Notes under the pieces: generated by a model
Database searches by the model: none
What the model was told of the DNA's origin: nothing
The model's input: the letters and a program-made list of their open reading frames with translations, nothing else
Source: Bugula neritina
Taxonomy: Eukaryota > Animalia > Bryozoa
Assembly (NCBI GenBank): GCA_964035545.1
Contig: OZ037765.1
Location: 31,309,504 to 31,373,503, forward strand
Direction: 5' to 3'
DNA length: 64,000 nucleotides
Made by a program: the position numbers and the translations under genes
In this document: positions 1-64,000 of the stretch, piece after piece
Numbering within the stretch: position 1 is the first letter of the stretch
Layout of the letters: each line of letters opens with the position of its first letter

Positions 1-281
1 TGGCATAATATAGATATGCAGCCCTTTTTTCTTACTAAATAAGTATTCTAACAGCTCCTATATTTGAAGTATTAATTTGATGCACATTGATTTGGTCAAA
101 AGTTTATTTCAATGCTGGTAAATTATAACTTGGAATAGTATTAAAAATAAACATGTCCAGTTGTTAGCCACATGACAGTTGCCATATATAGCAGTGGCAA
201 TATTATAACGATGACACTTAATACAACAATATACCTAATTAGTATATAATATATTAGCAAACAGTGTATTGAATAAATTAC

Positions 282-911
282 TTGCTAATTCATCATAGTT
301 GGCGTGCTCAATGATTCTATATTCACTTTCTGTTTTAGCCGGTAGAAGTCGCTTCAGTTCATTTGGTACACTTTCCACATACTCTGTTGGCAAACCCACC
401 TTTAAAGTAATTGAATATTAAAATAAAGTAAAGATAATATAACAAAACATTAAAACATAGGATAGAGCAAAACATGTTCCAAAGTATGAAATTACTTATT
501 CAGTATCCAGTTTATTGCACATCAAACTTGAAAATATTATATGCATCTCTGTGACTTAAACACTGCTTATATTATTTGTTAATCACCTTAATACAGCTAC
601 ATAATATATTAACGTAAAAACGATTGAACAAATTGCAACAATGTGTAATACTATTTCTGTTTGCTGAAATGAAGTGCAAGCATGAATTATTTATAAATAC
701 AGTTATGTTATTATTATAGTATAATTATAATAGCATGGTACAAGAAGTGCACAAAGTGTATATATAATAGCTATATCCATATTTAGCAAACCTAGGGGGA
801 TGCTGCCTAGAAAGAAACCGTTACCTTTGAAAAGTCAGCGTGGTGGTGTCTGTGCAGATTATAGCCGTGACACGACGTGAGTAAGTAAAGTAAGAGAGGC
901 AGCGGCCACAT
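282..911 (-). CDS. 5' part of a gene for an unidentified secreted protein (runs off the left edge); coding exons 911-825 and 399-282
   Basis: Spliced frame MWPLPLLLYLLTSCHG-YNLHRHHHADFSK|VGLPTEYVESVPNELKRLLPAKTESEYRIIEHANYDELA with canonical GT-AG sites in phase. The hydrophobic N-terminus looks like a signal peptide. A probable non-coding first exon has its donor (ACG|GTGAGG) at 2040. Confidence 0.7.
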
Positions 912-2040
912 GACGCTGCCGATACTTGACTCTCTCTTCACGTAGTAAGTATGAGGTACGTTGCTACTTATAGTCAGCGTGTAACTTCATCAGTTGAGTT
1001 GCTGACTCCCTCTTGTGGTACTTTATATTATATGAAGAACAAACTCAATTACTGCAGTTAGTATATGATCTGAGATCAATAATCTACGAGCCAATATTTA
1101 GAGGCATCACTTAATGCTGTTTCCCAGAGGAATTGCAGTTATTATGTTTATGAGATAAATTCATTTGTTATATCTAAAAAACACAGTACAGTACACATAT
1201 AGCATAATATAATATAATGTAATATACATACAGTATAATATAATATAGTATAATAGTATAATATAATATAGTATTTAATGCAATATAATATAATAATATA
1301 AAATAATATAATATAATATAATATAATATAATATAATATAATATGATATAGTAATAAAGTTAATACTCTGAGTAAAAACATTGCAAAGATTTTGATTAAG
1401 CTTTTTTCCAAATTGTAGGGAATGTACCAACACTGTACGTTTGTAGGGAATGTACAGTTAGGTATACAAATTGCTAGATATCTTGGACAAGCATGTCACA
1501 TGATTCTTGCCATGGGAATATATATTACTGAAGTAAAACAAGTCTGGCAATTATTAATATTAAATTACAACATAATTTTTCATACAGAGAATTTCTCAAG
1601 GTAAAAGAATTAACTAAATGTGTATTATACGTTTAATCCCATGCATATACTGATATTACTCAGAATTTCACTGGTTAGTGTTACGGAGGCAAATATTACT
1701 GACATATCTTGCTTTTGTCTGATACACTATAAATGATATATAACTTTGTGTTTGTACTTTATTAACACTAACTTTATTAAAATATAATCTATAGCACAGG
1801 ACCCTATGGGAATTATATAGAAATATTAATTATTAATTGAAAGGATTTTATGGCTGATAACTCTGAATTCTGATGATGCATGAAATATGGATCACCTATT
1901 GCTATTAAAATCTCATTTTTTATAAAACTGTTACAGCTATATTGTATCATAATGTACATAGCAGAGCAACTCGAAATATACTTTTTCTTCGCCATTTTTC
2001 TTGGTTGTGTTGTAAAAGTATTTTGGTGTCTTTTCCTCAC

Positions 2041-2268
2041 CGTTCAGTCCACTGAGCTATTGAGTTCATTGGTTCAGTCCATTTGTCCAGCCAATCAAAA
2101 CTTGCAGTAACTGTTTCGAAGCTCGTCCAATACACAGGCAGATATTTACTCCCACGTGACTATAGCGGTTTTCATTTACAAAGTGAAACTAATTTTAAAA
2201 CGGGTTATTTTTACTCAATTCAATGTGTTATAATTTTTCTGATTCAACAGAAAAGAATAAATTTTACC
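2041..2268. promoter_or_regulatory. Probable bidirectional promoter between the secreted-protein gene (-) and TTF2 (+)
   Basis: A minus-strand donor at 2040 and the TTF2 ATG at 2269 bracket about 230 bp. It contains the E-box CCCACGTGAC (2151-2160) and CCAAT motifs (~2091, ~2127). Confidence 0.5.
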
Positions 2269-5200
2269 ATGTCAGTTGCCGTTCCACAGGAAGAAATGTT
2301 TTTATCCAAATGTATTAAACATGGTATGTAATTTAGTTGTTCGTTTAATTTTTAGTAAGCAAATCAAAATGTAATAACTATCAATTACTGAATTAGGCTT
2401 ACAGTTAGTGAGTTACTCTTAGTAATACCATAACTATAAGTATAAGTAAAGTATAAGCTAAAGCCTGCAGGTAAAAATTTTACTTTTTTGATTTTCAGAC
2501 CACCATGAAGTAATTGTGATCATTCCCATTCAATGTGACATTGCGATTGTTAATCGAATTTCATCATTATCATTATGATCACCATTATTATTATTAATAT
2601 TATCAATCGGGATATGATTACTTTGATTAGGACTAATGCCAATGATTACTATTGTCTATTATCACTATTCATTATGATTAACTTACTATTTTTGTGAATA
2701 TCAATATGAATATTTATATAATTAATATAAGTCAGTGCTTTTTTAACTTTGATGTTGAACTTAGAGGTAATTTGACCGAAGATCTGATAATAATTTACAC
2801 CAAGTGTTAGGGGTGATGCTCAATAAGTATTGTAAATAGGTTTGCTCAGTCTGAAGCTGTTGCATAAAATGAAAATGGAATGAAAATTGTGATTCACTGA
2901 CGGCTTGAATGTTCTCATATGTGGTAGATAAGCCATGCATGATCAAGACAGGTGTGAAAGATGGCCCAAACAAAGGAAAGAGTTTTCTCATTTGTTCAAA
3001 TACAGCATCACCATGTGATCACCGAGCTGCTATCGAGTGAGTATACTAAGTCAAGTTACTTTAAGCTAAGCTTCAACTCAATATTAGAATAGACGGAATA
3101 GACAGAATAGTTTAAAAATTCATGCTTCAATGTTTTCCTATTTCAATTTGATCTATTGTTTGGGAAGTGGTATTATTTAATCTATAATATTGAAGTATTA
3201 TACAAAAATGTAATTTTTGCTCTGTCAAAAGTTTAATTTCCAATCTAATCTTTTGCTAAACTGTTGTAGGATACCCTATCAGACCTGTTCTAAACACCAC
3301 CAGCAGGTTGAACTCATGTGTCTAGCAGTTAAGGACAACCAGAAAAGGTGCCGTTTATGACAGTTTATTATATTAGTTGGTATTTGAACAGGAATGTTTT
3401 TACATAGTGTTTTTAGCATATTTGTGTACAGAATAAAGAAGTGCTGTGTTGTAGGATTTATGTGAGGTGCACTGAAGGAAAGGCACTGGGCAAATGGTGC
3501 TTTTACAGTCGACTTCAGCTCGAAGAAAAGTCAGGAGTCAAGAAAGAGGAAAGTATTGACAATTGTTAAATGGATTTAATCCTTTACATCTGATACTATT
3601 TTGTATAAACAGTTATATTTAGTCATTTAGACAGTGTAATATGCCTGGTATCGGTAAATATTATGTGACATGTTTTTTAGTATATATCATGTGACATGTT
3701 CTCCTGTAGTACATATCATGTGACCAGCTGACCTATGCTTGCAGGTGGGCAGAGTGTTACAAGATGTCAACTCATTGCCGCAAGAAAAGCTACAGGAAAA
3801 AAATTCGCTGGTCGTGAAACCTAAAGTCAAGTCAGGTTGGGCAGACGACTTCTCTCTTCAAATGTTTAAATTAGACATCATTGTTCCATATAATCATAGA
3901 ATTTATTCTTAACTAGCGGGTTTCAGTAGTAATTGTTCATGTATTTATCAAGCGAAGTCTATATTGATGAGAACAGGTATAAGTTTACCTTCCAAGTGTT
4001 GTTTTCCTTTTATAATTCTCTGCTGGTTGTAAATAAGTTTAATTGAACAATATTCCCACCATATTATATTCATATCGTCAATGGCTGATATCTTTAGACT
4101 CAGCTGTTCAACCGGCGAGTGATGGCTTATCTTCAGTTGCAGCTCTCACTCAGTCAGTTATAAGGTCAGCAAAAGATCCAACTGCTGCCAGACAATATAT
4201 TGTCAGTGAGATCGAAAAGAAGAAGGTATTGTGTACATACTGTATGTTTTTATACGACGATTTCTATAGATTGTTTTGTTGCTCATATCTAACTGTTTTG
4301 TATATCAAAAACAGTTAAATGTATTCATAGTAGAAGAAACTGAGAACAAGAATTAATGAATATGTAAAACCCTTTTGAAATAATATTTAGAATTGAGTTT
4401 GGCGTATGTATATATTGTATGTATTTACTGTGAGATATGGTTAGTTGGAAGTTAACCTTGGTATATATGTATATTTTGTATAGTCATGTATTTACTGTGA
4501 GGTTTGGTTGGTAGAACTTGCTCAGAATGGCTAGTAGGCTACCTGATGGCGGACAGAAAATAAAAGACCAGTTGAGACAGTTACAGGAAGCTCTATTGAC
4601 TTGTGGGAATGCTGATGTGTCCGACACTACTCACAGTAAAACAGCCCCCCTTGTTAGACCAGGCTTCACGAGTCATTCAGAAGGAAGCAGAGTTTTGCCG
4701 ACTGAAAATCAGAGGTTGCCTCCCCATGTGCTCCGGGAGATGTATTCGCAGTCAGCTCCCGGCAAGAATCTCTATGGAGGGCGAATGACTGGACAACGAC
4801 TGGAACTGGTTTTATCTGTCACTAATGAAGCCGTGGAGACACTACACAAGTACGTCTGCTATACTTTACGTCTGCTTTACTTTACGTCTGCTTTACTTTA
4901 CGTCTGCTTTACTTTACGTCTGCTTTACTTTACGTCTAATGCTATGGAAACTCCTGATCACTTCTTGTATTATAATATATTAACCATGAATGTGATTGTT
5001 GTTGAAGTTTTTATTGAAATTTAAAACTTCAAACACATTATTTTATTAGTAATTTTTTTTAATTACAATCAATTTTTGGTTTAAAAACTTGAAAAACGAA
5101 TTTATGCAATATGGTAGTAATCAAATGGAAAATGTAATAAATTGAATTGCTATTCTGCAGTATCACGTGATGGTATCATGTGACAGTATGACGTGACTGT

Positions 5201-8200
5201 GTATATTGAAGTTACCTGCCATGCAATCAGTTCTGTTCTGTTGTTCCAGACAATTAAAAAGCTGTCCGTCTGCTGAGAAGGAGACAGAAGATCCTCAACA
5301 CTTGCTGGTTTCTCTGATGACTCATCAGAGACAGGCGCTGACTTGGCTACTCTGGAGAGAGAAGCAGCAGCCAGCTGGTGGAATATTAGGTTGTGAAATA
5401 TACTGAGTTTGGCCTAATACTCATACATTCATACATAGTCTGACGTATGCAGCATTTTGCTATGCTATTCATGTTGAAATATATTATCATTGTAAACTTG
5501 CATTGTTTAATCTGATGGTAATTGAATTTTTATTGCGCTGTTTGTCCATGGATGCTGTATGGTAGTTGTTTTATATAACATATCATCTGACATAGAACAT
5601 AGGTGCTACTCTATATGCTTATTTGTTGTACTCGGTAATAGTATGATATACTATACAATGTTTATAGCCGATGATATGGGGCTAGGTAAAACACTAACAA
5701 TGATCTCTCTAGTTATGAAAGATTGTCAGAATCAGACTGGAGTTGAAGTTGCTAAGCCTCAGTGGCTGGATAAAGGTACTTTTATTACAAGTATTGGACT
5801 TTTCTTTGCATCTTCGTATTTATGTAGATTATAGGTAAATAAGGTTAGCGTAGTAAACAGTGCCATTATTACTACTTTACACGTAATTTTATATAAAAAA
5901 CCCGCGTGAATGTATTGTCCTCATGCCTGCGAGAACCCCTGATAAAAAAGTTTTTTTTAATGGGCTAAGGGCTTTTTTCTCTATTGCGACAAACAAGCAA
6001 TTATGACCCGATGCCCTTCCTAACATCAGCAATAGCCTTTACTGGGATTCGAATAACTGACCTTGTGTTTACCAAATCAGTGTTCTAATCACTAGAGTCT
6101 AGGCCAAGGCTACCCACTTTATACATAATTTTGCAATGCTGTTATAAATTTAAGTTTTAATATCTGCCTGTAGTAATATAGTACACTATGTCATAAAATA
6201 TATTGTGCTGTATCGTATTATACTATGAAGAGCAGGCGTGGTCTAGTTTATACACTGAGGTAGTTATCAGGAAGAGTATCCAGTCAAAGTTGCTACTTGA
6301 AAGGCCTTTAATCTATTTAGCCGCTATACTTTAAGGAGAAGTCCATACCCAACCCGAACATCTTCATGAGTATTGTAGCAGAACTGTTGTCTATTAGATT
6401 ATGTGTTTCAGACAAGAGCATCGTTCTGTCGCGGTGTAGTCTGATTGTCTGCCCGGCCAGTTTGGTGCACCAGTGGGCTAGGGAGATAGAGACACGGTGC
6501 AGGAAGTCCTCTCTCAACTATATCCTGTATCACGGGGACAGGCGGGAGAGAAGTATTTTGAAGTATGTCGTCTTGTATATCAAGATAAGCCGTTCATACA
6601 GTGTTTCTAATAGAATGTGAGAAGACAACCTCTCAAAGTGAAGAACTAATATTTTTTAATTGTAGCTTTAATTTTATGTTATATTTAGCTAAGTTTCTGT
6701 TTAAAGCAATTTTATTTTGCAGTAAAATTTTATTGTCAGTTATTCTACTCGAAATTGCTGATCTGTATATATTATCGTTATGGTACTGAGTGTCGCATGT
6801 TGACACATGTCATTACTTGCTTCAGGTTGTCACAAGCAGATATTGTCATCACAACATACAATCTGGTCCAGAAAGAGGTTCAGCTGCCTAAACTACTCAA
6901 GAGCGATAAATCCCAACAAGATAAGCCTGCCACGGATGAGGTACTGAATATATTGTTGGGAGTTTTCTTCACATATTTTGTATTTTTATCTGCTTTCCCT
7001 TCACTGTTCACATATCTAACCACTAGTGAATAATGTGCATAGGATATTAAAATACTTATATAAACCTCTCTTGTTTTTCTCAAATTAAAATATAATCAAC
7101 AAATGCATGTATTGCCAATATCTTACAGACATGAGTTTGGATGTTTCTTCATATGTATAAGAGCACTTCAGATATATAGAAATTAATACATAAAGTGATG
7201 TATAAACTTCAGATAGTGGAGGGAGATGGCCCCTTAGCTAGAATCGCATGGAAAAGAGTAATATTGGATGAGGCTCACGGCATTAAAAACTATAGAAGTT
7301 CCACGGCCCTTTCTGTATGCCGACTCAGAGCCAACCACCGGTACCGTCACTCTGTCTCTCATATTTATTGCTGACTAGTTTAATATTTTCTCATGTGAAG
7401 TTGTTTGTTGAAGTTGCCCTCCTTTTTATTTTGTAGTTGGGCTTTGACTGGCACCCCAATACAGAATGATTTGTCAGATTTCTATTCATTGTTGAGATTT
7501 CTTCGCTGTTCACCTTTTGACGAGTTGAGAGTATGGAAAAAGTGGGTAGAAAATAAAGGAGGTAAGACAGGTTCTTGCATACTGCAAATGCTTTTTTTTG
7601 GTGTGTGATGATAATTTTATTATATTTGAAAAAGAACACTATTAAAAGTTGTTTCCATTAATAACTGCACTAGCTAAAGTAAATTACAGTAACTTTTTAC
7701 AGCCAACAAAACTAATTTAAAGGGGTTAATGGCATGTTTTTGTCAAGTCTCCTTGATGGGTTGAGCTAAAGTTAGAATTGAAACTATACGTCTGATTTTG
7801 TAGCTTCTGGTGACGAGCGTCTGGCTGTTCTAATTAGGAGTCTTCTTCTCAGGAGAACTAAAGACCAGAAGATGGAGTCTGGAGCTGCATTAGTGAGTAA
7901 CTTCCTGACCTAGTTGTCTTCATGTTGAGACCGTAAGGGGGTTTGGGGTTTCACTTGAGCAAATGACTTGTTTGTAATTGAATAAAATGCTGCTGAAAGA
8001 TTAACAATAACAGGGAATAAAAATCAAATTTAGCTTTCGACGAGACTAGCGTAGCCTCGCTCTGGTTGAATATCTAAGATCAAGTCACATGACCAGCTGT
8101 CTAATTGGTACTCTATTAGGTTCATGTGCTTACTTTTCTACTGCTCTATAACCTAGAAAGTTGAATACACTAAATCGTTTCATTGGCCAATACACTGTTA

Positions 8201-10918
8201 ACTAGTATCTCATTGGCCATTGTCAGGTTCCACTTCCAGAGAAGAACATAATTACCCACTATATTGATCTTGGAGCTTATGAACGGAAATTATATGATCA
8301 GCTTTACAAGAAATGCGAGTAAGGTTTGCTAATTGTGTCATACTTCAACTTAATTATCTACCAGATTTGTAATTAAACTTTTGTAATTCCTGATATAGTT
8401 ATTAATTAATGTTAACAATTTTGTAGTAGTGTGCGTTAGTTATACTGTATAATGTACTTTCTGTATATACACAACCATAATAGCTATGTGATTATATGTA
8501 TAATATTAGCAAAATCTGAGTTTAATTTGGTATGCATTTATTTATCTTAGTGGAGACACAATATTGTTTTAGGAGAATTATTTTTGCAATTGTGACACTT
8601 AAGCTTAGAATTTTGTTTCTTTTTAGAGTGTATTTTGATGATGCTGTAACAATTTTGTTTTTAGAAATGTGATGGTCAACTATATCTCCAGTAAATCTAA
8701 TGATAGCCTTAGATCATCGCAAATTGCTACAACTAACCAGAAAATAGGTGGCGACACTATACTGCTCATGTTACTAAGACTAAGACAGTGCTGTAGCCAC
8801 CCTCTGCTAACTAAAGAGGTGGGACAACTCCACATGACAAATAATTCCATCATAATAATACAATGATAACACTGCACATCTGCCTGCTTGTTGTTGTGGT
8901 ATCTACAGGGTTAAAATTTTTATTTCTTCTAGTAGTAAGGCAGTTGCGCCCCCTCTATATCTCACAGATTCATTTCTCACGAAATATTATAGGTCACAAG
9001 AAAGGCTTGGACCTCAGTTTTGTGGGTTATGTATATGTGTATAGGATCTGTGAGTTAAATATGGTATTCTACTATGCTACCAATTGAGGTTTCGGGACCG
9101 TAGCCTAGTGAGATACAGAGAAAGCACTGTAATATCATGTTTATGGTTGTACAACTTGTTATATCCTTCAGGAGTTGGTGAAAGAGGAGTTGATGGGAGA
9201 AGGTGTAGAACTAGACTTGGTGTCAGCAATGAAGGAGCTCGGCATTCAGGAGAAAGCTGCCCCGAGTCTGGCTTGTGAGAGTGGAAGTGATGCAATAGTC
9301 AGCAGTGCTAAGGTAAACAGTGTCTTTAATACTAGCGGAGAGATTTATGCACAATTTGTACAAATGTTACCTTGTAGTGTTTTGTTATTTAAGAGCTGTG
9401 GTTCAATGTGAAGCAGTTTAAAAGCAGATCAAGTAAAATAAAGAGTAACCATTTGATGATTTAACATTGTATTTAGTTAAATGAACCAATGAACCAAATC
9501 GTTTACTCAATGAACCAAATTTTGATATTTGTGAATGCGCACAGTAGAATTTAGTAGTACAAAACCTGCCTGCCTATAAAATTTTATTCAGTTTCTTCTC
9601 ATAATTTTGTGTTGAATGTTTGACATGTTATGACAATCAATATAGACATCTTATGTTTCACTCTCATTTTAGATCACGCTGTTGATAAATAAATTAAAGG
9701 AAGTGACATCATCAGCAGGCCGTTCAACAAAATTGTAAGTATACATTTCTACTCGTGTTGTGTAATATGCTATAGCACCTACACTGTATAGTCATATACA
9801 CTGCATAGCAATATACACTGTATAGTAATATACATTCAACATTGTATATCGATGTACATTGTATACAGATGTGCATTCATCACTTGTCCTTGTTAGCATA
9901 TGATGTGTCATATAAATTTCATGTTGTAGTGTTGTGGTGTCTCAGTGGACGTCAATGTTGAATCTAGTAGCAGACAGTCTTAAAAGAGAGGATTACTCCC
10001 ACTATACTATCCAAGGTGATGTGCCACCAAAGAAACGTTCAGAGATGGTGCACGATTTCAACACTAATGCCAACAGTCCTCGCGTGATGCTCGTATCGCT
10101 GAGAGCCGGGGGAGTTGGCCTCAATCTGATTGGAGCAAGTCATCTCTTCATCATGGATCTTCACTGGTGAGTGGAGCCAGCGTTGGGGTATTATTTGTGA
10201 TGAAATTTTATAATAAATATGAAGAGTGTTGACTGTAGGACATATTTATAATAATTCCTTCTCAACAAATCTTATGATCAGCAGTATTCATTCCGTTTAT
10301 CTACCTTTGTATTGTCTTGCATAGATTTAATTCTTTTCAGAAAAATGTACATTCAAGAATTAAGTTGATGTAGATCACTGTTCAACAGAGTATATTGTCA
10401 AACTTTATTTACATGGTGCAGAAATGAGGCAGTTCGTGCACTATGTAGTTTGGTAATTGTGTTCAGGAATCCAGCATTGGAGCTGCAAGCTTGTGATAGA
10501 ATTTACCGAGTGGGTCAGAAGAATGATGTTGTTATACATAAGATGATCTGCAAGGCTACCATCGAGGAGAAAATCTGGGAACTCCAGAAAAAGAAAATGC
10601 AGTTGGCATCGAGTGTCTTAACTGGGTACATATTATGTTATTCTCGCTCGTACATCATAGGTTTTAGTCTTCTCTCAATGAATTTAAAATGATAAATTTG
10701 ATTGAGTCAAGAGCTTTGCTTTTAGTACATTTATAAAATTATGTGCTTATAGTTGGCCAGGTTAGTTGAGTTCTACTACCAGCATAGCTATACATCTTTG
10801 TGGTGATTGTAGGTCAAAAACCTCTCACAGCAAGCTAACTCTAGAAGATTTGAAATCACTGTTTTCTATTCGGGAGTCGCCTTCATGGACAAGGTTTGGA
10901 GGAGAGGGATTTATGTAA
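2269..10918 (+). CDS. TTF2: Transcription termination factor 2 / lodestar (SNF2-family ATPase), ~20 coding exons
   Basis: N-terminal GRF-type Zn finger ([24 protein letters not shown]), LYGGRMT segment, [76 protein letters not shown] and C-terminal [11 protein letters not shown]. First exon 2269-2323; last exon 10813-10918. Confidence 0.93.
4851..4937. repeat. 16-bp minisatellite (TACGTCTGCTTTACTT) x~5.5 starting at a TTF2 splice donor
   Basis: Direct tandem repeats visible in the sequence. Confidence 0.9.
5920..6111 (-). mobile_element. tRNA-derived SINE-like element, copy 1 (TTF2 intron)
   Basis: Collinear similarity to the copies at ~24880, ~27540 and ~29870 (ATGCCCTTCC...CCTTTACTGGGATTCGAA...TGACCTTGTGTTTAC). 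A degenerate B box lies on the minus strand. Confidence 0.65.
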
Positions 10919-11356
10919 CCAGTCAACTTCTATAGAACTTTAGTAGATAATAACTGATGATTTATAGTGCCATACACATTTATTAGTTATTACAGTTTAA
11001 TTTTCAATACAATATCTCTTATTAAAAATGTATAATATATACAGTTATATAAACAAGCAATATATACAAGACAAAGGTGTGTATAACAAATATTCATATC
11101 AGCATTACTCAACATATTAGACTATGTTGGTCATACTGATATGAGATAATTTCACAGTGAAATATTACCTTGTTAACTGATGAGAAATGCAAAAGCATGT
11201 AGAAATATTAACACATAAAATTCATTCAACAGATGTGTCACATACAGGGTTATATAAAGTCCACAGTTCTTTAGTGATATACTGGCATGAAGTTGACACG
11301 TTGACGGAAGATACAAATAACTGGAGAGTCAGGAGTCTTGAGAATATATTGATGAT

Positions 11357-14300
11357 TTATTGATGTATCACAACCGATTGCTTTCTAACCATACCTGTAA
11401 CAAGCAGTTATGTTAAGGGCTATGTACTGAGTATTCAGTGTAACCTAGTGTACATTATTGAATGTAAACAAGAGTGACTAGATACTGTAATTATACATTA
11501 TAATAGCCATACATTCGTGTAATGACAAGGTAAGATACAGTGCCTACCAGGTCTGATATTGTCCCTGGCTTTCTGTAGTTCCTTGTGCGCACTCTCATCA
11601 ACCAGTCTGTGTAATTCTCCAGCCGAGTAACCCAGCAGCTGCTTCAAGTCACACACAAACTTGTAGACAAACCTCTTACCATGCACCTGTAACACCATCC
11701 ATATAGCTGAACAGATTTAGCATCATTTCCACGAATTTCTTTAAAAATATAAAAAAAACTAGGCCCTTTTAAATAAAGATAGATTTACTCTTTGAGACAA
11801 ATGTACAGTGAAATCAAGCAAGTACCAAGTGTTTGCTAGGAGAACAAATGGTGGTTATATATTAGCTTGAGCCGTAGCCATGGTTCTCAGTAACATACCT
11901 TTGAAATCATATCCCCGTCGTAATAGTAGCGCAGCGCACGACTTAACTTTTCGTAGTTCATTGTAGGTTTGTGCTTACGTTCACCCCACAGTTGGGCAAC
12001 TCCTTCGGGATTGGTCAGTTTAAACTCGCCCTCATCTCCAATCCAGCAAATCACCTCCCTCGCTGACCGGTCTGTAAGCAGTTCTAGTAGAAACTGCCAG
12101 AGTTGGATCTGCCCATTGTTTCCTTGAATGAGAACAAAATTGTATAAATTCATGTTTCACTGGTGGAAATCAAAGTAAAGTGACACAAATTATTTCTAAA
12201 ACTAAAATAAATGTGATATCAGTTCATTATGATTAAATATTGAGCATCCACTTTGCAGGACTTATAGAGGCAACAGAATTGTTACTGCTGAGTATAATGA
12301 ACTCACCAGTTCGAACTCCACAGGCTATACCGTCCCCAATAATACGAGACGCTCGAACCTTTCCCATCTTAGCCTGATTTCTCCCAAACTCGCCTGTTGA
12401 GACGGTGACCGTGTGCACTGCCATCGGAGCTGGTTGCTGCACAACAGCTACAAAACGTAAACAGTGTACACATGATGCCACCAAACTAGAGTGTGCAAAA
12501 CGAAACAACAATCGGTCAAAAGTGAATAACGCAACAGCGTGCCGTGAATCAATACCTACCAACAAATTTGCATTTGCGAAGGAGTTCAAGGTGAGTCCAG
12601 AAGACGTCTCCCTTGTCGTGGGGCACTTTCTGCACAAACTCTGAATGCTGCATCTCACACAATTCTTTGCCAGTGAGATGGAAAGAGGTGGCAGTGACTC
12701 CAACCAGCTGAAACTCCTCTATTGCCCAGTTGATCCAATGCTTCACATGTATCTCCGTCCAGTCTACCGGGTCTGGTAACACCAAATGGCATATCGTCAT
12801 CAACATTGATTTACTACTAACTACATTCATTAGCCAACACATTATATAACACTGCCTCACCATATGGAATTTTGAGTCTGTCTTGTTCCTTTCTGTAGTT
12901 CTGGTCAACAATCCACCGAGTAACATGGTCTTGTGCTGCAATCATATTCAAAACCCAATAATATAAAGGCAGAAAGTCAGACTACTGTGTGAAAACTCAC
13001 ACCAAACTCGAACACCAAGTAGTTGGTTAGCTTGTGAACCTACTTTGTGGAGGCGGTTGGGGAACGGGCTGTGGCTCTACCTCAATCTCATCCGCCGGTT
13101 TTAATATATCAACGATGTTAATCTTAGAGCGTTCTCCTAGAACAAGTCACAACACCGTCATAGACAGCATGCCGGCAACTTACTGCATGCACAGACTACA
13201 AATTAGCTACTCAATGTTCACAGCAGAAAGTGTGATATAAATGACTGCATCTTTCACCATTCACACCAAATTAGAGTTGCTGAGGTGTTGACAGTCAAGT
13301 AGTAAGACAGCGTTACAGCAACCAGACACATTAATTGACACTAACTAGTTGGTAATCACGTGTAAATGGATTGCTCAAAGCTGTGTTTCCTAACATAATT
13401 TATTACTCTTCTCTACTGTGCATGACAGGTGCACGAGGAAATGCACTTGTCACCTATAGTAAGTAAACAGGTATAAGCTGAGATCAAGCGCTCTAATGGT
13501 GCATGTACATTATGATTAGTGCATTGAATAGTAGATTGGTTAGTCAGCTATATATCCATAACTGCTCTACTCTAAACTCATGTATTTTATCCTTCAGCAG
13601 TAGCAGTTGGCCAATCATTCACTGATTTAAAGCCCATTCAGCAGAGTAATGGTGAGCCATTAAGTTTATTGAACATAATTTCACTTCATTTCAAATGATA
13701 AATTTTAGTAACATTCAGGAGTTAATTAGCTAACTTTCAGTGTTGAGCATTAGACAGAGGACAGCAAATTCACACCATAATACATATGAACAACTATTTA
13801 CCTGGCTGTGACTTCACTTCCACATTTATTTGAACCATGCCTTCACCCTGCACACACTGCTCTACTAGGTTCTTGGTTGGGTCCAAGGGCAGACTGTCCT
13901 GAAGGTAGAACTCGTGCTCCGACAGGTTGCAGCTTAGCCTGGCCTCCAGCAGCTCCCTCAGAGTTGTCAGGGGTTCCGTGATCTCCATATGCTGCACAAC
14001 AATGTTTTGGAAAACAGGCGGTTCTTGCAGCTCTACTCCAACCTCTTCAGACCTGCACAAGTCATTAGAAAGTGGGCAACTCATGACAAAAGGAGAATAA
14101 CAAATACAAGACAATACAAAACAGCAGCTGAGGTAACAAATACAAACAGAGAAAGACTTACATCTGTGAGGACATGAGCTGCTCCTCTGACAGGTTGACT
14201 CGTGTCGTGTCCAGCTCTGCAGTCACCTGCTGGTCCTCACTTTCCACTATCTGGAATTGAGTGTCTTCAGCTGACACCTCGTTGTCCTTCTGATGCTGCT

Positions 14301-14734
14301 TGACGACAGCATCAATCTCGTCAGCACTGACCACCTTCTGGGTGAGCTCTCCGGTGGTAGGGTCTTGTGTTAATATGACAACATTACCCGCATCACTGCT
14401 AATCAGAATAACAATCATAATTACTTAGAGTGAATTACAATTACAAGAGCTTTTTTCATACATTTTGCTGTTCTAGAAAAATCCCAAGACATGCTCAACA
14501 AGAATTATTATTCTCAAGGTTAGACTCCGTAAAACAGCAATGAATTGCAATAAAATATTTCACACACAGTTAAAGAGCATGCACTGCATCAACAGGCACT
14601 TACACAATTTCATCTCCTCCAGCCACCTCATTTATAACAGCATCTTCTAATTTGATGGTTTTTGCTTCTGGTTGCTTAGCAGCCGACTCATCATCCAGAG
14701 CTGACTCACTTTGGCGCTTCTGATTTCTCAGCAT
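11357..14734 (-). CDS. GABPA: GA-binding protein alpha (ETS factor; Ets97D/Elg orthologue)
   Basis: OST/ubiquitin-like domain (QHMEITEPL...[18 protein letters not shown]), [33 protein letters not shown] domain ([14 protein letters not shown]) and ETS domain ([15 protein letters not shown]...[36 protein letters not shown]). ATG at 14734; stop at 11357-11359 after [12 protein letters not shown]. Confidence 0.95.
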
Positions 14735-16613
14735 AACTGCAGGAGCGTGCAGACACCAAGTGAGGAAATCTGAGGAGAAGGTAACATAACTCTTGGAAAT
14801 ACTGAGAGATGCACACAGACAATGACACTCAACATATATCATAGTAGTTGAGCTGGTTTCCAAAATAGCCTTGAATTAGCTAGAAAGTCCTTCTGCTTTA
14901 TTTGCCTAGTACCTTAACTTCTTAAATTATTTGTGCAGTTTCAAACAATAAATTAATATAAAAATATATAGTTATTAGGTACCAAGATATACGTATGACT
15001 CACTAATGACTCCTAAACATTTCTTTTTATGAATGCCAGTAAGTCATTAGTGAATAATACCATATATAATCACTGTATACTACTATAACAAACTATTGAC
15101 TAATAATTAACATATAGTATTATATATCTTGAAATCTATTGATATATCTACACTTGATATTAATTAATTTTATGTAAAACTACATATATCAATACTTTGA
15201 AGGGTGAGAAACATGTTACTTATTGTTAAAATAGAAACTACAGCACATTAAGCAAGTATTTAGGTAAGTTTCAAATGACTTAAGAGTAGCAGTAGTTTTA
15301 ATATATGTTGACCTACATATAAACAATTGTGGTTACTTATAGTCTATGTCACACTATCAATTTCCCTCCACTATTACTCAAAGTGCAAGAGAAATTTAGA
15401 GTCAGTTAAACTGATCCAGTGTGAATTTTACATTTAATTGAACTGTCAAGTGACTCCCCCACTCATATTACTATGAGATGCTCCACACTTACACCCGAAT
15501 TTAGTTCGACCTTGACTTTAAGAAACCAAACATAAAATCTATTAAATTGTATAAGTAATACTAACAGTGACTGCAAATAACTACAACTACATTGATGTAG
15601 ATAATACTAAGATTCTACTCTACAAGTTCATTCTTGCAACCATGAGATTGTTCTTTGTCTTGTTCTTGTTCTTACTTACTTATTCACTACTATTAATATT
15701 ACTATTAGTATTACACTTACATCTTACAGTATCAGTACGAGTACTACATTCACTAGGTAGGCTGAATTGTGCGAAAGCGAAACCACATGTAATTATATAT
15801 AAGTTTATATAGTTGACCGCAACTGCTGTTTTTATTTGTTATGATTTTGTGAAGCCGACCAATTACTAAAGAGCTAGCCTTTAGAGCGCGGAAGCCAGGT
15901 TTTATACGCTTTGAAATCTAATTATAGCTGCACATTTTCTTCTGTAGCTGCAAAACTACTGCAGCTATAACATTACTATAACTATAGTTTTAATCAGAAA
16001 GAATGTGACAATTGCTTGAATGAATTTTTAGTAATGCCATTGAAAGTCAGAACACATTTGACCTAACTAAACTCCTATGACTCATACACAGTCAATCACA
16101 TACTCATAGTATGTGATTGACTGTGTATGAGATTGAGTGTTATTGTTGCTACTCTTTGACTTTACCTTTGATTTTATTACTAATACTCGTGCCGAGTCTG
16201 ATGATTGATAGCTATTCACTCTCAGTATGTCATGCTCGTATCAGTATCACTATGATTATGACTACCAGTACGAGCATTCACTTTTCAGTTTCACTTACGG
16301 AACGACTATGACTATGAGTATCAGTATGACATTGAGTTTAACTATGACATTGAGTTTAACTATGAAATTGAGTAAAACTATGAGATTAAGCATAACTAAA
16401 ATTTTAGGTACAACTAATGAACTACAACTAATACTACAACATTAACTACACTCTATAAGTATTCTGAACCTGATACTGATAGTCATAGTGATTCTCGTTC
16501 TGATTCTCACTCTCTGAGAATCAGAATGATTCTCGATGTCAGATTGAGACTCAGTGTCGCGCGGTGAGGCTTATTTGAACTGCATAGAGAGTGTATTGGC
16601 AAATATAACTTAC

Positions 16614-17150
16614 AATTTGAACAGAACTAGTGGTCGTGAAAGAGCCATAAAGATTTTGGCACAGACAGTGACAGTGTTATTAAACAGTAAGAGAAAATAG
16701 TGGCATGAAATCTTCAACGGAACTGGAAACAATAAGAAAAATAAAATTTGCGCGAGAAACTTCCGGAATTGCATCCGGTATATGGTACTTTAAAAAAGAA
16801 AGCACTATTGATTGATTTGTAGTCCTCTTTCAAAGTTATTTTGTTCAATACCTGTTCGATTACAGTAGCTAGGAGTGTTCAAGAAGAAACTTTTAACTCA
16901 AAAACTTACCAGTAACTTGAATTATTCGAGCAAAAGTAAGAGTAAAGTCTTGTCACGTGACGAACAAAGTTCCCGCAAATCCACGCACACTGTGTTATAT
17001 ACGCCGGTGAATGGTTTCGGTTTAGACAAGTTTGAGACTACGATTACTGGTCAAACTTTCAAGTCATCATTTTATTATGATAATTTAATATCACTCGCAG
17101 TCACATCACCATAAAATCAATTGGACTATATAAATGAATTATTGGATTGA
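16614..17150 (-). promoter_or_regulatory. GABPA promoter and 5' non-coding exon region
   Basis: Minus-strand donors GTAAGT at 16613 and 16909. ETS cores ACTTCCGG/CCGGAA (16759-16770) and GCATCCGGT (16771-16779), palindromic E-box GTCACGTGAC (16952-16961), E2F-like TTTGCGCG and TTCCCGC, CCAAT-like motifs at ~17120-17145. Locally CpG-enriched. Confidence 0.6.
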
Positions 17151-19753
17151 AATTAATTAACGTAGTAATGATCATAATCGCTATAGGGCTAGTTATTTAC
17201 GTATAGTAATAGTTATTACTTATTAGACTTAGTTATACTTATAGTTATTAGATTTAGTTTTTACTTATTAGTTATTAGTTACTAGTTAATGTTATTACTA
17301 TTACAGTTACTATTAGTATTACTATTACTTATTACTATTGCATTTACTATTAGTATTACTATTACTCAATTAGTATTAGTGTAAGTATTAGTCTATTACT
17401 ATTAATATTACTACTATTACTACTAAATTACTGTTAGTGTTAGTGTTACTGTTAGTGTTAGTATAAATTCTAGTGAAGTTATTAGTTATTATTGACTACA
17501 GGTTAGACATTAAACTATAAGTTATAGTTTAAGTTATACTTAAAATTAACAAGTTTAAGTTAATTGGTTAGTATTTTTAATTTTTTATCATTATCATTAT
17601 GATTAGGATAATTATTATCATTATGACATCATGATCAATATCATAATAATAAAAATAACGTTAAATGATTATCATCATAATTACGATCATCAAAATCATT
17701 AGATCAATCACTAAATTTAATGTCTAATTTGTGATCAGTATCACTACCCGTCATTTATGATTAAATTTTAATAACCACTGAAATTGAATAACTCTCATGA
17801 TCACTTGATGACTTGGTGATAGTCATAGTCATCTAAATCATGATGATGGTAGTAATCATATTGATTATCATTATAAATCGATAAATTCATTAATGATAAA
17901 CTCATGTGTAGTATTGATATTACTATTAGTATTATTATTGATATAATGTTGATTATCAATAATCATTAATATAAATTAAAATATTGAATAATTATGAAAT
18001 TGAATATGATCATTAATAATAATAGTACTTATGATGAAAGTAAACTAAAACTGTGTCTAGTTTCATGGTATCAGTTTAAAATAATTAATTTTAGTTTAGG
18101 TATTAAATTCAAATTCCTCATTTTAAGTTTTTAGATTGCCTGTAGGCTGTAAGACTAAAATTTGGTGTGAGCACATCAGTATGGGCTGTCAAAAAATAGT
18201 ACATGTGTATGATAATGTATCATAATCATTATGCATAGGATTTCGAACTATCTTAATAACTTATGATCATATTTATAAACAATTTATTTTTTACTTCGTT
18301 TTATTACTGTTATCAAATTTTAATATACGATTAATATCTATATAAGTACATGCTGATAATTTTACTGAATGATAAGGCTAATAACAATGAGCCGGTTCTA
18401 ACATTATTAGCAATACTATTCATATTATTATTTCTAATTGTAATAAGCTTCATATAGCACAAGCAAATGATCAATATGTAATCAGATATAATAATAATTA
18501 TAATGATAACTGATATGCTGTAACTACAAGTATAACTATAATTTGAATTTATTGAAAATAAGTTTGAATTAACAACTGGGAAAAGTTGTATTGCCATTTG
18601 TATTATAAAAGTTAGCTCAAAAAGTAAGCTTGATTTCATCAGCTTTACTGTTTAAATGAATTACTTTCGTTTTGTTGTAAAATAGTTACTTTGCTTTGTA
18701 GCAATTTATTTTGAAGCTAAACGTTTTGCTTTAAATTAGGTAATTACCCTGAAAGTGTTGAGATATGTTCATAATGATATAAAAACATTTAGCGTTGAAT
18801 TTTTTTTTAAATGAGATAATATGGGAAAGGGAAAGAGCAGTAATAAATGTATGTTGTTTCATTAAATTTAGCAACATTTTATATTCCTTTAAAATTCTCC
18901 TGGTTTTTTATTAAAATGATGAAAATAGATGTCATCTGAGGTCTTTTATAAATGCTATATCTACTATTCATATATTAGTGCTCTTAGTGCTTCAAGTAAA
19001 ATGTATAATTACTTGATGCATAACACACAGTACCATCGTAGTAAATATATCTTACCCAAATACCCAAGTCTATTCATGACGTCTCTAACGCAGACAGACC
19101 TTTGGCGCGTGAGGATACATGTACAAATGATATTCCTTATCTGCGCTCCGATGTCATATATTGTGCGGTATTATCGATCTATTAAGGCTCACTAGGTTTC
19201 TATGGTGTTTCAATGTTGATTACAATTTAAATCGTGTTCAAGATTGTGTTTCATTTTATTAATTGTCTACTCTTGGTAAATATTTTTAGAGTTGTAAGCA
19301 CTTCAGCTCATCAATTCACTCAAACACACTTCGTCGACTTAAATTTTGAGTAAATAACTCTGTTTCATTAGCTCAATGTCTATGTACTACTTACTATAAG
19401 TTAGCTAATGTCACTGATGCAACTATTTTGACACTGAACGCTGGAATATTCAGTAGCAAAATATTTTTAGCAAACTCAATTTCTATCAATATTTCTGATC
19501 TTTGAAGCTAGATTTACACAGCAAGTTTCATTTTGTTTTAAAGTATTTTCATTCTGGGCATATTGTTTTCGAGTTCAATCTAGAAGGTATGCCTGGATAA
19601 CATGTTTAGTTTTGACATTTTGAATATTTCGTTTAGTTATATTTTCTTTACTAAATTGTTTTAAAATTTCTAACGGAGTATTATGCTCATCATTACCTCG
19701 GCAATAACTTACTATTTTATTTAATATAATTTGTCCTTCTGTGCTCCTAGACC

Positions 19754-20375
19754 ATGCTTGGCCGAAGTTTGATGTTGGTATGTCGTCATACAGCGACTAC
19801 TAGCACCCGCCAGTTGTCTGTTACTCCTGCAGTCTGTAAAGCTGCTACTGCAACTGATCCCATTCAGCAACTCTTCGTTGATAAAGTACGACTCTACGGT
19901 CAAAAGAGCAAGTGAGTTGAATACACTTTTATTACCTTTTATCTGCCATGTTTATAAACGGCTCTAACCTTCTGATTGCCCCATAATTCTGTTACCAGAG
20001 CAGCTGGTGGAAAGCTTGTGGACGCCACACCAGAAGTAGAAGCTAAATATGCAGCCGAGATAGACCGTGTGCAAAAGCAATTCGGGGCTGTATCTGGTGA
20101 AGATTTTACAAAATTTCCAGTATTCAACTTTCAAGGTAATGAACCTTTTTCTAGTTTTATTGTTCATACAGAGAAGTGATGAAGTGTGATTTGGCCAGTG
20201 TTGGCTGTGGTCTGTGTTGTGTCAGCTGTGAAGACAACTCCTCTTATTGGCTGTCATTGCAGATACTGAGCTAGAACCAGTTGGTGTAACAGTGGAAACC
20301 AAAGCAGAAGAAGTAGAAGAAGTGGCTGTGGAGGAACAAGAAGTTGATAACAGACCATACTTTGAGACTAGTTAA
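19754..20375 (+). CDS. ATP5PF: Mitochondrial ATP synthase coupling factor 6 (peripheral stalk F6), 135 aa; exons 19754-19911, 19999-20135, 20263-20375
   Basis: Arg/Ser/Thr-rich presequence (MLGRSLMLVCRHTATTSTRQLSVTPAV), then DPIQQLFVDKVRLYGQKSK..GGKLVDATPE..EIDRVQKQFG..DFTKFPVFNF. An acceptor 3 nt upstream of the ATG implies a non-coding first exon. Confidence 0.95.
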
Positions 20376-20528
20376 GCAAAAGTTGAGGAAATATTTATGG
20401 TCCATTTCTACATTATTAACAATTGGCTGTATTTTTTGTGAATATTTACAGATTTTATTTGACTTTGGATCATAATATCTGTGATTACAATTCAAGTTAA
20501 ATAAAGTATTTGTGTACATGTGAACAGC

Positions 20529-23500
20529 TCATTTCTTGGACAATGATGTCAAAAAGTTAGCTACGTCATATTCAGTATCATATTCTGACTCATCCCACAG
20601 TTCTGTGAGGTTTTGTAACATTGTCTTTAGTCCCTTTGACGGAGTGCTGGAGAGTTGAGCTTCCTTTGCTCTGTGACTTTCATCAATGCTGAACAAGTCT
20701 AGGAGCTGGTCAGTACCCATTGTAGCCAGACCACTGTTCTCCTGGTTTACTATGGTATTGGCTATGTTCAGCTTAAACTTTTGTAACCTGAAATAATAAC
20801 ATGACCTGACTATTCACGATTACACAAGAATTAATATTGTGATAACGTATAATTATCTCTCATCAGCATTATGTCAAAATGAGAAAAGAGGTTGAAGCTG
20901 CATATAATATACTTACCCCATTATTTTTTCTTCCAAAGTGTGTTTAGCTATAAGTCTATATACATTTACCACCTTGGTCTGTCCAATCCTATGAGCTCGG
21001 TCCATAGCCTACACATATATATGATGTATACAAGCCTGCTGCTTTAATATTAGTCATAATCAAGTGTGAATAACTCCTAAATAGGAGGCTACCTGAAGGT
21101 CTTTCATTGGATTCCAGTCATGCTCCACAAATATCACAGTGTCTGCACCAGTGAGATTCAAGCCAAGACCACCCACAGTAGTAGTCAGCAATAATAAGTC
21201 TATGGTGGGATCATCATTGAATCTGAAATAATGGAGTGAATTCACTTAGCATTGTATCCATAGCAGCTGAAGTAGTGGACTTGTAGATTTAAAAACCAAA
21301 CAAAACCTGATGAAGTAACGGCAGTCACCTGTGAACTACACTCTGTCTACTGCTGGCTGGTGTAGATCCATCCAGTCTTAGATAAGTTACAGAAGGAAGG
21401 CACTTTCTAAAAAAACCAGTACTGATGACTAAGTGGTATTTCACAAAAAATTCTCTTGATAAACTATAACAAGGTACTCCCAACAAACTTCTGATTTATA
21501 CAAGAGAGTAGTACTAATAGACAAGAGAGTAGTACTAATAGTAACGATACAACTTCCGAGTTCGCATTAGAAAGTTGCTACCGAGTCATATAAAGCTCTT
21601 ACTTGAGGAGCTCCTGCTCAATGATGTCTATCATCATCTTGAGCTGACAGAACACCAGAGCTCGGTGCTGATTCACCACAACATCTGCATCTGCTGAACT
21701 GCTGGCCATGCCTATACCACAGTCCAGCAGCAACTGCCTGCAATAGAAAGATGTAGGTTTAGCAGAAAGTTGACATAATCTCTGTCCTGTTCGAGTAGTA
21801 AGTTGAGGATTTGGTTTAGTTTTGCTAAGCATTTGCTAGAAATCAAAGATTTACATAATCAGTATTTTATGATTATAAAAAAAGGTAAATATCCCAAGAG
21901 CCACCTCATTGGTTTATATTTAGAAAAGCTGCTATGCTAGTATTACCTGAAGATATAAAAAGTTACTGAACTAACTTGAGAGCTGAGAGTTTCCCTGAAT
22001 ACTCGATATCCTTTATGGATCCCCCTTTAGCCTTACATTCCATCATCATTGCCTCGTGGTGCGGATGTTTACTATTCTGAAGAACCAAGGCTGGGTGATT
22101 GCATACCTTCTTTAAATATTGTAGCGCCTGTAAAATAATTCTCCACCTTGTAAAATGTTGAAATAGTCTAAAGAGAAGTGTTAACGTTTCAATAAACTTG
22201 GAATCTGCAGGAAAATTTTTACAAATTCTGTAGCTCTTCCAACTGATATCATGTAACGTAATAAGTGCAACCATTTAACACAATCTCACGTCCGGCACAC
22301 CAACAACAACGTCCATATTCTATACTTGTTGGAAAAAGGTGTAACAATACAAAACATTTTGAATAAATACACAGAAGGGAATAAATACACAGAAGGGAAT
22401 AAATATACAGAAGGGAATAAATATACAGAAGGAAATAGATATACAGAAGGAAATAAATATACAGAAGGAAATAAATATACAGAAGGGAATAAATATACAG
22501 AAGGGAATAAATATACAGAAGGGAATAAATATACAGAAGGGAATAAATATACAGAAGAGAATAAATATACAGAAGGAAATAAATATACAGAAGAGAATAA
22601 ATATACAGAAGAAAATAAATATACAGAAGGGAATAAATATACAGAAGGGAATAAATATACAGAAGGGAATAAATATACAGAAGGGAATAAATATTCTTCT
22701 GCTACGCAAACAGGCTCTACCTGGAAGATGTGCCCCTTGAAGCCAGCTTGTTCATGGGAGTCGTCTTTCATTGAGGTTAGAGATTGTTCCACCACGTGAC
22801 CAGCTGACGATTGTCCAAACTCCTTGTAAAGTTGAGTCTGAAGAAGAATTGGGATAAGCTCTAGTGAGGGCAGTGGCAGTAATACTGGATGCAGTAAGTA
22901 GTAGTAGTAGTACTAGTAATAGTAGTAGTAGTAGTAATAGTAGTAGTAGTAGCAGCATTAGTAGTACTAGTAGCAGCAGTATTAGTAGTAGTAGTTGCAG
23001 CAGCAGTAGTAGTAGTAGTAGCAGTAGCGGTACTAGTAGTAGCTACAGTTAACAGGATAGGTTATATAATATATAATAAAGTGCAATTGAAAGAGTTGTT
23101 CATTGAGGTAGAGAGAACAGCTAGTCAGTGCATAACATACTCTCTACAGTACTAGAGCCGGAGTAATCAGCATACACACCTGCAGTGAGCTAAGCTCACA
23201 ATAATAATCCTGTATTATTTTCGGTGGCAAATCTTTGAGAACATCAGTTTTTAAACGTCTAAGTAAGAAAGGTAACACTTGTTTATGGAGAGATTCTATC
23301 GCCAGAGCACCTAATAACAGCAAACATTGAACAAGTTTTAAAATTAATATATTAACACTTTTATAAAGTTCACAGTTGCAACTTCACACTTTTTAGTCCC
23401 AGATAAATCTGTTTTGAGTAATTCTTGTTCGCAATGATAAAATTAGCTCAATATTTAACTTCCATACAATGGCAATTTTCAAAAAACGATTCTTCAATTT

Positions 23501-26500
23501 GAGAACTTATTTAACCCAAACTAATGAATAAATAAAAATGTTGTAAAAATAACGTTTTCAATAGGCAATAAATACCGGCTTCTTGCTCTTTGGAGGAACT
23601 ACGAGCATCTCGACTCTGTAAGATCGGGCGACTGTATCGAGATGAGAACAACCTCTCTGTACCCAGATAACCAGGCATCAAGAAATCAAAGAGGGACCAC
23701 AACTCCAGCACGTTATTCTGTACAGGTGTTCCAGTTAGAATCAATCTGTGGTTACAGTTTAATTTCTTCACAGCCTGCGTTGTCTAAACGTCACAACAAA
23801 CACTTAGAAAGGTAAGCTGTTAACTACTTATTTAATTAAAATGAAGCAAAATACATAAAGCTTACAAAGAAATGATTATTATAACGGAAAAGTTTTGTAA
23901 AATATCATACTCGGAATTAGTAACCGTTATCATATATCATACTACTAACTATATATGTAGGTAAAAGGTTGCTTCAAGGTAAAACCATGGAATTACAGCG
24001 TAGATGGCTAAAAATGGTTGACTAAAACTATCAAATGTTTCAGGGAACAGTTTGGAATCAACTTTTCAAAAAATAAATTCCTTAAATTAATAAAATGGCT
24101 GCCGATAGCTAATGAATCACAATGATATAGCCTATGATTTCGATATTCTCAACATGCATGCTGTGCGTCCAAGAGTCACTCCTTGACAGTAAATTTTAAT
24201 CAAGACGAATAAGCAAATCAATTTTACCTCAAGAAGTTATAAACTAGTACAATATTTTAGTTATTACCTTTGACTTTGAGTTCTTTATAATATGACCTTC
24301 ATCCAGGACACAATAGTTCCATGTCAGTGTTCGCAGAAAATCCACGTCATTCCTGACAATCTCATAGGAACATATCACTAGACTGTGCTTGCTAATTTCC
24401 TCTCTTAGCCTATTAACACAAGATATAAGAAATACAGCCCTTGAAGATAATATACTTCAATGTAAGAGTCTCATTAGTTGTAAGAAATACAGTCAAAAAA
24501 TGATATAGTAGAAAATGTGGCTAAGAGCATTATTAGACTAAATACATATTTCACTCTGCCTTATGCCTATGAATAATCTACTAATGGTTGATATTACAGA
24601 TTATAGACTGAGCACTCACATGATGAGACATGTGATGGTTGGGTGGTGCTTACCGGACTCTCTCAGCAGGGAGTACTGAATAGTTTAGAACACTGAGATG
24701 AGTTTTATCAACAAACTTCTCCACCTCATAGACCCAGTGACCGCACAAAGTTGAAGGACAAACAACGAGGGATGGTAGGGGCACACTATCCACGTCTTGT
24801 GACTCCTACAAGTAATAACTTAAACTAAAACGGTGTCAGTAAGTGTTATTAGTACATAAAAAAAACTGAAGCAAGTTTATAGTCACTATCCCTGCGAGAA
24901 ATCCTTAATGAAAAGAATTTTTTTTAAAAAACATATTCATATGTGGCACAGGAGCAACTATGACTGGATGCCCTTCCCAACATTACCAATGACCTTTACC
25001 GGAGATTGAACTCATGACCTCAGGTTCACTAAGCCAGTGCTCTAACTCCTATTAGTACATGTTAATAGTTATTTATACGACGTTTCGTCTATTTAGATTA
25101 CATTGATTAAAAAACTTACTGAGTTTAGAAACAAGGAGTACATAATGCTAGAATTTACTATACAATACTACAGACATACTTTATATTTCTCCTGCCTCAT
25201 GTAGTGATCACCAGCCAGTATGCATATAGTCTGCAGCGTTTTCCCTAGTCCCATGTCATCACATAGAATTCCATGCAACTTGTACTTGTTGAGAAAGGCC
25301 AACCAGTTGACACCATCCTTGAAAACACCAATTCTGACTCATGATTCAAGTAACACTCGACAGCGCTGACTGACTAATATTATTCAAGTATTTCATAGAA
25401 CAACATGCACAGTGATTGTACAAAATGCATACTAAAAGACTTCAATTTCGTTTTATAAGATGAAAGATAAAAAACAGAGTCAAAGTATAAAGAGCCACAA
25501 AACTAGTTAACTCTTGTACTGAAAAAAATTAACAATTGGCAAACACTTTGTATGCTCACTCAACATAACAAATACAGAGTGGCAACATTTATTATTTATT
25601 TGCAATACCAGTTGCCACAAAAGCCAACAAAACTGCACTAATAAATTGATGATTAATTACAAAAGAGCGGTTAGAAGGTGATGCAAGCATACAAACCTGT
25701 TGATACTTTCTGAGCTCACACTTGATAGGAATGGGTATACCGTAGTTTTGAAGTAGTTTACCATTCAACAGCTGCTCGAGAAATTGTCTCTCCACCTTCT
25801 TTTTCTCTATTAAATGTGCCTTCATATTCGGTGGGTCCGCCACGCCAGCCTAAGCATAGTTTACTCAATTAATTGAAGTCACAGCTATACTTGAAGGGAA
25901 TAAAATATAATACTGACTATTGAGTGAGAGACACAAGTAAGTTATTAGAACAAACGCTATTGACTATAGACTTACTTCTAATGGCATAAGTTTGATGACA
26001 GAAGCAAAGCATTGGCTAGCCATCATTTGAGTAGAGAGGTCCTGGTCTGTCATCCTACCTAGAACTGGTACGACCAGCAGCACCAGGTACGGGAGACAAT
26101 GAGTGAACAGTACCTCTACAATATCTGCAGTGAACTACGATAAGGAAGAGTATCAGTGTCTGCTAGTGACAGAATAATATTATAACTGACAGTGATTGAG
26201 TGAATAAGTAGTATATATAAACATTATTGAGTAAGAGTAACTACAACATATCATCAGTGAAAGCAATGAGTTACAAAACTTTCGGAAAGGATACGATACA
26301 CAGTCTCAATGGCTCCCTGCCGCCATGTTGTTTGCTGAGTGGCACCCAGTAGAGGCAGGATGGAGTCCAGTACAAGGTTCATGAACTCTGCCGTTAGAGA
26401 GAGAGCGCAGACGGCTATGGTTCTTGCTGCCATGTGCCGTACTGCTGTGTACTCCGACTTCACACATGCTAGTAAACACGGGAAGCTTTCAAATACTTCC

Positions 26501-29500
26501 TGTTTGAGGCTGTTGGGAAGGACATCGTATATAACTTGTAAAACCTAAGAAACAGAGTGACATGGCGTGACAGGTGCTATCTTTACCCAATAATACATTT
26601 GAATGACACGAATGAACCTGTGAGTGTAGTACAGCATTTAGTAAAATAAGATGCCCTAAAAGAGGATATTGGAATTCAAACTGAAACTATGCATTCACTT
26701 TTAGAATTGTTTTAAAAAACTGTCAACAAAATAAAAGTAACATAATGGAATAAAGATGGAATAAGAAAAACAAATAACTACTAAAAACGTTATTTTCTGG
26801 TAGAATTTAGAAACTGACATATCCACGACTATAATACAGCACCAAAACCATTGGTAATAATGAGATTCTTATGGTGAACAATATAAAACCCTTCAGGTCT
26901 ACATATTGTACTGTGGATGTACAGACCTGTAGAGAATTGATAAGCAGTTGGGGAGTAGATTGAGCTTCTGGTTGCAGTAAGGGTTTGAGGAAGTACTCAG
27001 TGCATGTAGGTATGACGTGAAGTAGATTATCGGCGAGTGTGTAGACTATGTGCCAAAGAGCATTGCGAGCCCCTTCATACTGTATACTCTCTGCACAATG
27101 GTTCGAAGGTGCAGAATTCACAGGCTATGGATAAGAAAAACATGTTTATAAATATTGGCAGTATAAACATTAGAATAATTGTTGTGGAAATACAAAAAAA
27201 ATATTGAATAAAAATTGAAATTTATAACCGCGCTGCTAATTTGACCCGCATCAAGATTCATTAGAGCTTCACTCCGATAATCTAAACTGATAATTTAACT
27301 TGTAAAGAAAAGAAAGAACACTCACTAGTTTTAAAAACATTTATTCATAGAAAAAAAGTCATCATACATTAATATAGAATTGCTCACCATTGAATCTGAC
27401 ATGACCTCGGCTGTAGTAGTTGTTTTCTTAGGCTTAGGGCCTCGTTTAGCACCAATTTTACTGTCAGAGAGCTGAAATAAAATGTCAAATTATTAGTAGA
27501 TTTTCCTGATCAGTAACCACTTCATGTAATGAGTTCAAATTCTAGGTTTACAGTCGCCATCCCTGTGAGAATCCCTGATAGAAAGGTTTTTTTGTTAAAC
27601 CAGGCTAAGAAATTCTTCTTATGCGGCAGAGGAGTAATTATTACCGGATGCCTTCCCTAATATCACCAATGACCTTTACTGGGGTTCAAACCACTGACCT
27701 TGTGTTTACTAAGCCAACGCTCTAACCCCTAGACCACGGCTGCAAGTAATGGTCACTGATTGTACACATATGCATATCTCACCTTGAGCTCATTGAAAAG
27801 AGTAAGAATTCCGATCTGGGAGTCACACGTCAGGTTTGAGGAGTCGTCCACTACAAGAGCAGAGTACACAGAATAGTTCAGTACTACGTGCAACAAGAAA
27901 CTGCTGTGGTATTACCATAAGACCTAACAGATCAGTAAAACTGTGTGAGCTTGGCAATAGACAATTCAAGTAGCTGCACTCTGAGGAAAACCCCCCCAAA
28001 TTAGAGTCATATTAATGCAAGTGCAGACACTGTACAACATATAAATAAAAATATATGAAAATTACCTGCTGCTAGAATAACTAGAATACCAAATAGTACT
28101 AATACCAGAGTACTGATACTAGATACTAATACTAAAGTACTGATACTAGAGTACCAACACTAAAGTACTAACACTAGAGTACTGATACTAGATACTAATA
28201 CTACATTGTAGAGTACTGACACTAGAGTACTAACACTAGAGTACCATCACTAGAGTACTGATACTAGAGCACTGATACTAGAGCACTGATACTAGAGTAC
28301 TGATACTAGAGTACTGATACTAGAGTACTGATACTAGAGTACTGATACTAGAGTACTGATACTAGAGTACTAAGTACTGATACTCAGCAAGTCATACTTG
28401 ATAAGGACAGACCATCAGCCAGAGGGGTCTGCTTGGTGAAGGCACAGAGAGCTGAAGAGAGATTCCTGAAGACTTTGTCATTTGGAGGGACGTCTCTTGC
28501 TGTGCACAGAGTCAACACGGTACACAGTTTAGTGCTTGCCATGTTCTAGAAGTATACCACACAACCATATCATCACCATACTGAGGTGTGTTTATTCTCA
28601 ACTTACCAAGCACATGTATTTCATAATATAAATAAACTTAGGGAAGAATTTTGTGCTAACCATACCCACTGACATGTGAACAAAAGGTGCACCAACTTTA
28701 TAAGTCATGTCATATGTGATCTAAAACTATGTATACTCTATTTAATCTAAAAATGAATAATCTACAACTACATGATCCAGAATCTACAAATGTATAACAT
28801 GCAATCTACAAATGTATAATATATGCAGCCATAACATGTTATATTGGGAGGAAAACTGCTGAGTAGTTACCTGGAAGAAAGGGTACACTTCCTTTTTGAT
28901 AACTTCCATAAATGGACGGATAACAGGAGTGAGCTTTGGAGGAAGACATTGTAAGGAAGTGAGAGCACTGGCCAGGCAAAGTTGCACTCTTAAATATATA
29001 CAAACATAATATAATATATAATATAGAAGATAATAATATATATAATATAACATACAAGTATAATATAACATACAAATATAATATATAATATACAAGAATA
29101 ATATATAATATAATATAAAATATAATATATAACATACAAATATAATATATAATATAATATACAAATATAATATACAACATACAAATATATTATGTAATAT
29201 AATATACAAATATGATCCCTGGAAGGCTGAAAGGCAAGCCGTGAGTGACAGAGTTGCTTCTCATAGTGATTTTAAACAGATGGAGTAACAGCTAAATGAG
29301 TGAGAAAAACTGCAGAGAAAAATCAGCCAACCTCATGTTAAGCGAGGAGTAATCCTCCCTCAGCTGGTTCACTGTCAGTAACAGACTGCTGGCGTGTTCA
29401 CTGAACCTTGTCTGAGCCGTCTTCTTCAACTTAGACTTTATACTTTCAAACTGTGTAGTGGCCAACTGCTGTGCCGATTCAATTGTAAACACAGACCTGT

Positions 29501-32500
29501 CACATAGACCAATGGCGTGTAAGCTTGCAGGTAGATATATGCGTATGTACTTCAACATAAGTTCCTTACTCAGTGTGACTGTGTAGTGCGTAGACATTTA
29601 CATATCACTAAAAGCAGTTTTTGTACTTCACACATTTCCAAGTGAAATTGAAAGCTTTACAAGTGAACAAAAAAACTTGGTTTGTTATTGAATTGTGTGT
29701 AACAGTTACTGGAAATTTTTAAGTCAAAACCTTTTTTATGGCCAGCTTGTTAAACTAAACCAGACTAGAAATAGCTCTACCCTATATTGTTACAAGAATA
29801 GTTTAGTTATGATGAGAAAAATCTATTAAAAGTCCTTAAACTAAACCATTACATCGAGAAACGAACGAGGAAGCTGTGGTCTAATGGTTGGAGAGCTGGT
29901 CTAGTATGCCAGGTAATGGGTTTGAACCCCAGTAGGGCCATTGGTGGTGTCAGAAAGGACAACAGGCCTTGGCCTGTTCTTTCAGTACAAAGTTGAGAGC
30001 TGACAGAACAAGTTTTGGCGAGGAAAGCTTACGTTGGAGGATACAGATGCTCGAGGGAGACGTTCTGCTGCTTGAGACTGGCCAGGAAGTTCTTACACTC
30101 CGTCTGCAGACTGGTGAACAGAGAGGCGAGTTCATCAAAGTACAGCTTCTCTGAGGCCGATTGTAAAACTAAGTTCTTCAGGTTTTCCAACACTAAATTC
30201 TGAGAGTTGTCCTATCGTAGATTACACATAAAGGATAAATCCATAAGCCAATACGAAAGACTTAGAATACAATGTAATAGGTTACAAAGCATTGTATGAA
30301 AATAACTTACTATATTTTTACTTATTTTTTATAAATTTTTTTTTGAAAAGTGATTGTATTTATATTGAAACATAATATTTAAAAACAATTGTAAACCAAA
30401 TCTTCTGAATCAACAGCTGTTTTAACAAATACCTTGAAGTCTTTACACTTACCCTCGCCAGCTGTATCCAATGAGATACAACAAGGGCTGCACAAAGTCT
30501 TTGGGTGCCATTCTTAGCAACAATGTGAAACTCTAGTAGAGTGGTAATGTTGGATAATATTGAGCTGAAGTTGGGGTGGTGGAAAGGCAGGCGTGCTAAT
30601 AGGCAGCCCAGACACCTGAAGACAAACAGCAAATACATCATGAGAACTGCGCGACAGATGGAAAAAATTGCCTTTCCATGCACTGAAGCAGCTGCAGAGT
30701 CTTGTGGCTTTATTACATAGAAAGAGGTCCCGGAGAACTACCCCCAGATGGGATTGCGAAAAGTTGTCTGTAAGCCGCACCCACTCACCTGGTACATATA
30801 AGTCTAGTGTACATAACGTCTGTAAGTCACACCCACTCACCTGGTACATATAAGTCTAGTGTACATAACCTTCTCACATCTCACTTCAGGTTTGTCCTGT
30901 ATTGGACCAGAGATGTGCATCAGTTCTGACTCCATGGAGTTTCCAAACTTACTCTCATTCTGCAAGTAGAGGCATCCTTACATGTGTAAGTATAATTGTA
31001 CGTGTACATTGTACGTGTACATTGTACACGTACATTGTACATAGATATTATATATCATAGCGACTAGTTAATTTCAGACTAGCAATTTGGTGCACCAATT
31101 ACATACATTAAATACCAGTAAGATAGCAACACAATATATACACGAGAGTAGCTACAGCAATGACACTGTCTTTTCCTGTATGTATAATGTAAAAATACCA
31201 TTATATACTATGATATAAAATCTGCCAAAGTAATTCAAAGTCCGCAACTTGTCCGGCAGTGTATAAAGTTAAAATATTATATTATGTAAATAGCACTAAG
31301 AATAATTAAAACTAAAAGTATGTTAGTATATCTTGTTGTCATAGTAACGAGTACAGGAAATACCTGGTGTTTGTGATGTACGGCAGTGAGGATATAGTTC
31401 CTGTCTATAGGTACATACGGCGACTGCATAGGTAAGCCGAGCCAGGTATTGAACCATGGGATAGCGTAGTGACTGAGAACATCAGCAGATGAGTGTGTTA
31501 CAATGGACACCCACACCTAGAAACAGTTGGTAATATAATAAACAGCTGGGTAACTATAGCTTGCTATGCACATATAAGTTAAATAGCAGGGAGATGATAT
31601 ATGATGTAATTAAACAGATTTATTTGTGAATTAGCAACAAGAACTGTTCGAGCTGGAGCAAACTCTAAAAACTTTGCCGTAAATAAATGTTTCTATAAAA
31701 CTGATGATCAATGGCACTAGTAATAGTAGTAGACTGTACTACTATTACTAGTAGTACAGTCTACTACTAATACTAGTAGTACAGTCTACTACTAGTGAAT
31801 GCATCTTTTATCAAGGTAAGCAATAACGCACCAGAAAACAACGCCCATCCTCTAGATCATAGATCTATGTAATCAAATGTAACTACTATATTAGTTTACA
31901 AACTGTGTATGCAGTGTGCTAAGTTTACACACCTAACAGAAATACTAACCGACTCAGCCAACTCTGCAATGCTGCCGATACGCTCCGTCAGGCAGCACTG
32001 GTAGAGATGACGCAGACATGGAATCAGTATTGGCGTGAGCCAGTTCAAATCCACACACTACAATGTACACATCATGAATACTCATAAGTAACAAGTGTGA
32101 GATGCCTTCAACATAACAACAAGGTGAGTGTAAGGATGAATAACTGGCATCACAACTATGTTGGCTTGAAAAGCCTATCAGGAGTTGTCACGCCTATTTA
32201 TATAGTAAACACTTATTATTAATACATGATGTAACACGTGTACAGTAAGTGCCAAGTGTTAATGTATCTGTAGCATATACACTTCAGAGAGCTGTTTATG
32301 TAGTAGCAAGACCCACCTCTGTGAACACAGTCTTGAGCATGTTGAGGGACGCCTTCCTTACGTTGTTGATGCTGTGATAGAGAAACGGCCAGACTCTAGG
32401 TATGAGTTGTACTAAAACAGCGCCCCTGTGAAATGACAGCACATATAACTACAGCAATTATATTACTCGGTACTGGCCAGTAATATAATAGTATAACATA

Positions 32501-35500
32501 AGAAAAATATAAACAAAATTTATAAACAAAAATTAGGCTAGAAGCTTCATGTTTGCAGTTAAAATATCATATCCTTGGCATTAGTTGAAATTTTAGTGGA
32601 CATATTTGATTAATTTAAAAACCTTTGAAAAGTTTAAATATAAAATATTTCAGCAACATAAGCTCCTATTTCAACCTCTATCTACATAATGTTTAAATTT
32701 ATGAAACTATTTACAGTGAACATTCATCATGATATACCATAATGATAGTGACAGAGTGTTTGCATTCATGATGACTCAGCCCAAGAACTTGTACTTACTG
32801 TAAATATATGGCGAGTTATTTGAAGAGGTTTATAGTGACTCACTATGAGTATTTACAGTGACTTACTATTTGTATCTACAGTGACTTACTATCAGTATCT
32901 ACAGTTACTTACTATGAGTATCTACATTCTACAGTGACTCACTATGAGTATCTACAGCAACTTACTATGAGAATTTACAGTAACTCACTATGAGTATCTA
33001 CAGTGACTTACTGTAAGCTATGAAGACGATCAACTGTGAGAAGGGCCGAGAGGAAGGACATAATACTGTGCGTAGAGGAAGTGAGGTCATCAAGGTCAAG
33101 CAGTGCATCCCAGAGACTCTGCATCAGTGTACCCAGCTACAGGACAGGGAATAAACTGATAACATACATGTATACACTAGAGTTGTCTTCTCATAATGTA
33201 TTACAAGTAGAAGATGACAATCCTTGTATTGACAGCTACGATGTTGTAATAAAATCACTCGCTATTCTACTGAAATCTCAGAAATTAATTAGAAAGAATA
33301 AAATTGATAAAATAAAAAAGAATTTAAATAAATAAAAAATATTCCATATAAAGTTAAAGAAGAGATACATTGACTGTTGTATAGTTTATGCATATACAGG
33401 TAAGAAGTTGCTGAGCTTCTCTTGGTAATAAATAAGAGCCACCAGCACTAGACATGAAGGGAGCACCTGCTGAGGAATGACAAGAGGAAGTTTGTCAACG
33501 ACAGACAGCAGACAAGTGGCTGTTACAGATCTCACGTCATCAACATTGTCATTAATGGAGCTTAGAAGGGACTGCCAGATACCTCCAAACTGAGTCACCA
33601 AGTCCTGAATACAATAACATACCGAGACTATACTGTATACAGAGTGTAGATAATGTATATATGAAATGTAGCCAGAATTTTGATAAAATATACATTAAAT
33701 ATAAAGAAAAATATATAATATAAAAATACAGACAAAATGCTGATGAACTCATTTCCTGAATGAACTAATCAAGTTTTACTTATCTAACCTAAAATCAACA
33801 TTTTTTAATAATTACTCACAATTTTGCATTGTTTCATGTGTTGCATGTAAACCCAACAAAAAAGCAGCAAAAACCGACACAAACTGCAATTCCATTCTGA
33901 GAGTGACAAATTGTAAATAAAATACACAAACCTGTTTGACAGCAATAACGTATTTAAGACCGAGAATCACACCATATCTGACCTCCCAAGTCGGGTGGGC
34001 AATAACCTCCCCCAACTTGTTCACAGCTGCCAGTACACTAGAGTCTGGGAGGTAGTTACAGAGAGTTCCCAGAGCTTGAGCACAGGTTTCTCGCACTGGA
34101 GCCACCACCTGCACAATGCAACACTTGAAGATTGGATATCAGAATAACTCATAACAAGAAAACAAGAATTGGAGCTAAAAACTCACAATATAGACGTGAA
34201 GTCATAGCATTAAGACTGGGTGTGCAAAGTCATTCTTATGAGTATGACAGTCAATAAACGCATTCTTCACATGAATGGTTATTCTAATAATAGTTGTGCA
34301 AAAGGAGTGATGGTTTAGAAATGTTGCACTCAGAGATATGATAACATCAGTGCTAGAGTTATTCAGTATGAATTGAATTCCTTAAAATAGACCATCAGTG
34401 TATAAGCTGTAGTAGCATGAGCTTCTAGAATATGTTTCAGTGACTGTATACACTGTAGTTACTGTGTACACTGTAGTGACTGTATACACTGTAGTGACTG
34501 TATACACTGTAGTTACTGTATACACTGTAGTTACTGTGTACACTGTAGTTACTGTATACACTGTAGTTACTGTATACACTGTAGTTACTGTATACACTAT
34601 AGTTACTGTGTACACTGTAGTTACTGTATACACTGTAGTTACTGTGTACACTGTAGTTACTGTATACACTGTAGTGACTGTATACACTGTAGTGACTGTA
34701 TACAGTGTGTAGTTACTGTATACACTATAGTTACTGTGTACACTGTAGTGACTGTATACAGTGTGTAGTTACTGTATACACTGTAGTTACTGTGTACACT
34801 GTAGTTACTGTGTACTCTGTAGTTACTGTATACACTGTAGTTACTGTATACACTATAGTTACTGTGCACACTGTAGTTACTGTGCACACTACACTGTGTT
34901 CCACTCACCTCATCAGAGATGTAGTCACCAAACCTGTCAAGCACTAACACACACATCAGTCTTATAGACATGTTCTCCAGCCATCTTTGGTTATTCTTCA
35001 CAGTCTAAAGACACACACTGTACACATTGGCAAGTATACAGCATATACACACTTATACACAGAGCAGTAGATAAACGCACGCACATTAGCCAATGTATAG
35101 CTTATATAAACATACATTGTTAGAAGTTGTGGCCCCTGCAAAACCTCCACAATGCTTGATGACTTCACGCAGAAGGGTGGCAGCACCATGACGAGTCTCC
35201 CAACAGCTGCTGAACAAGTCATTGCATAAAATCTCACAGAACTCGAGAAATGGCCATTCGTACTCCTCTGAATCCTGCATAGACAGTAGTATTAGTAGAT
35301 TTGTAGTACTACATACAGAGTAGTACTACATACAGAGTGGTACTATATACAGAGTGGTACTATACACAGAGTAGTACTATATACAGAGTAATACTATACA
35401 CAGAGTAGTACTACATACAGAGTAGTACTACATACAGAGTGGTACTATACACAGAGTAGTACTATATACAGAGTAGTACTATATACAGAGTGGTACTATA

Positions 35501-38500
35501 TACAGAGTGGTACTATATACAGAGTGATACTATATACAAAGTAGTACTATATACAGAGTAGTACTATACACAGAGTGGTACTATATACACAGTAACTAGT
35601 ACTATATACCGAGTGGTACTATATACAAAGTAGTACTATATACACAGTAACTAGTACTATATACACAGCAACTAGTACTATATACCGAGTGGTACTATAT
35701 ACAAAGTAGTACTATATACACAGTAACTAGTACTATATACACAGCAACTAGTACTATATACCGAGTGGTACTATATACAAAGTAGTACTATATACACAGT
35801 AACTAGTACTACATACAGAGTAGTACTATACACAGAGTAGTACTATATACACAGTAACTAGTACTACACACACACTATCAAAGCACCTACCACAGCACTG
35901 TCCTCCACTGTATCCAGCAGCAGTTTGTTAGGCTGACCCGGCTGAGCTACTGCCACACTCTTTGTTTTTATCTTCTTCTCACAAGAGCCGCCAGCCCCAG
36001 AACTAGAAACAGCAATGGGAAAGTTCAACACTACCATTTTTTACAAAAAGAAACTAGCAGGGTATTGAGAGAGAATCTATTACCTATTGGAGAGTTGTCT
36101 TTTCATCTCTAAACGAGCTTTCCTTCTAGCCACATTGATCTCTCGTATACTCATACCTTCTGTGTTCAACTGTTTCTCTATTATATCACCGATCTGTTGC
36201 TGTAAAGATATCAATTCATATTGAACATAAGACATAAAGCACATAAAAGTCTGCTAATTTCCATTTAGGGAACTTTACACAAAATAGGTGTAGGTGTGTT
36301 ACTCTCATTCAATGCGAAAAAATATTGAAACCGCACAGGTAAAGGATGATATGTTTGGCATTAGGGGTTTGTACTAAAATAAGTTAACTTGATGCAAGAA
36401 AATTGAATATGAAACAGAAAAACAACTGCAATTTAACTGTTATTGATATAAACTAGATTACAGAGACTAAAGAAATACCTGTGAGGAAGGTGAAGATTTC
36501 TTAGTACTTGGAACCATCTGCAAGTCGCTCTCGTCAAACAGTTCCATATCGGTCGGCGCGGCGGGTCCTTCCAGCCCCAACTTCCTGCTCAGCATGTTCT
36601 TCTGTCTCAGGATTTGCTCTTTGTCATCCAAATCTGTGCAGACACCCAGTAAACTGTATTACAATCAGTCAGTAAATTATACCATTAGTCAATACGATAC
36701 GCAAACATTACTTAAGTTATAAATAGTTTAAACTAGCAAGAACACGCTTCTTTTCGAAAAAGGAGGCAGAAATATATTATAAAATAGTTAAAATGTGCAT
36801 TCAAAACTTTTTAAAAAGAAAATCTGATTCAGAATGAACTGACAAAACAAACCTTGTATCAGCATAATATTGCACTTAGCGAAACTGGTTAAACAGTGAA
36901 TTTGTAAAAAAAACCTGCTGAAAAGATACCACTACATGAGTACAGAGGGACCCTTAGGGCGTTAACTCAGCCAGCAACATAGAGTAGCCCTTACTCACTT
37001 ACCACCAGTGTTGAGCTTCTAATCAGCTCACCATTCAGTCTCTCTTAGTATGAATTAATCTGGCGGTGCAGTAAATACTGGCGTATTTCATACTACTACG
37101 GGATGTTATGCACAAGATGATAAAAAATGTTTTTCTTAAAATGTCTGTTTTACTTTCAGAGACAGAGAGCACCTGCTAATACTAAGCTTACAGAGAGGGT
37201 ATGGGAGCACCTGCTAGCACCTGTTAGTACTAAACTTACTCACACAGGCAGCGTCAAACTGTTCCTCGTCAGCACTTAGCAGAGAGGCACAGTCTCTGAG
37301 GACAGCGCTGATGTCAAACTGGGAGAACAAGTCAGAGCAGCCACTTGAAGCTGACTCATCATCAAGCCTCGTCAGATCAGCTGCAACAACACATTGAGTT
37401 GCAAAGAGTAAGCTATAATACTCAAATTATCTTACAACCCGACAGTTTGTAGAAGTAGAACCAGGAGCAGCTATTTCATCATTATACTAAAGTTTCAACA
37501 AAGTCTTGCGTCATTAAATAAAGGTACAAAACTCTAAACTTTTCAATTGTTTATGCCGTTAACCTAGAGATGTCAATCAGGATACATAGTTACCAATGCA
37601 ATGTTATTGAATATCTAACTATTTAGCGGAGAATGATTTAACATATTGGACTGAAACCATCTTATAACTCTAGAACTTTGAAGAGTAAATTTACACCCTA
37701 AGCTGTGATTACATACACCAATCAGCTACATTAAACAGAGTAAGTAAAATAAATAACCTCTATTGATTAAATATAGTTACTTTCAACATAACAACTATTT
37801 AGTACATTTACTCCAACCTTAATTGCATTTGGCAGCATTGCATAGAAAATCAAATAACCTCAGCCATTCCTTTTGCTCTTTTAAAGAGAGCTAACTGCAT
37901 TAAATGCAGAATTTTGACGATGAATGGAGGACAACTTTACAAAAAAGTGGCAATAAACAGACAAAGAGCATGACATCAGAATCCCTATGTGTCATAACTT
38001 ACAAGAACAGTTCTTAGCAATGGCTTCAACAGCATTGCCGGCAGCAATTCTAGTATCCCAGTTCTTGCTCCTCATTAAATTCAAAATCTACAGAAATATT
38101 TTCAATATGTTATACAAGCATGTAATTGAAGACTTATATGTACTGTATATTATTATTTAGACATAGAGATACACAAATAATCCATCACAAATATAACTGA
38201 AACATGAACATTTTTACCCCTCAGTGACATACAAATATCCTTCAGTGTTTGTTTAAACATCATAATTACAAAAAAAAAAAATTAGTTAGAAAAAGTATGT
38301 TATAATATAAAAGTTTTACAAAGCCTTTAGTTAAATTCCAATAAATTAATTGGCTTTTTTCAATTCTGGGTTAAAACAACATATAATAGTTTTAGCTTGG
38401 CTATGAATTTGTCTATAGTTCTCTTAGTTTGCACTTTTTACTATCTAACCTTATTCAGCAAATAACGAATTTTGTGAGGATACAACTTGTGTATTTCTCC

Positions 38501-38690
38501 AAGTTGAACGGCAGCAGACTTTCGAATCACAGCAGTAGATCCTGTATCGAGCAGCGTAAACAGTCTGTCTAACCTGCAGAGACCATAACATACTCATATA
38601 GTCAGCAGACACAAATAGTATGTTTATAAATAAATAGTATATTTCATAACTTGTAACCAAATTGTATTAGCTCTCTCACCTTGTCTCCAT
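20529..38690 (-). CDS. BTAF1: TATA-binding protein-associated factor 172 / Mot1 (SNF2 ATPase with HEAT repeats), ~40 exons
   Basis: [115 protein letters not shown] and C-terminal [16 protein letters not shown] at 38690; the 5' UTR probably extends to ~41550. Confidence 0.96.
22362..22694. repeat. 18-bp minisatellite (AATAAATATACAGAAGGG) x~18 in a BTAF1 intron
   Basis: Direct tandem array visible in the sequence. Confidence 0.95.
22896..23043. repeat. (AGT/AGC)n trinucleotide microsatellite
   Basis: Visible simple repeat in a BTAF1 intron. Confidence 0.9.
24880..25051 (-). mobile_element. tRNA-derived SINE-like element, copy 2
   Basis: Matches copy 3 (CCCTGCGAGAAATCC...GGATGCCCTTCCC...CCAATGACCTTTAC...AAGCCAGTGCTCTAAC). 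Confidence 0.65.
26125..26294 (-). other. U12-type (minor spliceosome) GT-AG intron in BTAF1
   Basis: 5' splice site GTATCCTTT; branch-like TTCCTTATC (26147-26139) close to the AG. Splicing restores the frame ..ETVY|[18 protein letters not shown]. Confidence 0.85.
27540..27742 (-). mobile_element. tRNA-derived SINE-like element, copy 3 (most intact)
   Basis: The minus strand reads AGCCGTGGTCTAGGGGTTAGAGCG...GGTTTGAACCCC, an A box and B box at tRNA-like spacing, followed by a ~130-nt body shared with the other copies. Confidence 0.7.
28080..28385. repeat. 14-bp minisatellite (GATACTAGAGTACT), degenerate at the left end
   Basis: Direct tandem array filling most of a BTAF1 intron. Confidence 0.9.
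29000..29212. repeat. AT-rich low-complexity tract (ATATA/ATAAT); a similar tract lies at ~1200-1345
   Basis: Visible simple sequence. Confidence 0.85.
29872..29970 (+). mobile_element. tRNA-derived SINE-like element, copy 4 (5' fragment)
   Basis: AGCTGTGGTCTAATGG...GGGTTTGAACCCCAGTAGGGCCATTGGTGGTGTCAG aligns with the head of copy 3. Confidence 0.6.
30766..30869. repeat. 52-bp tandem duplication spanning a BTAF1 exon end and 5' splice site
   Basis: Two near-identical units, 30766-30817 and 30818-30869. Confidence 0.92.
32833..33014. repeat. 23-bp minisatellite (TACAGTGACTTACTATGAGTATC) x~8
   Basis: Direct tandem array visible in the sequence. Confidence 0.9.
34439..34891. repeat. 18-bp minisatellite (GTTACTGTATACACTGTA) x~25
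   Basis: Direct tandem array visible in the sequence. Confidence 0.95.
35303..35870. repeat. 17-bp minisatellite (TAGTACTATATACAGAG) with 21-bp variants and higher-order structure
   Basis: Direct tandem array filling nearly a whole BTAF1 intron. Confidence 0.95.
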
Positions 38691-41449
38691 TTTTATTCCG
38701 TTATGTAACAAACAAGGCTACCCAGGATTGAATCTAAAATGAAATGTGTGAATTAGTGTAATATTGCAAATATAGAATAAATGATGCTTGACAATATCTA
38801 GAGTCTAGACTTTATTTTACCCCATTGACAAAAGACGTTCATGCAATGACGTGCTTGAACATGACTGGTTTTATTATGAAAGAAAAGTTCAAGACTAAAA
38901 CAGCTAAAATAGTCTAGCCTGTATAAACTACAGCTTTCTTGCTGTAAACTCAAATTCCTCACTTTACATAATCTCAAATAAATTCATTTAGACGTTGCAT
39001 GAATTTTATCAACACTTTGATCATGTTAGAGCCTATTTCAAAGAAATACCAAATTTAAATTTAAATAAGCATAAAATTTATGTGTTTGATATAATACGTG
39101 TATATTTATATATTCAAACATATTTATCTTTATTAATGAATTTGAATGCATACACAGTACTGATGAAAAGTTTAGTTGAAAATTTAAGAATATCTCGACT
39201 TTTGTCAACAGTTGACATTGCATTTAAATTAGATGCACTTATGTAATTTGTAAGTTGATTTTAATAACCTGAATTTGACAGTAATATTAGACTGGTTGCA
39301 ATATTTTTTCACTTTTATATGATTCATAAGCATAACATTGTTAGAGTATTTAGCACTGAAAAAAAACTGACTAAAATGGTGAAGACAAAGTTTGACATAT
39401 AGCCAGTTATACCACTGCTGTAACTCATGACTGTAATTGTGAGTTTAATTTTCGATGTTAATTAAAAATTGATTGAACACGGCTTTGCCTGGCTACATCT
39501 ACAATACATGTTGATTAACTTATTGATGAAACAGCAACTTTATATTAGCCAGAAGTCAACGCTTTGTATAGAAGCTAAGGCTTCAATTATTTTCCATTCA
39601 GCAGTGCATTGATTTGGCTAAAAGTGAGAGAAAATGATAGATCACTGAACCTTGACAACTACATTATTTTAATTGAATATAAAAGAGAGTAAAATTTGAA
39701 TAAAAACAATCTAAAACCCAGCTTACCAGCGACATAAGTTACCATTTTGACCCTACAGATCTAAGTAATATATTCTCACACTGCGACATGTCAGAAGAGT
39801 ATGAGCAGAGTTGGTACTAGTGTCACATACTCAGAATTGCAACATGCAATACTGAATCAAGCTCTAGCGACTGGCAAATGTAATCATACTGATGCTTTAC
39901 CCCTACTAGCTGAGTTATAATGGATTAACTAGTATCGTTATAGCTAATTTCATTTTAAAAGCCTTGCCTTAGGGTTATGATTTATTTTCATTTACTGACG
40001 GCTAACATTTCCAATTGCTATGTTCCTTGATGAATTTGAGTTCAGACAAAACTAATTTAATTTAGAGAAGCTGGATTACTGCTAAAATTCAAAAGTATTT
40101 AATGTACTATAAATGTATATATATATAGTATTGAATAACTAACCTTGACTATTAAATCTAGTCAATAATAATTGAAAGGTAGCTTTGTAAGTGTAACATT
40201 AACTTAAACTAAAATAAGAGTTCTGCAATAGAAGCAAATACTTAGATGTAATCATGCAGTCCAGTGAGAAACTTGACAGACATATCAAATCCATAGTTAA
40301 CAGGTTAGCAAAATATTTAGCAGCATTAAACACCCAGGAAATAGACATTTTTGCATACCTTAGCATGTACACTTACAGGCTAATTTTGCAGACACATTTT
40401 ATCATCTAACAAAAGAACCTGTGATCAAACTGAGCAAATTAAAAATTAAACTATTACTTTTACTATTAGCCTTAAATTTATTGCAAACCTAAAAGAAAAC
40501 CATGACATCAAGCATTAGCATTAACTTTAAGATCATTTATCATAATCATCATGATTATGTAGAATAAGAAAAAGATGTTCATGATGTTGAACTTATAGTA
40601 AGACTAAGTGCAACTATTAGTATTACTATATTTATTGATATGATTAACACTTAATTATTATATTTCATTATTTGTTGTACTTAACTAAACCTAATAGTAA
40701 TAATTATACTAACAATAATACGAATAGTAATAGTATTGGACTTGGTTGTACTTACAGTTATAGTCTAATTTATAGTAGTAATGCTAATAGTAATATTAAT
40801 AAAAATACTTAGCCTTATACTTATAGTTATAGTGATATAAGTTATACTCATACTAATAGTAATAATATTTGTTAATAGTTAGTGTTACACACTGGAAGTT
40901 AAACTATAACAATAAGTTAGACTCACTAAGTTAGAGTAAAACCAAGACATCAATTTATAATTATGAATACGATATTTGATATATTCTAATTCACTGTTAA
41001 ACTTACTGTATTGTATAACTGTAAGTATAACTATAAGTTTAAGTCATGCAGTTAATGTTTTAGTAATAACTTTTAATTTTATTCCAACAGTAACTCAAAC
41101 TCAAAGTAAGCCTAAGAGTTAAACTTAGACTATTGAAGTAAGTTAGACTTATTGTTATTCTTATTAATTATCACTTAGAATTCGTCTTATACTTAATCTT
41201 ATAGCCACATTAACAAATGACATATTGATAGTGATATTGATAGATTTAGAATATGATATTGATGCTGATACTCAGTCCACAGTGTCACACTCACACTGAC
41301 ACTGACACTAAATCTAATACCAAGTCTAATACTAATACTAATACTTATAGTAACTAACAGTAACAGCAACTCACTCTTAGTTTTTACAACTTTCAAATGC
41401 TGCCTGCCTACTAATCATTATCATAGCTAGACTCAGTCACAACTTATAA

Positions 41450-41930
41450 GTGCTGTATAAACGTGAATCCCTTTTGTATAGAACGCAGAGATTTTTCACT
41501 TGTACACGGGCGGACAACACATTTTATACTGCGAGCCATTTTGGGGTTGCTGCTTCTAAATAATCAAAGTTACACCTGATTGGTCAATGTTCCCAAGTCT
41601 TTGCAAAGTTCATATTTTTCTGACCAATACCGATATTCAATTGAAAACAACCTTGACACATCTTTTTTAAATAAAAACTTGAAGCAAATCCGGGGAGCGT
41701 AAAAACGTATCGTTAGAATTGCATTTATACAATAGATTGAAACTATAGCTTCCGTCCAAGTGGCAGAGGACGAGCATATTATAATATATTTATTCTATAC
41801 GTATATGATTGAACTAGTTTGTGTGCTGCCGTATTGAAACGTACGAGTCCTGTCGCTGGCAGCTACAGTGGAGGTTTTCGGGAGCGCTTAGCTCAATATC
41901 TCCTTTCGATGCTATCCTTTACGTATGTAT
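41450..41930. promoter_or_regulatory. Probable bidirectional promoter between BTAF1 (-) and the egalitarian-like gene (+)
   Basis: CpG-enriched patch between two low-complexity tracts. YY1-like GCCATTTT (41535-41542), ATTGG (41579-41583), CCAAT (41624-41628) and a plus-strand donor TAC|GTATGT at ~41922. Confidence 0.5.
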
Positions 41931-42184
41931 GCATTATAATTATAGGTACTAGTAATAATGAAAATAGATATGCATCCTTCAAGTTTAGGTTTAACCAGTT
42001 TAAGTTTATTTTATAAGTAATATTAATAGTATTAGTAATAATATTCAATACTATTGAATACTATTAGTATTAGAGTATTACATTTACTATTACTATTAGT
42101 ATTACTATTAGTATTACTATTAGTATTACTATTAGTAATACTATTAGTAATAGACTAATACTATTAGTATTAGTATTACAGTTA

Positions 42185-42710
42185 CTATTAGTATTAGTAT
42201 TACTATTACAATTTACTATTAGACTTAGTATTTGTCCTAAACTTACTCTTAGTCACTAACTCTAGTCTAATACTAACTCCAAGAGTAAGTCTAATAGTAG
42301 TACTAGTAGTAATAGTAATACTAGTACTAATAATAATAATTAGAATTTATTTTAGTTTTAGTTTTACTTTTACTGAGACTGTGAAGTTGAACTATCAACT
42401 ATTACATTTACTTATTACTATAAATAATACTAATAGTAATACAGTAATACTAATAGTAATAGTAATAGTAATAATATTGCTATTGAATCAATAGTAACAT
42501 TATTACTATTACTATTAGTATTAGTATTATTTATAGTAATAAGTAAATGTAATAGTTGATAGTTCAACTTCACAGTCTCAGTAAAGGTAAAAGTAAATTT
42601 TAACTATTATTAGTACTAGTATTACTACTACTATTAGACTTAGTATTAGTGACTAAGAGTAAGTTTAGGACAAATACTAATAGTAAAAGGAATACTAATA
42701 CTAATAGTTA
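42185..42710. repeat. Large imperfect inverted repeat (fold-back palindrome) centred at 42487
   Basis: The arms contain exact reverse-complement blocks of 35 and ~65 bp. The centre is CTATTGA-A-TCAATAG. Confidence 0.92.
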
Positions 42711-45700
42711 TAGACTAATACTAATACTATTAGTATCACTAATACTAATAATATTACTGTAATAGTAAAACTAAATCACTAAATTTAATACTATAACATT
42801 GACTATAAGTATTAGTATAACTAATAGTATTACTAGTTAGTAGTAGTAGTACTAATAGTAGTTATAGTAAATGTAATACTAATAGTAATACTAGTAATAC
42901 TAAATCTAATACTAATACTAATAGAGTAATTTATCACCATAATGGTAATTATTAATGAGTTGGTCATTTATGAGCATTTTGAAAATCTCACTCTTACTCT
43001 TAGTCGCAGTTTTAATGATTGTTATCTTTACAGTTTAGTATAACCACAACATCATTGCAGTAAATAGTAGTAGTACTACAAGTACAAGCAACAATCACAA
43101 TGACAAGAATTATAGTCTATAAGTATAAGTATAAGCCAATGACAATCTCAATGACAATGGTCAATGAGTGTCAAATCAAAATGTGAATATAAATGTTGGT
43201 AAGAGTTGCGACCATAACTGATGGTCATAACTAATACAGTAATACTCATAGTAAGAGACTTCTAATCATGTTGATGTTTAGGTTGATCATGATTAATTTG
43301 AATGTAAAGTGAATGGCGTTTCACAACAAAAGTATAAGTATTAGTATTCCTGGAGTTGCTGATAATAATAACCTCATTGCTGGTTGCTCAGTTCAAAAGT
43401 TTGTTTTTAGTTTCTCACATCCCACTTAACATTTTGCTTGTTACGCATTATGTGACAAAAATATACCACACACTGGTGAACATCAAAATTTGAGCAATCT
43501 ACTTGTCTGCTATGGATGGGTACACGGTGCATTCTGGTAACTTGGGGACCCAATTTGAATTTGCATATTTACATTAGCATTTTTTGCAGGAAATCCAGCA
43601 AGTACCCATGTTTTTTAAAATACTGATGGTTAGTAAATTATTGTTGTTTGTATTATTGTCATTATGTATGTGTTGTTCCAGCTGATAAATAATAAATTGA
43701 ATTATTTTGTAATCGATTGTTATGTACCACTTTAGATAAAGGTTTTGAAATACAAAGTTCAAGACATAGCATAGGCTGTTTAAGTAGAATAACCGGCTGC
43801 CTACTTGATGATACATTCTAAAACCACTAAAAACTAGCTGATCAAAACTAAGAACTGACATAAAACAACATTATTAGTCATTACATGGTCACAGTATGAT
43901 TGTCTAGACAACTATAGAATTCCAACATGTAAAATTACATAATAAAGAATGAGAGCATTATTGCACTATATTGTCACTACAACTACAAGTTAAAAATTAA
44001 TTATGCATAATGTTTTTTCCTCTATTTTAACTAACTATTCTTATAGCCAGTGCTATAACTTTGGAAGTATCAGTTGGTTGATGATTAGATCTGTGATAAG
44101 TTCGAGTGTAGATCTGTTGTCAGTATAGCCTCTTAAGAGGCAAAATATATAATACAAAGATTTTTTCCCCCTTAGAGTTACTCTGGTAGCTCAGGTTTCA
44201 GTATTTTTTATCTAAGTACTATGCATAAAAGTGCATACTATTTCTTAACCTTGGTTTTTATTTTTGTTTGAGTTAATAAAGTATAGGGTTAATCATAAAT
44301 GATGAAATATTCCTTTTTAATTTTTGTGTTTTCTGACAGTTTTAGCATGAAAATCCTCAGTACTTTTACAAATATTCTAAGTTGATTTGCAGTGACATAT
44401 GTGTCTGGAAAGAGCATCTTCCTTTTACCCAAAGTTTTGGTCAGGATGCATTTTAATACATTATTGAGTCATGAACATGTTCCTTTGTCAACAGTTGCAA
44501 ATGTTTAGCAGTTAAATTCCAAGTTAAAAATACTGACTGTCATTTCCACCAAAGCTAAATGATCTCTATGATCTCAACAGACATCCTGACACCATAGTTG
44601 ACATAGAGGTGGTGGTCAGCTATTCAGGAGTAAAAATGGTGTCTGGTTTTAGTCTGTTTACAGTTTGCTTATTATCTTGAGAATTACATGTTAGAAGCAA
44701 AGTGCTATGTGTTTATTTCACAAATAAACATTGCTGTACTTCTATACCTCAGTCTCTGAGCTGTAGTTCTAGTAACTCTTTAGGAATTTCAGGATTGTTT
44801 CGCACCTTTGACTTTTTCTCTCTTCTAGCTCTTTTAGTTCATTTTACTTTGTCATTGATACCTTTTACTCAGCATCCTGTAGAATCATAGTAACTTAACA
44901 TTGCGAGATGCATATGAAAGCAAAAATATAAAATGTATAGCCTCAATCTGCTTCATTATATTTTCATGTTTTAAAGGCTGAGATTAATTTAGTTACTAAT
45001 TGTATTTTTTACTAGAATAAAGAATGTGACGCTTCAAGCAGTTTAGGTTAGCTGTTTGATTCAAGATTCAAATGATTTTAGTTTAAAATATAAACAAGCC
45101 ACATTGCCTAGAACAAAGAGTTGCTAGGGGTTTATCCAACTTTCTAACTATCATGGTCTTGTCAAAGATGATGATCCAGCACTTTACTTGTACTTACTAA
45201 TGTGTAACAAGGCCTATATAGTCTGCTAATTTGGGATATTTCACAGTTATCAGGAACCTCAATGATCTTAATTATAATATTTTAAAGATACAGTATGAAG
45301 GTTTGGTGCCAGCTATGTCATGCTGTGATATGTTTTATCTTCAGCGCACAAAATATTTTCAACTTATTCATTAGTTCACATTTTTCAATAGCAGGTAGTG
45401 ACAACTCCTAAAAATAAATGAAACCCTGCTTGTGAATGATGAAAGCTTACAGTATAAAAAATCTTGCGTGATTTCCTTTGTGTTGGTGTTCAGCTTTATG
45501 TACAGTCGAGATGGCTTTGATACTATCACCACACATACAAGGTAATAGTCTCTTAAGATGAAGTTCTAGTGTGGAGGCTTTGCACACTTCAAATCTGTTT
45601 ACCATATTTTAGCCAGTTTTTCTTATATCGATTTATTGTAATGCGTTTCCAGCTATAACTGAATCGAATTATTAACACTTGAGGTTGCTTCCATAAACTA

Positions 45701-46621
45701 TAATTCTTCTAACATTAATTTTAAGAAAAGTTTTAGTTCCACAAAAATTCTAGGTTTCTGAGACACCTAAATTTGACTCCTTTAGGTGTCTCGTAAAGCT
45801 GGGTAAGGTGATAATGGCAGTCTCTGCAGTCAGCTAATTATGGTGATTTGATATAATATTATGTGTTGCCTTTATGCATCCTCATAAAAGCAATGAACCT
45901 AATGCCTCAATACAGTGAATAGGAAATTTTCCTACTTCACAATACTGCCTGTGAAAGCAGTTCTTTGTGTCTAGAAAGGTAATCTGGCATCTCAGGTGTG
46001 GTTGCTAACTATAGGCAAATGAGATTGTTCAATAAACATCAGTGCTACTTAATGAAATGTTCCCGGCATCTTTGGTCATTTTGTTGTTGAATAACATAAG
46101 AGACGGACAGCAATTACTGTAGTTGTGTCTAGTGACACAATGCATTTCTCAACTCATTGTTAACAGTTGATTGTTGACTTTCGATTTCGATGGTGTTAAA
46201 GCTTTTTTCTGGTAGCTCTTTAACAGTCGGGTAAGTTTTGAGCATAGTTGATAGTACACTCACCTGAAAGCCTCTCTGTGACTAGTGTGGGAGTCAAAAT
46301 AATAGAATGTTGATTTTCTGTTTGCCTTCAATCTGCTGTGCGGAACTGCAAAAATTTATGAACCCTAGTATAGGCCAGCTGCCTAAAAGAATCGAAAACT
46401 GCTGGTTGTATGCAATTTTGCTGGGCTATGTTTTGTTTAGATCAAGTATGTATAAACTGTTGCATCGTTGTTTTCTCTTGTTTACGAATGAGAATAGGTA
46501 GATGGCAGCATATCTTTTTATCTCTTCATATTTTAGATTGAGAAAGGATTCATTCTTTGGTGCAGTAAACTCTTCCACAGACCAGATTTTCGTCTGAATC
46601 TCAGCTGAAGACACACTTAAG

Positions 46622-49217
46622 ATGGCGGATGAAGCTGGGCAGAAAGCTATGCTGCACTTTATAGAGATCCTCATGAACAGCTCTGCACCACTTTCTATAA
46701 GTCAGTTAGCTGGTCGTTTCGGAAGCAAAAATTTCACTCCAGAAATGAGGACTGCTGCAGGGGGCAATGAAGAAGGGCTGAAGTCCTTCCTGACTAAATA
46801 TCCTTCTCTCTTTAATATTGAAGGTAGGTATATGCAATGCTTATACAGTTTATATGTAAAGTTTAGAAAATAGAACTAGGCAAAATTATTCATGGTTTAG
46901 GATGAATGCTTGGAAAAAGCTAACAAAATTTTATAACGGAATGTTTCCAGTAGCAAGTTTTGTACAAGAAACGTTTGGGGTGAAAACATTTTTTATTTTG
47001 AATATAAGCAGTTTATACTATAGCATGTGCTGTTGATCATCTCAACCTTTTGAATAGCATCAATGCTTTCCAAGCTGTAACCAAGCAGTCCTAGCAACTT
47101 TAAAATAAGGTTGAGAATTTGGAGTTGTTTTCACCACAGAGTATGAAGCATTTTCCTCCAACTAGACTAGGTGCTCTTCATTCAGCTTGAAATGGGAATA
47201 GTACTCTTTGATCTAATGCTCGCAAGACAGAACTTAAAGCAGCATTTGACATTATTTTGTGTCTCCGGATATAAATATTGGAAGGGAATTATAAATTATT
47301 GATACAGCAATAGAAATTAGCTTTAGAGGTCTTCATATTATGTCTGTTTTGTGCTAGTTCACTCAAAGAGTAAATGCCTTTAGACATCACAATGCTACTG
47401 AGATACCCTTTACATCTTACAGGCTAATATTGCTCTAACATTTTATACATATTATATGTAACAAGTATTTAAATGCCCTAAATAAGTATGTTGTTGTATT
47501 ATTATACAGTTGATGGTTTACTCATTTGATATCATTTGATAAACTGTGCCATGTAAAAATGAATTATGCGTTGCAAATACCCAAACAAAATATCAGGGTA
47601 TTTGCAACATCATTTATATACCTGTATGTACCACCCATTCATTTATTGATTTGACAGTGTTGTTGTATATTTTTAGGCAATATGGTTTCTGTGAACATGC
47701 ATGGCACGCCCCTTCCTGAGAGCTCCGATGACGTTGACTCAGAGTCTAACAAGCCGCTGATGTCGGCTGTGGAGGTGGAGCTGAAGGCAGTCGACTACTT
47801 CCAGGACAAGTTGCTGAAGAAAGGGCTGGTCATGCCAGTCAAGAGCCTAGCCGGTCATCTCTCTCAGGCCCCGCTGCACATGAGGAACGTGGTGGGCCCC
47901 CAGACCGAATTCAGGAGCTTCCTTGTCAAACACAAAGATATATTTGTGGTTACAGAGGACGAGATGGTTACTTTAACTGAAGATATATTAAACAAACCAA
48001 GGTCTCAGGCAACAATGAACAGAAGCGAGAGTGACAGCAGTCTTGATTCTAATACAGCGTCTAAATCTGTTAGTAAAGATAGCAAGAGTAAGCCCTCTCC
48101 TATCACCATGACGGCCAGTGAGTATAAAACCATGAAGTTTTTGAAAGAGCTGGTTGAGCGAAATGAAGGAAGAATCTCTCTTGTGGGCGTGCTCAGTCAG
48201 GTGCCTGATGCTGCCGACTCTATTAGAAATATTCTCAGTGACAGCGAGGCCAAGCTGACTAGTTTTGTTCAGAAGTTTCCTAATATTTTTGTCCTGGTGG
48301 ATGACATGGTGACTCTGAAGAAGACGAAGCTGAATGTAATAATGGCGGGGAGTCGTCCAGTCACTAGTCCCAGTAACAGTGTCACTGACAGTTCTCTGTC
48401 CCCGCCATCCGATAGTCACTCGGAGAGTTACAACACGTCTACTTCCTCTAATATGACTGACTCACTGGAGAGACCCTCCTTGTTGTCTCAGTCTAGTGGC
48501 TACTCTCACTCTTCATACTCCACTCATCGCACGCTCAGCAATCACAAAGGTCCTGTCTACCATCTCGCAAAGCTCTGGGGAATCATTGACCTGGGGCGTC
48601 ATGAGCACGTCTTCTTTGACAGGTCTATACTTCCCGATGGGTATGACGACCTGGTGAAGAATTTCAAAATAGGCCAGATTTTGAGATTTAATGCTGTTCG
48701 AGCTGCACGAGGTAGCCGAGCTCGCTGGAGAGCCACTCACATCTGGCGAGATGGAGAAGATATTCGCAGTATGTATGGCATGAACGCCACTTTCTCCATT
48801 ACCGGCTTTAACCCATCTGGCGTAGACGATGAAATGAAAAAGTTACTTACTCAGGCCAATGCTAATCTAAATACAAACTCGAATGTAACTAACGACAGTT
48901 ACTCATACGTAGATGCTAGTCAGAGTAACACTGGCTGCATACCTGTCTGGACAACGAAACCCAAGGCAGACTTAGACGAGTCCAGCAGACGGAGCTTAGC
49001 TTCCCTTTCCATGGTGCCTGATAGTAGTTATAGTCTTAAATCTTCAAACCAAGATGGGAAGTCATTGATACCAGGTTATATGCTAGTTCCAACTGCTAAT
49101 GCAAAGCTCATCAAGTCCTGCACTAATGGAACAAATCAAATAACCCGAGAGATAGGTTGTCAGACTATTTCTACAGGAGACATTATGGCTACTCAGTTGT
49201 ACCAAGAAGAAGATTAG
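46622..49217 (+). CDS. Egalitarian-related protein, 580 aa: three Egl-type winged-helix domains, a cold-shock/OB-like domain and an LC8-binding tail; exons 46622-46823 and 47677-49217
   Basis: The N-terminus (AMLHFIEILM..LAGRFGSKNFTPEMRTAAGGNEEGLKSFLTKYPSLFNIEG) and second repeat (AVDYFQDKL..PVKSLAGHLSQA) resemble recalled Drosophila Egalitarian repeats. The C-terminal GCQTISTGDIMATQLY resembles the Egl dynein-light-chain site. No 3'-5' exonuclease-like domain is present. Confidence 0.85.
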
Positions 49218-50476
49218 GTCAACTGTCACATCTATTTATTCAAATATGTTTGAAAATGTTTAGAATTTAGAGTTAGTTGTTAAAAGTTTGCCATTTGGTT
49301 TTAAACTAATCAACTACACAGTTTTAATTAATCAAGATAGCAGCTGTAGTGCAGATCCTGAGCAACTTAGGAATTATAAACTAACACACATTGCATACTT
49401 ATCAGAGTGAATTATTTTACTATGTGATAATATTGGTGCTGAACCTAAATTATGCTTCAAACTTCCAAATTATTGTTAGTGTAGCCTCAGATCTGAGAGT
49501 AATGTGTTCAGTCATATTTTCAATAATTTTTGCATAGTTTTTTTGGTTGAAAAGTTTTAGTTAACATTTTTTATTTATAAACTATTTTTATGTTAAATTT
49601 TACTTTATTTTTGTTTTGTTGTAATATCGAAACCCTATCATGAGTATACCCACAGCTTGTTATGTATGTTGTGAATTATTTTGTCAGTTGTCGAACAACC
49701 AACATTTATTTATTGCAATTTGTTAATGCTCACCACCCTTTAATTTATTATTTTAATATAAATTAGTATATACAAATTATGTTGTTAAAAATAAACTGTT
49801 ACAACTTTAACTTTGCTACACATTTGTTTATTGCTTACATTTATACTACAATTTTTAATTTTGGCTGCTAATTTTAATGACTGCATAGCGGCTTCATTTG
49901 CAATCATTGCTCATCAATTGGTCAATACATTGTGAATTAAATAGGAAAATGCAAAAAAATGACACCAATCCACGAACTCTTATTATTGCAATTTCAATTA
50001 GACTCTGTTTGGACTGTATGTGATTTTTGTTAATATGATATATAGCATGGCCCATACTAGAGGCATGTGCATCATAATCAATCAATGAGAAAAATCATTG
50101 ATAGTCGGAAAAGTGCGGCCCAACTACTTGTGTTTGCTTCGTGTTATGTTTTAAAAAGAATATATTATTTAGTATAGGCAAATTAAAACTTATATAATGC
50201 AAACTACCATTAGCTAAATTCTATTCTAAAGAGTTAAAATCAACATAATATTTTGTGATCTAGCGCATTTATCGTAGGAGTTGTCTTGTAAAAATAGAAG
50301 TTGTCAAGCCCCAACTTCAGCATAAACAATGTCGCTAATATTCTTCGTAAATATTATATAGGCAAATTGTATTGCACTATAATAATTCGAGATCAGAAAA
50401 CGATTTAAGACGTTTCTCAAAGTTATCTTGGAGCAATACCAAATCGCATTAAATCGATTTCACACTTTCAGAAAAC

Positions 50477-53400
50477 ATGGCGGCCCCTCGAACAGACCAG
50501 GGTAAGTTGTTTCTTTCCATAAACATTAATTTTATTGATTTAAACACTATGACCAGGTTTTAAGTTCATTGTCAATTTGTAGCTTTATCAATAAAATTGT
50601 TAACTGTGTTTTAATTTTGACTCTGATTAACTCCTACGTCCTAGTGTCAGCACGACTCGGTTTCACAACTGAACTCAAAGTGTAAAACTTAAACTAAAAC
50701 TAAAAGTAAATTAAAAATGAATCAAAATAAAAAGAAAGCAATATCATCAATCAACTATTAGTATCATAGTTATAGTGATGATAATTATTCTGTGCCTGTT
50801 GCCGTTGCATTAACATTAACAGCATGCGCTGAACTATAGAATCAGAATGACGTTTTTGATTTACCATTTAGTTTTAATGATTGGGGTTTTCAAATTCGTC
50901 ATTATCACTGTGACTGTCAGCTCTCTCAGTCTCTGACTCTTGCCAAAACGACGGTGAGAGACCGAATAAGCACATTATGATTATTCTCATCTCATCTCAT
51001 CTAATTAATCTCACTCGGAGCGCTTTATTCTAATAGTAATAATATTAATTACACAGTTTATTTTATTGTTGTATTAAGCCTAAAGAGAGAAATCGGTTTT
51101 AAAATTATTCCAAATGAAAATGACCAACTCAAACTGGCAACAGTAGTCAGTATTTTAATTTAATAACTTATTACACTCGTCCTCGAAGTCGATGTTATAA
51201 GATTATCATATTCTATACTTAACATAATCACAAAGTCAATGGTGACTAAGCTCTGTTTTAGTTAAAAAGTAAAACGTAATTTCAAATTCATTCTGAGACT
51301 GATAATTGTTATTGAAATTGATCGCTGAATTAGCCTTTAAATTTAATATTAGTGAATTCTCCATGAAATATATTAATAATAGCGATGACCATAGCTCTGA
51401 TTAGTCATGTTTAGTTGTTACTTTGAGTGGTCCTGAACAAAGTAATGGTTTTATATAATATTATTTGTTTGGACATGATAAAATATTAAATAATTATTGT
51501 GATAATAAATCATAGGCTATAACTATTACTATTATTGTTATCAGACTAAATTTTATTGTTGAAACTCAAAATAAATCAGGAGTTTGACCTTTTTCATATC
51601 ATTTGTCTTAGTCTAGCTGATGACATTTCCATTTCCTGAAGTAAAATCTTGAAACATCATGCTTGTTGTTCAGTATTTGTTTTCAGTTTTAATTTTTTAA
51701 AAGTTTTTACACCTCCAGCTGTTGTTGATTTATTTATATTGTATAGGTCATTGGTTTGTAACTTGAAGAGTTTTGATACTTTTTAAAAAAAATTAAAAAC
51801 AGCTTCAAGAACGTGGTTTTTATCGTTTATTATTGCTATGTCTGAACTGAACTTTATAGTCTGAAATAATATAAATTATCTTTTGCCTCGATTTATTTTA
51901 GATTTTGCTGCTGCCATAAAAGAGCTTCAAGCTGGTCGAAATATACACTCTGAAAACCAGCCTGATGAAAACAGAGCTAATAGAATTGGCCTTGGAGCGG
52001 AAGGTCACTTTGACACAGATATCTACTCTGAGAAGTTTAGTGGACAGTTTGTGGATTCTATAGCACCTAATGATGAGCAAGATGTAAGTACCCTTCTTGG
52101 TACAATTATCTGCCAGCTTCTGCTTCTGAGTTTTCATTACATCTACTAGTTTCTTACCACACAGTTGTGTTTTTGTAGGACGATGATGATATGGGACAAA
52201 TGCTTGGAAAGAAGCCATCATCTTATTCAGCTCCGTTAAATGTGCTGAATGACTTGGCTCAAGACAAGGTAAGTGTGCATGCGAAGCGACCAGTTATTAT
52301 ACCACATCAATTTTTCAGCTCTTTTCTCATCGTGGTATGCTGTGTCTGTTAAGCTTAAGTGCGGGTACTGATTTATAGTTGAAAACTGTTGATATGTATA
52401 GAGTTCATAATGATGTAGGACTATGACCCTTTTGCTGAACACAAGCCGAAGAAAGTTCGGGATAGAGACAATGACTATAAAGCGCAGAAAAGACCTGTTC
52501 GCATGATCTCTCCAGACCGACATGATCCATTTGCTGATGGTATGGTCATATGTCTCAGTATTTCTGTGCCAGGGACCCCAAGGAATAATTTTTGATATTT
52601 CAGTTATTTTTAATTATCAAGCACAGTATTAGTATTTTTCTGTTTTATTGTTTTGATATTCTGCGATTACTCAGTATATCAATACTTTGCTAATCTATCA
52701 TTGCGCTATGTTATCTAGCCAATTGTGGGGATATTTACCTCGGGAATAGAAAGTGGTTTCTTATACAAGAATAAGCTGCTCTTGCTCCAAGCACTGACTA
52801 TTGACCAGCGGGTACGCTCGGAAAATTGTGCATAATTTGCTTTTCTGAGTGAAACCCAATGTTCAAAGCAGATATACGTACTGCTAGGGAGTATCAGCTA
52901 CAGAATACAATATCTTACATTAGTTAGAGGGGTTTCCCTGGTACATATATAGCTCTCATTAGGCCTGAAAACAACTGTTTGATATTGAGTTATACTAATC
53001 TGCTCGTATGTTCTCTCATTCCACCTCAGGTATCCACTTATACCGCTCTATCTGCAGCGTCACCGCTGCCCAAATCACTACTATGTGGTTGCGAGTTTGG
53101 CTGGAGATGGACCCACCTTCTTGCTCTTCGTGTCTTCTATCTAAGCAACATAACACTATAAATATTTACCATCATATGCCCCTATTTGATTCTTGCACAT
53201 GTTTTTTAGTATGCAATCGGATACATTATCTTGAATCAGAATTCTTTACATTTTGTGATGGTAAAAATCGTCCATTCCTTGGACTGTAAAATGCATTTGT
53301 AACTTGTTGGACTGACTGCTTACCTGTAAACGGCTGTTGTGTATTGGGGAGGGGCGGGGGTCAAGTGTTACTATAGTATTTATGGAATACTTTTAGATAA

Positions 53401-56400
53401 GCAACGATGGTGATGTTTGAGTTAGTCACCTTAGTGGAGGCCTGGTGGCTAGCCACCCCATGGAGTATGGTTAGTAGATATTTACTGGCTGCAATCGCTC
53501 TGGTGATTGTATGCCGGTAAGATGTGAAAGACGTGCAGCATGAGACTTACTTTTGTTTTGACTATTGTGTACGGCTCTTTAACTTCAGGCAGCTTTTGAT
53601 AATTCTAGCTGCTTGGTTTATAGTGAAAAGCAGAATTAAGTCGTACACAATAGTCATTTCACACATGCTGAGTTTTTCCTTGTCAGGACTTGGGTTGATG
53701 CACGTCCTATGGGTTTGTTACAATGATGAACAACTCAGCTGTGATGGGATCCCCTTGTTTCACTGACAGTTTTTCTAGATTAAGACATTTTGTTTGAGAT
53801 GTCATCTAACGACATGTTTTGTTATGTATTTTCCAGGAGGTAAAACACCAGATGTGTCTAACAAGGCTAGAACTTACACATCCATCATGCAGGAGCAGGA
53901 ACTGCGCAGAGACCAGGTGAGCTCCTAGCGCCAGGTGTGGCACCTCCTGTTCATAATTCCCGTGCTTGTAAGCCCTTCACGTTTGGTTTCTTTGATTCTT
54001 TTGTTATTTCAGAGAGGAGTTGAAGACAAGATGCGGGAGAAGGCCAAGACGGGTGAGCTGAAAGCTAATGGCTCAGATGTGACGGTGCAGCAGAAGAAGA
54101 AAAGGCGGTGGGATCAGGCTGTAGAGGCCGATGCTAACAACCAGCCAACTCCCAAAAGAAGAATAGACGCCCCCGCCACACCATCACAGGCCAGCTGGGC
54201 CGAGACACCCGGTCGGATAGCCCCTGATGCCACCCCTGGATCCGCACAGACTCCTGGCACAGTTAGACACTGGGCTGAGACTCCTGTTCACGTGTCGGCC
54301 GGCAGCATGACTCCGGGACGTGAGCCAACGACTCCCGGACACAGTGGAGCCACGCCCAGTGGGAGACGTAACAGATGGGATGAGACACCAAGAGGCACAG
54401 GGGGTTAGTTGACAGTCTATTAGATGTTGGCATTATTTGATCAAGAGAGAACTTGTCATGTAGCTTCGTGATTCTCTGCCATTCAAATGGCTCACGGCTG
54501 TTCCTTAGATCTGTTTTCTGTCTATTTTTATTTTTTTTTTTCAATTTTCTCTCTTCAGTCAGTTTTAATTTGTGTTAATTTCTCATTGCCATGTCATGTG
54601 TTGCTCTTTGTTAATATACTAACTGAGTGATGCACTGCTTCTACAGAAACCCCCGCACACTCTGGGTGGGCTGAGACCCCTAAGGCTAACCGAGCAGGGG
54701 AGGATAAGATAGAGGATACTCCATCAGCCTCTGTGTCTAAGAGACGCTCCAGATGGGACGAGACTCCTGTAACAGCTGGAGCTATGACGCCCTCGATGAC
54801 CCCCGGGGCTCACACCCCTGGTGGTGGCACACCTGGCGGGTTCACTCCAGGGGGTGCGTTTACACCAGGGGGTGCTACACCCAGTGGCTTCACCCCGGGA
54901 GGGATAACTCCTAGTGGTGTGACTCCAATTGGAAATAAGGCTATGCAGATGGCTACTCCCTCTCCAGGTATGTGCCACTAGCGTTTAGTTGAAAGCCGTT
55001 TGCTTGCAGTTGACATTGACCTTCACTTAATAGACAGTGACTGTTGACCTTCACTTTTATTGTCTTCCAAGATCCATGCCTCACAGAATGTTAATTTCTA
55101 GGTCAACTTATGGCAATGACACCGGAGCAGATGCAGGCATTCAACTGGCAGAAGGAGATAGACATCAGGAACAGACCTCTCTCAGACGATGACCTGGACG
55201 CAATGTTCCCCGAGGGATACAAAGTACTGCAACCCCCTGCAGGCTACGTGCCCATACGTACGCCGGCTCGTAAACTCATGGCCACTCCAACACCTATGAT
55301 GGGCGGTACTCCAGGCTTCAAGATGCAAGGAACACCAGACCACCAGGCCAACAAGGATCTGGTGGTGGACATGCAGCCTAAAGGCAACCTCCCAACTCTC
55401 AAACCCGACGATATGCAGTACTTTGATAAGTTGCTGGTGAGTCACTCCTTCTGTAGTTATTCCATCTTTAACATGTATCTACTAGCATATATCTATTAGC
55501 ATGTATCTACTGGCATATATATATTAGCATGTGTCTACTAGCATATATCTACTAGCATAATTATATATACTGGCTTATATCTACTAGCATATATATACTA
55601 GCATATATATACTGGCATGTGTCTACTAGCATATATCTACTAGCATATATCTACTAGCATATATCTACTGGCATATATATATTAGCATGTGTCTACTAGC
55701 ATATATCTACTAGCATATATATACTGGCATATATCTACTACCATATATATACTAGCATATATATACTGGCATGTGTCTACTAGCATATATCTACTAGCAT
55801 ATATCTACTAGTGTATGACTGAATCTCTAGGTGGATGTGGACGAGGAATCGTTGACCCCAGAGGAGCAGAAGGACAGGAAGATTATGAAGTTTCTGCTAA
55901 AGATAAAGAACGGCACACCGCCCATGAGAAAGGCTGCCCTCCGTCAAATCACCGACAAGGCGAGAGAGCTGGGAGCTGGGCCCCTCTTCAACCAAATATT
56001 GCCCCTCCTCATGTCCCCTACTCTGGAGGACCAAGAGAGACATCTGCTCGTCAAGGTGTGTGGTGTAACACATTTGTCTTCATGATTTAACTAATCTACT
56101 TTTACTGCTGGACTCATCTTAACAATAGAGACTATTTATAGAGACAAGTTAGCAGTATCCCTGGTGATGCTTGATTAAAGCATTTCATGTTTCTGATCTG
56201 TTAATGTTCATTATTTTTGTATGACAGGTGATTGACAGAATCCTGTACAAACTGGATGATCTCGTTAGACCCTACGTTCACAAGATATTGGTGGTGATAG
56301 AGCCTTTACTCATTGATGAAGATTACTATGCTAGAGTGGAGGGTAGGGAGATTATCTCTAACTTGGCCAAGGTGAGTGCTATTTGTATTACAGATTTACT

Positions 56401-59400
56401 GAAACATCTGTAAGTTGAGAAATCATCAAGTAAAGTGGAATGTTCTGTCATTGTAATGTTTAAATTGACTTGCAGGCAGCTGGCCTGGCCACTATGATCT
56501 CTACAATGAGACCAGATATTGACAACATGGACGAGTACGTACGTAACACCACAGCCAGAGCGTTTGCCGTTGTAGCCTCAGCTCTAGGTATTCCTTCACT
56601 ACTGCCCTTCCTAAAGGCTGTGTGCCGCAGTAAGAAGTCGTGGCAGGCCAGGCACACAGGCATCAAGATTGTCCAGCAGATCAGCATATTGATGGGTTGT
56701 GCTGTGCTGCCACACCTCAAGAGTCTTGTGGAAATCATCCGTCATGGTATGTTGTATAAAGACACTTCCAGCCAATCATCAGCACTAATGTGCACTTTGG
56801 TATTTTATTTTTTTTGAAAGTGAGAAGAATGATTTTTATCATTTCTATAACCAGCTTAGCTGACTTTCTTTAAAGTAACATCAAGTTTTTAACTGTATTT
56901 GCTGAAAGTTTTATGTTTTGGTGTGCAGGTTTGCAGGATGAGCAGCAGAAAGTTCGTACTATCACAGCCTTGTCACTGGCAGCACTGGCAGAGGCAGCTA
57001 CGCCGTACGGTATTGAGTCGTTTGATACGGTTCTCAAACCTCTGTGGAAGGGTATTCGTCAGTTCAGAGGAAAGGGTCTAGCCGCCTTCCTCAAAGCTAT
57101 TGGCTATCTCATCCCACTGATGGACGCCGAGTACGCCAACTACTACACCAGAGAAGTCATGTTGATCCTGATACGAGAGTTCCAGTCTCCCGATGAGGAG
57201 ATGAAGAAGATCGTGCTGAAGGTGGTGAAGCAGTGCTGTGCCACTGATGGTGTGGAACCTCAGTACATCAAAGATGAAATCCTGCCGCCTTTCTTTAAGC
57301 ATTTCTGGAACCAGAGGATGGCCCTTGATAGACGTAACTACAGACAGGTGGGTCTACCCAACATGTCTGATTTCTTCTAGATGCTATTGAGGATAATTAC
57401 AAGAATGCATTATTCTAACATGTTCTTCTAGTGTGCTAAATATTTTATTTTTTCATATCATAGAAAGAAAACATGTTTATACTTATTTGTTAGGGTGTGT
57501 AGATTGCTAGTCTCACCCTTGACTTTGTTGTCTGTCTGTATTGCTTAACTGTAATGCCTGCTGAGCCCTCTGTTCACCTGTTTGCAGCTGGTTGACACCA
57601 CCGTGGAGATCGCCAACAAGGTGGGTGCAGCTGAGATCATCAACAGAGTCGTAGACGACCTGAAAGACGAAAGCGAGCAGTACAGGAAGATGGTGATGGA
57701 GACTATAGAGAAGGTGATGGCCAACCTGGGGGCTTCAGATATCGACTCGAGACTCGAAGAGCAGCTTATTGACGGCATTCTCTACGCCTTCCAGGAGCAG
57801 ACAACTGAGGTAAATGACTTCCACAAGTTATTCACATGTGTCTAATTATGTTTAAAAACCACTCTGTTCCCTTGCTTTGAATTGCTCAGTGCAGGATGCT
57901 AATATGGATAGATTTGTAGTTGTGTTAACCTATGGTTGTGGTTTCATTCAATTGACGCGGTCCCCATGCATCGAATGAAAAATCTATTCCCATAATGCAA
58001 AGCATGGGGACGTAGTGCATGAGACCAGCTGGTGGTTTTGTTTGCTGTTGACTCTTCTGTAAAACATAGAGTTTTTTGTTTATAACTCTTCGGAATAAAA
58101 TTTCAGGATGTGGTAATGTTGAATGGGTTTGGAGTTGTGGTAAACTCCCTGGCCAAGAGGTGTAAGCCCTACCTCCCGCAGATATGCGGTACGATTCTGT
58201 GGCGTCTCAACAACAAGTCAGCTAAAGTGCGTCAGCAGGCAGCCGATCTGATCTCGCGTATTGCAGTTGTGATGAAGACTTGCCAGGAGGTATGCTTCAC
58301 TTCCTGTATTTATATATCTTTATTATTGTTTCGTGTCTGCTGTAGCAGCACTCTATTATTTCTATTGACTATGGAGAAGTGTATACACAGTAATTATTAC
58401 ATTTTCTGCTCTGTGAACTATACTTTTTAATAGAATTCAAACTTCCCCCTGCAGTGTACTAATGTGTATATACGTCGCAGAGCAATGATGTGTATATACT
58501 GTACTACACATTACAATGTATGATGCATACTATACAGTGCACTGTGTAGTATATACAGCTGATGGGTGTATACTTCCCACACAGTGTACTCTGTGTATAT
58601 ACCACACATGTGTTTATACTAATGTGGTGTTACAGGAGAAGCTAATGGGTCACCTGGGTGTTGTACTGTACGAGTATCTTGGGGAAGAGTATCCAGAAGT
58701 TCTGGGCAGTATTCTCGGAGCCCTCAAGGGCATCGTCAATGTCATCGGCATGACCAAGATGACTCCGCCCATAAAAGATCTCCTGCCAAGGCTGACACCC
58801 ATTCTAAAAAACAGGTACTGGGGCTAGCATTACTAATATTTACCTGTTTCAGTTCCAAAGCTGTTATCTGATTGTTTATGGTTTGTGAAGTTGTGTCCTC
58901 CATGCCTGCACCGGTAAAATGTTTGTGTTTGTAGACACGAGAAGGTGCAGGAGAACTGTATAGATCTGGTGGGCAGAATCGCCGACAGAGGCTCTGAGTT
59001 TGTACCTGCCAGAGAGTGGATGAGAATCTGCTTTGAGCTCCTGGAGTTGCTAAAAGCCCACAAGAAGGCCATCCGAAGAGCCGCTGTTAACACCTTTGGT
59101 TATATCGCCAAGGCTATTGGGTATGTAAACTACGAGTATGGAGCTATAGTACTGTGGTAGTCTAAGTAGGACTTAATTGCTTTTTGTATAATACTTATGG
59201 TTTGAAAAACTAAAAGTATTTGTTCTCATGTGAAAAATTCCAATTTGGATTTTTGTCAACAAAATATGTAAGAATTACCTGTCTTCTCTCACTGAGAGAA
59301 AGCTGTCACATGTCGCTCACTGTATGGGAATTAATAATTTCTGGTTTTTATTCCAGTCCTCATGACGTGTTGGCAACGCTGCTGAACAACTTGAAGGTGC

Positions 59401-60659
59401 AGGAGAGACAGAACAGAGTGTGCACCACCGTGGCTATTGCTATAGTTGCTGAAACCTGCTCCCCCTTCACCGTCCTACCTGGTCTAATGAACGAGTACAG
59501 AGTTCCCGAACTGAATGTACAGAATGGTGTCCTCAAGTCCCTGAGCTTCATGTTTGAGTATATCGGAGAGATGGGTAAAGACTATATCTATGCTGTAACA
59601 GGACTGCTGGAAGATGCCCTCATGGACAGGTATGCTATGTCAACAAGTATAGGAATGGCTACTTATGTTGAAGAATATATAATGTAGTTGCTCTAGTTGC
59701 CTTAGTTAATTATTTTTAGCTCGTTTAGAATATACAAGTTGTGATAAACTCCTCTTGCAGCCTTGTGCTGTAGTTGAAGTATATTTTACCTTCTAATATC
59801 ACTAAAGCTTTACATCTCATCCATTTGTAGGGATCTGGTTCACAGACAGACTGCTATGTACACAATTCAGCACCTTGCACTCGGTGTTTACGGGTTCGAC
59901 TGCGAAGACGCGTTGAACCATCTTCTCAACTATGTGTGGCCCAATGTTTTTGAGACTTCCCCTCACGTTGTGCAGGCCTTCATGGGTGCAATAGAGGGGA
60001 TGAGGCTTGGTCTCGGCTCAACTAGAGTCTTACAGTATGCCCTACAAGTATGTACTGCTAAATATTCTTCTAGAGCTTTTTATGTTTACAACTTGTGCTA
60101 TAGGACAGTGTTTCAGTGTAACACTTGCTCCCATATAGAATGGCATGCTCTTCTAGTAGGATTTCGTCAACTTAATCAAGTTGAATTTCCTCTTTTTTAC
60201 GTACTTGCGTTATTCTATTTATGTGTGTATGTATAATATGGACATATTAATTTGAACAAAACTTTCAAATTCTAGAAGCTGTAAGATAGGGGGATAATCT
60301 ATATACTAAAAGTTTTTTCACAACATATTGAGTAACTGGAAAGTAAGATAGGCCCATAAAATGTCTGTTTGGCAGTTGTCATGATAATTTCAAACTTACG
60401 TTTTTGAGAGTATACTTAACCTGGGCAGAGCTAGTGGATTTTCACTGTGTACAACTATTTGCTATGTTTTTGGCTATAAGATCATGTAATTATTTTGCAG
60501 GGTCTATTCCATCCAGCTAGAAAAGTAAGAGATGTATATTGGAAAGTGTACAATACGATATATATTGGAGCTGAGCATGCCATGGTACCAGCTTATCCCA
60601 GGATGGAAAATGATGATCGAAACACCTACATGCGATATGAACTTGATTATGTGTTATGA
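50477..60659 (+). CDS. SF3B1: Splicing factor 3B subunit 1 (SF3b155), ~20 exons
   Basis: RWDETP/WAETP ULM and TP-rich N-terminus, [21 protein letters not shown], near-invariant HEAT repeats ([31 protein letters not shown]) and C-terminal RYELDYVL. First exon 50477-50501, with a YY1-like AACATGGCGG over the ATG. Confidence 0.98.
52540..53836 (+). other. SF3B1 intron 4 with candidate cryptic/decoy exons (acceptors at 53029, 53434, 53686)
   Basis: The intron interrupts DPFADG|GKTP. It has internal branch-point/polypyrimidine/AG signals and clustered donors (53261, 53470, 53503, 53517). Confidence 0.65.
55480..55811. repeat. 14-bp minisatellite (TAGCATATATCTAC) x~23 in an SF3B1 intron
   Basis: Direct tandem array visible in the sequence. 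Confidence 0.95.
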
Positions 60660-60875
60660 GCACTACATTCTAAAACTAATTTTATATTGTAATATGACAT
60701 CTCCTATTATCTTGTGGTTACAAAAACTTTTATTTGATAGCTGAATTTACTCTAGTACAAAATCACCAAATTGTTCTTATAAATTCCTATAAAAACAACT
60801 ACTTGTATATATAATATTATAGTATGTTCACAATAAAGTAATATTTATGTAAATATAGAACATCCTCAGTTTGTG

Positions 60876-63800
60876 CTAACTGTAAGAATTAGCTCTGTGT
60901 TTGGGAATGAAGAAGAACCCATCTGGTACAGGACCCAGTAACATCTCACTGTAAATATACAAACATTCTAACCAAATACAAGTTTGTTTACAAAAATGAC
61001 ATATAATGCCGTAACTCGCCATTAACTTCACTACACATGTATTCTATCTGCAGTTTTAAACAAGATTAGCTTTTGGTTCACAAAAACATACGTTGCTTAC
61101 TCTAACTTCTTAATTCCACAAATAAACCATATAATATGGTTATATTATAATATATACCTTTTAAATATTAAACTCATTTAAGTGGTCATTTATACAATAA
61201 GAGGTTATTAGCCTATACAGTCTACACTAATTTCAAATTCATTTGGATCTCAAGTTGAACAATAACAGTTTTTATTAACGGAAATCACTTACCAACAGGA
61301 TATAATGACACAAGGTAAATAAATACCAACTCAAAAAGAAAGTAAATGGCAATGCACTAATAGACACATTAGCCCATATCACAATATTAATTGAATCTCC
61401 TAAACCCAAGAGTTTAGTACTGACCTAATTTTTACCCAATCAGCTGAGTTAGGACTGGCCATTAGTGTCTCTAGATCGTTTCTTCCAAAATAGGGGCTTG
61501 GTCGTTCGTTAATTTTCTGAGGAATTCTCTCTAGCAGTCCTATTGGAATGTATCTACAGGAGACATTGGAAATAAAAAGTTGTTCAATTTAGTTGAAAAT
61601 CACAGACAGCTTCAGTGAGACAATCAGTGATAATCAAAAAAGATTATTTCCAATAGTTTTCCAGTAGAAGGTTCAAATATAACCAGTGACAAGGTACCAA
61701 GATTGATATACCTAATCATAACCAAGGAATACCTGCATAGAATCATACAATAAATCATCACTCAACCTGTGCAGAAAAGATATCCACTCTAGCATGAACC
61801 TCCTAGTTGTCTCCACCCCTTGTGTATCTGATCCCCAGTGTTCCAGTCCATAGTTACTGAAGTCTCGTAAAATATCCAGCCGTTCAGAAGATGATATGTC
61901 CCAGTGTCGCTGCTCCTTTATCTCAGTGAACAGCCAAGGCTTGATTAGTGCGCCTCTAAAACCAGCAAGTCACCTGACATAAAACACGATGTGCTGAGTA
62001 GATTGTATTCTGTGTTAAAAAAGATCAAAATACAGTTGATCTGCTATAACCGGAATTTAGGTACAGTAGTGAAGAAATTTTAAGAGCCAAAGCTTTTTAA
62101 TTTCTTAATAAAGTTTGATTTGGGTTGAGGGTTGAAATTCCTCACGAGAACATAACTTCTTTTGCTACAGTTTTAATCTAGAACACACTTTTGTCAATTT
62201 CTTCATTACTGCACCTACTTTTAATTTCATGACTGCATTGATTGCAGTTTGATAATAACTCTATGATTCAAACTAATTCAAAATGATTTCAATTCATTTC
62301 TTAACTCCGAATACTTCAATCACAACAAATTTTTTCCACTCGGTCACTAAATAACACTTGATCATTCAAATGTAAATATTATCTAAAGACAACATTTTAA
62401 CTAAGAAGAGTAAAGGAGAATAAAGCAACCTGGCAATCATGGTGCCAGACACGCTGGTCTTCATTGCTGTGTTATAGTCTTCAAAGGACAGGATATCTCC
62501 TCCCCCATACAGGGGCATAGGAGAAGACAACTTCGCACACTCATCTATGTAACTCCAGTCAGCACACTTTGTGTATCGTTGCTCTCTCGATCTACCATGT
62601 AGCTGTAAGCATTCAATAGACAACCATTACTATGGAACTTCATCACATGACATGAAGTCATACTAAACTATTAAAACTTCATTCATTGATAGGATTTCAT
62701 TTAAACCAACATGCATTTGACAAATGTACAAAAATAGATGAATGTAAAAACCATCAATATTTATATAAAATTGCATGCTACTAGTTCACTAGTACTAAAG
62801 ACCATTTTTTAGTCCAATACACAACTAATATGTTTCAATTCAACAATAATGAAGTTTACACCCTGTGACTTGCACACTTTGAATTTCATGTAAAATTTTC
62901 CTTTAACCCACCAACAACCAATACTGCTAGCATATACCTCAGTGCCAAATCCAGTGTGTTCAAAGTTGGGCATACATTATAAGACCAAATGTTAAAGATT
63001 TTAATCCTTGTATCTATTGCAACATACACACAAATGTGTATAAAACATACACTATAGCTACATGGTAAGTATGCATATAGCTACATGGTAACTTACAGTG
63101 GTGAGGGCAAGGTCCCAGGTTTTCATTTTGGTTACCAGGCTATGTGCAGTGCTTTTGTTTTCAGATATACCAGTGCGGATCTTTGCAGTAATTGGTATAT
63201 TCGACACATTTACCATCGCACGCACTATCTCATGGAACCTGTTCACTCGCCTCATTAATGCTGATCCTGAACCCTAGATAGTCGAGAGTCAAGATTGCAT
63301 ACAAATTTAATTGGTAATAACTTTTACTAACAAGTATTAAATAAGTATACAAAACATAAAAAAGACTATTTTAACTGATGATTAACTCATCACATTAGAA
63401 GAGAAATTCTGTAGTAAATAATAAGGAGGTCACGAACGTGCATATTGAAAACGTGAACGTGTAGTTGTCTCCCCCAGCCATATTGAGCATAAGTAAAAGA
63501 TGTCCACTAAATCGTATGACTGAAAGTTACGTAATTGTAGGAAGTTGTGGGTTGAACAAACCTGATCAAAAATCAGATCAATCGGACATCCTACATTAAT
63601 GTCTATAAAGTCCAGTTCACAAGTCTCTGTGAGGAGTTGTGTGCACTTTGACATAGAGTCGGCGAATGCCCCACACAGTTGAACACCAAAGACATCTTCT
63701 GAAGAATGACGCTTTACAAGAGCCCACTCTGATGAGACTCCCTGGAGAAGCTTTGTAGCTACCGCCATTTCTCCGCAAGTTATGTCAGCACCATATGTCT

Positions 63801-64000
63801 TGCATACACGACGAAAGGGGAGATTTCCAACCTGGTGAGACATATGCACAGCTTCACAGAATACTAGATAACTTAGAAGATGCACGATAATATGCAGTAC
63901 ATAGAACAGAATTAATGTAACCACTTACGGTAGTTAAGGGAGCAAGGTAGAGTTTGTTGTCAAAGTTGATGGTCTTTTTCTCACCAGGCTTAATAGTAAA
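60876..64000 (-). CDS. DUS3L: tRNA-dihydrouridine(47) synthase DUS3-like, 3' part (5' end beyond the window)
   Basis: [77 protein letters not shown] and C-terminal [22 protein letters not shown]. Stop at 60876-60878. Confidence 0.95.

What the first reader, a model, noticed from the sequence alone, without database searches (positions are those of the whole stretch)
46622..49217. Egalitarian paralogue with a cold-shock-like domain in place of the exonuclease domain: candidate new dynein-RNA adaptor
Seen: three winged-helix-like repeats ending in F(L/V)xK(Y/H/F)xx(L/I)F, a Ser-rich linker, then a beta-rich module KGPVYHLAKLWGIIDLGRHEHVFFDRS..FKIGQILRFNAV..RARWRATHIW (48546-48746). This module has the RNP1/RNP2-like pattern of cold-shock/OB folds. 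The tail is REIGCQTISTGDIMATQLY (from 49146). Established: Drosophila Egalitarian links mRNA stem-loops to dynein through its N-terminal ~80 aa (BicD binding) and a C-terminal SQT motif (LC8/Dlc binding), and has a central 3'-5' exonuclease-like domain. Inference: this protein keeps both motor-coupling ends but swaps the RNA-recognition core for a single-stranded-RNA-type fold, suggesting a parallel, uncharacterised mRNA transport pathway.
Basis: partly seen in the sequence, partly recalled or inferred. Interest (0 to 1): 0.75.

Follow-up and report, generated by a model that had tools for sequence, protein, structure and literature searches.

The report
Spiralian Egalitarian with OB-fold core
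This is a real, spliced moss-animal gene of the Egalitarian-like family already linked to planarian regeneration, and its unnamed central domain is predicted to be an S1/cold-shock-type fold, so it likely ties RNAs to the dynein motor with a different RNA-gripping module from the fly protein.

Summary
A spliced gene encodes 580 aa: three Egalitarian winged-helix domains, a 70-aa beta module, an Egl-type QT tail and no exonuclease domain. It is a bryozoan gene, and the family is already published: planarian Smed-egal-1 and its spiralian homologues (PMC12579938) have the same parts, and egal-1 RNAi disturbs regeneration polarity. That paper left the central domain unnamed. Here it models as a five-stranded OB barrel (pLDDT 92.5) whose best matches are S1 and cold-shock domains (Z 7.5-8.9). 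Of 152 relatives, 79 carry the OB module, 33 the exonuclease and none both; the two types separate on a tree. So this looks like the spiralian counterpart of Egl, not an extra paralogue, though the genome could not be checked. A priapulid protein also combines Egl domains, OB modules and the tail, so the OB form may be the older one. BicD, LC8 and RNA binding remain untested.

The parts
41801..41922 (+). alternative non-coding first exon (start approximate)
   Evidence: loose end of contigs in runs X1, X3, X11 at 46532 matches window 41900-41917 exactly; GT follows at 41923
46108..46230 (+). second alternative 5' UTR exon (start = end of contig cover)
   Evidence: GT..AG joint skipping 306 nt in runs X1 and X2
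46537..46823 (+). first coding exon; ATG at 46622
46824..47676 (+). 853-nt GT..AG intron inside ED1
   Evidence: skipped in 4 of 4 runs laid
47677..49803 (+). last exon; stop ends at 49217, 3' UTR to about 49800, AATAAA at 49790
46640..47690 (+). Egl domain 1 (winged helix, aa 7-72, split by the intron); BicD-binding domain in Drosophila Egl
   Evidence: PF23713 E 1.6e-18; aligns to Egl 9rvy_D; mean identity 73% in family
47769..47978 (+). Egl domain 2 (aa 99-168); keeps Ser130/Gln131, equivalent to Egl Ser127/Gln128
48111..48323 (+). Egl domain 3 (aa 213-283), divergent in this species
   Evidence: second PF23713 stretch; pLDDT 86-97; mean identity 31%
48360..48530 (+). Ser-rich disordered linker, much longer in the bryozoan-like rows than in other family members
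48540..48752 (+). predicted five-stranded OB barrel, S1/cold-shock-like (aa 356-426)
   Evidence: AlphaFold2 pLDDT 92.5, pTM 0.82; VIA-align Z 7.5-8.9 to S1 and CSD domains; invariant H363, W368, H376, H378, F380, W418, W424 in 71 of 71
49146..49205 (+). C-terminal QT motif (aa 558-577), predicted LC8/Dlc site
   Evidence: Q563, T564, T567, A572, T573 invariant in 71 of 71; aligns to the Egl tail

Best explanation
This gene is the bryozoan member of the spiralian Egalitarian-like (Smed-egal-1) family, and its product likely works as an RNA cargo adaptor for dynein that uses a predicted OB barrel where fly Egalitarian uses an exonuclease-like module. Shown here: gene structure, splicing, three Egl domains, the QT tail, absence of the exonuclease domain, and family membership. 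Predicted: the OB fold. Inferred from Drosophila Egl: ED1 would bind the BicD C-terminal coiled coil, the QT tail would bind LC8 and help dimerise the protein, and ED2 would read an RNA minor groove through Ser130/Gln131. Inferred from the fold: the OB barrel would bind single-stranded RNA (a loop or flank) through His363, Trp368 and Phe380 and the basic loop before strand 5, so the preferred localisation signal would differ from the bent stem-loops bound by fly Egl.
For: Family profile hits Drosophila Egl ED1-ED2 at E 2.3e-35 and also aligns its C-terminal QT segment. ED1 is the best conserved domain (73%). ED2 Ser/Gln kept in 71 of 71 and 33 of 33 divergent representatives; these residues hydrogen-bond RNA bases in Egl. 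Table S3 of PMC12579938 lists Smed-egal-1 with the same central module, and its Lingula, Crassostrea and Owenia entries match my hits by eye. The OB model is confident and most of the 50 rows of the wide fold search are nucleic-acid-binding S1 or CSD domains. OB and exonuclease cores never occur together: 79, 33 and 0 of 152, still none with a widened OB profile. In planarians egal-1 RNAi and microtubule drugs give the same notum phenotype, and Egal-1 partly colocalises with tubulin.
Against: No binding to RNA, BicD or LC8 has been measured for any member in what I read; the planarian authors call the shared biochemistry 'unclear'. Egl His31 and Cys35, which contact RNA bases, are Ser27 and Gly31 here (69 and 71 of 71), whereas 29 of 29 exonuclease-type proteins keep His/Cys. 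Deleting XAD severely reduces RNA binding by Egl, and this protein has none. The OB module matches RNP1/RNP2 only in part, has no Pfam CSD or S1 hit, no Foldseek match at E <= 0.001, and no single OB family stands out. His363, His376 and His378 are not kept in the 9 divergent acanthocephalan-type rows. LC8 motifs often serve plain dimerisation without dynein.
Confidence: 0.6

Rival explanations
1. The protein is a stationary regulator of translation or mRNA stability in cytoplasmic granules, working like LIN-66, Unr or LOTUS proteins; LC8 would only dimerise it and BicD would not be involved.
For: The Atlas ranks a nematode Lin-66-like cluster second for a family member (0.85, a lead only; PF26288 99%, PF23713 20% of members), and 11 of 120 homologues carry a precomputed PF26288 hit. 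LIN-66 needs its cold-shock domain, forms puncta and controls translation. Egal-1 forms perinuclear foci. ED1 has lost the Egl base contacts.
Against: ED1 and ED2 are far closer to Egl than anything else in the PDB and both Egl ends are kept together. The closest database match to this protein (P0001) has no PF26288 hit. The microtubule-drug phenocopy in planarians points to transport.
Confidence: 0.2
2. The protein is a BicD/LC8-linked dynein adaptor for non-RNA cargo (nucleus or organelles), as reported for C. elegans BICD-1/EGAL-1/DLC-1; the OB barrel would be a protein-binding surface.
For: [quoted passage not shown] The OB module lacks part of the RNP consensus and resembles the DBC1 S1-like domain as much as CSDs. 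ED1 base contacts are lost.
Against: ED2 RNA-contact residues are invariant; the barrel is basic (13 Lys/Arg against 7 Asp/Glu) with invariant aromatic and His residues.
Confidence: 0.15
3. On the evolutionary question only: the first reader's version, in which this gene is a paralogue beside a canonical exonuclease-type egl in the same genome, giving two parallel adaptors.
For: Priapulus, an ecdysozoan, has a protein with Egl domains, related OB modules and the QT tail, so ED-OB genes predate the spiralian split. Only 150 of 481 hits were listed and only 5 of 33 exonuclease-type proteins were looked up, 3 of them named.
Against: The named exonuclease-type records are a tardigrade, scorpions and a beetle, plus nematode and arthropod clusters and Drosophila; none is spiralian. 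The ED1+ED2 tree separates the two types with 100/99 support. The planarian paralogues in Table S3 are all of the central-region type, and the authors describe the exonuclease core as ecdysozoan.
Confidence: 0.15

Closest known systems
Smed-egal-1 (dd_8302) and spiralian Egalitarian-like proteins (Miliard et al. 2025, PMC12579938)
   Same: Three N-terminal modules, conserved 67-71 aa central region with the same core motif, C-terminal Dlc-type motif, no exonuclease domain, length near 580-600 aa.
   Different: Bryozoan member not in their table; longer Ser-rich linker before the central domain; ED3 more divergent. The text I read does not name the central fold; it is predicted here as OB.
Drosophila Egalitarian (PDB 9RVY; PMC13186709)
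   Same: ED1-ED3 winged-helix domains, ED2 Ser/Gln RNA contacts, C-terminal QT motif.
   Different: No ExoHD or XAD; OB barrel instead; ED1 His31/Cys35 replaced by Ser/Gly; 580 aa against 1,004.
C. elegans LIN-66 (PMC11184513; bioRxiv 10.64898/2026.07.07.737059)
   Same: Cold-shock-type domain plus long disordered regions; its cluster carries a winged-helix family that cross-hits with WH_Egal; Gly106/Trp110 have the spacing of Gly359/His363 here.
   Different: In LIN-66 the CSD opens the structured region (aa 101-171), here it follows three winged helices. No direct alignment was possible; homology is a lead only.
S1 / cold-shock OB domains (Lin28, Unr/CSDE1, NusA, Rrp4, DBC1 S1-like)
   Same: Five-stranded barrel, Z 7.5-8.9 over 65-80 residues.
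   Different: Sequence identity 4-26% in the listed rows, no Pfam hit, partial RNP motifs; subfamily cannot be assigned.

Membership tests
Spiralian Egalitarian-like (Smed-egal-1 family) | N-terminal region of three folded Egl-type modules | tested here: met
   PF23713 three stretches; model
Spiralian Egalitarian-like (Smed-egal-1 family) | Conserved 67-71 aa central region | tested here: met
   71-aa module, mean identity 59%; same motif in Smed-egal-1 in Table S3, compared by eye
Spiralian Egalitarian-like (Smed-egal-1 family) | C-terminal Dlc-type motif | tested here: met
Canonical Egalitarian (Drosophila Egl, C. elegans EGAL-1) | ED1-ED3 winged-helix domains | tested here: met
Canonical Egalitarian (Drosophila Egl, C. 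elegans EGAL-1) | Exonuclease homology domain plus XAD | tested here: not met
   no PF01612; the P0122 exonuclease region hits 0 of 121 family proteins at E <= 10; no Egl exonuclease alignment
Canonical Egalitarian (Drosophila Egl, C. elegans EGAL-1) | ED1 base contacts His31 and Cys35 | tested here: not met
   Ser27 and Gly31
Canonical Egalitarian (Drosophila Egl, C. elegans EGAL-1) | ED2 base contacts Ser127 and Gln128 | tested here: met
   Ser130/Gln131, 71 of 71
Canonical Egalitarian (Drosophila Egl, C. elegans EGAL-1) | Binds BicD CC3, Dlc/LC8 and localisation signals | not testable with these tools
Cold-shock / S1 OB domains | Five-stranded OB barrel | tested here: met
   predicted model and fold search
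Cold-shock domain (strict) | RNP1 and RNP2 motifs; Pfam CSD match | tested here: inconclusive
   Trp368 and Phe380 present, second RNP1 aromatic is Ile370 (against the consensus quoted); no Pfam hit; Atlas CSD clusters at 0.88, lead only
Cold-shock / S1 OB domains | Binds single-stranded nucleic acid | not testable with these tools
   needs binding assay
LIN-66 | PF26288 WHD_lin-66 match | tested here: inconclusive
LIN-66 | Sequence homology of the cold-shock domain | not testable with these tools
   no LIN-66 sequence was returned by any search

The most novel reading that the evidence does not exclude
Egl domains + OB barrel + QT tail is the older design of the Egalitarian dynein adaptor. 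Fly and worm Egalitarian are the derived form that gained an EXD1-like exonuclease module, and nematode LIN-66 is a rearranged descendant of the same ED-OB family rather than a nematode invention. The spiralian protein then defines a second code for localisation signals (stem read by ED2, single strand read by the OB barrel) and carries the RNA that sets head-tail polarity at planarian wounds.
Probability: 0.25. Interest if true: 0.78.

Novelty: new member of a known kind. Interest (0 to 1): 0.48.

Why it matters
The gene itself is an ordinary member of a described family. The useful addition is a fold and a residue list for the one domain that the planarian study could not explain. It turns the open question of what Smed-Egal-1 does biochemically into direct tests (mutate the Trp, Phe and His equivalents; CLIP; BicD pull-down). 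It also suggests that molluscs, annelids, flatworms and their relatives couple RNA to dynein with a reader that differs from the one just solved in flies, which matters for oocyte, spiralian-embryo and neuronal mRNA localisation in these animals.

Tried and rejected
No genome is held for this window, so a second egl gene could not be sought. A 'longer' homologue search meant to find spiralian exonuclease-type Egl covered only 1246-3555 aa and gave 2 proteins; a 'shorter' search with the P0122 exonuclease region gave none among 1189 candidates, although such proteins exist: both are uninformative. Complex prediction of ED1 with ED2 gave no verdict (0.03; alignment not used). phmmer of the OB module against the PDB returned only designed beta-trefoil repeats with per-domain E of 24 or worse: rejected as repeat artefacts, the model has another fold. 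Exon 2 alone has no PDB sequence match at E <= 1. No LIN-66 sequence could be retrieved, so that link stays a lead. The idea that the central region is a decayed exonuclease (left open) is rejected: no exonuclease similarity and a confident all-beta barrel. The tree has 142 columns, a midpoint root and a long-branch warning at the tardigrade rows; it shows separation, not direction. One earlier scan note (sea-squirt ZNF598 with winged-helix and cold-shock domains) concerns another protein and was not used. The Berghia preprint hit used 'egalitarian' as a plain word.

Full report
1. The observation. The window holds a gene on the + strand with coding exons 46622-46823 and 47677-49217 around a GT..AG intron; the translation is 580 aa with one terminal stop, and the quoted motifs sit at the quoted coordinates. 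Contigs of 4 of 4 sequencing runs laid skip exactly this 853-nt intron (4 of 18 listed runs were laid; their RNA status is the tool's guess). They also show two alternative 5' UTR exons. A full-length database protein, P0126, has the same junction and differs at 8 of 580 positions; its 90% cluster holds a record named Bugula neritina, and Watersipora subatra is 69% identical, so the DNA is bryozoan. No genome is held.

2. Anatomy. Pfam WH_Egal (PF23713) hits exon 1 once and exon 2 twice. A 19-sequence family profile finds Drosophila Egalitarian (9rvy_D) at E 2.3e-35 through ED1-ED2 and also aligns the family tail with the Egl C-terminal QT segment, a weak stretch by itself. Against the 67 rows after the first four of a 71-row alignment, mean identity is 73% for ED1, 53% for ED2, 31% for ED3, 59% for the beta module, 65% for the tail and 2-19% for the linkers. 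Of the 120 listed homologues (198 found among 7994 candidates), 120 have the beta-module motif and 119 match the tail pattern. An exonuclease region from an Egl-type protein hits 0 of 121 family proteins.

3. The beta module. AlphaFold2 with 63 sequences gives five strands and a short helix between strands 3 and 4, pLDDT 92.5, pTM 0.82; the exon-2 model agrees and leaves the linkers disordered. Against 48,161 chains the best matches are OB folds: PNPase S1 (Z 8.9, rmsd 2.6, 75 aligned), Rrp4 (8.6), NusA (8.3), Lin28A (8.0, rmsd 3.1, 74 aligned), Unr (7.6), DBC1 (7.5). These are near ties at a level the tool calls common, so the fold class is supported and the subfamily is not. Foldseek has no match at E <= 0.001 (best NusA, 3e-3), Pfam none, and the Atlas lists CSD clusters at 0.88 as leads. 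A related module in P0260 scores 24.4 bits on S1-like PF14444, just under its cut-off. His363, Trp368, His376, His378, Phe380, Asp382, Arg415, Trp418 and Trp424 are invariant in 71 of 71. In 9 divergent rows, which include two named acanthocephalans, Trp368 becomes Tyr or Phe and the three His are lost, while Phe380 and both C-terminal Trp stay. The RNP1 match is partial (Ile370 where the consensus quoted has an aromatic residue).

4. What is known. Miliard et al. 2025 (PMC12579938; I read the abstract, sections 10, 11, 12 and 16, passages, Table S3 with cells cut at 400 characters, and review-history passages) describe Smed-egal-1 and spiralian homologues with three N-terminal modules, a conserved 67-71 aa central region and the Dlc-type motif, and named the gene '-like' because the exonuclease domain is missing. 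[quoted passage not shown] The main text does not name the central fold and the review history calls it 'a unique fold'. The main supplementary PDF with Figs S7-S8 could not be opened and may say more. Searches for an OB or cold-shock assignment found nothing: egalitarian + OB fold + dynein, 0 papers; egalitarian + cold shock domain + exonuclease + LOTUS, 1 review in which the cold-shock domain is Unr's; egalitarian-like, only the planarian paper; lin-66 + egalitarian, 0. The library lacks most subscription papers.

5. Comparison with the solved Egl complex. Singh et al. 2026 (PMC13186709; abstract, sections 6, 7, first part of 37, passages) show ED1 binding BicD, ED1 and ED2 reading RNA minor grooves (His31, Cys35; Ser127, Gln128), ExoHD and XAD completing the pocket, and ED3 dispensable. 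A crystal-structure preprint (10.1101/2025.08.03.668247, passages) finds the central region sufficient for RNA binding. This family keeps Ser/Gln in ED2 (71 of 71; 33 of 33 divergent representatives) but has Ser27/Gly31 in ED1, whereas 29 of 29 exonuclease-type proteins keep His/Cys. The fly pocket therefore cannot form as such; half of it is retained.

6. Paralogue or counterpart. A profile search of 1.84 billion representatives gave 481 hits, the best 150 listed. With P0121 and P0122 added, local profiles found the OB module in 79, the exonuclease in 33 (P0122 seeded that profile) and both in 0 of 152; a widened OB profile found none in the exonuclease set. A tree of ED1+ED2 from the 75 proteins that had both domains above threshold (33 OB, 29 exonuclease, 13 with neither detected; multi-domain proteins such as the priapulid one were dropped by that rule) splits the two types with 100/99 support, with the caveats of 142 columns, a midpoint root and a long-branch warning. 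Named OB-type three-ED records are bryozoans, nemerteans, a brachiopod, annelids, molluscs, flatworms and acanthocephalans; one is named for Siedleckia, a parasite of polychaetes (recalled), probably host RNA (inference). Of 5 exonuclease-type proteins looked up, 3 are named, all ecdysozoan. This fits one gene with lineage-specific cores, but the sample is thin and two searches aimed at spiralian exonuclease-type Egl failed for technical reasons.

7. Which core is older. A Priapulus caudatus protein (P0229, P0331) has three Egl domains, OB modules and the QT tail. With it and its like left out of training, three of its OB modules score 26-27 bits against a maximum of 10.2 in 918 decoys. Its first domain is ED2-like, not ED1-like, so it is a separate subfamily. 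A Branchiostoma protein with nine Egl domains and an ATPase domain has one such module at 19.5 bits (decoy maximum 8.4). The pairing of Egl domains with this OB type is thus older than Spiralia, and the direction of the swap is open.

8. LIN-66. The Atlas ranks a nematode Lin-66-like cluster second for a nemertean member (0.85, under the tool's 0.9 bar), and 11 of 120 homologues carry PF26288. Two papers (PMC11184513 and bioRxiv 10.64898/2026.07.07.737059; passages plus sections 10 and 5) call LIN-66 nematode-restricted and show that its cold-shock domain is required. Gly106/Trp110 have the spacing of Gly359/His363 here, but that is a general CSD feature. No LIN-66 sequence could be fetched; the link is untested.

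9. Mechanism and verdict. Most likely (0.6) the protein is an RNA adaptor for dynein: ED1 would bind BicD, the tail would bind LC8 (eight-residue motif anchored on a Gln-Thr triplet in a disordered region, PMC7861614 passages), ED2 would read a stem and the OB barrel a single-stranded part. All binding steps are inferred. Rivals are a granule-based translation regulator (0.2) and a non-RNA cargo adaptor like the worm BICD-1/EGAL-1/DLC-1 complex (0.15; PMC2953438 passages). The gene is a new member of a known family; the new content is the fold assignment, the residue comparison with the Egl structure and the priapulid and amphioxus relatives. Interest 0.48.

Noticed in passing
P0123 (KAF6029701.1), same cluster as this gene: The public 271-aa gene model starts inside the Ser-rich linker and ends in a different tail, so it lacks all three Egl domains and the QT motif; it looks mis-annotated.
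   Followed up: partly
window about 48830-49020: Three short conserved motifs in the disordered C-terminal region (an acidic helix, a motif ending Pro-Val-Trp, and a Met-Val motif) recur across the family; possible partner-binding sites.
   Followed up: no
P0229, P0331, P0213, P0236, P0260: A subfamily with several ED2-like domains, two to six OB modules and usually the QT tail; only the Priapulus records are named.
   Followed up: partly
P0215, P0281, P0283, P0298: Proteins with 4-9 Egl domains and a C-terminal SpoIIIAA-type ATPase domain; P0215 is named Branchiostoma belcheri.
   Followed up: partly
P0122, P0301: Unnamed exonuclease-type proteins with five or six Egl domains.
   Followed up: no
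PMC12579938 Table S3, Lytechinus pictus entry: By eye it has a beta-rich N-terminus, then a helical stretch, then the exonuclease domain; it could join OB, winged helix and exonuclease in one chain. Not tested.
   Followed up: no
window 12552-14222, minus strand: Exons with SAM_PNT and GABP-alpha Pfam hits, a GABPA-like ETS factor gene.
   Followed up: partly
window 63433-63924, minus strand: Dihydrouridine synthase exon, PF01207.
   Followed up: partly
window 53929-60233 and 4515-7030, plus strand: Open frames that look like SF3B1 and a TTF2-like helicase; labels recalled, the four pieces scanned gave no matching Pfam hit.
   Followed up: no
window 22250-22900, 28787-29260, 34385-35004: Short-period repeat arrays that produce long open frames on both strands.
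   Followed up: no

What the first reader, a model, noticed from the sequence alone, without database searches (positions are those of the whole stretch)
52540..53836. SF3B1 intron 4 looks like an ancient decoy/poison-exon autoregulatory module
Seen: the intron interrupting DPFADG|GKTP is 1297 nt, far longer than the downstream SF3B1 introns, and it is repeat-free and sequence-complex. It holds three candidate cryptic exons. (A) TACTAAT branch point (52993-52999), pyrimidine tract and CAG at 53029. (B) AG at 53434 followed by clustered donors ATG|GTTAGT (53470), CTG|GTGATT (53503) and CCG|GTAAGA (53517). (C) GCTGAG-TTTTTCCTTGTCAG at 53686, whose in-frame reading stops at TGA 53764-53766, 70 nt before exon 5. 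A G-run tract sits at ~53346-53360. Established: mammalian SF3B1 intron 4, at the same ADG|GKTP position, is a retained intron with highly conserved non-coding decoy exons bearing multiple 5' splice sites (Conboy lab). Inference: the same intron-retention/NMD feedback device exists in this invertebrate, implying conservation since the bilaterian ancestor. My impression that these blocks resemble the vertebrate sequence is unverified recall.
Basis: partly seen in the sequence, partly recalled or inferred. Interest (0 to 1): 0.85.

Follow-up and report, generated by a model that had tools for sequence, protein, structure and literature searches.

The report
Structure-gated retained intron in SF3B1
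In a moss animal (bryozoan), the same intron of the core splicing-factor gene SF3B1 that human cells hold back is kept in transcript-like sequence data and carries conserved hidden splice sites and predicted RNA helices, which likely form an old brake on how much of the protein is made.

Summary
The window holds the Bugula neritina-type SF3B1 gene. Intron 4 (52540-53836) is a real regulatory candidate. In two RNA-like runs it alone among the introns laid is covered end to end; in the deeper run about 25% of exon-4 donor depth is unspliced and about 10% is joined to acceptor A (53029). Two distant bryozoans keep short colinear islands in this intron only: acceptor A, a 67-73 nt stop-bearing exon B, and predicted helices, two with compensatory pairs. 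Corrections: exon B starts at 53397, not 53435; only donor 53470 is conserved; block C is a stem-loop that pairs its AG with a branch-point-like CACTGAC. The intron position is shared by 36 of 37 animal loci (a biased search), and bivalves and arthropods carry an internal exon whose donor matches human decoy E4e. The bryozoan donor does not, and no bryozoan block shows a profile match outside bryozoans; only acceptor B resembles the bivalve one. NMD, decoy action and autoregulation are untested. The scan noted similar SF3B1 modules earlier in two other genomes. Verdict: new variant of a known kind.

The parts
50477..60659 (+). SF3B1 gene, 19 coding exons (ATG to stop)
   Evidence: exon 4 is 100% identical to Bugula neritina KAF6029700.1
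52419..52539 (+). Exon 4; its donor ATG|GTATGGTC has the fewest matches to the U1 consensus (5 of 11) among 13 constitutive donors scored
52540..53836 (+). Intron 4, 1297 nt, selectively retained in RNA-like contigs
52566..52579 (+). Helix P1, 5' arm (core CCAGGGA invariant in 3 of 3 bryozoans)
52929..52944 (+). Helix P1, 3' arm (core TCCCTGG); predicted pairing shortens donor-to-branch-point distance from 458 to about 80 nt
52993..53029 (+). Acceptor A: branch point TACTAAT, tract, CAG; joined to exon 4 in one RNA-like run; no conserved downstream donor; AG|GT in 3 of 3 bryozoans
53346..53360 (+). G-run tract, present as GGG runs in 3 of 3 bryozoans
53370..53396 (+). Acceptor B (corrected), weak tract; best AG-anchored match is the conserved internal acceptor of two bivalve-like loci
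53397..53469 (+). Predicted poison/decoy exon B, 73 nt (67 and 70 nt in relatives, all 3n+1), stop TGA at 53411-53413; no junction seen
53424..53450 (+).
53470..53477 (+). Donor B, G|GTTAGTA in 3 of 3 bryozoans
53478..53525 (+). Predicted hairpin P3 just after donor B; position but not sequence conserved; holds the non-conserved GTs at 53503 and 53517
53664..53769 (+).
53837..53916 (+). Exon 5 (GGKTPD...)

Best explanation
Intron 4 of this bryozoan SF3B1 gene is selectively retained and partly spliced to an internal acceptor, and its conserved cryptic splice sites and predicted helices likely act as decoys that divert part of the transcripts from productive splicing. Mechanism, with status. 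Exon 4 ends in a weak donor (shown). Helix P1 would fold out 200-380 nt and bring that donor about 60-80 nt from a strong branch point at A (predicted, flanks covary). Splicing to A leaves 807 nt in the RNA and a premature stop (junction shown in one run; stop shown). Exon B, with a weak acceptor and a donor followed by a hairpin, would engage the spliceosome mostly without being spliced, like human E4e (inferred). Stem-loop P4 would hide acceptor C and a branch-point-like site near the 3' end and so slow full excision (structure supported by covariation; role inferred). Products are likely held in the nucleus or destroyed by NMD (inferred from established pathways). Because U2/SF3b recognises branch points, SF3B1 supply may set the balance (speculative, about 0.4).
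For:: X11 contig depth 80.6-85.2 across intron 4, 221.6 for the exon 4-5 joint, 36 for the joint to A, at most 7.7 in intron 3, 0 in the intron 1 and 6 bins; X6 4.2-10.5 versus 56.2, 0 in the intron 1, 3 and 6 bins; DNA-like X5 mostly 21-25 throughout; 22 of 821 differences in the 3' part versus 28 of 245 in introns 2+3 (p=2e-7) and 28 of 832 in exons (p=0.47); three-way colinear 7-mer chain 38 nt versus 3.9 in shuffles (0 of 200 reach it); intron 1 shows nothing (z 0.1, -0.2); block C 91% over 35 nt where coding exons are 70-84%; 60 of 60 cells paired, 5 of 15 pairs compensatory, 2 of 500 shuffles. P1 beats 12 of 12 shuffles in 4 of 4 bryozoan sequences; all 7 isoforms modelled stop early in 3 of 3 species; 0 of 21 variable columns in 231 nt of islands (P=0.014); Watersipora has an annotated isoform starting in exon 5.
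Against: Only 2 RNA-like runs gave data, both only guessed to be RNA, and contig depth is a poor measure of level. The A joint is one contig in 1 of 2 runs with 27 letters on the short side, a class the tool warns about (the exon 3-4 and 4-5 joints have 27-28 as well). The intron contigs overlap exons 4 and 5 by 26 and 29 letters, under the tool's 31-letter bridging rule. No joint to 53397, 53687 or from 53470 was listed. Depth in the 3' part (80.6) is below retained plus A-spliced (121). Covariation rests on three lineages. In the window's wider context P4 pairs with probability only 0.16-0.19, against 0.8-1.0 in the relatives. AGs lie between CACTGAC and exon 5 in the window and L005, and the window has a nearer CTAAC. 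Window versus L019 alone is not significant (z 1.4).
Confidence: 0.72

Rival explanations
1. Same behaviour, separate origin (differs on ancestry only): bryozoans built their own decoy set in an old intron, and exon B is not descended from the exon that gave human E4e.
For: 0 of 3 bryozoan introns have the [ACT]|GTA[CGT]GTAT donor. The exon-B profile found 0 hits in 31 non-bryozoan loci. Whole-intron global z against 12 non-bryozoan introns is -1.9 to 1.0. The L005 acceptor matches the bivalve ones at only 11-12 of 27.
Against: Acceptor B ranks first among 117-118 AGs of bivalve-like L024 at 7 of 7 lengths (ties at two) and first among 87 in L034 at 5 of 7, each time at that lineage's own conserved acceptor; 20 of 27 is reached by 0 of 15,199 background AGs. 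Exon size (49-88 nt), relative position (0.51-0.72) and early stop or frameshift recur.
Confidence: 0.4
2. Stepwise removal: A is a recursive (AG|GT) site, so the exon 4-A joint and the 3' coverage are intermediates on the way to normal mRNA, with P1 speeding the first step.
For: AG|GT at A in 3 of 3 bryozoans; the regenerated donor would be G|GTATCC in the window; P1 fits a first step.
Against: The regenerated donors are weak and differ between species (GTATCC, GTTATG, GTGAAT); AG|GT occurs at 4 of the first 11 ordinary acceptors listed; the 5' part is retained as deeply as the 3' part in X11; exon B, P3 and P4 are not explained.
Confidence: 0.1
3. The intron hosts an independent structured RNA (P4 as a miRNA-like hairpin or snoRNA), and coverage and constraint reflect its processing.
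For: P4 is a roughly 90-nt conserved stem-loop ending 63-94 nt before the acceptor, with a CTGA.
Against: No Rfam match near a gathering score (2 hits, E 2.5 and 3.4); arms covary rather than keep sequence; no conserved C box or ACA by inspection; coverage spans the whole intron; the other islands are splice signals.
Confidence: 0.07
4. Neutral slow splicing of a long intron with a weak donor; the cryptic sites are noise.
For: Weak donor; single-sequence motifs are near chance.
Against: The laid end of the longer intron 1 has depth 0 and intron 1 shows no conservation; L019 keeps a 1081-nt intron 4 while its introns 1-3 and 5 are about 60-250 nt; constraint and covariation as above.
Confidence: 0.05

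Closest known systems
Human/vertebrate SF3B1 intron 4 with decoy exons E4a-E4f (Parra 2018, PMC6097662; Parra 2020, PMC7373989)
   Same: Same gene and intron position; intron over 1 kb; selectively retained; conserved non-coding cryptic splice sites that give premature stops; junction from exon 4 into the intron.
   Different: No sequence match shown; one predicted full cassette (B) plus two acceptor-only sites instead of six cassettes; donor G|GTTAGTA instead of T|GTACGTAT; long-range and stem-loop structure not described in the passages read; decoy action untested here.
SF3B3 intronic stem-loop with concealed branch site and poison exon (Li 2024, PMC11162794)
   Same: SF3b subunit gene; conserved stem that pairs a branch-point-like adenosine; poison exon in the same intron; conservation across animal phyla.
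   Different: Here the stem lies downstream of the poison-type exon and would hide a site for the terminal acceptor or acceptor C; branch use is not mapped.
ARGLU1, OGT and SNRNP70 decoy-exon introns (as described in the Parra papers)
   Same: Retention beside a conserved cassette; for SNRNP70 mainly the downstream part is retained, as in the exon 4-A isoform.
   Different: Feedback is reported for OGT and ARGLU1; none is shown for SF3B1 in what I read.
Recursive (ratchet) splice sites (recalled, not from a call)
   Same: AG|GT at acceptor A.
   Different: Short intron and weak, non-conserved regenerated donor.

Membership tests
Decoy-exon retained intron (Parra/Conboy class) | Intron over 1 kb, retained while its neighbours are spliced | tested here: met
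   1297 nt, 2 of 2 RNA-like runs (RNA status is a guess; contigs only)
Decoy-exon retained intron (Parra/Conboy class) | Conserved non-coding cryptic splice sites inside the intron | tested here: met
Decoy-exon retained intron (Parra/Conboy class) | Junctions link the cassette to both flanking exons | tested here: inconclusive
   exon 4-A joint in 1 of 2 runs; no joint for exon B or C; contigs drop rare forms
Decoy-exon retained intron (Parra/Conboy class) | Deleting or masking the decoy lowers retention | not testable with these tools
   needs minigene or antisense
Poison exon / AS-NMD | Inclusion gives a premature stop with introns downstream | tested here: met
   stop within 3-5 codons for exon B in 3 of 3 species; 14 introns follow intron 4
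Poison exon / AS-NMD | Isoform rises when NMD is blocked | not testable with these tools
   no such data
Orthologue of human E4e | Same intron position | tested here: met
   36 of 37 loci incl. fish-like L010; the search pattern favoured introns
Orthologue of human E4e | E4e-type donor (non-G|GTACGTAT) | tested here: not met
   0 of 3 bryozoans; exact 8-mer in 4 of 13 introns
Orthologue of human E4e | Alignable exon or acceptor sequence | tested here: inconclusive
   acceptor B matches bivalve-like loci; no direct alignment to the human intron was run; L010 appears to end before the fish-conserved decoys
Concealed-branch-site stem-loop (SF3B3 type) | Conserved stem pairing a branch-point-like A | tested here: met
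   weak in the window's wide-context fold
Concealed-branch-site stem-loop (SF3B3 type) | The paired A is a used branch point | not testable with these tools
   needs lariat sequencing; intervening AGs argue against it in 2 of 3 species
Autoregulatory splicing-factor feedback | Unproductive splicing responds to the factor's own level | not testable with these tools
   no perturbation data
Intronic snoRNA or miRNA | Rfam family match or conserved boxes | tested here: not met
   inspection

The most novel reading that the evidence does not exclude
SF3B1 intron 4 has been a self-sensing brake since at least the bilaterian ancestor: one ancestral poison/decoy exon (human E4e, the GTACGTAT-donor exon of bivalves and arthropods, bryozoan exon B) survives in it, and in lophotrochozoans RNA structure gates it, with P1 delivering exon 4 to a decoy branch point and a stem hiding the terminal branch point (also seen in two bivalve-like loci), so that the supply of SF3b itself decides whether the intron is removed.
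Probability: 0.27. Interest if true: 0.78.

Novelty: new variant of a known kind. Interest (0 to 1): 0.56.

Why it matters
The papers read here trace the SF3B1 decoys only from fish to mammals and leave open how decoys block excision. If the module is pan-bilaterian, unproductive splicing of this intron is one of the oldest controls on a core spliceosome protein that is also a cancer gene and drug target. The bryozoan version is compact and names testable parts (two covarying helices, one exon, one used acceptor), and the recurrence in arthropods points to genetically tractable models. Deep conservation of such switches is known for SF3B3, so this extends a known principle rather than overturning one.

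Tried and rejected
No whole genome is held for this window, so genome-wide intron controls were not possible. Run X2 gave no usable pieces. Rfam: nothing. BLASTN of the intron against 36 orthologous introns: only block C in the 5 L005-type loci was significant; the best other hit (coral-like group, E=0.17) falls on acceptor B, but that exon is 57 nt, in frame, without a stop in L030 and L035, and is no conservation peak, so I make no pre-bilaterian claim from it; the label 'coral-like' is recalled, not from a call. Profile R1 (exon B): 0 hits in 31 loci. Model R2 (block C): one non-self hit, in L032 outside intron 4 and without the outer stem. Acceptors A, C, exon 5 and 53434 gave no convincing match at another phylum's own conserved cryptic site. 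A loose by-eye likeness of 53045-53058 to the start of human E4e was rejected because L005 and L019 lack it; the PDF text of Fig. S1 is scrambled. Protein-coding use of A, B or C: peptides and frames differ between species. ACTAA[CT] is not enriched (8 of 13 introns, 36 of 200 shuffles), though TACTAA[CT] is (7 of 13, 0 of 200). Concealed branch points were not general: clear only in bryozoans and the two bivalve-like loci among 14 intron ends folded. Local hairpins as strong as z<-3 are as common in intron 1 (4 of 90 windows) as in intron 4 (4 of 83), so P3 rests on its position in 3 of 3 species, not its energy.
Full report
Identity and anatomy. The window encodes SF3B1 on the plus strand from 50477 to 60659 in 19 coding exons. 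Exon 4 is identical to Bugula neritina KAF6029700.1, a 157-residue model that reads on into intron 4. Intron 4 spans 52540-53836 (1297 nt). Intron 1 is 1400 nt; the other 16 are 95-453 nt.

RNA evidence. Of 22 runs listed, 4 were laid on 51800-54700. X2 gave nothing usable and X5 behaved like DNA. X11 and X6, both guessed to be RNA and from different studies, showed the normal exon joints and also covered intron 4 nearly end to end. In X11 the depth was 85.2 (5' part) and 80.6 (3' part) against 221.6 for the exon 4-5 joint, at most 7.7 in intron 3 and 0 in the intron 1 and 6 bins. In X6 it was 4.2-10.5 against 56.2. X11 also has a joint reported as 52540 to 53039 at depth 36. These runs lack 8 nt from 53031 and the joint has 3 ambiguous letters, so it is exon 4 spliced to acceptor A (52539|53030). 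At the exon 4 donor this gives about 65% to exon 5, 25% unspliced and 10% to A. Limits: contig depth is crude, the A joint is one contig with a 27-letter side, the intron contigs fall just short of the tool's bridging rule, and no joint for B or C was listed.

Constraint at short range. X5, X11 and X6 come from a type about 3% divergent in exons. Differences were 21 of 150 in intron 3, 7 of 95 in intron 2, 27 of 405 in the 5' part of intron 4, 22 of 821 in its 3' part and 28 of 832 in exons (counts mix records of three runs, and only 40 of 150 single differences were printed). The 3' 800 nt are as conserved as coding exons (p=0.47) and far more than introns 2+3 (p=2e-7).

Constraint at long range. 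A degenerate search for the end of exon 4 returned 37 animal SF3B1 loci; 36 of 37 have an intron at DPFA[DE]G|, though the pattern required GGT and so favoured introns. Six loci are bryozoan-like: five of one type (L005, intron 1258 nt, 88-98% to Watersipora in the core exons) and L019 (1081 nt). Their coding exons are 70-84% identical to the window and no other intron aligns, yet block C is 91% identical over 35 nt in L005. A three-way colinear chain of 7-mers covers 38 nt against 3.9 in shuffles (0 of 200). The islands are CCAGGGAC (52569), TCCCTGG (52935), AGTCACC (53424), GGTTAGTA (53469) and TCACTGAC (53760), with the branch point and AG of A, the G-run and an AG at 53396 also aligned. 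None of 21 variable columns among the five L005-type loci falls in the 231 nt of islands (P=0.014).

Exon B is 53397-53469. It is 73, 67 and 70 nt in the three species, always 3n+1, with a stop in 3-5 codons. AG 53434 and the donors at 53503 and 53517 are not conserved; those donors lie in a hairpin (z -4.9) whose position just after donor B recurs in all three species and in 4 of 4 cladoceran-like loci, but not in the bivalve-like, termite-like, L032 or coral-like ones. Block C folds the same way in all three species: the cryptic AG arm pairs with CTGAC, 60 of 60 cells pair and 5 of 15 pairs are compensatory (2 of 500 shuffles; slid controls 33-50% paired). The tool warns that related sequences can beat shuffles, and there are three lineages only. 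The unpaired but invariant TCA before CTGAC suggests a branch-point constraint (inference). Against that, AGs intervene before exon 5 in two species and the window's wide fold prefers other helices. A long-range helix P1 joins the intron's first 20-60 nt to the stretch before branch point A, with an invariant core and different, still pairing, flanks; it is the best duplex in 4 of 4 sequences and beats 12 of 12 shuffles each. It would cut the donor-to-branch distance from 458, 333 and 260 nt to 80, 77 and 61 nt.

Other phyla. L024 is 89% identical to Mya arenaria SF3B1 and L034 also places there; L001, L003 and L012 place with the cladoceran Evadne; L007 with a termite. Bivalve-like and cladoceran-like loci each have their own conserved internal branch point, AG and donor, and these, L032 and L007 define 49-88 nt exons with an early stop or frameshift. 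Their donor is non-G|GTA[CGT]GTAT. The morpholino printed in PMC7373989 gives the human E4e donor as T|GTACGTATTC. The exact 8-mer occurs in 4 of 13 introns (0.11 expected) and the wider motif in 8 of 13 (0.66 expected; 0 of 200 shuffles; one of the 8 is not at an exon). The motif was chosen after viewing, the 13 are not independent, and the three bryozoans lack it. The link from bryozoans is acceptor B: it ranks first among the AGs of L024 at 7 of 7 lengths and of L034 at 5 of 7, at those loci's own conserved acceptor, but L005's acceptor does not share the match and profile searches found nothing. The two bivalve-like loci also have a conserved 8-pair hairpin over GTGAC, 22-23 nt before exon 5. 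Protein records agree: named vertebrate isoforms end in GFYSAA or AVLLCQ after DPFAD; 15 named invertebrate isoforms that I picked from the listings (molluscs, nemerteans, chelicerates, insects, a hemichordate, Watersipora) start inside exon 5 or just after it, and scallop and Gigantopelta isoforms have foreign residues joined to exon 5. I did not see their transcripts. Contig-derived proteins P0028, P0400, P0062, P0075 and P0080 have exons 3-4 joined and read into intron 4, as retained-intron RNA would. I put homology of exon B with E4e at about 0.5 and an ancestral bilaterian unproductive exon in this intron at about 0.7.

Mechanism. Shown: weak exon 4 donor, selective retention, use of A in one run, premature stops, constraint. 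Predicted: P1-P4. Inferred: decoy action of exon B, hiding of a 3' branch point, NMD or nuclear detention. Speculative: feedback through SF3b. Rivals are recursive splicing, a hosted small RNA, neutral slow splicing and convergent origin.

Literature. PMC6097662: parts 1-2 of 6, the Discussion, passages, and part 1 plus passages of Fig. S1; it reports six decoys conserved at most to fish and has no occurrence of 'invertebrate'. PMC7373989, PMC11162794 and PMC13100119: passages only. Nine searches (listings only beyond those four papers) showed no paper on SF3B1 intron 4 retention in invertebrates; the library lacks most subscription papers. Two earlier scan notes report similar modules in other genomes; they are unchecked and were seen after my analysis. 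No look-alike stretch was indexed.

Verdict. A real, conserved, structured retained intron that works like the human SF3B1 decoy intron and sits at the same place. It is a new variant of a known kind; membership as a proven decoy, NMD target or autoregulatory loop awaits experiment. Interest 0.56.

Noticed in passing
window 50477-52596: The NCBI model KAF6029700.1 (157 aa) ends inside intron 4, so the public annotation captures the retained form or splits the gene.
   Followed up: partly
window 55472-55811: Tandem array of 24 copies of a 14-nt unit inside SF3B1 intron 8.
   Followed up: no
window 53559-53576 and 53639-53656: 18-nt inverted repeat, 94% complementary, between exon B and block C; not seen as an island in the relatives; may compete with P4.
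   Followed up: partly
window 53317-53326: TGCTTACCTG resembles the 5' end of U1 snRNA (recalled), i.e. the complement of a donor; not conserved in L005 or L019.
   Followed up: partly
window 52810-52870: Strong local hairpin (z -5.1) inside the loop of P1.
   Followed up: no
L001, L003, L012, L027 intron 4 (about nt 210-400): Cladoceran-like loci keep an invariant AG|GTGAGTAA donor upstream of the TATTAACCTAGA branch point, suggesting two cryptic exons in a 545-614 nt intron.
   Followed up: partly
L024 and L034, intron nt 842-883 and 449-489: Second conserved bivalve acceptor with ACTAAT and no obvious donor, upstream of the poison-type exon, like acceptor A.
   Followed up: partly
L020, L029, L030, L035, intron nt about 1250-1450: Conservation peak (90-96% over four loci) around a tract-CAG followed at once by CG|GT[AG]GT in the unplaced coral-like group.
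   Followed up: no
L002, L015, L025; L017: Ant-like loci have a 166-167 nt intron 4 without the donor motif, and L017 has no intron here, so the module can be lost; hymenopteran records end DPFAE-VT[IV][CN]TFG, a different alternative exon.
   Followed up: no
window 47655-49217 (+) and about 61700-63924 (-): Neighbours: a 520-codon single-exon ORF, syntenic in L005, and a gene on the minus strand that looks like a tRNA-dihydrouridine synthase (label recalled).
   Followed up: no
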